Positions 1 to 64,000 of a DNA stretch of 64,000 bases are shown here, piece after piece. The DNA lies in contig KZ538384.1 of NCBI GenBank assembly GCA_000934665.2, positions 1 through 64,000 of the forward strand, written 5' to 3'. The translations under genes and the position numbers were made by a program. This DNA comes from Catajapyx aquilonaris (Eukaryota). How positions within the stretch are numbered: position 1 is the stretch's first letter; every line of letters starts with the position of its first letter. The notes under the pieces are model-generated. The model did no database searches. It was not told where the DNA came from and saw only the letters and a list, made by a program, of their open reading frames with translations.

Positions 1-90
1 TTCCGGACACGGGTTCCTATGTCAAAAATGTTTGTCTTGGTCCCCTCTATCACCCCTAGAAGTTTGTAAAGTTAGGTCGTAAACACCCTG
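1..90. mobile_element. Possible right end of a Tc1/mariner-type non-autonomous element, truncated by the window edge
   Basis: Ends in AAACACCCTG followed by TA (91-92), the reverse complement of TA|CAGGGTGTTT, a typical Tc1/mariner terminus with TA target site. The matching other end is not in the window. Confidence 0.4.
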
Positions 91-570
91 TATAATACTT
101 TTCAATGTATTGACTATATGCAATCATTCTTTGAACAATGCCTAAAATGATCACTAATTCAAAATAAACATGCACTTACTGTTATATACCTTCTTAAATT
201 GCAAAAGGTAATTTTTAATTCACGGTTCCAGGGTTTTAAAATGTCCTTCCAATACTGATACGTGTACTACATAATATACGGTACGTATTATGTAAAACGT
301 CCTTTCAGTTTGCAATTTGACTTGAATTACAGTAAATCCACGTATATTATATTAACACTAAACACATTTTATGGAAGCGCGAGTTACAAGTGTTTCGTTC
401 ACAAACCCATATTGTCACGTATCACTAATAATAATCATTAGGCAATGATCTGGTAACTTTAACATCACGTTAGTAGGCCATGAGAGCTTGAGCTGTTTAC
501 AGCAGGCCATTACATCATTACGAGTACACCACAAATCCTGGCCATCGTAAAACCTGGTCGACGGAAGGTT

Positions 571-1616
571 TTATCCCCAACCCATCCTGCAACCCCAAGG
601 TTTCATCCAATCCGGTTCCTCTCTACCATCCTTCTTCAACCTCTGTGAAGCTGCTTTAGCCAAACGAAGCGCCTCTTCCAGCTTGGCTTCCGTCTCAGTC
701 ACCGACAACCGAGCAGCTTCCAAAGACATCCGGACACCCTCCAGTTCGCCCAATTTTTTATCCCATCTGCACAGAAAAATATACACTATTACTTCAACCA
801 AAGTACCGACGTCGTATAAGTTGCATTGTTGTGACGTCATTTATTGAAGCTATATACATACCTTCTAGAATTGATGTCGTTGAGTGACTGCCTCTGATCC
901 GCCGCGTCCATTTCATCCTCCAGTTCTGCCATTTCCTGCTCAAGAGCTTTTACCAGATGCTCCTGGTACACCAGCTTCCTTCTGGTCAGAAACGCATTGT
1001 TGATGTTGTCCAGTATTTCCCTCTCTTCCTTCTGGTTCATGTACGGTCCATTCCAGCACACCACACGGTCGCATTCCTCCTTCTCCCGATCATCCAGCCC
1101 ATTTTGGTGACCATTCGTATTTCCTTCTGATTTGGACCTATTTTCCGACAGTTTTCTCTGCTCTTGTTGTTGGTTGTGCCTAGGTTTTTCCACCTTTCTT
1201 TCAGGCACACACATTTGTTTATTGTCCTGTGGAATCTGCTGACGATTTTGGGCCGAATGTATCAGCCTTTCCTCCTGAACCTGCTGCCTCCTTGGAGCCC
1301 TGATGCTGCCACTGGGAATGGTCTCATCTTGCTTCCGTTTTTCCACTTCGAAAACCTGCTTCCTGTCTTTCACCGGAACCCACAAAGGCCGCTGCCCCTC
1401 TCTAGTCTTCTCCATTTCCACATCTTTTCCCACGTGCCCATTTTGCACATTCTTCACCTTTTCTTTGGTGCTATGTCGCCTCTCCTTATTGCGCGTTCCA
1501 AGATTCGAGCTGAATCTGGTGTGATTTTCGACACCTTGGCTCTTGGGGACCAACCCAACTATTTTGGGCGGTGGTGTTTTCTCCACTAGGATGATCCTAT
1601 CATTTGGAGTCCACAT
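571..1616 (-). CDS. Uncharacterised ~316-aa hydrophilic protein with a C-terminal coiled coil (2 coding exons)
   Basis: Exons 1616-862 and 766-571 joined by a 95-bp GT-AG phase-2 intron (gtatgt...tgcag), giving ...NDINSR-R-WDKKLGELEGVRMSLEAARL... Heptad-like segment LVKALEQEMAELEDEMDAAD. A tttcag acceptor lies just upstream of the ATG, so an upstream exon is likely. No recognisable domain. Confidence 0.6.
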
Positions 1617-4600
1617 GATCTGAAATTACAAGTTTGCAATGTGAATGTTGTGTCACATAAATATCGCTAATTCCCAGCTAACTGGCATTTCAAGTTTTTT
1701 TTGTGTGTGTGTGCCTTTTCCGACAAAGACAAGCCGAGCCTGGCAGGTTTTGTTGCAAACAGCCTTTATCCACAGGCCGTGTTTGCACGGGTGGCTGCCA
1801 CTCCTGTTTCCCTGATTAGACTCGCTTTGGCTGCTTCCATGGGACAGTTCCGGGGATTGCCATCCCAGAAACACCAGCAGGAACTAACCGAGGAAAGGAG
1901 TCGCCTCCACCGCAGAAAACACACCGCAAAAACCAACCCGGACAAAACTCAAATCTCGTGAGGGCCAAACCACGGGTTGCATCCAATTAAAAGGGACACC
2001 CCTCCTGCTGGGACATTTTATTTGCACTCTAATTAAGGTTGTCATGAGCCTTTCACTCAGCGTATGTAATCGCACACTGGGCTTCTAACGGGTTGTAAAA
2101 TATTTGCACTCTTGTAAGTGACTGCCACACATGGTGTTAACACCTGCCGGATCTTCCCATTTTTTTTCTCATATGTATCGAGGTGTCACGAGTATGCGAC
2201 AATGAATGGGGGTCATTCGTGAGGCGTGCAATCAAGTTCTCGTATTGTTTGCCTTTATTGTCGAAATGCTCCATTGAAATCTGGGAGACAATGAGAGGAA
2301 TTTTCGCAACATTTTATAATTATTCTCCGGGTGGTATATAGATACACATCACACTCGAGCTAATAGCCAAGTACTTTATAAGATTACTGCACGCTCTGCG
2401 GGGATTCTGATTCCCATGAACCTCCTTCCCATGTTCTCATTTAGGTCACATTGCTTTGCTAATTAATGAGAAAAGCTGCCAGGAAAACCTCTTGAACCGT
2501 ACTGTATAAACGATCTTTTGCATGGCTCCGAGTATTGACATGGGGTGACGTAGCCTATGCAAAACCTGTGTACTGTACTGTACAATTTATTTCCGGCAGT
2601 GTAGCAACAGCTGCAGGCCAAATAAGACCCTCTTCATCTTCATGGATGACTTGTCAACTTCCGTTGCCCACCCAACCCGCTCCGTTACGAACCGGAGGCA
2701 CAATTTGTTCCACTTTTAAACCTAATGGGCTTTCATAAGCAGGCATTCAAAATTCCCAAAGGCTCATAAACTCCGTCAGGAGTACTCCACGTTTCTTAAT
2801 AAAAATATGCTCATTTTTTTCCATATTTTATAATCGCCCGGTCCTAATGCGTGTGAATAAGCAGTGCATTGCCCCTCCAAATAGTCATGGCTGTAATTCC
2901 ACCCACAGTAATGGCCACGTAACAAACGGCCCCACACTTTTTAAAAGCCTGGGCCGTTCAACTCCTCCCTGGTAATTCACCAGCACACTGGGGCCATTTC
3001 AAAACTGATAAAGTGTAATAATTGACCTCATTGCCCACGCGCGCATTGCGTCAAAGTCTCCACAATCCTGGCCTATAAACCTCCTACAGTAAACGGGCTA
3101 TAACTTTAAAAAAAACTGTCACTCGAACTTTGAGAGGTTCAAAAAAAAATTGAATTTACAAAAAAGCAAATCCTGTACTCACATGCTGTGTCGGTTGCAG
3201 AGACGGGTATGGCATCCGAGACATATCGTGTGTGTGCGCACCTCTGATAAGACCGAGGCAAAAGTCCAGGCCCGGCAGGCAAGTTAGCAAAGGAAAAAAG
3301 GGGGATGGGAAAGAGAGGTTGGGCCTTTGCGGGGGAGGTGCGAAAAAGATGATAAGAGAGTTATGTTGGGAACGGGATCCAACCGGAGAGAAACTTCCGC
3401 CGTGCTTGCCAGGGCCGGGTTACTAGGTCGGATGAAAAGGAGAAGAAGAAGAAGAAGGAGAAGACACAAATGACTTCCTCCGCCGGACGTGGAATAACCA
3501 ACCGAGTCAAGGAATTTTTACCATGGCGCACCTTAGCCTCGACACAGATGGTGCGTGCCATTTTTTTGGGGCGACTATTCGCCAATTGCACCTCAGCGCC
3601 AATTCGCACATTAGATCAGTCAACCGGGCATAATCGCTCAGCCATTTGCGGCGGTTTCACTAGTTCCCTATATCCTGCTCAGCATAATTGGCGTAATGTT
3701 CCCATCAGCGGAGATCACCTCAAGTGCTTTTGTAATATTTGGTGCGTGTATAAGCTCTTTATGGGAGGTGCAATGGCCAAGTCTTCACTTCAAAAAGGGT
3801 AGCAAAACTGATGGAAGCATGCGATTCATGATTCCCTCTAAAATAACTGGGGCAGTGCACCACCCTGTATTAAGGGTGCTTGACTTTTATGTCAGGATAA
3901 ATCTATCTCAGGATAAGCCGCGATAAGTATAATGCTATGAGGAAAGATTTACAATATTTATTATCTGCACTGAGACGTTTTGGTTTGCTCCAATTGTGCA
4001 CTGTACGTTACTTGAAAGGATTTTGAAAGAAAGAGTTATTGATAAGGCTGCACCAGAACAACAAAAGCAACTCTCAAGCGATAATATCGTGGGATTTGCG
4101 CCAAAAAATGGCTATTGAGGTAGGTAGAAACTAAACCATGCTTTGAAATCCCCGATGCGTGAAAATTACTCCAAGTTAATAAGTGCAAGAACCCTTGGGA
4201 ATATTAACCAGCAAGAAAAATACATTTTGCCTATGGATTCTGAAGGTGGCCCAAAAACTTGTTATTGTTTTCTGCATAATATTGAACGATTCGATCGACC
4301 TAAAATGAATATAAAATAAGTGTTATGTTTGTCCCCGGACCTTTATTGGCTATCCCACTGTATCGACACTCCACGGATATGCTTTCCTCGCCGTATATTT
4401 TTCCAACCCCCAACGATATTTCATGAAATTCAACAACCAGCCTGTCAGTCCTACAGACACAAAGTATGAAAGTTGCAATAACACTTTTTTTTCCGTATCT
4501 CTCCATTTCTTCTGAACTAAAAGGAGGGTGTAGCAGCAGCGTTCATCTCAATGGTCCCTTTGTTCTTCCACAACAGTCGGAAAATTATGAATAGATTCTC

Positions 4601-7600
4601 ATCCCCTCTCTAGTCTTTCTCATCAGCCGTTTGTTATCTCGAAAAATGAACGGAGACAAACGCCAGCAGAATATCTTCCAGCAAGGGCGAAACATTTGAA
4701 CTTATCATCACTCTCATCAACCACATTCCATACAGTTTTGCCTCAACCATTGTTTCCAAATGGCGGCTGCGCGGACAAAACTTGCCTGGGCATTGTTAAA
4801 ATAAAAAATAATTAGGGTCGGATAGTGGAAGGGGTAGGCGGGGCACAGGCTTTAGTATCCCACACCATTTGTGCGGTGGGCTGGTCGTTAGACCTCCTTT
4901 CTGCACCACCAGCTTTATGCCTCCCTGGTACCCAAAAAGCACTTGCATGGACTGCTACCTTCACGTCCACCGAAATATGCAGTACACGATTTTACACCTA
5001 CCCGCTTTTTAAAAAACGGGCCAAATCCTGGGTTGCATCATGCAAGGATGAAAAATGACCTTTTCGGCCAGATGCACGGTTAGGGCTAATTCTGACCACA
5101 TCCCGCAAAATAGGGTTGTGCCCCTTAGACAAACGCGGCAACCCGCATTGCATCTTATCCTGGAACATAGGCACATCGTTGACGGTATGTCCACATCCCA
5201 TGAAACAATGAAAGTTTCTCACCCACTTTCACTAATATTGTACCCATTGTGCGCATTTCAAACTTCTTTTCACCAGAGTTAAACGGATGAGAAGCGTGAA
5301 AGGTTGGGGTAGGCCTGGAGCTTGCACATGATCGATTATTGAAGCAGAGGACCATCTCCTCCCAGCATCCCCCCCACCCCATTTTCCTAGACATAGTAGC
5401 TATACATCCTGGTCCGGAGCAAGCTAAAGGAGAGATGGATGCCTGCGCCCAGCCCGGAGGAAGCCAAAAGCGCTTCCATTCGGAGGCCCTACCGCCCACG
5501 TATTGATCCTGCACCAGCGAGGGATGCTGCTGACTGGTGACGTCGGTGTGACGTACCAACTAACCTCCGAGAGAACACACACACACACCGTAACAAAAAA
5601 AAAGTGGGGCCCCTCTCGCTCTTGTCTGACGACACACCAGCAAACCTGGCTATTCTGCCACTCCCCTATTAATAAAACATGGCCTACAAGCCACCATCTC
5701 TTTGAACATGGCTGTACGGCGGTTTCCTATGTATCCTTAATTCACTGTGCATGGAAAAATCGTTACCGAGCGATTCTATCCTGGCAGATATGCAACCCAA
5801 CGATCATACATAAAATCACACATCAGGGATTCGAACCAAGGATGCCATATGCAAAAAAAAGCACAACAGGACTCTTGCATATAGGGTTAGATGGTACCAT
5901 CCAATTCCGCCATTACATTTGTCCCAACGATTTGGGCTGGCCAAATGGGGCCATGAGGGAGCCCATAAAAGGTCCCTCTCCAGAGTGGAAGCAGAATCAC
6001 TTTCTCCAGGCCTCTCCCTCTAGACTTCCAGTATACTCCCAAACATATATGATAAGTCGTTTCGGCCAAACATAAAAGTAGAATCTAAGTGGGAGTCTCT
6101 CAGGGTGGGGGGTGCAAAACATCAAGAATTCTTACGGGTGCAGTTCATGCTAAGGAGGCTTTACTGGAGGCCACAAGAGAAGAAGAAAAAAAAGTCACGC
6201 ATTCTTTCCTGGAGATCCTTCATAAATTCCCGGCTCGTCCTCTTTTCCGTTCCTGCTTTCTGGTTTATTTTGCAGGTTCGTATGGCCCTCTGGGGACACA
6301 TGCGCCGAGAGTTGCGTATCCTCTTAGAACCAGCTTTTCTACAACCCCATTCAGGCTGCTTTATTGGCCTCGACCAATGTGAACAGAAACGGGTGGGTGT
6401 GTGGGTGGGGATCAGCACTTTTTTTTCTCTCCTATAAGGACTATCCACGCCCCTGCCCTAGCAAGCAGCAACTGGACTACTACCAAGTAATTACTTCTAA
6501 AGGTGGTCATTAGTTTCAGTTAGAGGGTCTTACGTCACGGTTGACAAAGCAACTCGATTAGGTGTCTGCTAATGGAATTTTAATCGGAGGACAATAAATA
6601 TTTATTACGGCGCATATTGGGGAGTCGTTTTCTTAAATTGTCAGAATGGATTCGGGTCTGCGGAAATTAAGCATCTGTTCTTAGAATAGAATCTGGAATA
6701 TCTTCGGAAGTTGACTCGGAGGCTACAAATTACTAACAATATCTTTGAACATATTAAGGTAGCGCCATCGATTGGAACGGTGTTTGTGCGACATCAATCT
6801 TCGTAGAAAATATATTGCAAGGTGCTTCAGTGTCTCATCCCTATTAAGGAAGTAATGCGATTAGCTTCTTTCATCTTTGCCTGCTGGAACCAACCAAGAA
6901 AAAAAAGGAAAAAAAAACCTCTTCGACGGTTCTGATTTTTCCCCGATGGCGTTGAATGTGAAAGGTGGACTTTTCCCATACTTGGTAACTTTTTTTCTCT
7001 ATTGATAGCGGCCAAACTTTGAAGCACAACTTATGAAAGATTAATATTTCGATAACGCCAAGTCAAGCACACTTTTTGCATCACCGGAACAAAAAAAGAA
7101 ACTCGTTCCTGCAAAAAAAAAACGTTGATAAGGAGAATATTTTCAGCGCTAGAAAGCCTCTGCCGCTTCCTCTTTTATTGCGTTTCACGATTGCATATAC
7201 GAGACATTTATATGCATGTTCTGCATATAAAGCTCTTGCAGCGTTGTTTCCCCCCCCNCCCCCCAAACACTGCCCTGTATCGAATAAAATTAATTTTGAC
7301 AGATAAATCTGTTTCCAATTGTCCACAGAACTCAATACCGTTCCTCGAAAAGAGAACAAACAGATTACATTACAAAAGCGAACTGTCAATATGAATCGAA
7401 AGCATCCTAAAAATAGGTCATTGAAAGGCCAAAAGTACACGCTTGTAATTAACTGCCCTTTCTCGCCCACCGTGCACTGTTGTTCAATATATCTAATCTC
7501 CCAAGTTGCGTCACAACTTCTATGAATCAGGGGTATTGACATGCTTCTCCACATCTGTCGATCTGAAGCCGCACGAACTTTTTTGATAGAAGGCGGAGTT

Positions 7601-8006
7601 GGGTGGTGGAAGAGGTGCAGGGTTTTGGGAGCTTGTGCCGAGGGTAGATGGGGGGGGTATGGGTGGTGACGACATCGACATCGACGACGAGGATCAGGGC
7701 GACGAGGGTAGACCTCGAGGCGCCTGCGCCACCAGCATCAGCATCAGCAGCAGTATCAGCAGCAGCAGCGTCTGCCCACAGCAGCAGACCAAAGAACAGG
7801 GAGGAAATCAGCTGCTCTTCACACACAAAAAAAGACAACAACAACAACAATAAGTGGTAGCTGAAGGGTGCGGCACGGTTACCCCCACCAGAAAAAAGTG
7901 CGGGTTATTTTAACTTTTTTTTTGAGGAATCTTCGGGAGGTCTGCAGAAAGGGGAGGTGCGGTTGGCCCTCCCGACGGCCCCCATGTTGGTCCCGGGGCA
8001 GACACC

Positions 8007-11000
8007 ATGCCCATTCCAGGCAGAATTGCCCATTCTCCGTTGATGAAGCCACTGGTAGTGCTGGCCTTACCTGGCATGTACCTCTTCTACAAGTACAACC
8101 AGTACAAGCGGCAGCAGCAGGAGCAGAATCGGCGCAAAGTCACCGAAAGAGAGCTTGCTCATCTCAACCACAAGATCGTAAGTAAAACATTTTCAGGTGA
8201 TTAAAAAAATTATATACGCGAAAATGCTACGTACAATGATTCTGACAAGTGAGAGGTGCATTGCGGTGTTACAGGTACGGGAGATCGTTGAATGCGGTTA
8301 TTTTGTTGGTGAATTTTCAGGACATACAGTTTTTGGCTCTACTGCAAATTAGACGAGTATTATTATTAGACGGCTCGGTCTTATTTCAGATAGAGTGAAG
8401 GTGGGCGGGAGACCAAAATGAGCTTTATTTACATACCGAAGGAGTACTTGTCGTTATACTGGCATAATATATATTCCGCAGGGTATGTTTTCTATGGAGA
8501 TTGGATTGTGGAAGGCCTAGATTTTGTAATGGCGCATCCTTCCATCACGCAGTCTCTTTGTAGGGGACTAATTTGCCTAATCTTTGACCAGTGCGGTAGC
8601 GTTCAATATTCTAATATGTTCTGATAAGCGAAATGAGCAAAAAAATCTGACATCTAATGACGTACAACTTATACCATTTGCGATTATTATTTGTGTCAGT
8701 GTTACGGTTTATAATTGTTTCCGTATTATAATGATGGTTGAATATAATCCAACAGTGCCGTATTTGAACATACCTAAGGTCTTGAAGTCTCAAATTTGAA
8801 TCGATTTCATTTTTATGGCAAGAGCGGATGACACAATTTTAGAAAATCGACATTTACAAAGACATAGTTTTGTACTACCTTCACGTGGAATAATACCAAT
8901 CAAAACTAGTTAATTTCACTAAACCTCAGCTTTCGTGAACAAACATGCTCGAACCTTTAAATGGCATGTGTCGGCGATATAGCATGCAGCATAAAATAAC
9001 TTAATGTTACGGATTCCTGTCGCCTTTTGTGGACATTTTAAATGTGACCAGTTGCAAATTCTGGAATTTCAAATCTGAATGTTACTATTCCTGAAATATC
9101 GAAATATCACTGTACAGTATATTGAACATTTTCCACTGAAACATGAAGTGCTGTGGTACGATCAAAGAGTGCCTGTAAGCTGCGTACTGCTCGACTTGCA
9201 CACTGACTGGCATGTAAAAGAATGCATAATAAATTGTTCGAGACGATATTCTGATCACAAATAGTCGGCATAACAACGTTGCAAAAACTCGTTTTTAGGC
9301 TTTGTTGAATTATTTGGTGGCAATTAGTGCTAACAGTAAATAATCAATATATGGGGGCAATGAATTTAATTATGCTTCATTATCTCCGAGAGTCTCCAAT
9401 AAAGTGTTTGGCATATATCCAGCTTTCTAAACGAATCATTTTATTTTTGCGTCACTCTCAGGCAATGGAAGGCCAAGAGACGGATTTGTGATTCAGATGA
9501 CATCAACAATACTCATATGGCAGTGTATATGAAGAAACCTACCTTGAAGTTGCAGAGATTCACTTATTTCCCCAGTTAATTATTATTATTATTATGGTGT
9601 TACTACCATCACCCCTTATAACACCGACTTCTGCTTTCAAATGCAAGTAATGCTGCATTTAAATGGGCACCAATATAAACAATGCCGGTTTATTTTAATG
9701 TCAAAGCTGTTTGATCAGTTGACAAGAAAGCAAAGGCGGAATATCCGAATATGTCCTATACGGTATGTGACTATCGGACATCCTGATAAGCGGGCAACGA
9801 AATTCTTGTAGGTCTATGTTATTATTTTTAACGCAGTGTGTTCAACTATATATACGTAACTGAACGCTACACTAAACATGCAGCAATAGCTTTAAAAATG
9901 CAGAGTAGATCACAGAGTATGTATGTATACAACTGCATAACCATTATATTTCCGTTATCCCTAAAACTATTAGAGTAATTTATTGAAATTATGAATTGCA
10001 AAGAAAGAACACTAGAAATTCTAAACAATGCATGTGGGATTTTCAAATGTCATTATTTTTTGTAGTTTCTTCTGGAGTCACATTTAGAATTACCGCGCAC
10101 TAAAAACACACTTGGACCAATGATGGAATGTCGTATGTATCTTGTAAAATTCTTTCATGTTATGTGTCAATACGTATATCATAATGGAAACGGCGCGGCG
10201 TATACTGTACTATAGTAGGCCTACAGTAATGTGCAACATAATGAAACCTACAAGTCACTCAAAAATTAAGGAACGTTAGTATTTTTAAAAAGATTTGTCT
10301 GATTGAAATGTCGCATGGCTTTGTATCTAATGTATTTACTCAAACGTCTTGATTTGAAATCCTCTTAATTTATTACTCCGAATTTCTATAAGAGTCATGA
10401 ACATGCCAACGGGCCCGTTTGTTTTATATGTGTTTTCGATCAAAAATGCAAGAGCTATCAAGATCGTACGAAGACCCGAAATGCAGAAGAGAGTCACATT
10501 TATTGACTGATTTCGAGATAGGAGGGTTTCAAGTTCGAAGATCCTTGTGGGATGATTGTTTAAAAGTATTTCTCTATAATAGAGGAGGCGAGAGGAGGCT
10601 GTAATTATTTCCATCGGAAACATGGCTCTCAGAAAGTACCCTCAACTTTTACCAAAATGTGACACTAATCATCTTACATTTCGTGTGCTCATATTGAATC
10701 ACATGTAACTTACCGGTATATCACATTCTAAATGATTTTATTCACATGCCAATCTCTGTCCGCTTTATTATGCTAAAGATTTCCGCGAGATTGATACATT
10801 TCCACATACTATGTTTCAAATACAGTATATTGTTCACAGCGATATCACTTGCTCTTATCTGGATTTGGAATAAGGATACCAGTACTTTCATAGCTCCATG
10901 AATCATTGGCATGCAATTTGAAATTTTATCGAGCTTTGTTGTTATCATTTCTGTTATCAAGCTTCATGCTATCATAACTACTTCCCTATCTGCAGTACAA

Positions 11001-14000
11001 GCCTTCATAATAAAAGTGCAACAATATTCAAGTAATGAGACGAACAAAATCATTCAACCTCACAAGGATTGACCACAATAAAAGCCACACTGGCCGTTCC
11101 GCAAAACATCTCTCTTCCCCACAGCATTATCCAATATCGTGTTATTGCTCTGTCAGTCTGATGAACTCTAAAGCAGATATGCCTATACAGTATATTACAT
11201 CCTAATTCACCTGAACCATTTTGATTACTGAGAAGTAATTATATGCCCCCCCCCCCCCCCCNCCCCGAGAAAAAGATCTGACTCAGCAAAACATGTACAC
11301 GTTTCCAAAACAAGGCAGCAGAGCAGCACAACTTCATTTAGACTACAGGCACTGAAAGTTGTGCCGAGCAAATGGGATCCGTGAGGGAAAGGTAAAGAAA
11401 GGGAGAACCAGCTAGTGTGTCTGGGGGTAGCCGGGGGGGGGGCACACACACACACACACACACACACACCCAAGGTAACTCCTCAACTTCCTCCGCCAAT
11501 TAAATCCGGGGCAAAAAGCAAGCTTGTTGCTCCTCGGCCCCAGTTTCATCAACTTTTCAGCACCTGTAAGGCCAAATGCGGGCCCTTAAATTGCTCCTCA
11601 TAATTCCTGAGAGAACACTCCCCCGTCTGCCATACCAACGCAAGGTCTGACTGACTGCGTTGTCTCTTTCGATTACACCAGAGGTATTTTTTTAAGAAAA
11701 AAAAATAATCATCCGCGAAAAAAATGAAGAAATATTATCTCACTAGTGAGACGCACTTTGTCAACTGTTACCGGACAGGATTTGACAGCACCTGGTAGGC
11801 GAAACGGAAGCATCAAGTTGATTTGTTCGTCCGACTAGGCAACGACGAGTCGGATGAGAATGGATTTAAGAAATGAAGAAGAAAAAAAAATGAAACGGCC
11901 TTTCCACTTAGCTAAGCACGTCATCTTAAATATCATTCCGACCGTAGCTTGAGACGGGCAAGGAAAGAGGAGGAGAAAAAAATAATCAAAGTTAGCCATT
12001 AAGTTACATCTGGTAATAGGAGCGTCCTCAGTCTCTGGTCTTGAATCTTAACAGGGCGTAATTTGGATCGTCGTTTAGCCAGCGTTCATCTAATGATACT
12101 CATTATGAGAACCTTCTCGTGAGAGTTATGATTACGTTTGCTTCCTGATTTGAGCGTGAATCTACTTTGTGAAGAATTGTGGAGATGATTGTGCTCGAGG
12201 GTTGGCAGCTGCGAGGCGAAACTATAATGGCGTCGCAGCCAGCAAGGTGTAGGATAGAGCAATATCCGAATTCTACAGGCCAGAAAGAGAAGCACATATA
12301 GCATTAGAATTTAATTTAAAACAATAGTGTGCAGTTTCACACAATTAATTTCATTGATATCATTTGTAACATCCGGTCCACTCTTACTACAGATGAATCT
12401 GTTGAAGTCACAAAAAATATTTATGGTTCTGTAAGCTTAATTGATCAGCATGGAATGTTGATATGGCCTCGAAGCATTTCACCAATGATATCGTGACTCA
12501 TTACGCCACTGCTGAAACAGGCGCTGATTGTGTCATATTCAAGTGCTTTTCACCCATACATAAGTTACACAATGAATGAAGTTATAACTACGGAAATAAT
12601 CACGTTTATCCGGTTCGGTGCAGATCAATTACAATTTTTACAGAGAATTATCGAATAAATTTACAGATTTTATCGAACACTTCCAGAGTACGAATGAGAG
12701 TATATAGGGGGGGTGTCACGCAGATAATCCCTATTCTCTTCTTTTCTCTCTACGCGACTACTTTCACGAGAAAATTGCCTTTTATCTCCCGTAACGTTGC
12801 GGACAATCTCCTCGACTCCATGAAGTTAATCCCTTGGCCACAGCCTGTTACCTTTCGAAATTGTTACCAGGGTTTACGTCACACGAGAGAGGTCATCAGT
12901 ATACAGCAGCACTACATTGAGTTATATAGGAACTTTAAAATCCAACTCTTCATATTCATTTGTATAGGTATTCGAAGGTTTGTAATGAAGCACAAAAATT
13001 GAGCGCGTACGAATATTATTACGTATATATACAAATCTGGAAAACTTTAAATACAATAGGATTCCGCTAGTCGTTAACAAAGGAAGAAAAACATATTACT
13101 TACAATACAAGAGCAAATGAATAGAACGAGAACCAAATGTAGCTTGTACTGCAAGTCATGCGTTTTAAATCAAATCGAAATGGAAACTCTCTGTTCTAAA
13201 CCTTGTACATGGTTGAATGAGTTAAAATAATGCCTACGTTCGACATTGCAGAGCAATATGTCTGCCAAAAGGGTTGAGGATTCATTTGTATTCTTTATGC
13301 GGATCGTTCAAACAGATTGACCTTTGACCATCAGCAGTTATTTTATGAGCCCAGGCACACAAATCTGATGGGAGTAAATCAAGCGAACTGTGTGTGATCA
13401 AGAAAAATGTGAGTGAACATTCCAGCCCGACATCTGACAAATTTGCGCGTCCACCTCGGTCAGACACCGAGATACACAGATATTGACGCATAATTCCCTA
13501 TAATAAAATTGATTTATTAAACTAATTTCAGTGATCATATTCTAACCACTTGATCACGAACAGACAACCGCACTCAGGATGCAATTAAACCACAGGGTTC
13601 ATGTAATAAAGAGGTCTCAATTTTTGCAAACCTTACCGTAATATCGTTACACATCAAATATGTATTGGACATGCCTCCAGATATTAGGTCTGTGACGGAA
13701 ATTGCTCATTTGAAACTTGATAGAATCATGATTCTATTGTTGTACTACGTCTAAGCCTCCAAAATAATGGGGTTGGACCCGAACCAAGTTGGAAGCCGAG
13801 TTCCCCCTGAGGAAGTGAAATGCAACGAAGCAACGTGTGCAAATTGGACCAATATATTAGGAGCCATTATTCTGATGCGGTGGCTCCGTTTGCCTAGTCC
13901 TGTTTGGCTTGGAGATTTGCGGCCTCAAGTCAAATGGCGCGTTCAGCCTTGAACTGCTCCTCTGCTCAGCTAGCAGCATACCTTTACCTGGGTGGTTTGC

Positions 14001-17000
14001 TGCTCTTATCCACAGGTCATCAATCATTCCTCTGGTATGCTGGCTGCCACCACCTGCACTCACTGCCTTTTCATCGAATCACCTGAACCTCTCATTCATC
14101 AGGCCCTCTGAATACTCGTGGAATCAAAAATGGACTTGGAGGGACATTATATAATTTTCTTATGCTGCACAAGCATTCATATACCAATGCTTTCTAAGCA
14201 GATGGATGTAAATTGCGCTTCTTGTCAGTTTGGATTGGAAAATGTCAGCATTATAAAAACCTCATCTCAAAAGCACTTGACAGGTAATGCTCGTGATCGT
14301 CCTATTGTGCCGCAACCACTTTCTGAGCAGAATTACGTTCAGATTGGTAGCGTGATTAAAGTGCCAATCTCCAGAATTGCAAGTGCACTTCACCGCAACC
14401 GCACACAAAACGTGTATGGTACCAGCGCGTTCAAACGAACAGTTTACAAGTGAATATAGCAAGTCTATTATTAATAAGCACATCGTAGATGCGACACGAT
14501 GTACTGAAATTATTTAAAAAACCAAATCAGTACACTGTTCGTCGAAAATAGAAACAAAATGCGGAAACCTGTTGGCAAATAATGTAGCGTGCGTGATATA
14601 ACACCCCGAAGGTTATGCCATTAGTCTGTATCGCCTGCATCCACTCAGTCATGTCAAGCTCGATATTGGTTAAAAGTACAGTCCTATACATTTCCCCCTT
14701 TCAAAAGGGAGGAAGCAATGCACGGTAAAAGCATGCTCGGCAAAGTGGCACGCACTTTTCTCATCAGAAAGCTGTCGCCATACACGAAGAGATGATTCAA
14801 CAACTCTTCTCAACAGGCTACTCAGTTTTAATTGAAAAAAACCTGGAGCGACTTTGAAGCACGGCGTCATGTAGGGGAAGTAATCAGACCAGAAGGAGAA
14901 AAAAAAGTTGTCAAGTTGCGTGTGGACAATATAGACCTGGACTGTACAGGCAGTTCATATAGCCTACAGTATGAAGGATATATTTTTCCTCTAGTAAAAA
15001 AGCAACTTAGGGATGAGTTTTGAAGTTGTGTATAGGAGACTGGCTCATATGAGAATGGTGATAATCACGGACGTACAAATTTGGATGACATTTTTTTAAA
15101 TATAAAAATTGTGAAGCATATTAGATCTGGTTTTTAGCGAAAAAACCTCTATTTACATCTTCATCGTGGGCACAAAAATAATATGAACTGGTACCTCCTT
15201 AGAGGAAGAAATCAGCATCGTTTTCCGGCAGAGTAAACGCGTGTTTATTACACTGCAAGGCCATGGCACAGACATTATGAGGTGCTGCTGATGGCTAACT
15301 GCAACGACCGCCCCTCTCATAAACCGCTTTAAGTGACCTACGCTGGCTCTAATGAGTTCAGATAAATACGTGGCGGAGTCTGCGGCCGAAATAAAATGGA
15401 AGCAAGCGACTCTGATGGAAAATAAGAGGAGAAAGTCGCAAGCTCAGAGGACATAAGTTTTGTCGAGAGAGACTCCAAAATACATTCTCCCAGAGGACAC
15501 ATTTAAACGAGTTCACCTTCGGACCGAGAGTTGTGTGTGTCAACCCTAAAGCCATTTAATAAATAGGCCAACTCTCCAAGGAGACACAAGTAGAAGAGAT
15601 GCACTTTTTTATCTCCTCAACGAGCGACAAGAACAATCTTACTCGCTTTCAGGTTATTTTTTTTTGCCTCAACGTTGCATGTAGGCTACAGTACGTACAA
15701 TATATAGGTGCACTCTTGTAATCTTATACTCGCTTAATGTCAAAACCTTTTTCTGTTAGAGTAGAACATGTGCAGATCATTACAAAACCAGGCAGTAAAT
15801 TAAATTGTTTCCATTTTATACAGGCCTGTAACATAATACTGTACATAGGGTTACTTTGTATATGGACCATTGTTCCTAGCTTCAAAGAGAACTACTATAG
15901 TCAAAACGATATTTGCACGCTTGGAACCGTTTTTAGGAAGGCCTTCCAGAGAACCGCAGATGTAATGCAGCATGTGCATTTCAAGGGAGAGAGAAATGGC
16001 AATTTACATGGACATCACTCATCATATACTCTACCTCATATATGCAAAAAGTCAAAGGACTAACTGAGGGAGAAATTGCATAACTATCATGCTGGAAAGG
16101 ACCGCAAATTAGATGCTACAGTTAATTTTGTGTCATTTGCTAAGTATTAATACTAAGTAATACTAAGGTTACGTCAGGGTGGTATAGAGTACTTTTACGG
16201 CGTATGTAAACTTTGCCTGTTCAAAAATGTCGTCATGATTAAAGTTAAACAAAGATGAGTCGTGGACCAACAGCCACCAACAGCTTTAAATTACATTCCA
16301 CGTGTACAACCTATCCAGTCCCGGTGTGTAATACCTCATAACTGGTCCTATACATAGCCTTGTGGTTTATAGTGTCCTCACGGCTCCCGTTATTTTCCCA
16401 ACTCGCCTGTAAACTGCGAAACTGACAGAAAATAATTTTCATCTATTATGTGCCACGAGTTCTAATCCCGCTTCAAGCTGCGAGCACGGCACTTAAAATG
16501 CACCAAATAGGCCAAAAAATTAATACCACATTTTAACGACGCATTTTTAAAAAAATCCTTGCAAGAAGTTGGGAGGAAAGTTCCTTCGATATGATGTAGG
16601 CTCTCCTGAGAAAATCCAACAAAAGAGTGAGGAAAGGCTGGGGCTGCATAGAAGAGATGAGGCTAGGCAGGAGCATATTAAGCTTTTTAAACGAGGACAA
16701 TGTTACGAGGATGTTAATTAGAAGTATTGGAAATCAATGGCGGACGCAGTTTCAGAGTCATTTCAGTGTGCATGCTTTCATAGCTTATAGGGAACGACGT
16801 GAGATCCATTAGCATTTGCCAGTTAAAGTTAGGAAGTCTTTGCAGATTTATCTTCATAGATGTGTTGCACAATTTCCAACGAGGTGCAGGTATTTACCTC
16901 CACAGAGAGAAATGGAGGTTTCACTTCAACTGTATACAGTGTACAGAAACAGCATGGTCTTGTATACAAGTAAAATAGATTAAAAATATTTGGTGCGGGA

Positions 17001-20000
17001 CATGCAGTGTGGGATGTTTGCCAACCACACCACTTTAACAGCAGTGGTGCTGAAATAATTATTTTGTTTACTTGCTACTTGTGCCTGTTGATATAAAAGC
17101 AACAATTAGAACTACCTTCACTTTTTATGTCTAGGAGACCGAAAGAGACAGATAATTATTATATGGATGCGGTTCTGTTTCTTTGTTTTTGCTTCGGTCG
17201 GTGAATAGTTGGCAAACGTTCTGTGCACTACATCAATATGCAGCTTATATTAATAATCAGGCTCACGTGCTTCCGCGAAAAGAATGGATACCGAAGAAAA
17301 AGTGCTTGAATTACCCACATAATCTAGGTGTATAAATGTAACGTTGAATTTTCAAGCAAATGCCACTTTATATTGTGTCTACACTCGTAAGCTACTTGTC
17401 GGTTCAATACATAGTGAAGGACCCACTCACGTCAGTCGCAAAGGGTCGAAGAATTTCTTTGTACTGTAACGGAAAAGGGCCATGGCCTTTCAGCCATCAA
17501 AGAGTGCAGAGTATACAGTAACCGCGTTGCCATTCGCATGAAGGAGAGTACACAGTACCATAATATGTTTAAAAAATATTTATGCCACGTTATCCTGGCG
17601 CGATGCAACCATCAGCATTCGCCCATGAAGTGAAGCGAAGGGGAAAAACCACTTTCAATTTTTCATGATGGTTGCATATAGCCAGGATATGTTGGGCAAT
17701 AAATACGTAGAGTATATTGTATGCTATATTATTGCTTTGAAGCAGATTACGATTAACGTATTTAAAAAAATTAACAATATCCCTATCGGCAAGCGAAATG
17801 ATTGGAACTATTTGAATACATATATTCCGCCTACTTTCGTCACAGTAATCCCATGCAAGCTGTCAAACAACGCCCACATCCTTGCAATGCTGATCAAAAC
17901 TTTCTAATATCATAATATGTTAATTCCACTTCTCGTGCAACTCACAACATTCAGAACACGCCTACAATTATTCCATATTGCAGTATATACTGTATACGCT
18001 TGTATGAGGCACAATTTGGCAATTATTATGCTATCCAACAATTTGAAGCCTAAAATAATGTGCAAAATATGATTCCAAAGAGTTCTTCCTGGAATCCATG
18101 CTTGACGTAGCATTTTATCTGGAAAAAATTCTGCCTATCTAGAAAGCTCGCGATTTCTGTCCGCAATTCGGGCCTTTAGCCGTGAGTGGGGTTTCGCCTT
18201 GTGGGATTGACTGCCACTTCTTCTATCTCCTGTCCCATCAGATGAAATATCGGTAATCGACTGTATTGCGGATACTGCCTCGGGCTGTACACTCACCTCA
18301 AACTGCGTCATCTTTTTTTGTGTATCCAACACTCTACAATATATTTTTATTTCGACTGCTTTGCATCCACTCGTGCATGGACCCGGCAGAGTGATTCCCA
18401 TTTACATTGATTTGCCATTTTAGCAGTCAACAGTACAAAACCCAACACTAATGCAGGGACCTGCTTGCATAACCTAGTTGCACATTAAAAAATACCGGGC
18501 TTAAGGAAAAAAAGAACAAATATCGATATTGTAATTAACCGGTCAGTGAACTGCGGATGGAAACGGGCATAAGAGGAATGTTCCTGGGAAGCTGCAAACT
18601 GGTCTCTGCCCTGAGGTTTGTGCGCACCAGCGCCTCTTCCCATTTATTTCACACTTTCTCCCAGAGCTTAGTGCTATACAACTCTACTTCAACAGTGAGG
18701 TTAGCTACTGAAGTTGGAGAGGAAAAAAATCCAAAAAGAAGAAGGAAAAAAAACCGCATTTTCGCATCGTAAATTGCATGAGATCCGACCACGCACTAAA
18801 AGCAACACACAAAAATATAGGTGTCACTTACAACGTCCTGGCACCAGGTTTCTGGCTTTAGCCTTCAGTGCTTCTTCTGATGAGTAATTTATGGGCGGTT
18901 ATGGGCGTCTCCGAGAAGCAGCACCTCCGCCAGCTCTTAAGAAAATTACCTCGAACATCAAGACTTTTCGCCCCAGCATATCATTAGTTGATAACCCGTT
19001 CCAGGAGCAACATATCAACCCACTTGTGTCATTTTTCACATCTTATCAGCTTAGCTGGTAGAACCGGAACTGTACCGCTTATAGATCATGTCACTGCAAT
19101 CCTACTTTAGATGCGGCCCGGTCTGCCGAGATGATGGGTTGTCTAAGGGCGTGAATAAGAGATAATAAACTGTGGAATGGCGAACACTTTCATGCTTTGT
19201 TATAGTTTACGTTTGTTTTACTTCCTAAATGGGTTAAAGTAGTTACATTTCACTCTTAATGCAGGGGTAGTGATGGTTCAGTATAAAAACTTAAGCAGGG
19301 AAACCGGATTAAAACTCTCACTTCCGGTTGCAATTTGCTTGTTTACACACACGCAAATCGAGCAATCTTATTTCTCATAGATATGGCAAACAATTCAACA
19401 TTAAAGTCAGATATCAACTTCACATAGAATTTCATAGTGTACATATGGGGTTATCCACTAGGGTTCTGGCTACATTAGCATCAATGCAAATTGACAAATC
19501 TGCACAAACGTTGCAATTTAGTGTACAAAATTATGACTGAATGCGGATAATAAATCTTTCTGTTATTTGACCAAAATGTTAAATATGTCCCATTATTTCG
19601 CTCGTATAGAGTTTGTTTCAGTTATTATTTATGCAAAGTTCTTCAGTCTGTAAAACTCACATTCATGAAACGAATACCAGTTCATAAAGTAGTCTCTATT
19701 TTGGAATATTCCATTCTTGCTGCATGTGCGTACTCTGCATGAGCATAGTAAGCGCCAGGACTGTACTGTGCAAGTACACGTTTTGCACAATTTTGTGCTC
19801 ATCGTACTGTAAAATTATTAACTACTCTTCATGCACATAATTCCCAACACATTTGATCCTCGCAAGTGGCTGCATTAGCAATTCAGGCACCACTTTCTCA
19901 TCTGATTTACATATGCCAACGCTACAGTAAGCGGTCAACTCTCGTACATCAGAAACTTGTGCATAAGCAAATCGCTTGAAGGCGATCAAAAACTATAGGA

Positions 20001-23000
20001 ACCAGGCTCATATCCGCAGTTAAAGGCCATGAATAGCAATTATCAAAAATTAACTAAGTTTGCCAGTACGAAAGGTGGCAGCAGTATTGTCCTAGTATCC
20101 TCATAATTTTCCTAATCTATTCCTCTCCAAACAATGCGTGAAAATGAGAGAACCCCCCCAAATTCACCTATATCAGACCTAAGTGCATCGTTCCTTAAGA
20201 GTTTAACAGAGCAGTGTAATTTTCGATCCAGGATTTGGGAATCTCATTATATCGGAGAGCTTCGAGGATTAACGTTGCTTGTTGACTCCTCGTAAGAAAC
20301 AGCCTGCTTTCTTAATGCCTTGGCGCTTTGCATGAAATTAACATGTTTTGTCCAGGATATAAGCCCAACACTTGATGGATGGCATAACCCCTACACAAAT
20401 GATGATAACCTCATCCTGCTGGTCCACTAAAATGTGCTGGGGTGTTACCTCCGCACAAGATTGTTTTCGCACTTAATGTGTTCCTGCCCCCTCCAGCACT
20501 ATTTATGTGAGACAGGGATCTCATTAATTAGCCTACAATCTGGCTAAATTATTGCCCCTCCCCTAATTCCCCATCCCTATATAATTACATTCCCCATCTG
20601 ACGTTACAAAAAAATTAAAGCTCTATCTTTGTGTACCCTGGGCATTATTCCCATTATTTCTCGTAATATGGCATGTATAGCTGCATCAGTTATTCTTAAG
20701 AAGCAGCTTTCTGGAAAATTATTAGGGCTCAAGTATATCCAGTGCATTAACCTCTAGACCCAATTATTAAATAATGTTGTGCAGCCCATTGTTGTGCAAT
20801 TATGCACATTGTGTGACAGGTTATAACAATTTAGCTCTCTCAATTGCAAGGAAAAAATAGCAAAATGACATCCACCTCCGATTGCAATCTAGTGAGGGTT
20901 AAGAGGACACCTTCATGGGGCAGGAGTACAATGTCTCTCATGAAATTTTCAAATTACGGTCTGCTCAATTCAAGTTCCCCGAGGAGACTTCCATTCCGAA
21001 TTTATTCTCCAGCTTTACTCACGCAGACACCTGGAGCTTGGTCCTAGACGAAAAAATTGCAAAAGCTCGAGCCAGGTGAGCTGCTCAACCGGCGTGGCTG
21101 AATAATGTAAGATAACCGCAAATCAGATTTACATGTGTAACTTTTACATGTAAATTGCGAGTATTCCCGCGAGGTTCGATGAGAAACCAATTTCAGAGCT
21201 TATGTGCTCTACATATAAATACCCCTGGGACGTTAACTAGAGTTAATCTGCATTGACCCGTTACTAATTATTGCCGCGGTAATGCGCAATTCATGCATCA
21301 GTCGCACCAATTTCCGTCGATATTTTATTATGTATGAGGGATTAATGACTGTTTATAATGCTGAAGTCGGAAGGTTTGGATCATTGGATATGCAAAATGG
21401 ATTGAGCATCTGAAGTCGTTTTTGGACACAAGCAGACCAATCAGATCCATTTTACAACGTTGAACTTTGTGAGCTTATTTTATTCAAATTATTCTCCAAG
21501 ATAAGGGCCAGTTGAATGGACAGGAGTTAGCTTGTTAGTTATATGCAGCTACAGGTCGGATTAAGTTCTGATTTAGCTTTCAGGGGGATGTAAGCGCCAC
21601 TTTCATAATTACCCCCGCGCATTTAGCCTTTCAGTAACGCTATTATATATGATGGGATGAATGTGAGCGGTACACAAAGACATCGAATCCGCAACCCTTG
21701 ATTTAAAACGCGGTTGACTCCGTGCTGTGGCCATGGCCAGCGCCAGGTGGCAAAAGGTCATCACCATCACACACCCAACAACTGAGAGCATAATTTAGCA
21801 GTCAACAACCCAAAGCCGTTATTTGGAGAAGAAAATGCCACAGGGTGAAAACCCCGGGCTGCCAAACCCGCATCCATGACAACAATGGAGGAGGGGGAAG
21901 CACCCACATAATGTGTGCTTCTGCACGCTCACACTCGTTTGGCATTATCATTTTCCACCAGAGAAAAATCCCGGCACATAATTGTTAGGCAGCAATATTG
22001 TTGCCCATTAATTTTACCAATGTACAGCCATATATTACGGTTTATTGTGATCTGGGTTGCATTGTACCCAACATGTTATTATGAAGCCGTAATTAAAAAG
22101 CAAGGTTCCTATATTTTTCAAATATTAACGACCCATGAACTTAAACCCAAACTTTTCGAAACAGAAAATACACAATAAAAAAAAAGACATTAGGTCAGCG
22201 GATACTATAGGCAAACATAATCCACGAGATAAAAAAAAGTGCACTTGCCTATAAAAAATTGGTTAGTGACGTTTGAGCAGAAATAACGCGGGTTGAAGCA
22301 GTTTTCTTTGCTGGCCCAGCGGATGCTTCAAATTAGTCCCGCAGGTGCACTGCTGCCGCTGAATTAATTAAAGACTGCGCAATGAACTCACTCCCAGAGA
22401 AAATTGACATAATGTCCTCCACTGCCACTTCTGGTCACTATCGATTCCTAGTTCCTCAGACGCCTTTTTAATCAGATTACTCTGAGACAACAGCTTCCCA
22501 AAAACATCCAGCAGCAGGCACAGTGACCCAAAGTCCAATAGGATGAATATTTCCACATTCCATTTCCTGTACTATTCGACGTTGTTTTTTTTTTAAACAA
22601 AATATGCAGGGTGATATAATTTTGCTGAATTAGTATGAATTGGTCGCAGAGCCGCCGAACAAAACATTCATGAAAATCTACTTCTGAGGACATTCCTGTC
22701 AGTTTGGACCAGCCGCCGCTATAAAAATTTCAGGCTATGTTGAACTATCTCGGCGCGATTCCCAGCCAGCAATCCCACTACAACAAGGGAAAATGAATGT
22801 TTGAGTAGAACCACACGCAAAGAAGCTGGCAGGTGTACCATTCTCACAATCTAAAAGTGCTTACATACTCTAATTATTCCCAGCACATTAGCATACCAAA
22901 CTGTCACAAGGTGCGACCATAATTTCGGACAATTTTTTGTTTAAAAATTCCAACTTGGTGTATCTGCAGAGTCAGTAACATTTCAGGAGGTTGTAGACCC

Positions 23001-26000
23001 GAGTTACTTAAATACAGGCTTAGGATTTTCATGTATAGTGTCGCTGTAGATGCTGCTGATACACTGGCAGATCGATAGGGTGATTTGGGCCAGGTTTTGG
23101 AGGAAAAGTGCCGACAGAATGGACGACGGGAACTGAATGCGAATGACTGCTTACAGTCCCGGGCGGAAGCTTGTTTTTGGCAGGTTGAAAGCCTGCTATG
23201 GGGGCTTCTGGCAAGATGGAAAAGACCAAAAAATTCCACCGACCAGGAATTGCCTTCAACTCTGAAAAAATCTGAAATAAGCTTTTGAACGATGAAAATA
23301 AACTTATGATTACTGCTATTTAGGAGAAGGCCACCAAAACGATAGAATTACATGAGATTGGTGGGTTCGTACCATCAAATAGTGGGGCGACTATGAAATT
23401 CAAGCGACTGCTCAGAGTTGCTAGGTACAAAACTGTATTTACATGTATGTAAAAGAAAATAAATTGAAACGCCTAGCAAGCATTAATGGCCAGAATATTG
23501 TCCTGCTGGGAGGCTGGTTGGTAATTTTGAAATTATTACCATAAGCTACCAGGAGATAGAAAGGACAGAGTGAGAGTGACGCGCCTGGCTACATCAGTCA
23601 ATTTAGCAAGTTCATACGCTAATTAGACCTATAAGAGAACCGAGCAATTAGCTCCCTTTGCCCTGAGAGCGTATGATGACATATGGACCATTACCAGCAT
23701 TAACTTGATGTGCCATTCACCTGATTAACACGGCACCGTGTAATTGAAATATATCGCGTACTGAGATAAATGACCAAAATTATACTCTCACAGGAATTTG
23801 AGGAAACACACTGGCGGGCAAAGGTTTATTATTCTGTCATGCTTGAATGTATTGAAAGTAACATATCGAACTGGATAAAATAATTTACTTACTTTAACCA
23901 TCATTCAATACCCGCAAAAAATGTGGTGACAGGCCCTAAGGCCACAATTAAAATAATTCACTAACTAAAACCGGTTTTAAAATATTACTGAGACACACGA
24001 GGTGGAAAGTGACTCGCACCAGAAACGCAGTTTCTCGCCCTAAGAAAACCCAATAGCTCACTCCGACACGAAACATGACCGCAATTATTCCGCGGGTATA
24101 AGACACAGTATCTGGTGTGAACAGTCGAGAGAAAACGGTGGGGCAGAGTTTGAGCTCAGAATGTTTCATGAATATATAATAATAGGGATTGGTAGGAATG
24201 AGTGTGCTGGGAGGTTTGGAGAAGAGTTGGGGACAAAATGCCTCCTCTCATGGGATCCTTCTCTCTGGGAGCCCCAAATCTGATTTCGCTCTCAATAATG
24301 ACCTACCCCGTTTTTTTTNNNNNNNNNNNNNNNNNNNNNNNNNNNNNNNNNNNNNNNNNNNNNNNNNNNNNNNNNNNNNNGGGGGGGGGGGGAGGAAGGA
24401 CTATCTGCAAGCACGGTTGGATGCACACTACTTTTTATATTTTGGAAGCGTCACATGACGTTACGCGTGTTATCACGTCCGGCTCCATGTAAACACTGCA
24501 TTTCCAACGTAATTCAATCCTGTACTCGCACTCATGTTGGTCCCTGGGGTGTAGCAAGTTCAAGCTGGACATGATTTGACCCATCCGAATGTACAGTAAC
24601 TTGTGTCAAATGTGCAATAATTGCGTGTTGCTGCGACGCTCATGCTTTGCAGCGTCTGATTGAACTGGTGCCTGCTTGGGATTGGCTGCAGCCACAAATT
24701 CCTCTCTGGGATTGGCTGAGTCGGGTCACGTGGCAAAATGGTCAACATGGTTTTCTGGTGCAAACATTGCTTTCCTTCGCTACCAGGTTGCATGCCTGAG
24801 GAGTCCAGCACGCGAACCAATCGTTTCAAGTCTCCCCCGAACCAAAGAGCTTCCTTTCGCAGTCAACTGACCACTTGTAGAGGCGGCGGCGCCTGCACTG
24901 CTTCCAGATGAAATCGTGCCAACAGGACCGCATGACACCTCAACTCTTCACTATAACCCACACCTCCAGCACTCCATCAAAATGTGCTGGATAATTTTTA
25001 AACTTTAATCATACACGTATACACGCCTATACACCTCGTAGCGAGGAGGAGCGGTCGTGCATTCACAGTGAATCACAAACAACAAGCAAGTTGACACTCC
25101 CCTCGGTCCAAATGGCCATCCGGCAACATAAATAAAGAAAACCCGAGGCTCAATTTATGCATGCCTTGTCTTCGTTGAGAGCACCGTCATTTCTCCAACT
25201 TCCACTTTCGGGCGTGGTCCACGCCGCTTCTATACATACCGGCAATCCGTTGCGTGCTTTGTTTGAGGCTGGTTGTTGGACCAGAGCATACAATGCAATT
25301 GCGCAGCATGGTGCGGTGTATACTGAGGCACACACTGCTAGTTTACAAAAATAATGACCTCTTCAACCTTTAGCTGTTTGCTCCTGGATAGTCGGATTTT
25401 TGGTGCAATTTCTTCTAAATAAATAAATGTGTCAATCTATCGTTATCTGAAGGCTTCAGATCTTCGAAGGCTTATTGCTGCTGTGGTGCTGAATCCTGCA
25501 GCAGGCTGGAGCGTCACAGACTCACGGCCATCATTTGTCTTCATGAGGAATGAATCTTTTCCAGGCCAAACTTGAAGCTATTAATCACACTTTCAGTCTG
25601 TGGCGGTCACATCATTTCCATATCTAGACCAGGAGATTGTCCTGTAAACACGCTCGAGAGAGGGGACAATCTCGCGCCATTACTCACGATTCTTTTATAG
25701 GCTCTTTACTGCGGTGGCTCACGTTTTTAATATGAATCTATTAAGATGTTGTAAAACGTAAGGAAATGCCAGTGATTAATTTAAGAAACGCATAATTAGT
25801 ATAGTCGCTCAGTACTCGGTATTTCTTGGAAAAACAATGAGGCTTGTTTGAACAAACAATTACACGAACCCAGCAATGAGAGCAGGTACGCCATGTTACA
25901 CATCATCACTAACAAAACAGTGTACAGTTTTATGCAGTAGTTGTATCATTCAACATTATAACAAAGTTCTTCACAATTTTTGTGGCCGAGCACGGGCATT

Positions 26001-29000
26001 CAACACAACCTAAAAATAATGAACACTGCGTCATGCCAGCCAGCAAAATAGGAAGAATGGCCCAAAAAAGTTGTATTTGAATCAATTAACACTGCCGGAA
26101 AGTGAGAACCGAGCTCGAACCGATGCACATCCTTTTTATTAACCAGGCGAAAGGGCAAATGGTTGCTTGGTAAGGTGCAAGGAAGTACCATTAGCAATTA
26201 CGACCCCCCGATAAAGAGCATATTGGAGTGCAATGACTCGCATGATACGCCAAATTACTGAAGACATGCAAGTGGAAAATCGGATGAGAGACGTTCTCTG
26301 GGACACTCCGCCTAAGCGAATTGCTTTATAATTATGCAGCTATACACAACATTCCAAATGCAGCGAAGTTTTGTACTAAAACAATTGTTGCGTTTTTGCT
26401 AAGGTTTTCACGCAATAACCCGAAGGACTTGAGGGCGTTTGCAGCAGAAACCAGGCGGCGGTTGGTTTTGAAACTGGAGTTGTGGGAGCCTATAAATTAA
26501 TTTCTGTGCAGAAACAGCCGTAATATTTTGCGCGTCCATGCGACCGGAACACCATCTGGAATTTATCGGCAACAGAGTCATGGAAGATTAAAGCAGGGTT
26601 TTCCGGTTGCGCTCTCTCGTCTGAGCTGATTATCCCTCCCACATACCAGTTATAGCAATTGGGAATAAGAGTTTTTTTTTTTGGGGGGTGGGGGGGGGAG
26701 GAAACGAATATTTTTTTCTGCCAATGCTCTCGAGGTCATCATCGCCCAAAGCAGCTTCCCAATGGACTTTTCTTGGCTTGAGCACTCCTTTGGGAGGTTT
26801 TAGGAACTCCATGGTCCGTTGGAGGAGAAAACAGGGTTTCTTTTCAGAACCCAAGCCTTTTCTCCCCCACCGTTCACTATACTATACACTGCATTGGGAA
26901 TGACATTTTGGAGAGAGAAGAAAACAAGAGCGAGAAACGGCAGGAATTACCGGCCAGAAACTCGAGCAGAGCCAATAATTGCTAGCACTGTAACGCTATA
27001 TGGGCCCTGAGAACTATCGCCGCTTGATTAGGTTGGATTACATTAATTAACCTTGTTATTCGCGTCTCAGAAATTGGATCGACAGCTGAAGTTTACTTCC
27101 CCTGTTAATGAATGTAATAAGGGCAGCCACAGGGCGGGCATGGAAGTTCAATATGCTGGAGAAAAAGATGTATATTGCTAAAAAAAATATGGTGACTCTT
27201 AATTTAAAAAAATATAATAAGATTGCTATACGTGCTGTACAAATTCAATCAGCAAAATGTCTCCCTCTGGTGAAAAGCAGATCCAATACGTTCGAGAGCT
27301 AATAAAATTGTCGCGTCAGTTGAGGTCAGTATAATCAGGCTCCTGTCTTTCCTCCGCTCTTTTTTTCATTAATCTCCCCAGGTGAAAAATGCTTCCTTGT
27401 TCCTAACTTAGTTCCTCTCGTTCGTTTGGATTGCCTCCAACTTCCCTGTCCTCGATTCGGCCACGGCAGGATTTCTAGCCAACTCCTTCTTTTCTCGACA
27501 ATTTTTTTGTTACCTCTTCTTCCTCTTGCAGGACCAACTACCAGAAGTTGGCGGCTGAGAGCACTAATCATGACCTGCAGGTTACAGTATAAATGCAGCA
27601 TTGTTGGACCTCCCTCTGCAGTGTCATTACTGCACAAGATTTCTGTCAAGTTAGTGTAACGACTGAGATTCAACCTGTGACCTTCATCAGCAAGTTTGAA
27701 CTACAGTAGTACAGTGAAATATTACTGATCCTTTGCCTCATGACACTCTCATAAACATTATTCAGTCAATATCAATTTTTGTTCCTGTTTTTCCAAAAAT
27801 CAAAAATTACCATTCAGTAACCAGCTTCAAATGAACTCTATTTGAAGACCCAATTAATTTAATATAAACTTTTACCCAGATGATATAGTAACTGGAGCTT
27901 CCTTTAGCCTTAGAATTCACGTTAATTTCTTTACCTTGTCCGGAACGTCAAAGACTCCGGAGCACTTCCATTACTATGGAGAAGCACTCTAGCTTATTGC
28001 GGCTGTTGGGTGCGAGAAATCACTTCCCAGAGACTGCATTTGCAAATGTTAACATCTATAATATACGCATCACATTAGTGAGGAGATAAGAAATTGCCTG
28101 AAGTGCCCTGATTTACGTCATCAAACGTTTTTCGCACGATCTTTTGTCATGTATGGTGTACTTCAATTTTCATGGGTGCACGGTTTTGCAGTAAGCATCT
28201 CCTTTGCAGTAAATTCATGCCTGATGACCAGGCTCTAACATTGCCGAACAGGCACATATGCAGGCAAAACTAACGTCTCAATTTCGTATTCTCCGACTGT
28301 CTTCCAGCTTTTATACTTATCAAGCAGCCCATCAGCCCTTTGTTGCTTCAGCTCCATTAAAACCCTAATCACAATCAATCAATCGATTCTTTTGTCAACA
28401 GCAAATAAATGGCAAACTTCCCCACTTCTCCTACATTAAAGAGCTCATAAAGCAAGTTCATTAAAGCTGTGGCCAGATTCATACTGGGTATTGACAACTC
28501 AGTGATGACTCCCACTACCTTCATAAGAGTTGGCACATTTCCTCTTCAGCGAAAGATCAAATCCGTCGTCTAGAATTCGCATTATGTAACCGTATCTGTT
28601 CTTTTTTTATATATTTTGCCCTGGCCTGATCCCCATTACTTCAAATTCCCTCGGGGGGTCTCCTATACGCCCACTTGGATAGAAAGATAATCATTGCTCC
28701 GTCCCAGAGAAAACGTCTTGTCATGGATCAATCCGCTATCAGCTGCAGCCCCCGAAAGAATTAGATCAAGTTTCACTGAGAACTGTGTAGATGGCCCACT
28801 AACACTCAACCTGATCGATTGTTTCCCTCAATTTTCCAAGACGCCTTCTGGCCAGCTGCAGGTTGCTATAACATCATATATGACTCCACAGGTAAACACG
28901 CCTCATAACTCCGGACATGCCAACCGAGATAATAAACACTGAAGCTATGCAAAGTGCATTACTATTCCGTAACAGTTTCGCGAAGTGCACTGATTAGATC

Positions 29001-32000
29001 TTGCTGGGAACACTGCATTGCACCAAATGAAGCGAGTTCCTCAGGAAACGGACTACGATACAAAAAAAAGGCCAGGAGAAAATCAGTGGGAAGCTGCTTC
29101 ACTGGAGGTGGCATGAACGACGGTTCAATATCCTTTTGGGCATGCAAGACAAAGACGAGGGAAAAAAGGGAGGGTCGGTGGAGGGGATGACACATTCAGC
29201 TGACAGATTCACAAAAGGGCTGAGCATCGTTCTCCAGGCTTATTGCCTGCTGGGGCCTACTATTCCTATACATAAAGTGAGTGGGGATAAGGCGGGCAAT
29301 AGGGGCAAGGCAAAGTGTAGGATTGGATCCGCAGTGCAGCAGCAGCAGTATCTGAAGGGGGCATGCCTTAGGCTTGCTTTGCTGGCTTGGCACCACTTTT
29401 CGGAGCCTGCCCACACTCTGATGGATATTTGAAGAGGCCAGGACCGAAGGCGAATAGCCAACTCCTACACACTCCAGAAATCCCTTCAATATTCTAAGGG
29501 ATCAGGAAAGAACAATTTGTGTATGTGTTGCAAGGTTGGCTGATACATCACCTTTAAGCGCGAATAAACAAGCCCCTTCATAATTAGAATCGCAATTTTG
29601 TGGAAAAATCCCTCGGGTAAGTTAATTAGGGCTGTGTTCCTGTGGCTCCGACGTGGATTGGGACCTTGGACGGACAGAGTGTCTCAAAGGAGGCAAAATG
29701 TAAGATCATACAGCCAGCAGTCATGGATGAAGCGAGCGACCTTGCTTTGCACGCCTAAATCATCTCAGCTGAGCTGGCGGAGAATTTCAGTGGAATTTCG
29801 CTCACCAATCTTGGCATCTTGCTTCGAAGACCTTCTCCGCTCCGATTTCTACGCGTTCGCCTGCCGATGCGAATGTGGCCTGAATACTCACCGTAAAATA
29901 TGGGTATAGTATGACCACCACTTAAATATTGAATAATATGAATTTCAATTACATAGTAACTTACAGTTATTTTTCAGTCTTCAATTATAGCATGATTTTA
30001 TAATATTTTTATGCATAAAATTTCGCAGTATTATCAGTATGTGCTGCATAAAGATAGTCCAAAGGTCTGCCCTCCTTTAAATTGAAACTGCTGCAGATAA
30101 TTTCACTACAGCATTACGGTCTTCCTTCCAGGCCGCCCCATAAATATCAGTCACACATGATAGTGCAGATGCCTTAACAGCACCGAACAGAAACCTTCAG
30201 GGTTCATCTATCAGGATGAAACAAGAGAAACGAGGCAGAGAAATTGAGTCGGACACTATAATGTAGGAATTTCAGGAGACGGAGCAAAAGAAATGGCGTG
30301 AAAATGTGCAAGCGAGCCCTGCAATATGTCCCAAGTTTTGTCTCCTTGTCTCATGGACAGGTCCAACAAGCCAAGCCAATCCCCCTGTGAGATCTCGTAG
30401 CATCATCCAGTTGAAAGGAAAGGAAAGGAAGGGACCAGTGGCCAGCAAAACAACCGCAGCATCTGGACATTATACGTCCGGCCGAATCGATACTTACCCT
30501 AGTTGGCCAGCGATGGCTCAATGTCCGACGCAGATTTATGGAAGCGCTTTTCACAATGATCAACCTTCACAAAGGGATCCCCGTTGCTCTCTCTGAAACA
30601 CTGCCGGACTCCACGCATAGTCTAAAAATAGACCCTTGCTTTTTATAGTGCCCGTCGAATACGGAATGGAGGTTACAAGAGGGGGAAAAAGGACGTCTTA
30701 GTCGTTAGATTAGTAAGAAAAGTCGATGAACATTTGCGAAAAGTGTACAAAACAAGCTTATGGGAATGATAATGACCGAGGATTGGCCTCCATTCTGCGC
30801 TTGCGTAATGGAGGATCCAGCGCCTCTGGTGGATGGGAGGAGGAACTAATTCAAAATTATATGGTAAAAATATGTGTGCCACATTAACGATTTAAATAAG
30901 CACTAGAAAAACAATCGCTTCGCTCGCATTTTTCTATGGAATTGATAGTTCCTCCTCCCACCCACCAGAGGCGCTGCCTCCACACCATAGCGCAGGCGCA
31001 GAACTGGGCAAATCGGAAGCGTCGCGGTAGCAACAATATACAGCTGACCAATCAGAATGTTTATATAAACAACGAATGATTTTAATATAATAGATTGTTG
31101 CAAAAGGTTGCGTTTAAAATAGACAAAACGAGTTAAAGAGGACATTTTTTCTGCAGTTCCTTTGGATTCAATAGAGGTCGTCTTAATCGCACAAACTTCC
31201 GATTCGGGAGCAGTCGAAATCATCATTGCTACTTTTAGAGGGAACTATAATTTCCCGTTCGCCATTCATTTCATCCGTAATGGCGCGAAGAAAAGTCTGT
31301 CGACTAAGTTCGGACTACCAATTTGCAAAAAAAAAATCCGATTTTTCCGACCCACTTTTCCTGTCCCGACTGCGCATTTTAAAATACCCTCATAAGTTAA
31401 CAAGAAAAATCATGCATGTAGTACAAATCTTCGTGACTATTTCCTGGACGAAGCGGGATGAAAGTTCCTGTCGCTGCTTAGGTATTCTATAGACGCACCT
31501 GGGAAATCCGTTTGACGTCAGTGCCATAATGCACGGCACTGACGGCAGGTTTCCCCATTTGAAGTCTGGGCTACGAGGTGGCGATTCCATTTCCATCCAA
31601 CCCTGGATTCTCCAGGGGGCCCGTAAGTCCCCGTGTGTCAGCAATCCTCCAGCTCTCCCCCAATTGCACTGGGAACACGGCAAAATGTCGGTCTGGTACA
31701 TACGTGTATACCAGAGGAAGAAAATCTGGTTCCTTGAACCTTCCCGCCGTCGCTGCTACGTCACCACCAAACTCTTATTGACGTCTCTGCCTCCCAGCTC
31801 TAATGGAGATTGTGCCAAGGTCTGCTTCTGGACCATGGATTCTGCCATAGGACTACAGGAATATTATGAACATAATGCCTCGAATGTCTCATTGCATATG
31901 GAATAGTCAGTTGCTTTTTGTTCCTATACCATTCACAGTTGGTCAGCCAGTCACAATCATTCCGAAAATTAGCAAAAACATCAAAAGCATGCAAAATAGT

Positions 32001-35000
32001 GCAGCCGGTGAGTCGCGGTTTTTGCAGGGGGGATGTTTTTGATGTCGCGGACTAGTCACACACCACGGATGCCGGATTTGGGTTTCTGACGATTTGCAAA
32101 AAACTGGGGCTATTCAAATGGCACGTTTTTTTGTTTTTTTTTGCAGCGTTCCTGCCCAATAAAGTTACTTTATATATGGAAGGGGGTAGTTTCCATCTTC
32201 TCAGTCCTGGTTACTGTACCGAGTCATTCATCGTGGTTGCTTACAGCAGCTTTAACACACTAACAAGTAAGTGCTCAGCGAAAAGCAGAGTCAGGATGAA
32301 TAATTGAGCAAAGCATCCTGTATTTTCAACTGGCGGAGTAGGTATGGTTTTGTATGTAGCGGAGCGAACATGAAGTAGATAATTATTAACTGGGGGAACT
32401 CCAACATTGCCATACAATTGGAATATACACTACATGAGAGCACACAATATAACAGCATGTGGGTGAACATCAACGATCAACAAAACAACAATGATTATTA
32501 TTAATTTATTATCTTCATCATTGAAGGACTAAGACCATATTTTCTCCTTATACTGCATCGGCCTGATTATTTTAAAGCAGGTATACTACTCTTGATTAAT
32601 GGTTCTCGCAAGGCGATAATGTTAAGTTAATTGGACCATATTATACGCATGAAAAGGGTGTAAAAATGAGTTCTATTCATGACATTCGTTGGCACTTGTT
32701 CCAATCAAAAATTCCTTGAAATTCAAAAATTGGAGAAATGATTCAATTTGGTCACTGCAATAAGCAGGGTAGTGCCAAACCAACTCTAACCATTCTACGG
32801 ACGTTTCAACTGGAACACACTGTACATAGCTAAACAGCAGTGCTACTTTTAACGAGGTTGCTCACTGTAAATGGACGCAAAGTTTTTTTTTGTATGCAGG
32901 CCTACAGTAGAAGTGGTGCAATGTGTACAAAAAGTGCAAACTGTATAATCCCTTGTGTAGAAGCGTGGGAGTTGATTGCACTTTTGCAGAAATTCTACAA
33001 AATATGGTAACGTTTCGTAACTCCCCTTAGCCTGCGATATAATGAAAAGGTCAAAGGTAGATTAAAATGTCTTTGGAAAATGTCAACCGCCTTCATCTAT
33101 ATTGTGAAAGGTTTCGGAGACTGGCACTGTTGCAATATAAGCGGCGCAGCATTCAAACGGCAAGCTGTTTCGCATATCAAATTCGATCAGTTCCAACCCG
33201 CAAAACATTTCTCGTAATAATAACTTGCAGACAAACGCTCCTCAAAATCTATTCACAACTTTGAGAAATTAATCTACACCGAAAATTATTCTGGTAAAAC
33301 TCGTCATGCTATATAATGTAATGAGTGTTTTCTTCTTTGCAGGACAAGCTCCTTACAAAACTCGACGAGCACGAGCCTGAAGTAGCAACATGTCAGGAAG
33401 ACGAGGTATGGTATAAGATAGACAGTTTTTGTCATGCCAACACACTTCGCCACTTAAAGGGCATCAATAAGTAATGAGGACGCAATCTGTCCGACACCAC
33501 CAGGAAAGGCCCAGAGGGAAACTCCTTCCTGGCTCTTATCTCTTTCCACACCCACACACTAACATCAAGATAATCTTGCTTATAGGTACCGGTATCATTA
33601 AAAAATCTTGTCCAAATTATCATACACTAGTAATGCCATTGTTAGCCTGACTGCGAGTGAGCAGTGAGGACTCACTGCCTATATGTAAAATATCATACAA
33701 ATATTGGTACAAGTTTCAGTCCTCACAGAGATGAAAACTAACCCGTCCCTTCTCCCTTTATGCCACACACACACACACACACACACACACGCTCCAACCA
33801 ACCAACCCATGTTATATTGATTTTGCCGTCATTATTGCGCATTGCCTTGCTTGCCCCAGCCTCAGCAGCCACTTGCCAAAGCGTCTTCTTGGCCTGGGTT
33901 TGTAACAATTTTGCATGCTTCCGGAAGCATCGGTATTTATCTTCTCCTCCTCATCAATGTTCATTGCATAACCCATCCCTAACTTTCTCACAACAGGTGC
34001 AAATCAAACCGACCTTCTCGCATGTAAACGACCTTTCCATTATCCACATTAACGACACGACAAGAACTGCACACAAGTTCTCAAAAAAATGATATTGGCA
34101 CTAACATAATTTGCATACCTTCGCTGCCAATCACTGCACGAACAGGCTGGGCTAATGGCAGTCTCCAATTTAAAATAATTTTCAACAAAATTACAATTTT
34201 TCTAGATGCGACGCAAACATTTTGCCTACTTGAACACCGCGGCATCTTTCCAACGAGCCATTACCTAATACTACTATAGCATCGCATACCCTCCCATTCC
34301 TAGCCCCTTCAATTTTCATCTCCGGTTTCGCGATTGGGGGCTACATTACGAGACCTTTAGAGATGGGCTTCGGATTTGGCCGTAAAATACCTCTAAAGGC
34401 AGAACTGCTGCAATGCAGATCGGGAATGGTGGACAATAAGGTTTCACTACTTCATTCTGGCGAGGGTGCGAATAAGTCAGGTTAGACCACAAAGTCCAGC
34501 CATAACGAGAGGTCGGCCCCAAACGGCCACTTCCATCAATTTAATTGCTGGCACAAATTGTGTCCTTGTATGTTTCCTATTGTTGCAGTGCGTGATCTGC
34601 GTGAATGCCAAAGCCACTATGCAAACGTTCCCTTGCGGTCACCGGGTGGTGTGCCGCAAGTGCTTCGTGAAGACGATCCAGGTGGCCGTGTCTCAGCGGC
34701 TTCTGCCCCTGAGATGTGTGATCTGCCGGGCCAAGATCCTCCGGCTGAAGCAGACGCTGCCTTGTTCAGCCTCAGAATACTCGCTGGGAATGAGCTCCAG
34801 CGCTTCCGCACCAGCCTTCCCAGTTGCACAGTCCGCATCCCTCTACTCCATGGCCTCGGCCTCCTCCGCCATTTCAGGTCAGTCACAACTTAATTATAAT
34901 TATAGCATTGAATAGCCATGACTTTGCCCCTTCACGCGTTGACTCATCACCAAGGTGCATGTAGTTACCATACTGACCCCTTGGAGCGGGAGTGTGCAGA

Positions 35001-38000
35001 GAGGGAGAATGCGCGCCATCTAGTTGTCGCATATTATACTACGTCCAACTGGGCAGTGTTGCCAAAATTTGTAATATTGCCACGAACACGTACATCTGTA
35101 ATTTATGTCACTATGAATTAAATTGGTTGTTACACCAGCTAACATATGTGCTCAAACTCATGCATGGAAGAGCTTTTCCAACTAATTATAGCAACATTCA
35201 CCCGGAAACTGCCTTTTTTCTCCCTGCAATATTATACCCAAAGTGCTTTGGACTATAGGACACAACCGTTTCATGAATATTGAATCTGGAAAGACGAGGG
35301 GCGTTGCTTGCACAAAGGAAATCCTCAAGAGACGGATCGGAGCCCTATCACTTTCTCGCTCATGTTTGCATCTAGTCAGCTCCTTCTGGAGGCAGGGTAA
35401 ATACTCAGCTTACCAACCAAGACCCCATTCTAAGCCTCTTCTACCCTCAATGTGATAATCCTAGAAATTCAACTGCAAAGACGATCAAACAAGCCTTTTC
35501 TAGTCACACCATTTCAAAGGCGATTCAGCAAGTCAGACCTTTAAAACGAAGGAAACAACGTGTGTCCATACTGTAGTGAACAATTTGGCAGTAATACATG
35601 CCCCGTCCTGCCAACATGAAGCAAACTATAGTGTATGAAGCGATCACCGGAGCGAAAGATACTGACGTCAATAAAACGATCCCGTTTCCCATAGGAACCA
35701 CTGGTAGTATATGACTAATCTAATTTGTATTGAACGATGTGTGACACCATCCGGCCAACCCTGTGGGAATTGCGCCGTCGAAAACAGGGTTTATATAGAG
35801 GCAAGCAGAGCTTGCTCCGGCAGCAGAGGCTTGAAGATAGCATCGCGATGTGACATGGCATTAATGGGTCAATCGTGACAGTCCGGTGCGACGGTGTCAA
35901 ATTACTTGCTAAACACGTCCACCCTCGGTGCCTGAATCGGGTTTCAGGAATCGGATCGGCACAAGCGCCACCCCCATTCAGCCCGAAATTAAATGCCGAA
36001 GAGCACTGCACATGGTGTCCCATAATGTCAGCAAAACTATTAACTTCATTTCAGTAATGAGACCAAACGTCACCTTTCTTGTGCTCAGGGCGTCATCCTA
36101 TAAGTTTGAATCAGTACGAAACACCTTGTGCACCGTGGGTGTTGATTGTGAGATGCCATTGCCAGGAAGGACCTGAGGGTGCTGAATCAATCGGGGTGGG
36201 TTTGCCAGCATCGCGAAGACGACTAGAAATGGGAAGCCAACTCGATTTGAAGCTTCCTTGCCGTCACTTGGAGAGAAAAGTGATGGCCAAGTGAATTCCG
36301 GCCGAAATTTGAGCACGAAGGTGCCCAGCCTTCGAATGGCACACTTAAACGGCCCGCTGTTCCGATCTTAACGGCACTTAAAAAAATTCTGAAGAGGTCG
36401 ACTTTGAAATGCAAATATAAGGCATAAACGCCCTGACAAGATGACGAGACTGCAAATAATAAGAGTATCGGTAATTCAATCCATTCTTCTTTCTTTTTTT
36501 CCCCAGGAGTTTCCTCCATTAGCTCTGCGAGCTCAGCAAGTACCTCTTCCATGAAACCCGCCAAATCCTCGGCTTCCAAGATCAGACTAAGTTCATATCA
36601 TCAGTCAACAGGGACGCTCAAGAAGTCACAAAGTCAAATTGTTAAAGTGAGTACCCGGAGAAAGGTCGAGTTAGGAGCAAAGCAAATTGACAGTGCAAGG
36701 TTTGCTCTTGGGGTAATGCAACTTAGGGAAACTCAGTCACGAGGTCGCAAAGAAAAGGTTTTGTTAATTTTGATCCAATAGTGACCCCGGAAGTCCATGA
36801 CTTTTTCTCATGACCAAAAAGTGTTTCATACGACAGTACACCAGCTCTCTGATCATAACGACACAAAATTCCTGCCTTTGCGCCAGCGGTATTGATCCAA
36901 CTAAATGGGATGCAAATTTCTCTTAATTTTGGAGCCCTCTTCACGTACAGAATACTGAACACTTCCTGCACAACACATCGATACTTTTCTGGCACCGGCA
37001 GACTCAAGCCTGCAAAATGTTCCCCGCTTCCTCATCCCCTTGTAAATGAGAAATTGGCTATTTCCTTACACGCAAAATTACACCAGCGTATAATATTTTC
37101 GTCACGTTGCAATAAGTGACTCAAATTGGTCGAAAGACATAGCCTTGAATTTATCCTGCACTTTCTACAACCCATTCACTCTTCCTGCTCAACGGGTTGT
37201 ATGCTGAGCAGGAGGAAAACATGGACCTCATTGTGAATAAATTATTGGCATACTCCTGGTAACTTACTTTCCTATTAAAATTGCAAATTACCAAACCCGT
37301 ACCAAACTCCTCCGCATAATTGCATTTTTTCTGACAAACTATAAAATTAAAATTGTTCCACCTCATTTAAATTAATATAGTCGACCACTAAAGAGGAGGT
37401 GCGTCTGGCCCGGAAAAAGGAGAGCAATCAACCTCTGACCTCGGACACCAATATTCCAAATGGGTCATCCCCAATGTCAATACCTCGGATGTTTCAATTC
37501 TGACCTGAAAAGGATGCTTCCATTCAACTAATAGTGGGCTAACTTGAAAGTAATACTGTATAAGGTGCTTTTACACTCTGTGTGTGTCAGAGAGTCTCAC
37601 CATGTAGTGTAAGTGCACCTATTTTTTACGCCCAGTAACTTGTAGTCAGGTGTTCAGTTGAATTGTTTTAATGCTGTCTGTTTGTATAGGGTGCCAAAAT
37701 GCACGGGTACATCCGACTGGCGAGGACGCCGTCTCCGGGTCCAACGCAGCCGCTGGTGGTACCCTCGCCTAGAAGGGCGTACGACGTGGTGTCCAACGGA
37801 GTGTCCGGTGGCACCGTGGCCAGCAGACCCTCGAGGGCACCACTTCGAGACAACAAGGTGGCGCCGGACCAGCAACCCCCGCCAAAGCTCACCCCCATCA
37901 AGGAGTTCCAAAGGGAGTTCAGAGCCAGCAAGGAAAGGATCGCCAATGAGTCCAAGACCTCCCAGGCCACATCCTCATCCAGGACCAAGTTAGTCCTTTT

Positions 38001-38489
38001 TGTCTCTGATAGTACCACACACCGTGAATAAGGTTGGATTCCCGAGATTGGCAGTCTAACGTCGTTAGGCATATCTGAGGAGCTTCCTCTCGTTCCTTTG
38101 TCGTCGCCACCATCCCATTTGAAATTAGCCAAATATACGCAAATCCACTATTCCAAATCCACTAATCAGACCTAGGAGGATGAAGCTTCTGATGCAATCA
38201 ACAACCTTTCCCAGCCTGTATATATATATATCATAAATGACATAATGTAGACTCGTACTACGTTGTGGTCCAATCTGTATTCCGAATTTGTGATTTCAGG
38301 GGCTCTCAGAAGGTATCATCAGGAGAGATGTGCCTACCTGCCTCCAGTTATCGTTCCCGTTCAGCCCCATCCAAATCCAGCAGGAAAGAGGAAAAGAGGA
38401 AAGATGAGGTCCAAAAGGACAAAATGGATGAAAAGACTGACAAGAAGAAAGAAGAGCAAAAATTGGACAAGCATGGGGATAGAAAATAA
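8007..38489 (+). CDS. RING-HC (C3HC4) zinc-finger protein, putative E3 ubiquitin ligase, with N-terminal hydrophobic anchor, coiled coil and Ser/Lys-rich tail (~383 aa, 6 exons)
   Basis: Exons 8007-8177, 33343-33405, 34589-34877, 36507-36646, 37690-37988, 38300-38489; all GT-AG, phases 0,0,1,0,2 consistent, total 1152 nt. The join reads ERELAHLNHKI|DKLLTKLDEHEPEVATCQEDE|CVICVNAKATMQTFPCGHRVVCRKC...CVICRAKI (C-x2-C...C-x-H-x3-C-x2-C...C-x2-C). Confidence 0.8.
11443..11469. repeat. (CA)n microsatellite
   Basis: About 13 CA units read directly. Confidence 0.9.
24319..24380. other. Assembly gap (N run) between poly-T and poly-G
   Basis: Run of n; a G homopolymer follows immediately. Confidence 0.95.
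33764..33790. repeat. (CA)n microsatellite
   Basis: About 13 CA units read directly. Confidence 0.9.
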
Positions 38490-41400
38490 CATTCGCCCCT
38501 TCACCAATTTTTCTCTCCCCCTATGGAAAACCCAGTTTTTTCCTAGCTGAGTGAATCAGTAATAACTCATCCTTGCATTATTTTCAGGTCGACTTACGTT
38601 TTTTGTGCCGCTCGGCACCTTGTTACGTTGATTAGTTAATAGGCAATAGGCTCTAATAATAATTCCTGTTGCCTCCAAATGTGATACTTTTTGTAAAGCC
38701 TAATTTTTAAATACGTATTTATAGCGAAGTTTTACAGAGTAATTCCTAGGGGAATGTAACACTCACGTATTCACAATCATTAACTCTCACATTTTTATTG
38801 TCATTTTCGGCAATGACTTGCAGTCTTTTTTCTTTCTTTTCCTACTATGTACAGTTCGTGTGGGAGAAGTTGCGAGTTGCTTCAACAGTCCGATTTATTA
38901 TTTTATTTTGCATCATCTTTCAGGAGAAAATATTTCATACGGTACATATATAGAATACGTTCAAAATGGATCACAGAGAAAGGGAGGCAACAAGGTTGAC
39001 CATAGTCGTATTCAATTAGTTTTCGCTCATTCATTTCGGGAAATAAGTTCGACCTTTCTATTGTTTTATTTGTGGAGAAGAAGTCAGCAGAGAGAGGGTC
39101 ATATCTCGCGCAATAACGAGGCGCAGTATTCAAGTCATGCGACAATATTATTGTCGCATCACTATCATCTGCACGTTTCATATTTTTTGTGTGTGTGTCA
39201 ACTACTTGTCGATTTTCCAGACGAGGGTTGCAAAAAAAATGTTTTTGGTTAGTATTTCATAATTTCATTTGGAAAGACGCCTTGTGGAGAATATGGTGAT
39301 AAGTGCTTCGAAAGGAAGCGTGGGGGTCGTACGGTCAATGACGTCACGAGTCCTGACTTCTAATTACGCGGTGGAATGATCATGTCTGCTCTGATGGGCT
39401 ACGTAATGCAATGCCATCAGCAGACCAAAATAAACCGGAATTGTGCTTATTTCATATTCCTGGTTAAATTTAAAAAAGCAGGCAAATGAGGCCAAGACCA
39501 GCGACGTCATTGATCACTGTCAACATTTTTTGACCCTACCTCACATAGGCCTACTGTGGATGATATTCTCAAACATTTTTGGTGTTATCAAAAAAAACAA
39601 CACCAAGCAACTATTCATACTGGTCATCCGAAAAAGATAACGCAAAATGTCGTACAAATCGGACACACTGTATTTGAAATGCGTAGTATTCATTCGTAAA
39701 ATCTCTACCAAAATACGGTAGTTACTCAAAAGTGCAGTACCTTGCGATACATAGAAGCGTGTAAATTCTAATTACGATCGTAGTCGTAGCAAGCTATTGG
39801 TTTCACTTAATTGTCACTCTTACTCTCGAATGAAATGAACCATATGCAGGGTATAATCACAACATTATGGTACATTGATGTGTGCCAAGAATTACAACCT
39901 GAACAATAATCAAAATTCTTCAATTATAATTTCATGCTTCCAAAAATCAAGCACTAAGAGATTCAAAATATTGGCTTTATGATTAGTCGAATCTCAAAGT
40001 TTGCTTCGAAAAATACACTAAATTTTCTACCCTGCATTTTATTCAGAAATTTAGGTTTACAATTACCTCTAGCGTTGAGAATATCAACTACGGTACCTGC
40101 AATGACATGTGTCTTGACTTAGAGATTTGGTTCACATTTTGATAGAGAAGTCCTGGTAGATATTACAAGGACGAAAAAAATGGGAAAGTTGGGTGTGAAT
40201 GGGCCACGTTACATACCAATATTCCTCTCGTTCATAACGATGTACTAAAGAAATTATTTTTGGTAGATTTTACAAGTACGTTAATACCGTAGATTTACTA
40301 AAAATTCGCCTGTATACCGTAGTGGGATAGACTGAAGAGCTTCCTTTTATAGATAAAAAAATATTAGCGAATGGCAGGAAATAATTTTAAACGCCGTCTG
40401 AGAAATCTCTTACATCCCCCCCCTCATATTACAAAAAAAAAAATGTGGCACTCCATCATGCACAGGGTACTTGGTTCATCTCTTGATTTCTCAAACATTC
40501 CTGTGTAAGAACAATGGGCACAACGCTTCAATATTGCGGATATGAAAACGTACGGCGAATATTTTATTATTGGAGAGAACGGTCTTGTTTGGGTTGCACT
40601 CTTTGTAGCACAGGTGGATTAATTCCGAGAGAAAAATCGTGTTTTTCGGTAACTGCACCAAAGGCACAAATGCTTCCAGATTGATTCCCATATGCTCCAA
40701 CAAAATTGAAACTTTAATAAATTGTATCCGTCCAATACGTGACTCACGGGAAATGGCACGGCGTTTTTATTTAGCGTTCAGTTATTGCGTCGTATATTAG
40801 AAAAATTATTTATTTTCACCATGCACTATATGAACAGTGTGAATGAAAGTGGCTGCATATCTTATTTGCTCTTCTGGAACTAAACCTACTGTGCTGCTTT
40901 TCCTTGACTTCTGAAAGGGTCTTCTGAAAATAATTAAATCTCATTTATCATAAGAAGTATTATACGAAAAACGTTTAAGTAGTTTGCAGAAAAAGACTTT
41001 GGTATCTGTGCTTGCATGATCTGCTTCCCGTGCATTGTACTTACTATAGACAAAAGCTGTGTCTCGTTCCTTATGACAAGTTCGCATTTCCCCCATTTCC
41101 AAACCATCACAATAGCAATAGATGAAAAGGGCAACATCTCGCGGTTATTGTCACTTGCAAGTGACATGTACCGTTCGCCAGCCGAATGAAGGATGATATT
41201 GTTTATACTCAAAGGCATAATGCAGCTGCAGGTGACTCTCAAATAGTTTCGTTACAAGCTGTTGCATTACGTGCGTAATTGCACAGGGTGGCCATCCCTC
41301 AAATCTCTCGAGTAAGATTATTGCTCCTGAGCATACACCAATACCTGACAGTCTCTACTCAAATTTTTCCAGTAATATCTCCGGGGCCCTTCCTCATACC

Positions 41401-42879
41401 TGCTATTAATCGAACTGTCATTCTGAATTTTGCTAAATATTAATTTTTGAGCACTCGCATTAATCTAAACGCACCATTGTCGCGACACTTTCTGAGCACA
41501 ATTTATCTAATGTCCGGTCATCATTAGCCGCACAAGATAACTCTGCTGGTATGCAGTACACTCGGCATTTGGCTATCCTCAACGCGCTAATAACAATGAA
41601 CTAAGGACCCGATCGACAATAATGTTGCAAATTGGCTTAACCATATTACAATGACAACACATGATGAATGAACAAGCTGTAACCCAATTGCTGAAATAGT
41701 ATTTTGTTCAGAATATTCTGCGCCACCATAAATATTATTAAATGCCATTTAAGACCAGGACATCTCCTTTACTAAGCTGCAGCTTTAAAAAGAATGTGTG
41801 CATAAAAATGAGGTCTTCCTACATTTACATAACTAATGAACTGGGACTTGGTTGGTCACTTGGATGTCGTTAAATCCAAATCTCCCCCCTTTTTTCTTCA
41901 CTCCTTCCTATCTCTGTCTCTGTCTCATCTTCACCACAATGATGTCGCCAAAAAATAATACACTCTTTTTCTATCGAATGCACAGGTGTTTCCAACGGTC
42001 TAGACAACAAAGCCTTCAATAATTATCTACCGTAGATTCTCCAAAGAGCAATATTTACGAATCCATGTTGCCCGAGTGCTCACACTTTCAGTATTAAATT
42101 TCTCATGGCTGCTCTTGATTGTTGAAAAGAATTTGCATATTTTCATTCCGTAATGTCGTCAGGAATATGCTCAACAGTTAGGAAACAAAATCTTGTCTTC
42201 GTGTCAATGTAGTGGTGTAGGACTCAATTCCCAATGCTGTTCTCTTCTCGGATCAAATCGGGAGCTTTGAAACGAAGCCCGTATTCGCGAAAACTCATGC
42301 TGATGATTAACACTTTTGGTCGCGAATGCAATTTAAAACAAATAAAATGTGATTAGATGCAGTAACCTCAAATGTTTTCGCTTGAAAGTGAACCCGTCAT
42401 ATCAGATTGCCAGCTCGTATGGTTTAGCTCTAATTTTTCTGACATCAATGTCGTATATTTGATTTAGAGTTTTCACTGTTCTTCCGCTGTACGAAGTGAA
42501 AATGATTATTAATTTGCAATAATTACACGAAAGGCATTGAGACGATATTTATAAAAAAAACACCGGTTCTAACCAACGTGCGTTTCATGCCCGAATCATT
42601 GACTCAGAATAATGTTCTTGATATAAGATAAAAACAATTTTGAAACAAAAACCACGTACTCTCAACTATATTGGAAACTTTATTATTAAAGACAATCGAT
42701 CTCAGAATAACAATAACCAGAGTATAATAATTGGAAACATATATAATATGACTGTTAGCGATTAAAACTATCTATGACCATCAATATTTTCTAGCAAATA
42801 ATCAATGTACTATATACTCCGTTAATATGCTCATTTAATTACGTACATCCCTGAGTCTGCATGTCATTGCTTGATCATC

Positions 42880-42946
<67 letters not shown>
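42880..42946. repeat. (TAT)n microsatellite
   Basis: About 22 perfect trinucleotide units. Confidence 0.95.
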
Positions 42947-45836
42947 GAATATGTGCATATCGCCACTTTGATTTCTACCAAATAATAAGCTAAGCTTCTA
43001 CCATATTATTTAAAGAAAATGTCCCTACAATTAACTTTGAGGCCTTAGTTTTAAGCAGATATCCTTATCATCATTACGGCTTGTAAATATTTGTCACATA
43101 ATTTGGGGGTGTACATAACACTTTTGGTAACGAGCTTACTGAAGCCCTGCAACAAAACGGAAAAAAAGCCCACTGCAAATGTCCACCAAAACCAAACACA
43201 GTCGGATAGCTCTCGGCTCTATTTTTAAAAATAAAGCAGCGAATCCCATTAGATTTGAAATGTTTCAAGCCGCGACAAATGGGGACAGAAACCACCAATC
43301 AATATGGAAATGATACTGATTACTCCCCCATGGCTGTGCACAGTGGTCACTAATTGACCTTGATAAATGAGCCAGTTTCCGGTTAGGAAAAAAAAAGCAC
43401 ATCGAAAAGGCATTAGTTGCATTTCAAGCATAGGCGGCTTCCATTATTAATATCAATATTTTCGGTTACCTGACTGTTTCGAGTATACCCAAATTTTAAT
43501 AGGTGCTGCAAACGTGATTTGTCATCGGTGACGATCATTGAGACGATGCAGAGAAAAATGTACATGAAAAATAAAACCCTCGTTTTGTCGTGATCGTCGC
43601 ATTTGTCGTCACTGCCAATAATTTTTAGTGTCCCATCGTGGGGACCATTTGTAGAGCCCATGAAGTAGCGTTCATATATTTTATGAAGTGTAGTGTACAG
43701 CATAGCCAGAAGCGTGTTCGCTTATTTTAACCGAAGAAGGGTGTAATATGTAAGGGAGAGAAAGAGAGAGGGAGAGAGAGAGAAAAGGAAAGAGTCGATG
43801 TCGTTTTTAGTTGTTAGGAAATAGGGTGAGAGAAAGAGAGAGAATGTGTGGTGGAAATTTCGCAGTGATGATGTGTGTGGAAGATTTTTTTTGCAAAAAG
43901 TATAGGGATCTTGTTACACACTTACAAGATGCATTTATCCATCCTTTTAACAATTGTTCAAATAGGTTGGTCTCATCGCAATGCGGTTTTTTTTAAAGAA
44001 TCGAATTGTTACTCAACCAAGATTTATGTCAGTGTTTAAAAAAAATAATAGGCAAAGTCAGGCTGTCCTTTTCACTTGAACTGGTGTCTAATAGTTTTGG
44101 GTGTCAACCGACTCGATAATGCAATTTTTCAAGTTACATTGCGGTCGTCATGATTACACTGACGAAAATACAATTGCAAGGAGTTAGCTGATAATATTAT
44201 CCAAAACTAACTGTGTGCTATTCATGTGAAAACGAAGTAAACATCACAATTACAGCATGACGGTCAATCAGTTATTTTTTCGTCGATTAAACAACACTCG
44301 CTAAAAACATGCCATATCTGAACAGGTCAACTGAAAGCGATGGAAATAACAACGTCGTCTTGTATTAAAAATAAATAAATAAATAAATAAAAAGAGTCGA
44401 AGCTCCATGTTTCCCCAGGAGTGAAAATTCCTATGCAAGTTTTACCAAGTTGGTTCAAATGTCTGCTACCACCTACCGTGGTCCTATTTTTTAACCTTTC
44501 CGGCCAGGTAGATGACCTCAATTCCCAAATGCCACTTGTTTCAATGTGCCAATCCAAACCTTTGCTCCCAATTGGTTTCAAATGTACGGTTTGACCAAAA
44601 AAAAAAAGGAAGAGAGGCCACAAACAACCCCCCTAAAAAAATTGTAAGCGCAATATGATTTATGGTAGGAAACAGTGTCAATCAACACAATATAATGTAA
44701 TGCAGTATATAATACTTTTTAGTGTTGTAAATATACTGGAAAATTTTTACCCGTCTGCGTATGGCACGAAAAGTTACATACCGGTACATACTAAAAATAG
44801 ACATGGTGTTATGAGTGATGATGGTTCAGCCAATAAACAAGTCCCCAGAGAGAATATTCATCTTCATTGCACGTTGTCTTACAGAATAGCATACACAATA
44901 GGTCAGGTCACCTACCTGTGGGCTTCCTGTAAGGCCGGTGCCCCCAACTGACTGGATGTGGACTGGATCGTCGACATGTAGAGGAAAGAGGAAGGGAGGC
45001 ACAGGAAGTGCAGCACTGACCCTTGGACTGAGTGAATGGTATGAAATGAAAGGGACACCTGCTTCCCTCCAAAAATGGCTGGCACGTGATTTGTCACGGT
45101 TGGAAATAAGAATTGTGGTCACTGCACCGCGGCCACAAATTTTTCTTATATAAGAAAGGGTCAAAGATATACAGACGATTCTTCTTGTAAACAGGGACGT
45201 TAATAATTATTATGCATAAGATCATGTGAATGTGGAAAAAAAAATACAGAGGAGGTACCATATATATGAAAATACAGGGAATGTAATGGATTGTCTTCAT
45301 CACATTGTCCTTTGGTATGATCCAATAGCATGAAACACGAATTCAATATACGTAAACTTAATACGAAAAAATAAATTTTGTAATTTTTTAGACATTTGAG
45401 ATCCGACTTGATTCATCGACTGCACTGCTGAATGTGCGAAGGAACATGCAAATTCCAAGGAAACCAGCACAAACATGGACAGAACCAATCAAACCTCTTT
45501 CCACATAAGAAAATAATTTATTTGATCCAAGGATCAAACATGGGACCTCAGAGGTGGAAGCATGCTGTACTGTACTTGCCCAATATGAAGTGAACAACTG
45601 TAGGCTACATGTAGAGTGCGTATGTGATCAAAACAGTACAAGAACACAAAAAATTAAACCCCAAACATTATGCCACAGCCACAATTTTTATTCTCACAGC
45701 TATAGCTCTCGACTCCAAAAAAATAACAATAAGATTACAGCACATCTACACCAGGTGGGCGGTGCCTAACATTTTTCTACATTTGGTGAGAGGGTTGTGA
45801 GCAGCTGGAGCCCCCTCCCCCTGCCCATTCGATGGA

Positions 45837-48800
45837 CTAGTACTTGGATTGCTTCTGCTTGAGGACAGCCTGGACACACTTCGCCATTGTTGGAGAGGCC
45901 CGACTGATGCTGTCTGTCATATAGAAATCCTCTAGGGCTTGGATTTTAGGAGTAAGGGGGTCTTTTGCCATTGTTGCCTTCACAGTCTGCAACGGAAATT
46001 ATTAAAAAAACGACAATGACGATAACATACATTTAAAAAATATATGCAAGTAATAACTGTACCTGACTAATCTGAGAACCCTGTGCAAAAAAGTTAGCCT
46101 CTTCAGCTTCCCCAAAGCGTGTTAAGCTAGGTGCCACTTCAGACATTCTCTGCCTGACCTCTTGCAATGTGTCGCAGGGCAGGGTCTGCCCCAGAATCTC
46201 AGACAAGGCCCTGATAATTTTCCAGTCCTCTCTGGCCATTCCAGGGGGAGTGACCGCCACATGCGTCTCCTGGGCCCTCCCTTCCACATTCACATACGTC
46301 GCCTGCTTCTCTGTGTAAGCTGCTCCAGGGAAGATGACATCCGCCATGGCAGCTCCCCTGTCTCCATGGTGTCCCTGGTAAATCACAAAGCAGTCCTTGG
46401 GGAGGTCTTCGCGGGTCACTGCTCCTTCATCAGCTCCCAGGAGGTACAGGACCTGAGGAGAGCCTGACCGAACTGCCTCGACCCCAGGGGTGTAGCCAAG
46501 GTCAAGGGCTGCTACTTGCGAGGCCACACGATGGAGGACGTTAAGCACTTTCCATTCAGGACCAGCCTGTAGATCAGAGAAGGATTAATGTTATTTTCAG
46601 TCTGTAAATGGTGGTTGCACTTCCGCGCGTCCATTCTATGAAAGTGCAAAAATCAAGTGGTGTATGACAATTTGCCTCTCACTTAATATATGCACACTAT
46701 AATTTATAATTGACATATACACAGGGACCTGAGTCAACCTGAGCAAAATTAACAAGGACCTTACAGCAGCAAATCAGCACAGAATTTCATATTCATTATC
46801 TACAAACCATTAATATATTACTTACCCCACATTTGGCCCTAACTGAATCTGCCAGCTTCTGCACAGATGCTAGCAATGCAGGAGCATCAGCCCTCTGCAG
46901 GGTGACAGAACCAACCACAATGGCTGGCTTCTTTGCACCTGCCAGAGCCTTTGCAAATTCGTGCTGTCCACTGGCAATCTGTTCCACTACGTCTGGTGAG
47001 TCACCAAGGTGTTCATAGTCGTAGGTGAGGTCAACAGGGGCTCCAACGAGGCCCACCCTCAGCTCACTCTGAATCCAGGCTTTGCGCACCCTAGCATTGA
47101 ACAGGGGGGCTTCAAACCTCGGATTCGTGCCAATAAAGAGGATGACGTCGGCCTCCTCCACGCCTGCTATGCCTGTGTTGAGGAGGTAATTAGAGCGAAG
47201 GTCGGTGCTGCCTGGGAACAGCTCTTCCGTGCAGGTGGCCTCTGACCCCAAGCGGTTGAGCAGGTCCTTCAGTGCGATGAGGGCTTCTGCATCAGCCATT
47301 CCACCAGCTACCACAGCAGTTTTGGGTCCAGCTGCCTTTATGGCCTTGGCTGCAGCCAGGAGAGCATCCTCCCATTCGACAGGGATCAGCTCTCCAGACG
47401 CATTCTTCAGCATGGGTGTTATCAGACGCTGTCGCTTAAGACCATCACAGGCGAAACGGGTCTTGTCACTGATCCACTCTTCATTGATCTCCTGCAAAAG
47501 GCATTTCCTTACTAAGAACACTTCATTGTGACGGCATTCTTACTGTACCTCATTGACCCTGGGCAGTATCCTGAGAACCTCGCCAGTCCTAGTGGTGACA
47601 ACTATATTGCTCCCAACAGCATCCAGTACATCAATACTCTCTGTGCTACGGGTTTCCCAAGGTCTGGCCATAAATGCATATGGTTTTGATGTCAATGCAC
47701 CAACAGGGCAGAGGTCGATCACATTTCCACTCAGCTCGGACATAATCATCTTCTCCACATACGTCCCCACCTGCATGTCAGACCCCCTCCCTGTGGTGCC
47801 CATATCGTCAAGTCCAGCAACCTCTGACGCAAATCGGATGCAGCGAGTGCAGTGGATGCAACGGGTCATAATAGTCTTAATCAGAGGACCAATATTCTTG
47901 TCTTCAACAGCACGCTTCCCAGAGAAGGCAATGTCGGTGAAGCGAGATCGATCACTCCCAAAGGCCATGGACTGGTCCTGCAGGTCACACTCTCCACCCT
48001 GGTCGCAAATGGGGCAGTCCAAGGGATGGTTGACCAGCAAAAACTCCATCACACCCTCTCGTGCCTTGCGAGTTAAGTCTGAGTTTGTCTTGATACGCCA
48101 ACCCTTCATTACCGGCATCGCGCAGGCTGCAACAGGCTGTAAACAAGGCAAAGATAATGACCTGCAATGTGATAATCTGGCAAAAAATACATACATACAG
48201 TATACAGTAGAACCTTGTACTTCGAACACCCCTAAATTCGAACATTCCAGAGTTCGAACGATGTTTCTAAGTTTGAATTATAAGCGCAATGAACAATGCG
48301 CTTGCTGCGTGAATGCCATCTGTTGTTTGCCCAAGTCGACTCTAACTCTCACTGTGAAAGCATCTCTTACGTTACACTCGTGGGTTTTCTATGCATTTAT
48401 CGCTGTATTTCTTGGTAGGTTTGGTAATACTATACTGTGTAATGGAAGGTGACTCTGCTTTCAATAACTTTTCTTTTCCTGTCCAACTTCCTCTCCACCA
48501 GCCCCACACGTCATCATCACTCCTCACGTGTACCGTAATTGCAATTTTCATGTTATTACACAGTATTTACATATTTTATTTCTTGTTTTAATTTATGATT
48601 TATGGCATATAACCTGTTATGTTTACCTTAAATTATGCATATTTAATGTTTAAGTTGATCAAAATGGGTATTGCTTAATAGGGTCTGGGAATTTATTAAG
48701 TCCAGGGATGGAAAAAGAACCGCTTCTTTGGGCGGTAAGCGGTTCTTTTTCTATCCCTGCACATGGAAAAAAGAAGCGCTTCTTGGAAGGAAGCGGTACT

Positions 48801-49346
48801 TTTTCCATCCCTGATTAAGTCACTTTCCATTATTTCTTATGGGAAATATTGATTAAGAATTTGAACAATTGGGAGTTCAAGCGACGTCCGGGAACAAATT
48901 AAGTTCGAAGTATGAGGCACCACTGTATAATGTTTCTCAGTGCATTTTGGCCCCCAACAAATTATTAATCAATTTATTTTATTATTAATGATGATGATCC
49001 ATCCCCTCACCTTTGCTGACTTCTCAACCTCAACGAGGCACATTCTGCAGTTCCCTGCAACTGAGAGACGCTCATGGTAGCAGAAACGCGGGATCTCGAC
49101 TCCAACCAACGCCGCAGCCTGCCAACAAACCGCAATGTTAACCTTTTCCTTTTTACCTGCACCAATAATTGCCTTTAGCATAGAACATGACTGCACCTGC
49201 AGCACTGTGGTTCCTGGCTCGACCATGACCGGCTTGTCATCTATGAAGACCTCTATCTTCTCCGGCGCCTGGGTCGACATCACCCGAGCCCCATTGCGGC
49301 TCCAGATGGGCCTGGTCAGAAGCCGTGTGGCCGGGGCCCTCAGCAT
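45837..49346 (-). CDS. NDUFS1: NADH:ubiquinone oxidoreductase 75 kDa Fe-S subunit, mitochondrial (721 aa, 6 exons)
   Basis: Exons 49346-49197, 49118-49011, 48136-47549, 47491-46826, 46566-46063, 45986-45837, all phase 0. Arg-rich presequence [12 protein letters not shown]; Fe-S motifs [37 protein letters not shown]...CPVGAL; C-terminal [24 protein letters not shown] on the minus strand at about 45687-45692. Confidence 0.97.
48205..48925. mobile_element. pogo/Tigger-like (Tc1-mariner superfamily) non-autonomous element in NDUFS1 intron 2
   Basis: Flanked by TA on both sides. Imperfect TIRs CAGTAGAACCTTGTACTTCGAAC (left) versus CAGTGGTGCCTCATACTTCGAAC (right, reverse complement), 17/23 identical. 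Subterminal TTCGAAC repeats. No transposase ORF. Confidence 0.7.
48703..48813. mobile_element. 111-bp hAT-superfamily miniature element
   Basis: 24-bp TIRs CAGGGATGGAAAAAG(A/T)ACCGCTTC with one mismatch, resembling the Ac/Ds terminus CAGGGATGAAA. Perfect 8-bp TSD ATTAAGTC at 48695-48702 and 48814-48821. Confidence 0.85.
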
Positions 49347-49953
49347 CTTCACCACAATACCTATCCTGTACACAACACATGTCAATTAACACCTCATCTT
49401 GAAACATATGTAAGGCGCTCTAATTAATTTACATTGCTTTTCAATGGGTCTGTTTTTTTTAGGATTCCTGTCAATTTCCGTGCATGACAATCTGGTCCGA
49501 ATCTGTGTGGGGGCGACCTAGTGTCGATGGAACTCGCAGGATTTGGAAGCAGACGTGCCTGGCCAAAGTTGGAAAATTCCCAATATTCGGAACAAACAAT
49601 CTGAAAAAAAAATCAGTCCACCATTACAGTCGGTGCAACAGTGTTGCAAGATGCAGCAAAGATTATCTAATGGTCGTACGACTCTATTTAAGCAACATAT
49701 TTAAGCTTGTTCATTTGAAATATACTCATAAAATAATTTTATAGTCCATATTGTGGCATTAAATTGTAAAACATGTTCGTTATTATGTGGCCTGGAATTT
49801 TGCCAAATTTATCAAATCGCTAATTTAACGATAGGAAGAATACTAACAGGATAAGTTACATTTGAAAAAAATTATTGCCATCATTTTTATCATTAACTAT
49901 TTTTGGTTATGGAAATGACCCGGTGCCATTCCCCACCTGGCAACCTTGCCCAG

Positions 49954-49975
49954 TCCCTCTTTCCTCTTCCTTTTT
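49954..49975 (+). promoter_or_regulatory. Polypyrimidine tract, probable TCT initiator / 5'TOP start of eEF1B
   Basis: TCCCTCTTTCCTCTTCCTTTTT lies 70-95 bp upstream of the eEF1B ATG. Translation elongation factor mRNAs are established TOP mRNAs. Confidence 0.6.
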
Positions 49976-50047
49976 GGGAACGTGTGTAATCCAGGCCGGA
50001 TCGCAGCTCTTCTGTACCTCAAAAACACGTTGCATTTAACTTCAGCC

Positions 50048-51177
50048 ATGGTGAACTTCGGCGACCTGAGCACCGAGGCGGGACTCAAGGCCCTCAACAA
50101 CCACCTGGGTGACAACAGCTACGTGGAAGGGTAATTGTCACAGATAAATGGACATTCTCATAAGCACCGCCCACTTTTTCGGGCCGGCAGCCAATCAGAA
50201 ACGGGCATTACAGCACTTATGTACTGCACACATGGTTTACACTTATTGCCAATATTTAATTAGTGTTAATGAATTATGGGTTTTCAGAGTGCAGGCATCT
50301 CAGGCGGATACCACTACTTTCGATGCCATCAAGTCAACCCCTTCGTCTGACCTGTGTCATGCTCATCGCTGGTACAAGCACATTCAGTCTTTCGGGGACG
50401 GCAGGAAGAAGTTTCCAGGAACTCCGTCCGATGCTGGGGCATCTGGGAATGGGAAGGCTGCTGCAGATGATGACGACGATGTCGACCTCTTCGGTTCAGA
50501 TGAGGTCAGATTTGTAGTGTCATCACTTGTGACAGTTAAAATAATGTGTGTTGTCTTCCCAGGAGGATACCGATTCTGCAAAGGTTCGTGAACAGCGCCT
50601 TGCAGAGTATGCGGCAAAAAAAACAAAGAAACCTGGTCCTATTGCCAAGTCCAGCATAGTTCTTGAGGTCAAACCCTGGGATGATGAGACCGACATGAAG
50701 GAGATGGAGTCCAAGGTCCGGTTGGTCGAGACTGACGGACTTGTGTGGGGAGCCTGTGAGTACTGCACCACCTTCACGCTGGCTGTGGTCTTCTCTTTTG
50801 CCATTTACTTCTTATTAGCTCTTCAGCTCTTGTCCTACTCCATTCCTGACTCGGTTTACTTTTCAACAATCATTCTGTTTTTCACTATCGCTCTCATAAT
50901 TACTATCTCCATTGCCTTCATTGCACTGACTTTCCTTACTTAAGACATGCTCAATACTATTCCAGGGTAATTCAAATTGAAACGTGTGCGACATGAAATG
51001 CAATGTTAAATAATTTTTGCAGCAAAGTTGGTTCCAGTCGGCTATGGAATCATGAAGCTGCAGATTATGTGCACTGTTGAGGACGAGAAAGTTTCAGTTG
51101 ACTGGCTCACAGAGGAGATCCAGAACTTTGAGGACCACGTGCAGTCTGTCGACATTGCAGCTTTCAACAAGGTGTAA
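50048..51177 (+). CDS. EEF1B2: Translation elongation factor 1-beta (eEF1B-alpha), 215 aa, 4 exons
   Basis: Exons 50048-50130, 50288-50504, 50563-50755, 51023-51177 (phases 2,0,1). N-terminal FGDL...[13 protein letters not shown]...RWYKHI, acidic [16 protein letters not shown] domain [19 protein letters not shown]...[21 protein letters not shown]...[12 protein letters not shown]. Confidence 0.96.
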
Positions 51178-51514
51178 ATGAAGCTGAACATTGTGCCAGA
51201 ATGTTGTTAAAAAGATAATTTGAAAAAAGAATCATGGATAACAACAAAAAATACATGACAAACATTTCTACCTTTGGAGTTTGCTGGTCTTTAACTGCCC
51301 CATGCCCTTTTTTTCATTTTCAGATTTTGCAGCATTGCTTGAGTGGGTACACAGGGTGTTCCAATAGTTGTAGTTGTACCAATGATAAGGAACAATTGAT
51401 AGGCCCTAGTTCAACATTTCTGTAACATCTGAAACTAGAGCAGTACAAATATGTAGCCCATGCTAAGTTTGCACAGTTTTTCTCTCTCTTTTCTCTCTTT
51501 TTTTTGTGGGGGGG

Positions 51515-51545
51515 NNNNNNNNNNNNNNNNNNNNNNNNNNNNNNN
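51515..51545. other. Assembly gap (N run) within poly-G
   Basis: Run of n flanked by G runs. Confidence 0.95.
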
Positions 51546-53085
51546 GAGGGGGGGGGGGTGTCCAGGCATCCTCTTCATACCTCTAACCACATGAAAACGA
51601 GTGGAAAAAATTAACTAGTCAGAATGATTCCACCCAATATTAGTCCAGATACATGCAGTCCTATCCCCATTTGACTAGTTTTTGTATGGTGGGAGAAACA
51701 TTACATACAGAGTGGCTCCCAAAATAGATGCGAATGACAGGTTTATACCCCAAGGCCCCTGACATTACTGTCATGTCCATTATTGTAGTTAATTGTTAGA
51801 ATAATTTACATTTCACACTGCCTCCCAAGCTGCTTTAGAAACATAACTTGCTGGCGTATTGACGAGTGGTTGAATGGTTTGAAAAGTGAATCCGGTTGTG
51901 TAGTTCCTTGTGAGATTTGCACCACCAAACTTTTCAGATTAGCTGGAAATCCAGCAGCCCACTTCCACAGGAAACATCGATAGTGAGCATCATCAATGAG
52001 TGAGTAAGGAAGGAAGCTGTGGCAATCCATGGAATCAGGTAACACCACAGAATCCTACACAGTTATTGCCACCTTTGGAGATTGAACCGAGAACTCCCAA
52101 ATGACTGCCTGAATTACTAGAAAACTATCTTGAGAGAGGGTAATTAAAAATGTGATAAGTTTTACCCTTCAACCATCTTACCATTCATCCCTTTGGCCTG
52201 CCTCACAGTGAAATGGATCAACTTCTCCGGTATGCATGACCTTCCAAGCATCGCAGTCAATTCGCACCCATTTCACCATCCACACTGTGAACAAGTGTTG
52301 AAGGATTCCGCCACTTCCTTTTCAGCGGGAGACCTGCCAGAATCAGGGCCATTGAGACCACGGAGATTACCCGAATCACTCAGTCGTTGATCAACAAGTA
52401 CCGGCTGCCTTCTCGAAAAACGATTTTGGTGTACCCTACCCTAGTTAAGCGAGTGTCAAATGCATACCACAGCTGACTATCACACGTTTCGTGTAAGGGA
52501 GAATGGGTACAGTATAGTCATATCCTGAATGATGGATGACCCTCTGCACTGCTAAGTCGCGCAGGATTGCTCTGATAAACAAATGTCTCTTGAACCTTCT
52601 GCAATAATAACCGTTCCTATATGTAATTAATGTAAACGCAGCATTACAGGCTCTCACTAAGTCCAATAATTACATGCTCCACCTTGTGAGTTGAAGCCAC
52701 GAAAATGTAATAGTCGTACGATAATGACGAACCGGTCTTCATACGCGCAAATCGCGTCATTTAGAGCTCGTGCACCAATGCGTGATATGCCAGACAACAA
52801 TCCATGTGGAACAAACGAGTCTAAGAAACCCTAGGAAGGGTGACGTCATGCCCTCCACACTGATTTGAGAAGGTGATGAGCACGCAGGAAAAAGGCTCGA
52901 CTGGTTGGTTCCATGAAAGGAGAAGAGGGCGGGATCCGGCTTATTTTATTCCACCCCTGCCCACTCTTTCCGGAACGAAGGACCCCCTCACTCCAACATA
53001 CATTATATACCAGACCCTACACACATATATGCCAGTCCACACTCGGATCCGGACACACACGCCGCTCCTCTTCAGAAGACCAGCC

Positions 53086-54936
53086 ATGGACAGCAGGTGG
53101 TGCACACTCGTGCTCTTGGCATGGATTGCTTCAGTTCATGGTGAGTTCAATGTGCGAATAACCAAGCATTTGTCCTTATCGGGTGTATATGCATATGTGG
53201 GCCATCTATATATGTCCGGTCTGGCTTGAATGTCAAGGACGTTGTTTCCTGCAATTTTCATGTCCGTTGAGGTGTACAGATGATCTAGACCTTGGACTGT
53301 CCTCGGGTGATAAACTATGTGAAACTATTTTGTTGTGACGCGACGAGGCTTGGACGTTGGTCAGTACGTGGAAATGCTCATAAACAACTGCAGAAAGAAA
53401 GTGCAGATATGATCACAAAGTCGAGGCTCACTGCTCATGAGTGATGAGGCAATTATCAAGCTGTAAAAATTTAGTGTAAAACCATTTGGAACGTGTCCCT
53501 GGTACACAAATTATGGTTAAAATAAAAAGCAACAAAGGAAAATCCGCCTTTGCTCTTTTTTTTTTTCCTGCTACGTGCAGCCTTTTCTCCAATGCCATGG
53601 CCAACCCAAGGTCTGGGAAGCACCCCGTTAATTAATTTTTTAGCCGCAAAAACACCAAAATCGGCCAATTTATTACAGCCCAGCTTTCTTTTGAGTGGGA
53701 CTGTTAAGGAAATGATGCGGCGTAACATGTCAGTTTGTACACATTTTTATGACAGTTTCAATGTCACCTCCAGCACGACTTGGCCAAGTTTAGGCAAACA
53801 TTTTTTGGGAGCTATTACGTGACGTTGCCTTGACACATACTGTGTATATTATGTACGCCCTTAGCCCCATCTTGGTATTACAAGGTTCCTTTTGTTTCAT
53901 TTTAAAAAATGGCAGGTCAGGCGGATGTGAACGAAATGTGCCTGGGATGCATGTGCGATGCTTCAAGCAGCTGTAACACGACCATGTCTTGTTTCATCAC
54001 TGGGGGTGTCGAACTCTGCGGGCCTTTCCTCATCTCCAGGCCATACTGGATGGATGCGGGAAAGCCGGTTCTCCCGAGGGATAACCCCAACAGGGAAGGA
54101 GGTAATCTTATATCAATCTTATCGATGCAATGAAATGCAAGGTAGTAATTCCATTGTGTTTTCCAGCCTTCAAAGACTGCGTCATTGATCCTTACTGTGC
54201 TGCGGCGACTATTCGCGGATACATGGGAAAATATCAACGCGTAAGTGCATAACCATCATATTCAAGGGGAATTTCCTATACACATTATACCCGAAAATGT
54301 ATATGAATGAGTCACTCAGCCTGTGGCATTTGGCTGTTACACCGGTTTTCCCCTTTTGGGAAAGACTTATTCTGACAGTACATCACAAATCGTATGCTCA
54401 AAAGCGCAAAAAAAGCTCGGAATATTCCTGGAGTGTTTGTCATCAGTGACGTGCTATGTGTTACGCATTCACATTTAATGGGGCAGCTGATGTCACATTC
54501 AAGGTTTCCTTAATTTGCAATTTTAGTGCAGACTACATGGGATTTATGGGCTACGCTTTCGTATCGGGAGACCGACTCTGTGTATCCGCTGGGAATGGGG
54601 TAGGTTGGTGCAGCGTGCCCCTACCACTGCCACATTCGGTCTCCCATTACGAAAGTCCTTCCGATTTATATGTCGAGCCGGATTTAACTTAAGAAATTAA
54701 TTAACAAAAATTGATTTTGACAGGATTGTAACGGCGACAGGATAATAGACTGCGAAGACTTTGCCCGGATTCATCTGATGGGTGCTTTTGGATGCAGCTC
54801 GGCCCCGATCCAGTCTCCGTACCTGCAGGCATTCATCGAGTGCAAGAAGTCCGTGGAGTTGCTGTCTCCTCACAACCCGTCAATTGACAACTTCCCCAAC
54901 CCAGGCCTCGACATCAGGGTTGAGGGCCAGAAATAA
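53086..54936 (+). CDS. i-type (destabilase-family) lysozyme-like secreted protein A, 175 aa, 4 exons
   Basis: Exons 53086-53140 (signal peptide MDSRWCTLVLLAWIASVHG), 53916-54101, 54167-54240, 54724-54936. Motifs CLGCMCDASSSC, CGPFLISRPYWMDAGKP, CVIDPYCAAATIRGYM, DCNGD..IDCEDFARIH. AATAAA at 55139-55144. Confidence 0.92.
54266..54353. promoter_or_regulatory. Candidate immune-responsive intronic enhancer (NF-kB and AP-1 sites)
   Basis: GGGGAATTTCC at 54266-54276, TGAGTCA at 54308-54314 and GGTTTTCCCC (GGGGAAAACC on minus) at 54344-54353, all in intron 3 of lysozyme A. Confidence 0.4.
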
Positions 54937-55908
54937 TGTAACGCGTCGGTACACACCACGCCGATGCCCTCACCTGCTCACCTTTTAATGACCTAACAAA
55001 AAAAAAGACACCGAGGGCACCGGACGTTTAAGAAAAAAAAAAGAGTTGTACGAAAGGAGACAAAATTGTGCATTTATACGAGACCAATGTTTAGCTTATT
55101 ATTTATATGATCTGTTTCTTTGTGTTATGCCGGATATAAATAAAACTAGAGTGGCTTCTAAGAATGTTGTCGTGACTGGTGTGGTAATTGGCATGCATCA
55201 CTGAACTATGACGTCAGATCTTTCACCTCCGCCCGGTATGACGTCGAGAGGTACTGTAGGTGGTGTCGAAGGTTCTCAAGGACCATCTCAGGGCAACGTT
55301 GTGAATCATGTCATTCATGAAGGGTGGGCAGCAGAGAAAGTGTTCTCAGAATAAAGAGATTGTATCGCAACTGGTGCAGGTACCGGCTTGGTACCAATCC
55401 GGTATTAAAATACTACGAACAGCACGTGGAAGTCGGATGTTACGCAACATTGGAATTTTTTTTGGTCCATGTGTAGGTGGCTGAAACCATGAACCGTACA
55501 CCTTTTAGGCCTTTGCATTGTATACAAAAATTATTGAACGCAGTTTACGTCTGAAATAATTGCAACATCATCACATCCTACTTACTAGTCATATTATTGC
55601 ACTGAATATGCTCCTGTAATGAGCAAATGATAAGAGTAACAACCCAGGACCAAAGTGGCTATTATTTTCACTCCAGCCAGTTAAGGCAGTCCTATAGTGC
55701 GATGTGGATAACCACAATCAAGATTATAGACGTGTGCAGCATCCGTCGCTTGGGGGCAAAACGCGCAGCGGCCGTGGGTAGGTGGGACAGAAGACCTTCA
55801 AGGAGAAATTGTGTGGACCTATGTGAATCCGCTGCACTCGGGCCACAACCTCATAGCAGCCGGACCTGTCTTTTTTCCTTTCCTCCAGAAGCAGCATCAG
55901 ACATCGTG

Positions 55909-57452
55909 ATGGGCAGCAGCCAGAAAGGAGTGGCCCTCGTGGCTCTGATTGCAGCCTTGGCTACTCTCTCCCTATTTGCATCCACTTCAGGTAGGTGCAA
56001 ATCAAGTTGCATGGGATGCACCATGCGATGTTTACAAGTTTGATTTAAATTTAGACTGTGTACTGTACAGAGATAATAAGTTATCCTTGAGTGTAACGTC
56101 CACTTGAAGACATAAGTGATGTTACAGGAGTGTACGGAAGTTTGTGCCGGATGACTCAATATAATGTTTGTTTTCCTATATATACAGTACGTAGATTTGC
56201 TCGAAATAATTACTATATTGAATTGTCACAAAACGTATTAATGTCACATATTGGGTACATAATCGATTGCTATAAAAGACAATGGGTGTCCTTCACTTAT
56301 TCGTAGAGTTCCACTTAATTACATCAGTGGAAACGAGGCGTGATCATCAATTTGTTATGACGTCACGCGCACAGGTCACCTTCCATAAATCACTCGGAAA
56401 ATACACTCTGAATTCCTGGTACTGTAATTACCGGCGCAGATAAGTCAAGAATGACCGCATCTTACTCGTCACAAGCTCATTTTCAGAGTAAAAGACCTTC
56501 TAACTTGCGAAAACAAGGGTCTGATGAGGAATGATTACGATCATCAAGTGTCTGCCTTCCATCAAGGTGAATGAGCTTTAGATGGACGTTAAACGATCCT
56601 CCTGAGTGCGTTTAAACGACGTGACTATACCCCCCAGACAAACGGGATGCAAATTCATCACGACTTTTCATGAACGGATATGTCAATTATACTTTTTTTT
56701 AAAATATATTTACAGGTCAAGAACCTGATGTGCCTGACTTTTGCCTTGGATGCATATGCCATGCCAGCACCAACTGCAATAGGAGCACATCCTGCTCTGG
56801 AGACTTCTGCGGACCATTCTTGATTTCGTGGGCTTATTGGGCGGATGCTGGGAAGTTTGTATTGGCCGGTGACCATCCTGATGGACCAGCAGGTACAATG
56901 CATTAATAAGCAAAAAAGACCTTGAGTTGCTAAACTATTGTAATGTACTTTCCAGCATATGTGAACTGTGTGACCAGCTTTGAGTGTGCCACGGAGACCA
57001 TCAGAGCTTACATGAACAAATACAAGCAGGTACGTTACCAGTATGTAAATGTCTGGAATTGACATGTTGATGGGAGGGGAATGGACTCCAAGGTTTGGAA
57101 TGGGAAAAAAATTGTCCTGTTAAAGAGCTGGCTGACCCTGACCCAGAGGACATACGTGTGAATATTTTGGAGGGCAACGAACGTGTGTGGGTAGAAAGGG
57201 ATATAAAGGCCTTGATGAGGAGAGCATTGAAATCTGCTTTGCAAATTCAGGTTCAAGATCAAGCCAAGAGGCAATGTGGTATAATGTAATCTTGTTCTGC
57301 AGGATTGCAACGGTGATGGTGTGGTCAACTGTGACGATTATGCTCGGATTCACAAACAAGGTGGATATGGATGCAAAGGCCCAGGAGTGGATCAGACAAA
57401 GTACTGGAGCAAATTCCTGAGATGCATCAGCACCGTTGGCACCGGCAAATAG
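55909..57452 (+). CDS. i-type lysozyme-like secreted protein B, 160 aa, 4 exons
   Basis: Exons 55909-55990 (signal peptide), 56716-56892, 56956-57029, 57303-57452. Motifs CLGCICHASTNCN, CGPFLISWAYWADAGK, CATETIRAYMNKY, DCNGDGVVNCDDYARIHKQGGYGC. AATAAA at 57591-57596. The coding exons 2-4 are missed by the ORF track. Confidence 0.92.
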
Positions 57453-57754
57453 ACAACGTCCTTGAGATTTCAACTCGTTTATACATTTTGATGTGTTCAA
57501 TTTTTTGACTCGTTGAGAAATAATAATATTTTAACTGCCCAACTTTTACAACCAAGCATTTTTGTATGTCATAACATACGTATATATACAAATAAACTAA
57601 ATCCCAGCAACTTGCTTATTGACCCACAACCTGAAATGCAAAAACACGCTAGGTGATAAGCACAGGCACATATTGTGATAAAGGCTTCCATTTCCTCCCT
57701 TAACCACAGCCAACATATTTTCCCCACTAGTTGTACGGTCACACAAACATCGTC

Positions 57755-58566
57755 ATGCATTTGCTAGTGGATCAAGGTGCAATAATAGTGCTGCTTTTCA
57801 TTTCAAAGGCATGTAAGTAAATTAACACAAATCCTGTGAAGATCATAATATCAACATATTCTCCTAAGCAGCATCCCAGCAGAAGAAAGTTATATCAGAT
57901 GTAAGTGATTACTGTTTACAATGCATTGCAAGGGCTAGCAACACCGAGAATAACAACAATTGTTTTGTGGATGAAGACTCGGGAGAAACATGTGGCATCC
58001 ATGGAGTAACTTATGATTTTTGGAAAGATGCTGGAAACTTCACAGTGGACGGCTCTCAGTCTTCAGGATCAAGAGAAGGTATCATACAAAATGGTTACCA
58101 GTCTCATCCATTCCAAATGGTTAGTCACACTTGCACGTTAGATTTCAGAAATTGTGGCCTGGCCAGTGAGTGCTCCGCAAAAACGGTCCGTGCATACATG
58201 GGACAATTCTACAGGGTAGGTGAATTTCAATGGTGACCAATAATGCGCAGAAGCTATTACAACAAACGATTTGGCAATTGTGCACCACTTTATCCAAGTA
58301 GTCTATGATTCTACACACTGCTTGCCTGAACATTAACTGACTGTCACGTGAATGTCATGAAGCTCTTGTTTGACATTTTCTAGGACTGCAACGGTGACGG
58401 GATGGTCACATGCGAGGATTTTGACCGTATACACTACAAAGGGCCCCACAGCTGCATTGGAGATGATTATGAAGACACGTCACACTACTTCACCTTCATT
58501 CACTGTTTAAATGAGGTTCCTCTTATCTGCAGTGATGTTGATTACTGTATCTCCCAGGAAGTTTAG
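57755..58566 (+). CDS. Divergent i-type lysozyme-like secreted protein C, ~174 aa, 4 exons
   Basis: Exons 57755-57812, 57869 (or 57872, NAGNAG acceptor)-58078, 58142-58215, 58384-58566. Same intron phases (1,1,0) and the same 74-nt third exon as A and B. Motifs CLQCIARAS, CGIHGVTYDFWKDAG, CSAKTVRAYMGQF, DCNGDGMVTCEDFDRIHYKGPHSC. Confidence 0.85.
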
Positions 58567-58694
58567 ATGATTTAAAAAACTTGTGCTCAAACATATTTTT
58601 ATTTCCATTCAAGAATGTCATGCATCAAAAAATACATAATACATAAATAAAATTTAACCTTTTAAATGCTGATTTCCATGTCATTGAAATATTC

Positions 58695-61600
58695 TCAAAG
58701 TTGCACTCTACCTTCTCCTCTCATCATGGCCTGCTCTGCCAAGGGTACCCTCTCTTCCAGTCTTCTGGCCTCCTCTGCACCTAACTTGGACTTGTTTTTA
58801 AGTAAGAAATGATGCATGAAAAGCTTGAGTCCCTCTCTCATCATGCGCAAATTGGACGAGTGAGAAGCTCTCAGGAACACTTCTTTGCAGGTGTCCTCAG
58901 ACTCGTGCAAGAGGATTCCCAACATGATCTGCCTCAAGAAGCGGACCATTGTTTTGCTTATCTCTGCAAACTGGATTACCTAGAAACAGGAAAAAAATGA
59001 TGTTGCAATTATATTTATATCAACTCAGATCCATGCAAATTGAAACACTAACCTTAAGTACAGACAGAGGCAGTGCCTTTTCAACAAACAGGTGAGTCAA
59101 GAGATGCCCCAAGTTGGAGCGCTGATTAGGGCTGATGCTGTCCATTTCTTTTAGTTTGTCCCATAAACTGAATTGAAGTGTCAGCTGAAATTGCAGAAAA
59201 TCGAATTCCAAAATAATGACTAATATTGTTTTTACAACTACAGAATTTTGCATTCCCTTGAAAATGCAACCACCTAATTACAAACACCTAATCAGATTCA
59301 AATTAGGTTTCAGAATATCACAAACACCCAGGCATAATGAAGAAGTTGGTAACCAGTTGTTCTGTTTATGCCATATGCAATACAGACAAGCCAGGTGGGT
59401 GTTAGACACGAACTGCTAATGCCTACTTTGCCATTAATCTTTTAGTAGGTCAATATCCTAAGTTTTTCATTTCTGTTGCAACCATAAATACTAAATCCTT
59501 GATTATTTTCTAAGTGTATTCCTTACCTGATATTTTCGATCTGATGTACAAAACTGCTGTGCTAGGAATGAGTAATATGGGTTACTTGTCTTCTCCTGCA
59601 AGCAGCAATCTAATATGACATGTATGATCGCTCTTTCCTGCTCATTTTTCAATCCAAGCCGCAGGAGTTTTTCAAAAGCATCCATGTAATCTTCAGCTGA
59701 CATTATAATGCAGAAAATGTTTTTTCTTGCATCAGTATTCATCCTCTGTTGCCTGGCCAACTCCATAAGTTTCTGGTCTTCCTTGGCCACCTTCTTCTCC
59801 CCTTCCTTTGACTTCTGTATCCCACTCTCGGCTGATTCCCCAGGAAGCATACCTGTCCACGCCGACCCAACTATCCACCATCGGCCTCGCTCACTGGCTT
59901 TGACCAAGTCAGCAAGACTTATCTTCAGCTGGCTAACATAACACCCTTTGCGCACAAACTGCTTCATAAGCTTCTTCAAGTGTTCCACATATGTGGGGTC
60001 ATAGTTTGGGATCTTATGCATGTTGTTGTTCTTGATGGCAGACAGGATGTCCAGAAGGAAGCGGACACGAGACCTGTAACATAAATTCATGCTTCACTGA
60101 ATTTCTCAAAATACAATTATAATTCTCATGCCATATTACTCTTAGTATATTTTTAGCTCATACGTGCAGATAGTTCCCATTTTTAAACTTTTAACATTAA
60201 TGAACTTTTCAGATCCTAACCCCATCATAAAACTGGGGCTATCAGAATAAATATTTCAGTACTGACTTCTACAGTACATGCATATCATTTGTCAGTCAAC
60301 ATACTTGTCTTCTGTGTCTGTAATTGTGCCAGCCTTCTGTTGGAGTTGAAGAATTGTTTCCTTCAGAGTCACAGCATCGTCTTTCCTCAGACAAAACCCA
60401 ACACTCCTCAGCACCAAGAGGATCAAGTCCAGATCCTTCTCCCCAAAACGCTCGCCCAACTTCTTTAGTATGTCAAACACCAGGCAGCTGTGCACTACCC
60501 CAAAGTTATACACATGGCAGAGAAGAAGAATAATGCTGTCAAGATCTCGTGCTCCTTTGTTGTCCGTATCAGTACTCCACTGCTTATCAAGCTCCTCAGC
60601 AACAGTCTGAAGAAAATGTGCACCTGAAACATGCCATTTTCGTCAGTTTCAAAACTGTAGCTTAATTTAACATGTGACTCACCAATTTCGCTTCCAACAT
60701 TCGCATGGAGAATGGCAACAAGCAGTGCGTGCTCAATTATGAACCTCTCAGGTGTAAAAACTGGATTCACAAGATCCAACATCAATCCTGTCAAAAGGGT
60801 GTTCATCATGTTCTGGCTGTGTTCACGATACAATTCTTCCACCTGCAACATTAACGTAATTCAGTCTTTACATTCGTGACGGCTGGCTAAATACTAAAAC
60901 CAATGCCTTACCTGAACTGCAATGCTGTGCATGTTGCTTTCAGACATCCTGTTTAACAGGCCTCGTAAATTTTGCTGCAATTTCCTGGTCTCCTCCATCT
61001 TCTTGGCATCTGGTGTTGCCGGCAGGTTGCGTTTGGCAGGGGGAACATAAGCACCTCCAGCAGACATTGATGACTTAATAACATTTCCATCTTTGTCTCG
61101 GAGACGTCCATAAATATCCTCCCAGGCGGAACTATTTTCAGCAGTTTCTGAGTCTGAAGCACTATCTTGCTCATCATCATCACTGCTGGTCTTTCGCTTC
61201 ACTCCTTTACTGGCTTCTGATTTCTCCTCTTCCTCAGACATTTTGGTTTCCTCTGCAGCCTCATCCTCAAACCGAACTCGTTTCTTTGGCTTCGTTAATT
61301 TTGCTGGAGGCTCAGCCACATGTTCATCCTCTCCATCTTCATCTTCATCACTTCCAATATTATCATCATCTGTACTTTCACTATCTTCGTCATCCTCATC
61401 ATTCTCCATGTTGTCATCCTCATCACTCACAACGTCTTCATCACTTTCCGGCATATCTGAGAAATCCTCATCTTAAAATAAGTACAAAAGAAAACTTAAC
61501 TACATATTATACCTCAGTGGAAAACCTTGTAAGGGTTGGAAAGCCTATTTCAAAAAACACTATTAATCCAGTGTTGATATGTCTTGTTGATGCCTTTCTA

Positions 61601-63054
61601 GTCTCTATGAGTTTCATGAAAATCACTGCCTCTCTAGCAATAAGTTATCGCAGAATTCAAGCGAGAGCTATCACTGATTTATGCTAACTGGCATAACTGA
61701 TTTGTTTAATTCTAATCGAAAATTGCAGATATGATCCAAAGCCCTCTTTCCTCTTCAAGATGAGGTTTCACAAAGTACCCAAATTATTGCAGGATTCTAA
61801 TACAATAAATGCTTTTGAAGCAGGATTATAAGAGTGTCCCAGCTCCCAGGGATATGTTAAGGTCAAAATTGGTCAAGAAAAATGGTGAGTTATGAAAGTG
61901 ATTTCATTGAAAATGATGTCTAACTATTACCAGCACTTCGAGAACAATTAAAAATTGTGCAAATGCTAAAACCAACTCGGAAAACTCTTAGACTCATGCA
62001 GATAGCTCACCTTCTTCTTTACACTGTTCTTTATTCTTCACATCTCCCTTTGTAGCCTTCATATCCCCCACATCATCCTCAAAGTCCGAGTCACTTGCAT
62101 CCTCACCCCATCCTGGTGCAGCAGCAATGTCTTTCATCCTTTCTGAATCACAAGCTTCAAGTAGAACTTATGAGATAGTTAAGGCAAAAAGAATATATTA
62201 ATGTAATAAGCTTAATTGTGAAACACATGGTACTTTGAAGGGTTAGTAGTTTACAGTAGTCTAAATTGATTTAAAAGTGTTGCGGCTAGCTTATGTTTTT
62301 TTTTTTTTTTGAGAATATGATTCTCTGGATTGGAAATTGCACACTAATTGTACACTCTTTACAGCTATTAACCTCCATAAAAAGGATACAGTCAAGTCCA
62401 TCAAACGCAAATGATTTGGGAATAGTGTTCTTCTTCTTCCGTTTGTTGAGATGAAGTTTCTTTTCCAGCTGCTTGATAACCTTGTCCTCATCCTTGTTTT
62501 CCTTTCTCATCATCTTCAGTCTCTGAACAGTCATCTCTTCCTCCAGCTTCTTCCTCTTCTTCTCTTCCTTCTCTTTCTCCATCTTTTGCTCTTCCATAAT
62601 AGTCAAATTCTTCTTCTCTTTGACCTCCACCTTCTTGTTCTTTTTCTTCTTCTTCTTCGGCTCACTCTCTGGGCTCTTCTTTGCATCCTTCTGTACCTGC
62701 ATAATATTAAAAATTGTACCGATTGCTCCACATTTACCACGCCTATTGTAACGCTGGATGCACCTGCTCCGTCGGCTGTTTGAGAGTGGACTTCTCAGGC
62801 TGCTTGTCTCCCGCAGGATCCTCTGTTGTTCCCAGCCCCAGCACCCTGGTCCTCCTCTGCACGTAGCTGTCGTTGATGGCCACCTTCCTCATCTTCCTCT
62901 TCTCCTTCCTCAGCTCCTTCCTGGTCTTGGGCCTCTTCCCGAAGCATCCCCTCGCCTGCTGCTGCTGCCGCCTTCCCTTGCCCTTCCTGGCCTGCTCACC
63001 TTTCTTCCTCTTCTCCCCAATCTCCAGAGAGTACGGTCCAACCTTCACCTTCAT
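58695..63054 (-). CDS. NOM1: Nucleolar MIF4G domain-containing protein 1 (MIF4G + MA3; Sgd1 homologue), ~918 aa, 9 exons
   Basis: Exons 63054-62764, 62696-62390, 62166-62011, 61471-60912, 60842-60683, 60623-60305, 60073-59527, 59184-59053, 58979-58695 with consistent phases. Motifs KSFAFDGLD, WEDIYGR, YVPP, LRGLLNRMSE, RVRFLLD, GRWWIVGSAW, ARQQRMNTD.RK.IFC.IMS.EDY.DAFEKL, QFSLWD. The start could alternatively be the in-frame ATG at 63207. Confidence 0.9.
62167..62389 (-). other. U12-type (minor spliceosome) GT-AG intron, NOM1 intron 2
   Basis: 5' splice site GTATCCTTTT; branch sequence TTTTGCCTTAAC (GCCTTAAC at 62185-62178) ending 11 nt before the exon boundary; no polypyrimidine tract after the branch site. 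Splicing restores the frame DGLD-F-LLEAC. Confidence 0.9.
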
Positions 63055-64000
63055 CTCAAACACGACAGAGGAACTTCCAAGTGTTAATCGAACCAAGAGC
63101 ACATGCCATTTACTTGGGAATGGGAAACGTGACTCAAATGGCTTCTCTCCGGTTGAACTTTCAAGTGGCCGAGAGTTGGCGCCACCTGAGTCGCACTGTG
63201 CTGCCATCTGCTCTCATTGCATTAAATTTACATAATAGTAAAAATAATAATTAAAAATAATTCGGCAAGAAAAAAAAGTAGCCATACAATAAAAAAAGGG
63301 GTATGAAAATATAATAACAAAATCATTTTGTACATTTTTAATGTGATATTAGAATGTTTTCACATGCTTTCAGACATTTCCATTAAATCTTACTTTTTTT
63401 TTTTTTTAAGACTTGGAAATGCAAATGTTTTGTACATAAAAGAAGGACCGGGGGAAAACGTCAGCATACAAACAAAAAAATTTAAATTGAGAGTCACAGC
63501 TAGCAAAATACTTTGGACATGTTCACACGACTTATTATTCACACACATTTGTTATCATGGCATGCTTTCATTTTTTTTCCCCCCTTGCTGCTGAACATTT
63601 CCCAATTAGCACCTCGTTGCAATCTGGGGCAAGATTGCTTACAGAAGTGGGGGGTAAAAGAACAAATTCAACTGTAAACTAAACACTTACAAATTCAAAG
63701 TTAACCCTCGGTAAACTTATTCAAAATAATACTACCGTTAACTATTGCAACAGTTGGTAGTAAAATGTTAAGATCCCCTTTCCAAAAAAAAAAAAAAGTG
63801 CTAAAATGCTGCAAGGCTTCTTCTTCTAGAAAGGGTACATGGGGAGCGGCAGATAAATAAAAGTTTTTGGCTTGTTATTGCCATTTTAAAAATATTGTGG
63901 GTGATTCCTCTAACTGTCTAGGTGATCTGTTCTGTCCAGAGAGTCGAGTGTGTCACTTGAACTGGAATGAGTCAAGTCACACAACTCATCCAGATGCTTC

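Follow-up and report, generated by a model that had tools for sequence, protein, structure and literature searches.

A hydrophobic read-through frame in the last coding intron of an eEF1B-alpha gene is probably a by-product of pyrimidine-rich sequence

Introduction

Greasy read-through is a known property of U-rich non-coding sequence, and a 2023 Nature paper on 'noncoding translation mitigation' reportedly extends the clearance of hydrophobic tails to retained introns. Sequence of this kind reads as hydrophobic, often transmembrane (TM)-like peptides, and the C-terminal extensions that result are captured by BAG6/RNF126 and degraded, with GCN1 also taking part in the clearance, as described in the part of PMC10364623 that deals with readthrough. 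Thymine bias has likewise been held sufficient for a reservoir of TM-like peptides, in the part of Vakirlis et al. 2020 (PMC7005711) that concerns TM-first emergence. Within the eEF1B complex itself, exon 5 of mammalian EEF1D binds KTN1/RRBP1 and thereby places the ER anchoring of the complex under the control of splicing, according to the part of PMC13231004 on this exon. A further eEF1B subunit gene gives, through alternative splicing, a second product with another role, eEF1BdeltaL, which is well documented in vertebrates (PMC6176097, the part on this variant).

Here we describe an eEF1B-alpha gene of Catajapyx aquilonaris, within a 64,000-nt stretch of contig KZ538384.1 (hereafter the window), whose exon 3 can be read into the following intron as a long hydrophobic tail. 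As in the readthrough cases of PMC10364623, the frame of an exon passes into non-coding sequence rich in U/T, and the resulting tail is as hydrophobic as a tail anchor; tails of this kind are often predicted to be transmembrane. Those cases, however, concern readthrough into the 3' UTR, in C. elegans and in human cells, with hydrophobicity in all three frames, whereas here the frame is intronic, is known from sequence alone and is hydrophobic in one frame specifically. The locus also resembles the TM-first cases of PMC7005711 in having a T-rich non-genic stretch with membrane-span codons, possible raw material for a young tail; the cases given in that part are yeast ORFs that stand by themselves and come with data on expression and fitness, whereas the eEF1B frame can be entered only via exon 3.

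With EEF1D the locus would share the complex and the idea that splicing sets its ER location. The EEF1D anchor, as the relevant part of PMC13231004 has it, is a protein-protein contact of the delta subunit with exchange activity kept, whereas at this locus a putative intrinsic hairpin would sit on a GEF-dead alpha subunit. The eEF1BdeltaL extension, in the part of PMC6176097 that describes it, is N-terminal and leaves the exchange domain in place, unlike the intron 3 tail. Full-text literature searches showed no membrane-spanning eEF1B-alpha isoform among the results listed, and the idea of a membrane-anchored eEF1B-alpha would be new if true.

Results

The eEF1B-alpha gene and its last coding intron

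The gene model and its translation describe a compact eEF1B-alpha (EF-1 beta) gene on the plus strand, with four exons and a product of 215 aa (Table 1). Its introns measure 157, 58 and 267 nt in order, and intron 3 is the last coding intron. Aligned over its full length, from residue 1-8, with 40 listed EF-1 beta homologues of 209-230 aa, the product shows 60-71% identity; the named homologues among them are mostly arthropods. This full-length similarity, together with the lack of a leucine-zipper N-terminal extension, identifies the host gene as alpha rather than delta. Among the eEF1B proteins listed from databases nothing is nearer than ~71% full-length identity; for exon 3 the best match is 82% in the protein collection and 83% or less among metagenome contigs. 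An EF-1 beta fragment (P0116) is filed under a bacterial species name, an evident contamination of the public record.

Pfam places PF10587 and positions 2-37 of the 88 positions of PF00736 in exon 3; PF10587, the central acidic region, scores 26.4 bits against a cut-off of 25.7. Exon 4 aligns with residues 42-91 of 1B64_A, the solved human domain of 91 residues, and with residues 46-93 of yeast 1F60 chain B. Its penultimate Lys corresponds to the catalytic K205 of yeast.

At the 5' side of the gene, an unbroken 22-nt pyrimidine run occupies 49954-49975 (+), ~73 nt upstream of the ATG, and is a putative counterpart of the 5' terminal oligopyrimidine sites at which translation-factor mRNAs start. 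At the 3' side, an assembly gap at 51515-51545 (31 N between runs of G) begins ~340 nt downstream of the stop codon and makes the 3' end of the gene uncertain; inspection by eye found no AATAAA between 51178 and the gap.

Table 1 Features of the eEF1B-alpha locus and of other genes in the window (slashes mark exon-intron boundaries).
Feature	Position	Strand	Description and basis
Exon 1	50048-50130	+	ATG 50048; donor AGG/GTAATT at 50131; gene model
Exon 2	50288-50504	+	N-terminal domain and acidic linker; gene model, homologue alignment
Exon 3	50563-50755	+	Acidic region and first 36 EF1_GNE profile positions; Pfam
Intron 3	50756-51022	+	267 nt, phase 1; donor CCT/GTGAGT, acceptor tttttgcag
Exon 4	51023-51177	+	Exchange-domain positions 37-88, penultimate Lys; stop 51175-51177
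Read-through frame	50755-50943	+	62 codons and TAA; pyrimidine-rich
Donor-like AGG/GTAATT	50964-50972 (GT at 50967)	+	Same 9-mer as exon-1 donor
Hypothetical 56-nt mini-intron	50967-51022	+	Sequence read; candidate donor only
C3HC4 RING finger ORF	34397-34912	+	PF13920, E 6e-8
Destabilase ORF (invertebrate i-type lysozyme)	57868-58233	+	Pfam, E 2.4e-10
MIF4G and MA3 gene	59506-63213	-	NOM1/Sgd1-like (nucleolar) by domain content; long acidic, K/E-rich exons

A hydrophobic read-through frame and a second donor-like site

The initial annotation had noticed that exon 3, read past its donor, continues without a stop for 62 codons and adds a tail that has two hydrophobic stretches, is devoid of K and R and contains a single E and a single D. 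We indeed observed each of these properties: the frame passes through the split codon at 50755 to the TAA at 50941-50943, giving a product of 226 aa, and both stretches pass the Kyte-Doolittle (KD) 19-residue test. The tail has a mean KD of 1.76, a best 19-residue window of 2.91 and two non-overlapping 19-residue windows at KD 1.6 or above, by which measure it is predicted to be hydrophobic enough for two membrane spans. It has no ATG of its own and is reachable only through exon 3.

Natural membrane spans usually have some of G, M, W, K, R, H and N. All seven are absent from the 59 residues that follow the donor-derived CEY, and the tail thus lacks the basic residues that flank natural spans and differs from them in composition. 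Their absence is what DNA poor in G and A would give. The segment is T 0.42, C 0.29, A 0.18 and G 0.11-0.12, while the rest of the gene's intron sequence has A 0.30, C 0.18, G 0.20 and T 0.32, and its exons have G 0.29. Third-position use in the tail is like that of the gene's exons, but equally like the tail's own overall C/T richness; as the segment is C/T-rich at every one of the three codon positions, the likeness to exons carries no independent weight.

Beyond the stop codon, the 9-mer AGGGTAATT at 50964-50972 repeats the exon-1 donor (50128-50136) letter for letter. As had been pointed out before, the GT of this 9-mer, at 50967, follows the stop by 23 nt, and splicing from it would leave an intron of 56 nt; the accompanying remark that such a length is typical of the locus agrees with real introns of 58 nt (intron 2) and of 78 and ~57 nt (NDUFS1). 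By eye, a GTTAAATAAT-like stretch upstream of the acceptor is common to 50967-51022 and intron 2. The site matches 7/9 consensus positions, as many as the donors of exons 1 and 3, while the other donors checked match 5-6/9; it is a candidate competing donor with both the consensus and a workable intron length. The canonical donor of intron 3 nevertheless matches GTRAGT fully, whereas that at 50967 lacks the +5 G. Another GT that matches at least 7/9 of the donor consensus elsewhere in the intron turns up in 16% of shuffles. The window holds 3 copies of AGGGTAATT against 0.65 expected, a number reached in 2/100 shuffles. The third copy is at 52137-52145 (+), ~1 kb downstream of the eEF1B gene.

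The predicted truncated product

The candidate 226-aa product would keep 36/88 positions of the EF1_GNE exchange domain and would be without exon 4, and hence without profile positions 37-88. The proposal that such a product is GEF-dead is borne out by the anatomy, exon 4 encoding those positions and the counterpart of 1B64 residues 42-91; the product would lack exchange activity because exon 4 is absent from it. The break would fall inside the small exchange domain, which is not a natural module boundary.

The 50-55-nt rule for premature stops and exon junctions comes from vertebrates. At this locus the stop ends at 50943, 23 nt before the candidate junction at 50966, and with intron retention there is no later coding junction, so the candidate isoform does not have the spacing of more than 50-55 nt between stop and following junction that the rule requires. 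By this rule, neither the retained-intron mRNA nor the one spliced at 50967 would be an obvious target of junction-dependent decay, and such mRNAs, if made, may well be translated. The earlier suggestion of an unproductive, NMD-coupled isoform therefore fits poorly.

Hydrophobicity and periodicity compared with chance

We compared the frame with simple nulls, namely dinucleotide shuffles (5000 per set) and mononucleotide shuffles (20000). The frame stays open in 9.4% of the 5000 dinucleotide shuffles of the whole intron interior, in 18.4% of the 5000 of the pyrimidine-rich part only and in 7.5% of the 20000 mononucleotide shuffles, indicating that its openness alone is not beyond chance. Two TM-like windows appear in 7-11% of the dinucleotide shuffles that stay open, and an open frame jointly with two or more TM-like windows in 0.47% of the 20000 mononucleotide shuffles. 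The mean hydrophobicity is harder to reach: shuffles average a KD of 0.61-0.76 (sd 0.3), against the observed 1.76, and 1/5000 in each of two sets attains the observed value. The other two frames of the same DNA have mean KD of 0.60 and 0.64. In 9/20000 shuffles an open frame was combined with a good donor that lay past the stop and left 45 nt or more to the acceptor.

The segment is also 3-periodic in the phase of the exon (base by codon position, chi-square 27.8, p 1e-4). Codon position 2 has T 54%, G 2% and A 8%, and purines fall 28/6/14 on the three codon positions over 59 codons and 13/0/3 in the last third; both outer, hydrophobic thirds share the phase of the exon. Of 21009 windows of 177 nt, 1.9% have a chi-square at least this large, which puts the segment at the 98th percentile of the whole stretch. 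The 16 regions at that level comprise 9 recognised exons, 6 of unknown nature and the read-through segment. Taken together, these results show that, against simple nulls, base composition does not fully explain the hydrophobicity and periodicity. About 8 introns could be placed in the window (3 in eEF1B, about 5 in NDUFS1), too few for an empirical intron null.

The regions with exon-level 3-periodicity (chi-square 28 or more) and no recognised gene lie at 865-1110, 7588-7839, 19717-19893, 42760-43062, 58333-58563 and 61948-62187; that at 865-1110 falls within a 262-codon minus-strand open frame (840-1625) without a Pfam match.

Elsewhere in the window, the only other long and strongly hydrophobic frames, at 61299-61460 and 62415-62783 (+), are stop-free with KD 1.85-1.91. 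Both lie antisense to exons of the minus-strand MIF4G/MA3 gene that are acidic and K/E-rich. These antisense frames are hydrophobic without being genes, so frames of this kind arise in the window without a coding role.

The same exon end in other taxa

The position of intron 3 is old: in other taxa, too, ORFs continue beyond this exon end, which follows WGA. Among the 120 homologues listed, 93 continue normally by pattern and 4 more by eye, 22 read through, and P0090 reads through a short in-frame intron; of these homologues P0090 alone has a TM-like window. The 22 read-through ORFs, apparently called on unspliced DNA, stop after 2-49 residues unlike the tail. Read-through ORFs usually start C-E/K-Y, from the donor consensus. 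In the 80 metagenome loci, 29 lack the anchor motif and are unscored, 35 are normal (24 by pattern, 11 by eye) and 16 read through, the last being 10 distinct sequences of 2-39 residues.

The initial annotation had made retention of the ORF in orthologous introns a test of function. Such retention was not seen: stops interrupt all 22 + 16 read-throughs, which are from distant taxa only. Likeness to the tail was found in none of the 22 + 16, at exon 3 identities of 83% or less. Among about 33 read-throughs from this exon end, none is as long or as hydrophobic as the tail, with its 62 residues and KD of 1.76.

Searches with the tail itself, a low-complexity query of 62 residues, gave 0 matches at E <= 1e-3 among 1.84 billion protein representatives. 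The databases searched held no protein identical or nearly identical to the isoform or its tail, and the tail matches no Pfam family. The Atlas gave no usable match to it, with a recognition of 969 against the 2300 that 91/100 known-family proteins reach.

Other identities of the segment

Several other identities of the segment were considered and rejected. A small RNA (snoRNA etc.) was rejected on the basis of 0 Rfam matches at E <= 1 over 49800-51500 and the lack of a stable fold: the intron RNA folds with z +1.59, and 192/200 shuffles fold at least as well. A mitochondrial insert, gene fragment or transposon was rejected, within the limits of a low-complexity query of 62 residues, in that the segment has no protein homologue, no Pfam match and no other copy in the window; the repeats that flank it are only 9-16-nt matches at chance level. 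Against a tandem or internal duplication, Tandem Repeats Finder reported nothing at score 30, and the two halves of the tail align no better than shuffles, 58% of 1000 of which reach their score. An antisense gene was rejected because no minus-strand frame stays open across the segment, where these frames fall into three separate pieces.

Discussion

It is most likely, with a probability of roughly 0.6, that intron 3 is an ordinary intron and that its open, greasy read-through frame is a by-product of pyrimidine-rich sequence. On this reading a spliceosomal intron occupies a site long conserved in the housekeeping gene for eEF1B-alpha, and its first 190 nt, being pyrimidine-rich and poor in G and A, make stop codons rare. 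Codons rich in T and C would then specify F, L, I, T, S and A, giving the greasy 62-residue extension of the exon 3 frame. The strong GTGAGT donor would ensure that normal splicing takes the frame out, and occasional intron retention, or use of the weaker GTAATT, would yield half an exchange domain with a hydrophobic C-terminus. Such a half-domain product would be of the kind cleared via BAG6/RNF126, not a designed membrane anchor. We infer that no selection acts on the intron frame and that its product, if there is one, would be noise.

The by-product reading rests on the composition of the segment, on the seven residues missing from the tail, on the 9-18% of shuffles that stay open, on the lack of conservation and of any homologue of the tail, on the truncated domain, on the weaker second donor, on the published U-rich precedents and on the antisense hydrophobic frames in the window. 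The hydrophobicity, the 3-periodicity and the donor after the stop count against this reading and are left unexplained by it, and the tail's status as the longest and greasiest read-through and the position in the last intron also count against it.

Those same features keep alive an unlikely alternative, that GTAATT at 50967 or intron retention produces a real, lineage-specific isoform, a GEF-dead protein of 226 aa with a two-span hairpin anchor. Equally unlikely is the role that would go with it, in which the product would keep the eEF1B-gamma-binding N-terminal domain and the acidic region and so anchor part of the complex to, for example, the ER. Hydrophobicity confined to one frame, periodicity like that of an exon and a well-placed donor are what sustain this possibility: the hydrophobicity and the periodicity exceed what composition gives, both hydrophobic thirds are in the phase of the exon, the donor-like site matches the best real donors and its 56-nt intron is like the 57-58-nt ones nearby. 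A stop 23 nt before the junction would let the mRNA escape junction-dependent decay by the 50-55-nt rule, and the splicing-controlled ER anchoring of EEF1B in mammals through EEF1D exon 5 and KTN1, as given in part of PMC13231004, is a precedent. It is difficult to reconcile with such an isoform that the same intron is unconserved in the 22 + 16 read-throughs from other taxa and that the tail has no homologue, that the tail is without flanking K/R and without G, M or W, that the break lies within a small domain and leaves 36/88 positions, that the canonical donor is stronger and that no membrane-anchored eEF1B-alpha emerged from the literature searches. A specific version, quite unlikely in our judgement, is that a young two-span hairpin drawn from the gene's own last intron would make a GEF-dead decoy or scaffold that keeps eEF1B-gamma, and so part of the elongation machinery, at the ER.

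At longer odds, the segment may be a functionless relic: an array of RYY triplets that has decayed, for example, or a piece of coding sequence that came to lie in the intron and by chance is in frame with exon 3. In its last third (50884-50940), 13/19 codons are a purine followed by two pyrimidines, as in a decayed ATY/ACY array, and equal periodicity occurs in 6 regions of the window that lack a recognised gene. Yet Tandem Repeats Finder found nothing at score 30, the halves align no better than shuffles (58%), the window has no second copy, the protein search gave no homologue, and the minus-strand frames are in three pieces. Very improbable is a regulated unproductive isoform, in which a donor switch or retention would cut the output of active eEF1B-alpha and the peptide itself would be irrelevant. 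One acceptor with two competing donors, and an alternative product without an exchange domain, would suit such control; the classical junction-dependent decay signal, however, is absent by the 50-55-nt rule, and intron RNA that is no more structured than shuffles (z +1.59) and belongs to no Rfam family indicates no sensor.

If the membrane-anchored isoform exists, no core subunit of an elongation factor would have been seen before with a membrane anchor of its own. The isoform would then be a clear case of a membrane domain recruited from an intron, would parallel, with an intrinsic anchor, what EEF1D exon 5 and KTN1 do in mammals, and would bear on the ER localisation of translation in animals that may be without the kinectin route. 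If, as we favour, the frame is a by-product of pyrimidine-rich sequence, the locus is a caution that pyrimidine-rich introns can closely mimic TM coding sequence, including codon periodicity and a downstream donor, and that isoforms are not to be called from sequence alone.

Neighbouring genes in the window

The Destabilase ORF (Table 1) speaks for an invertebrate origin of the window. Apart from the RING ORF (Table 1), none of the ORFs with at least 90 codons in the window's first 45 kb had a Pfam match. The gene for NDUFS1, the 75-kDa subunit of complex I, occupies 45840-49346 (-), head to head with eEF1B-alpha. Its introns include one of 844 nt (48177-49020), one of 78 nt (49119-49196) and a mini-intron of about 57 nt near 47489-47545, the last estimated from a 19-codon alignment gap; it also has a coding exon of roughly 600 nt or more. 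One NDUFS1 record (P0121) is flagged UNVERIFIED_CONTAM, evidently contamination of the public record. The ATG of NDUFS1 at 49346 and that of eEF1B at 50048 are ~700 bp apart (intergenic 49347-50047), a spacing which suggests that the two genes share a bidirectional promoter region.
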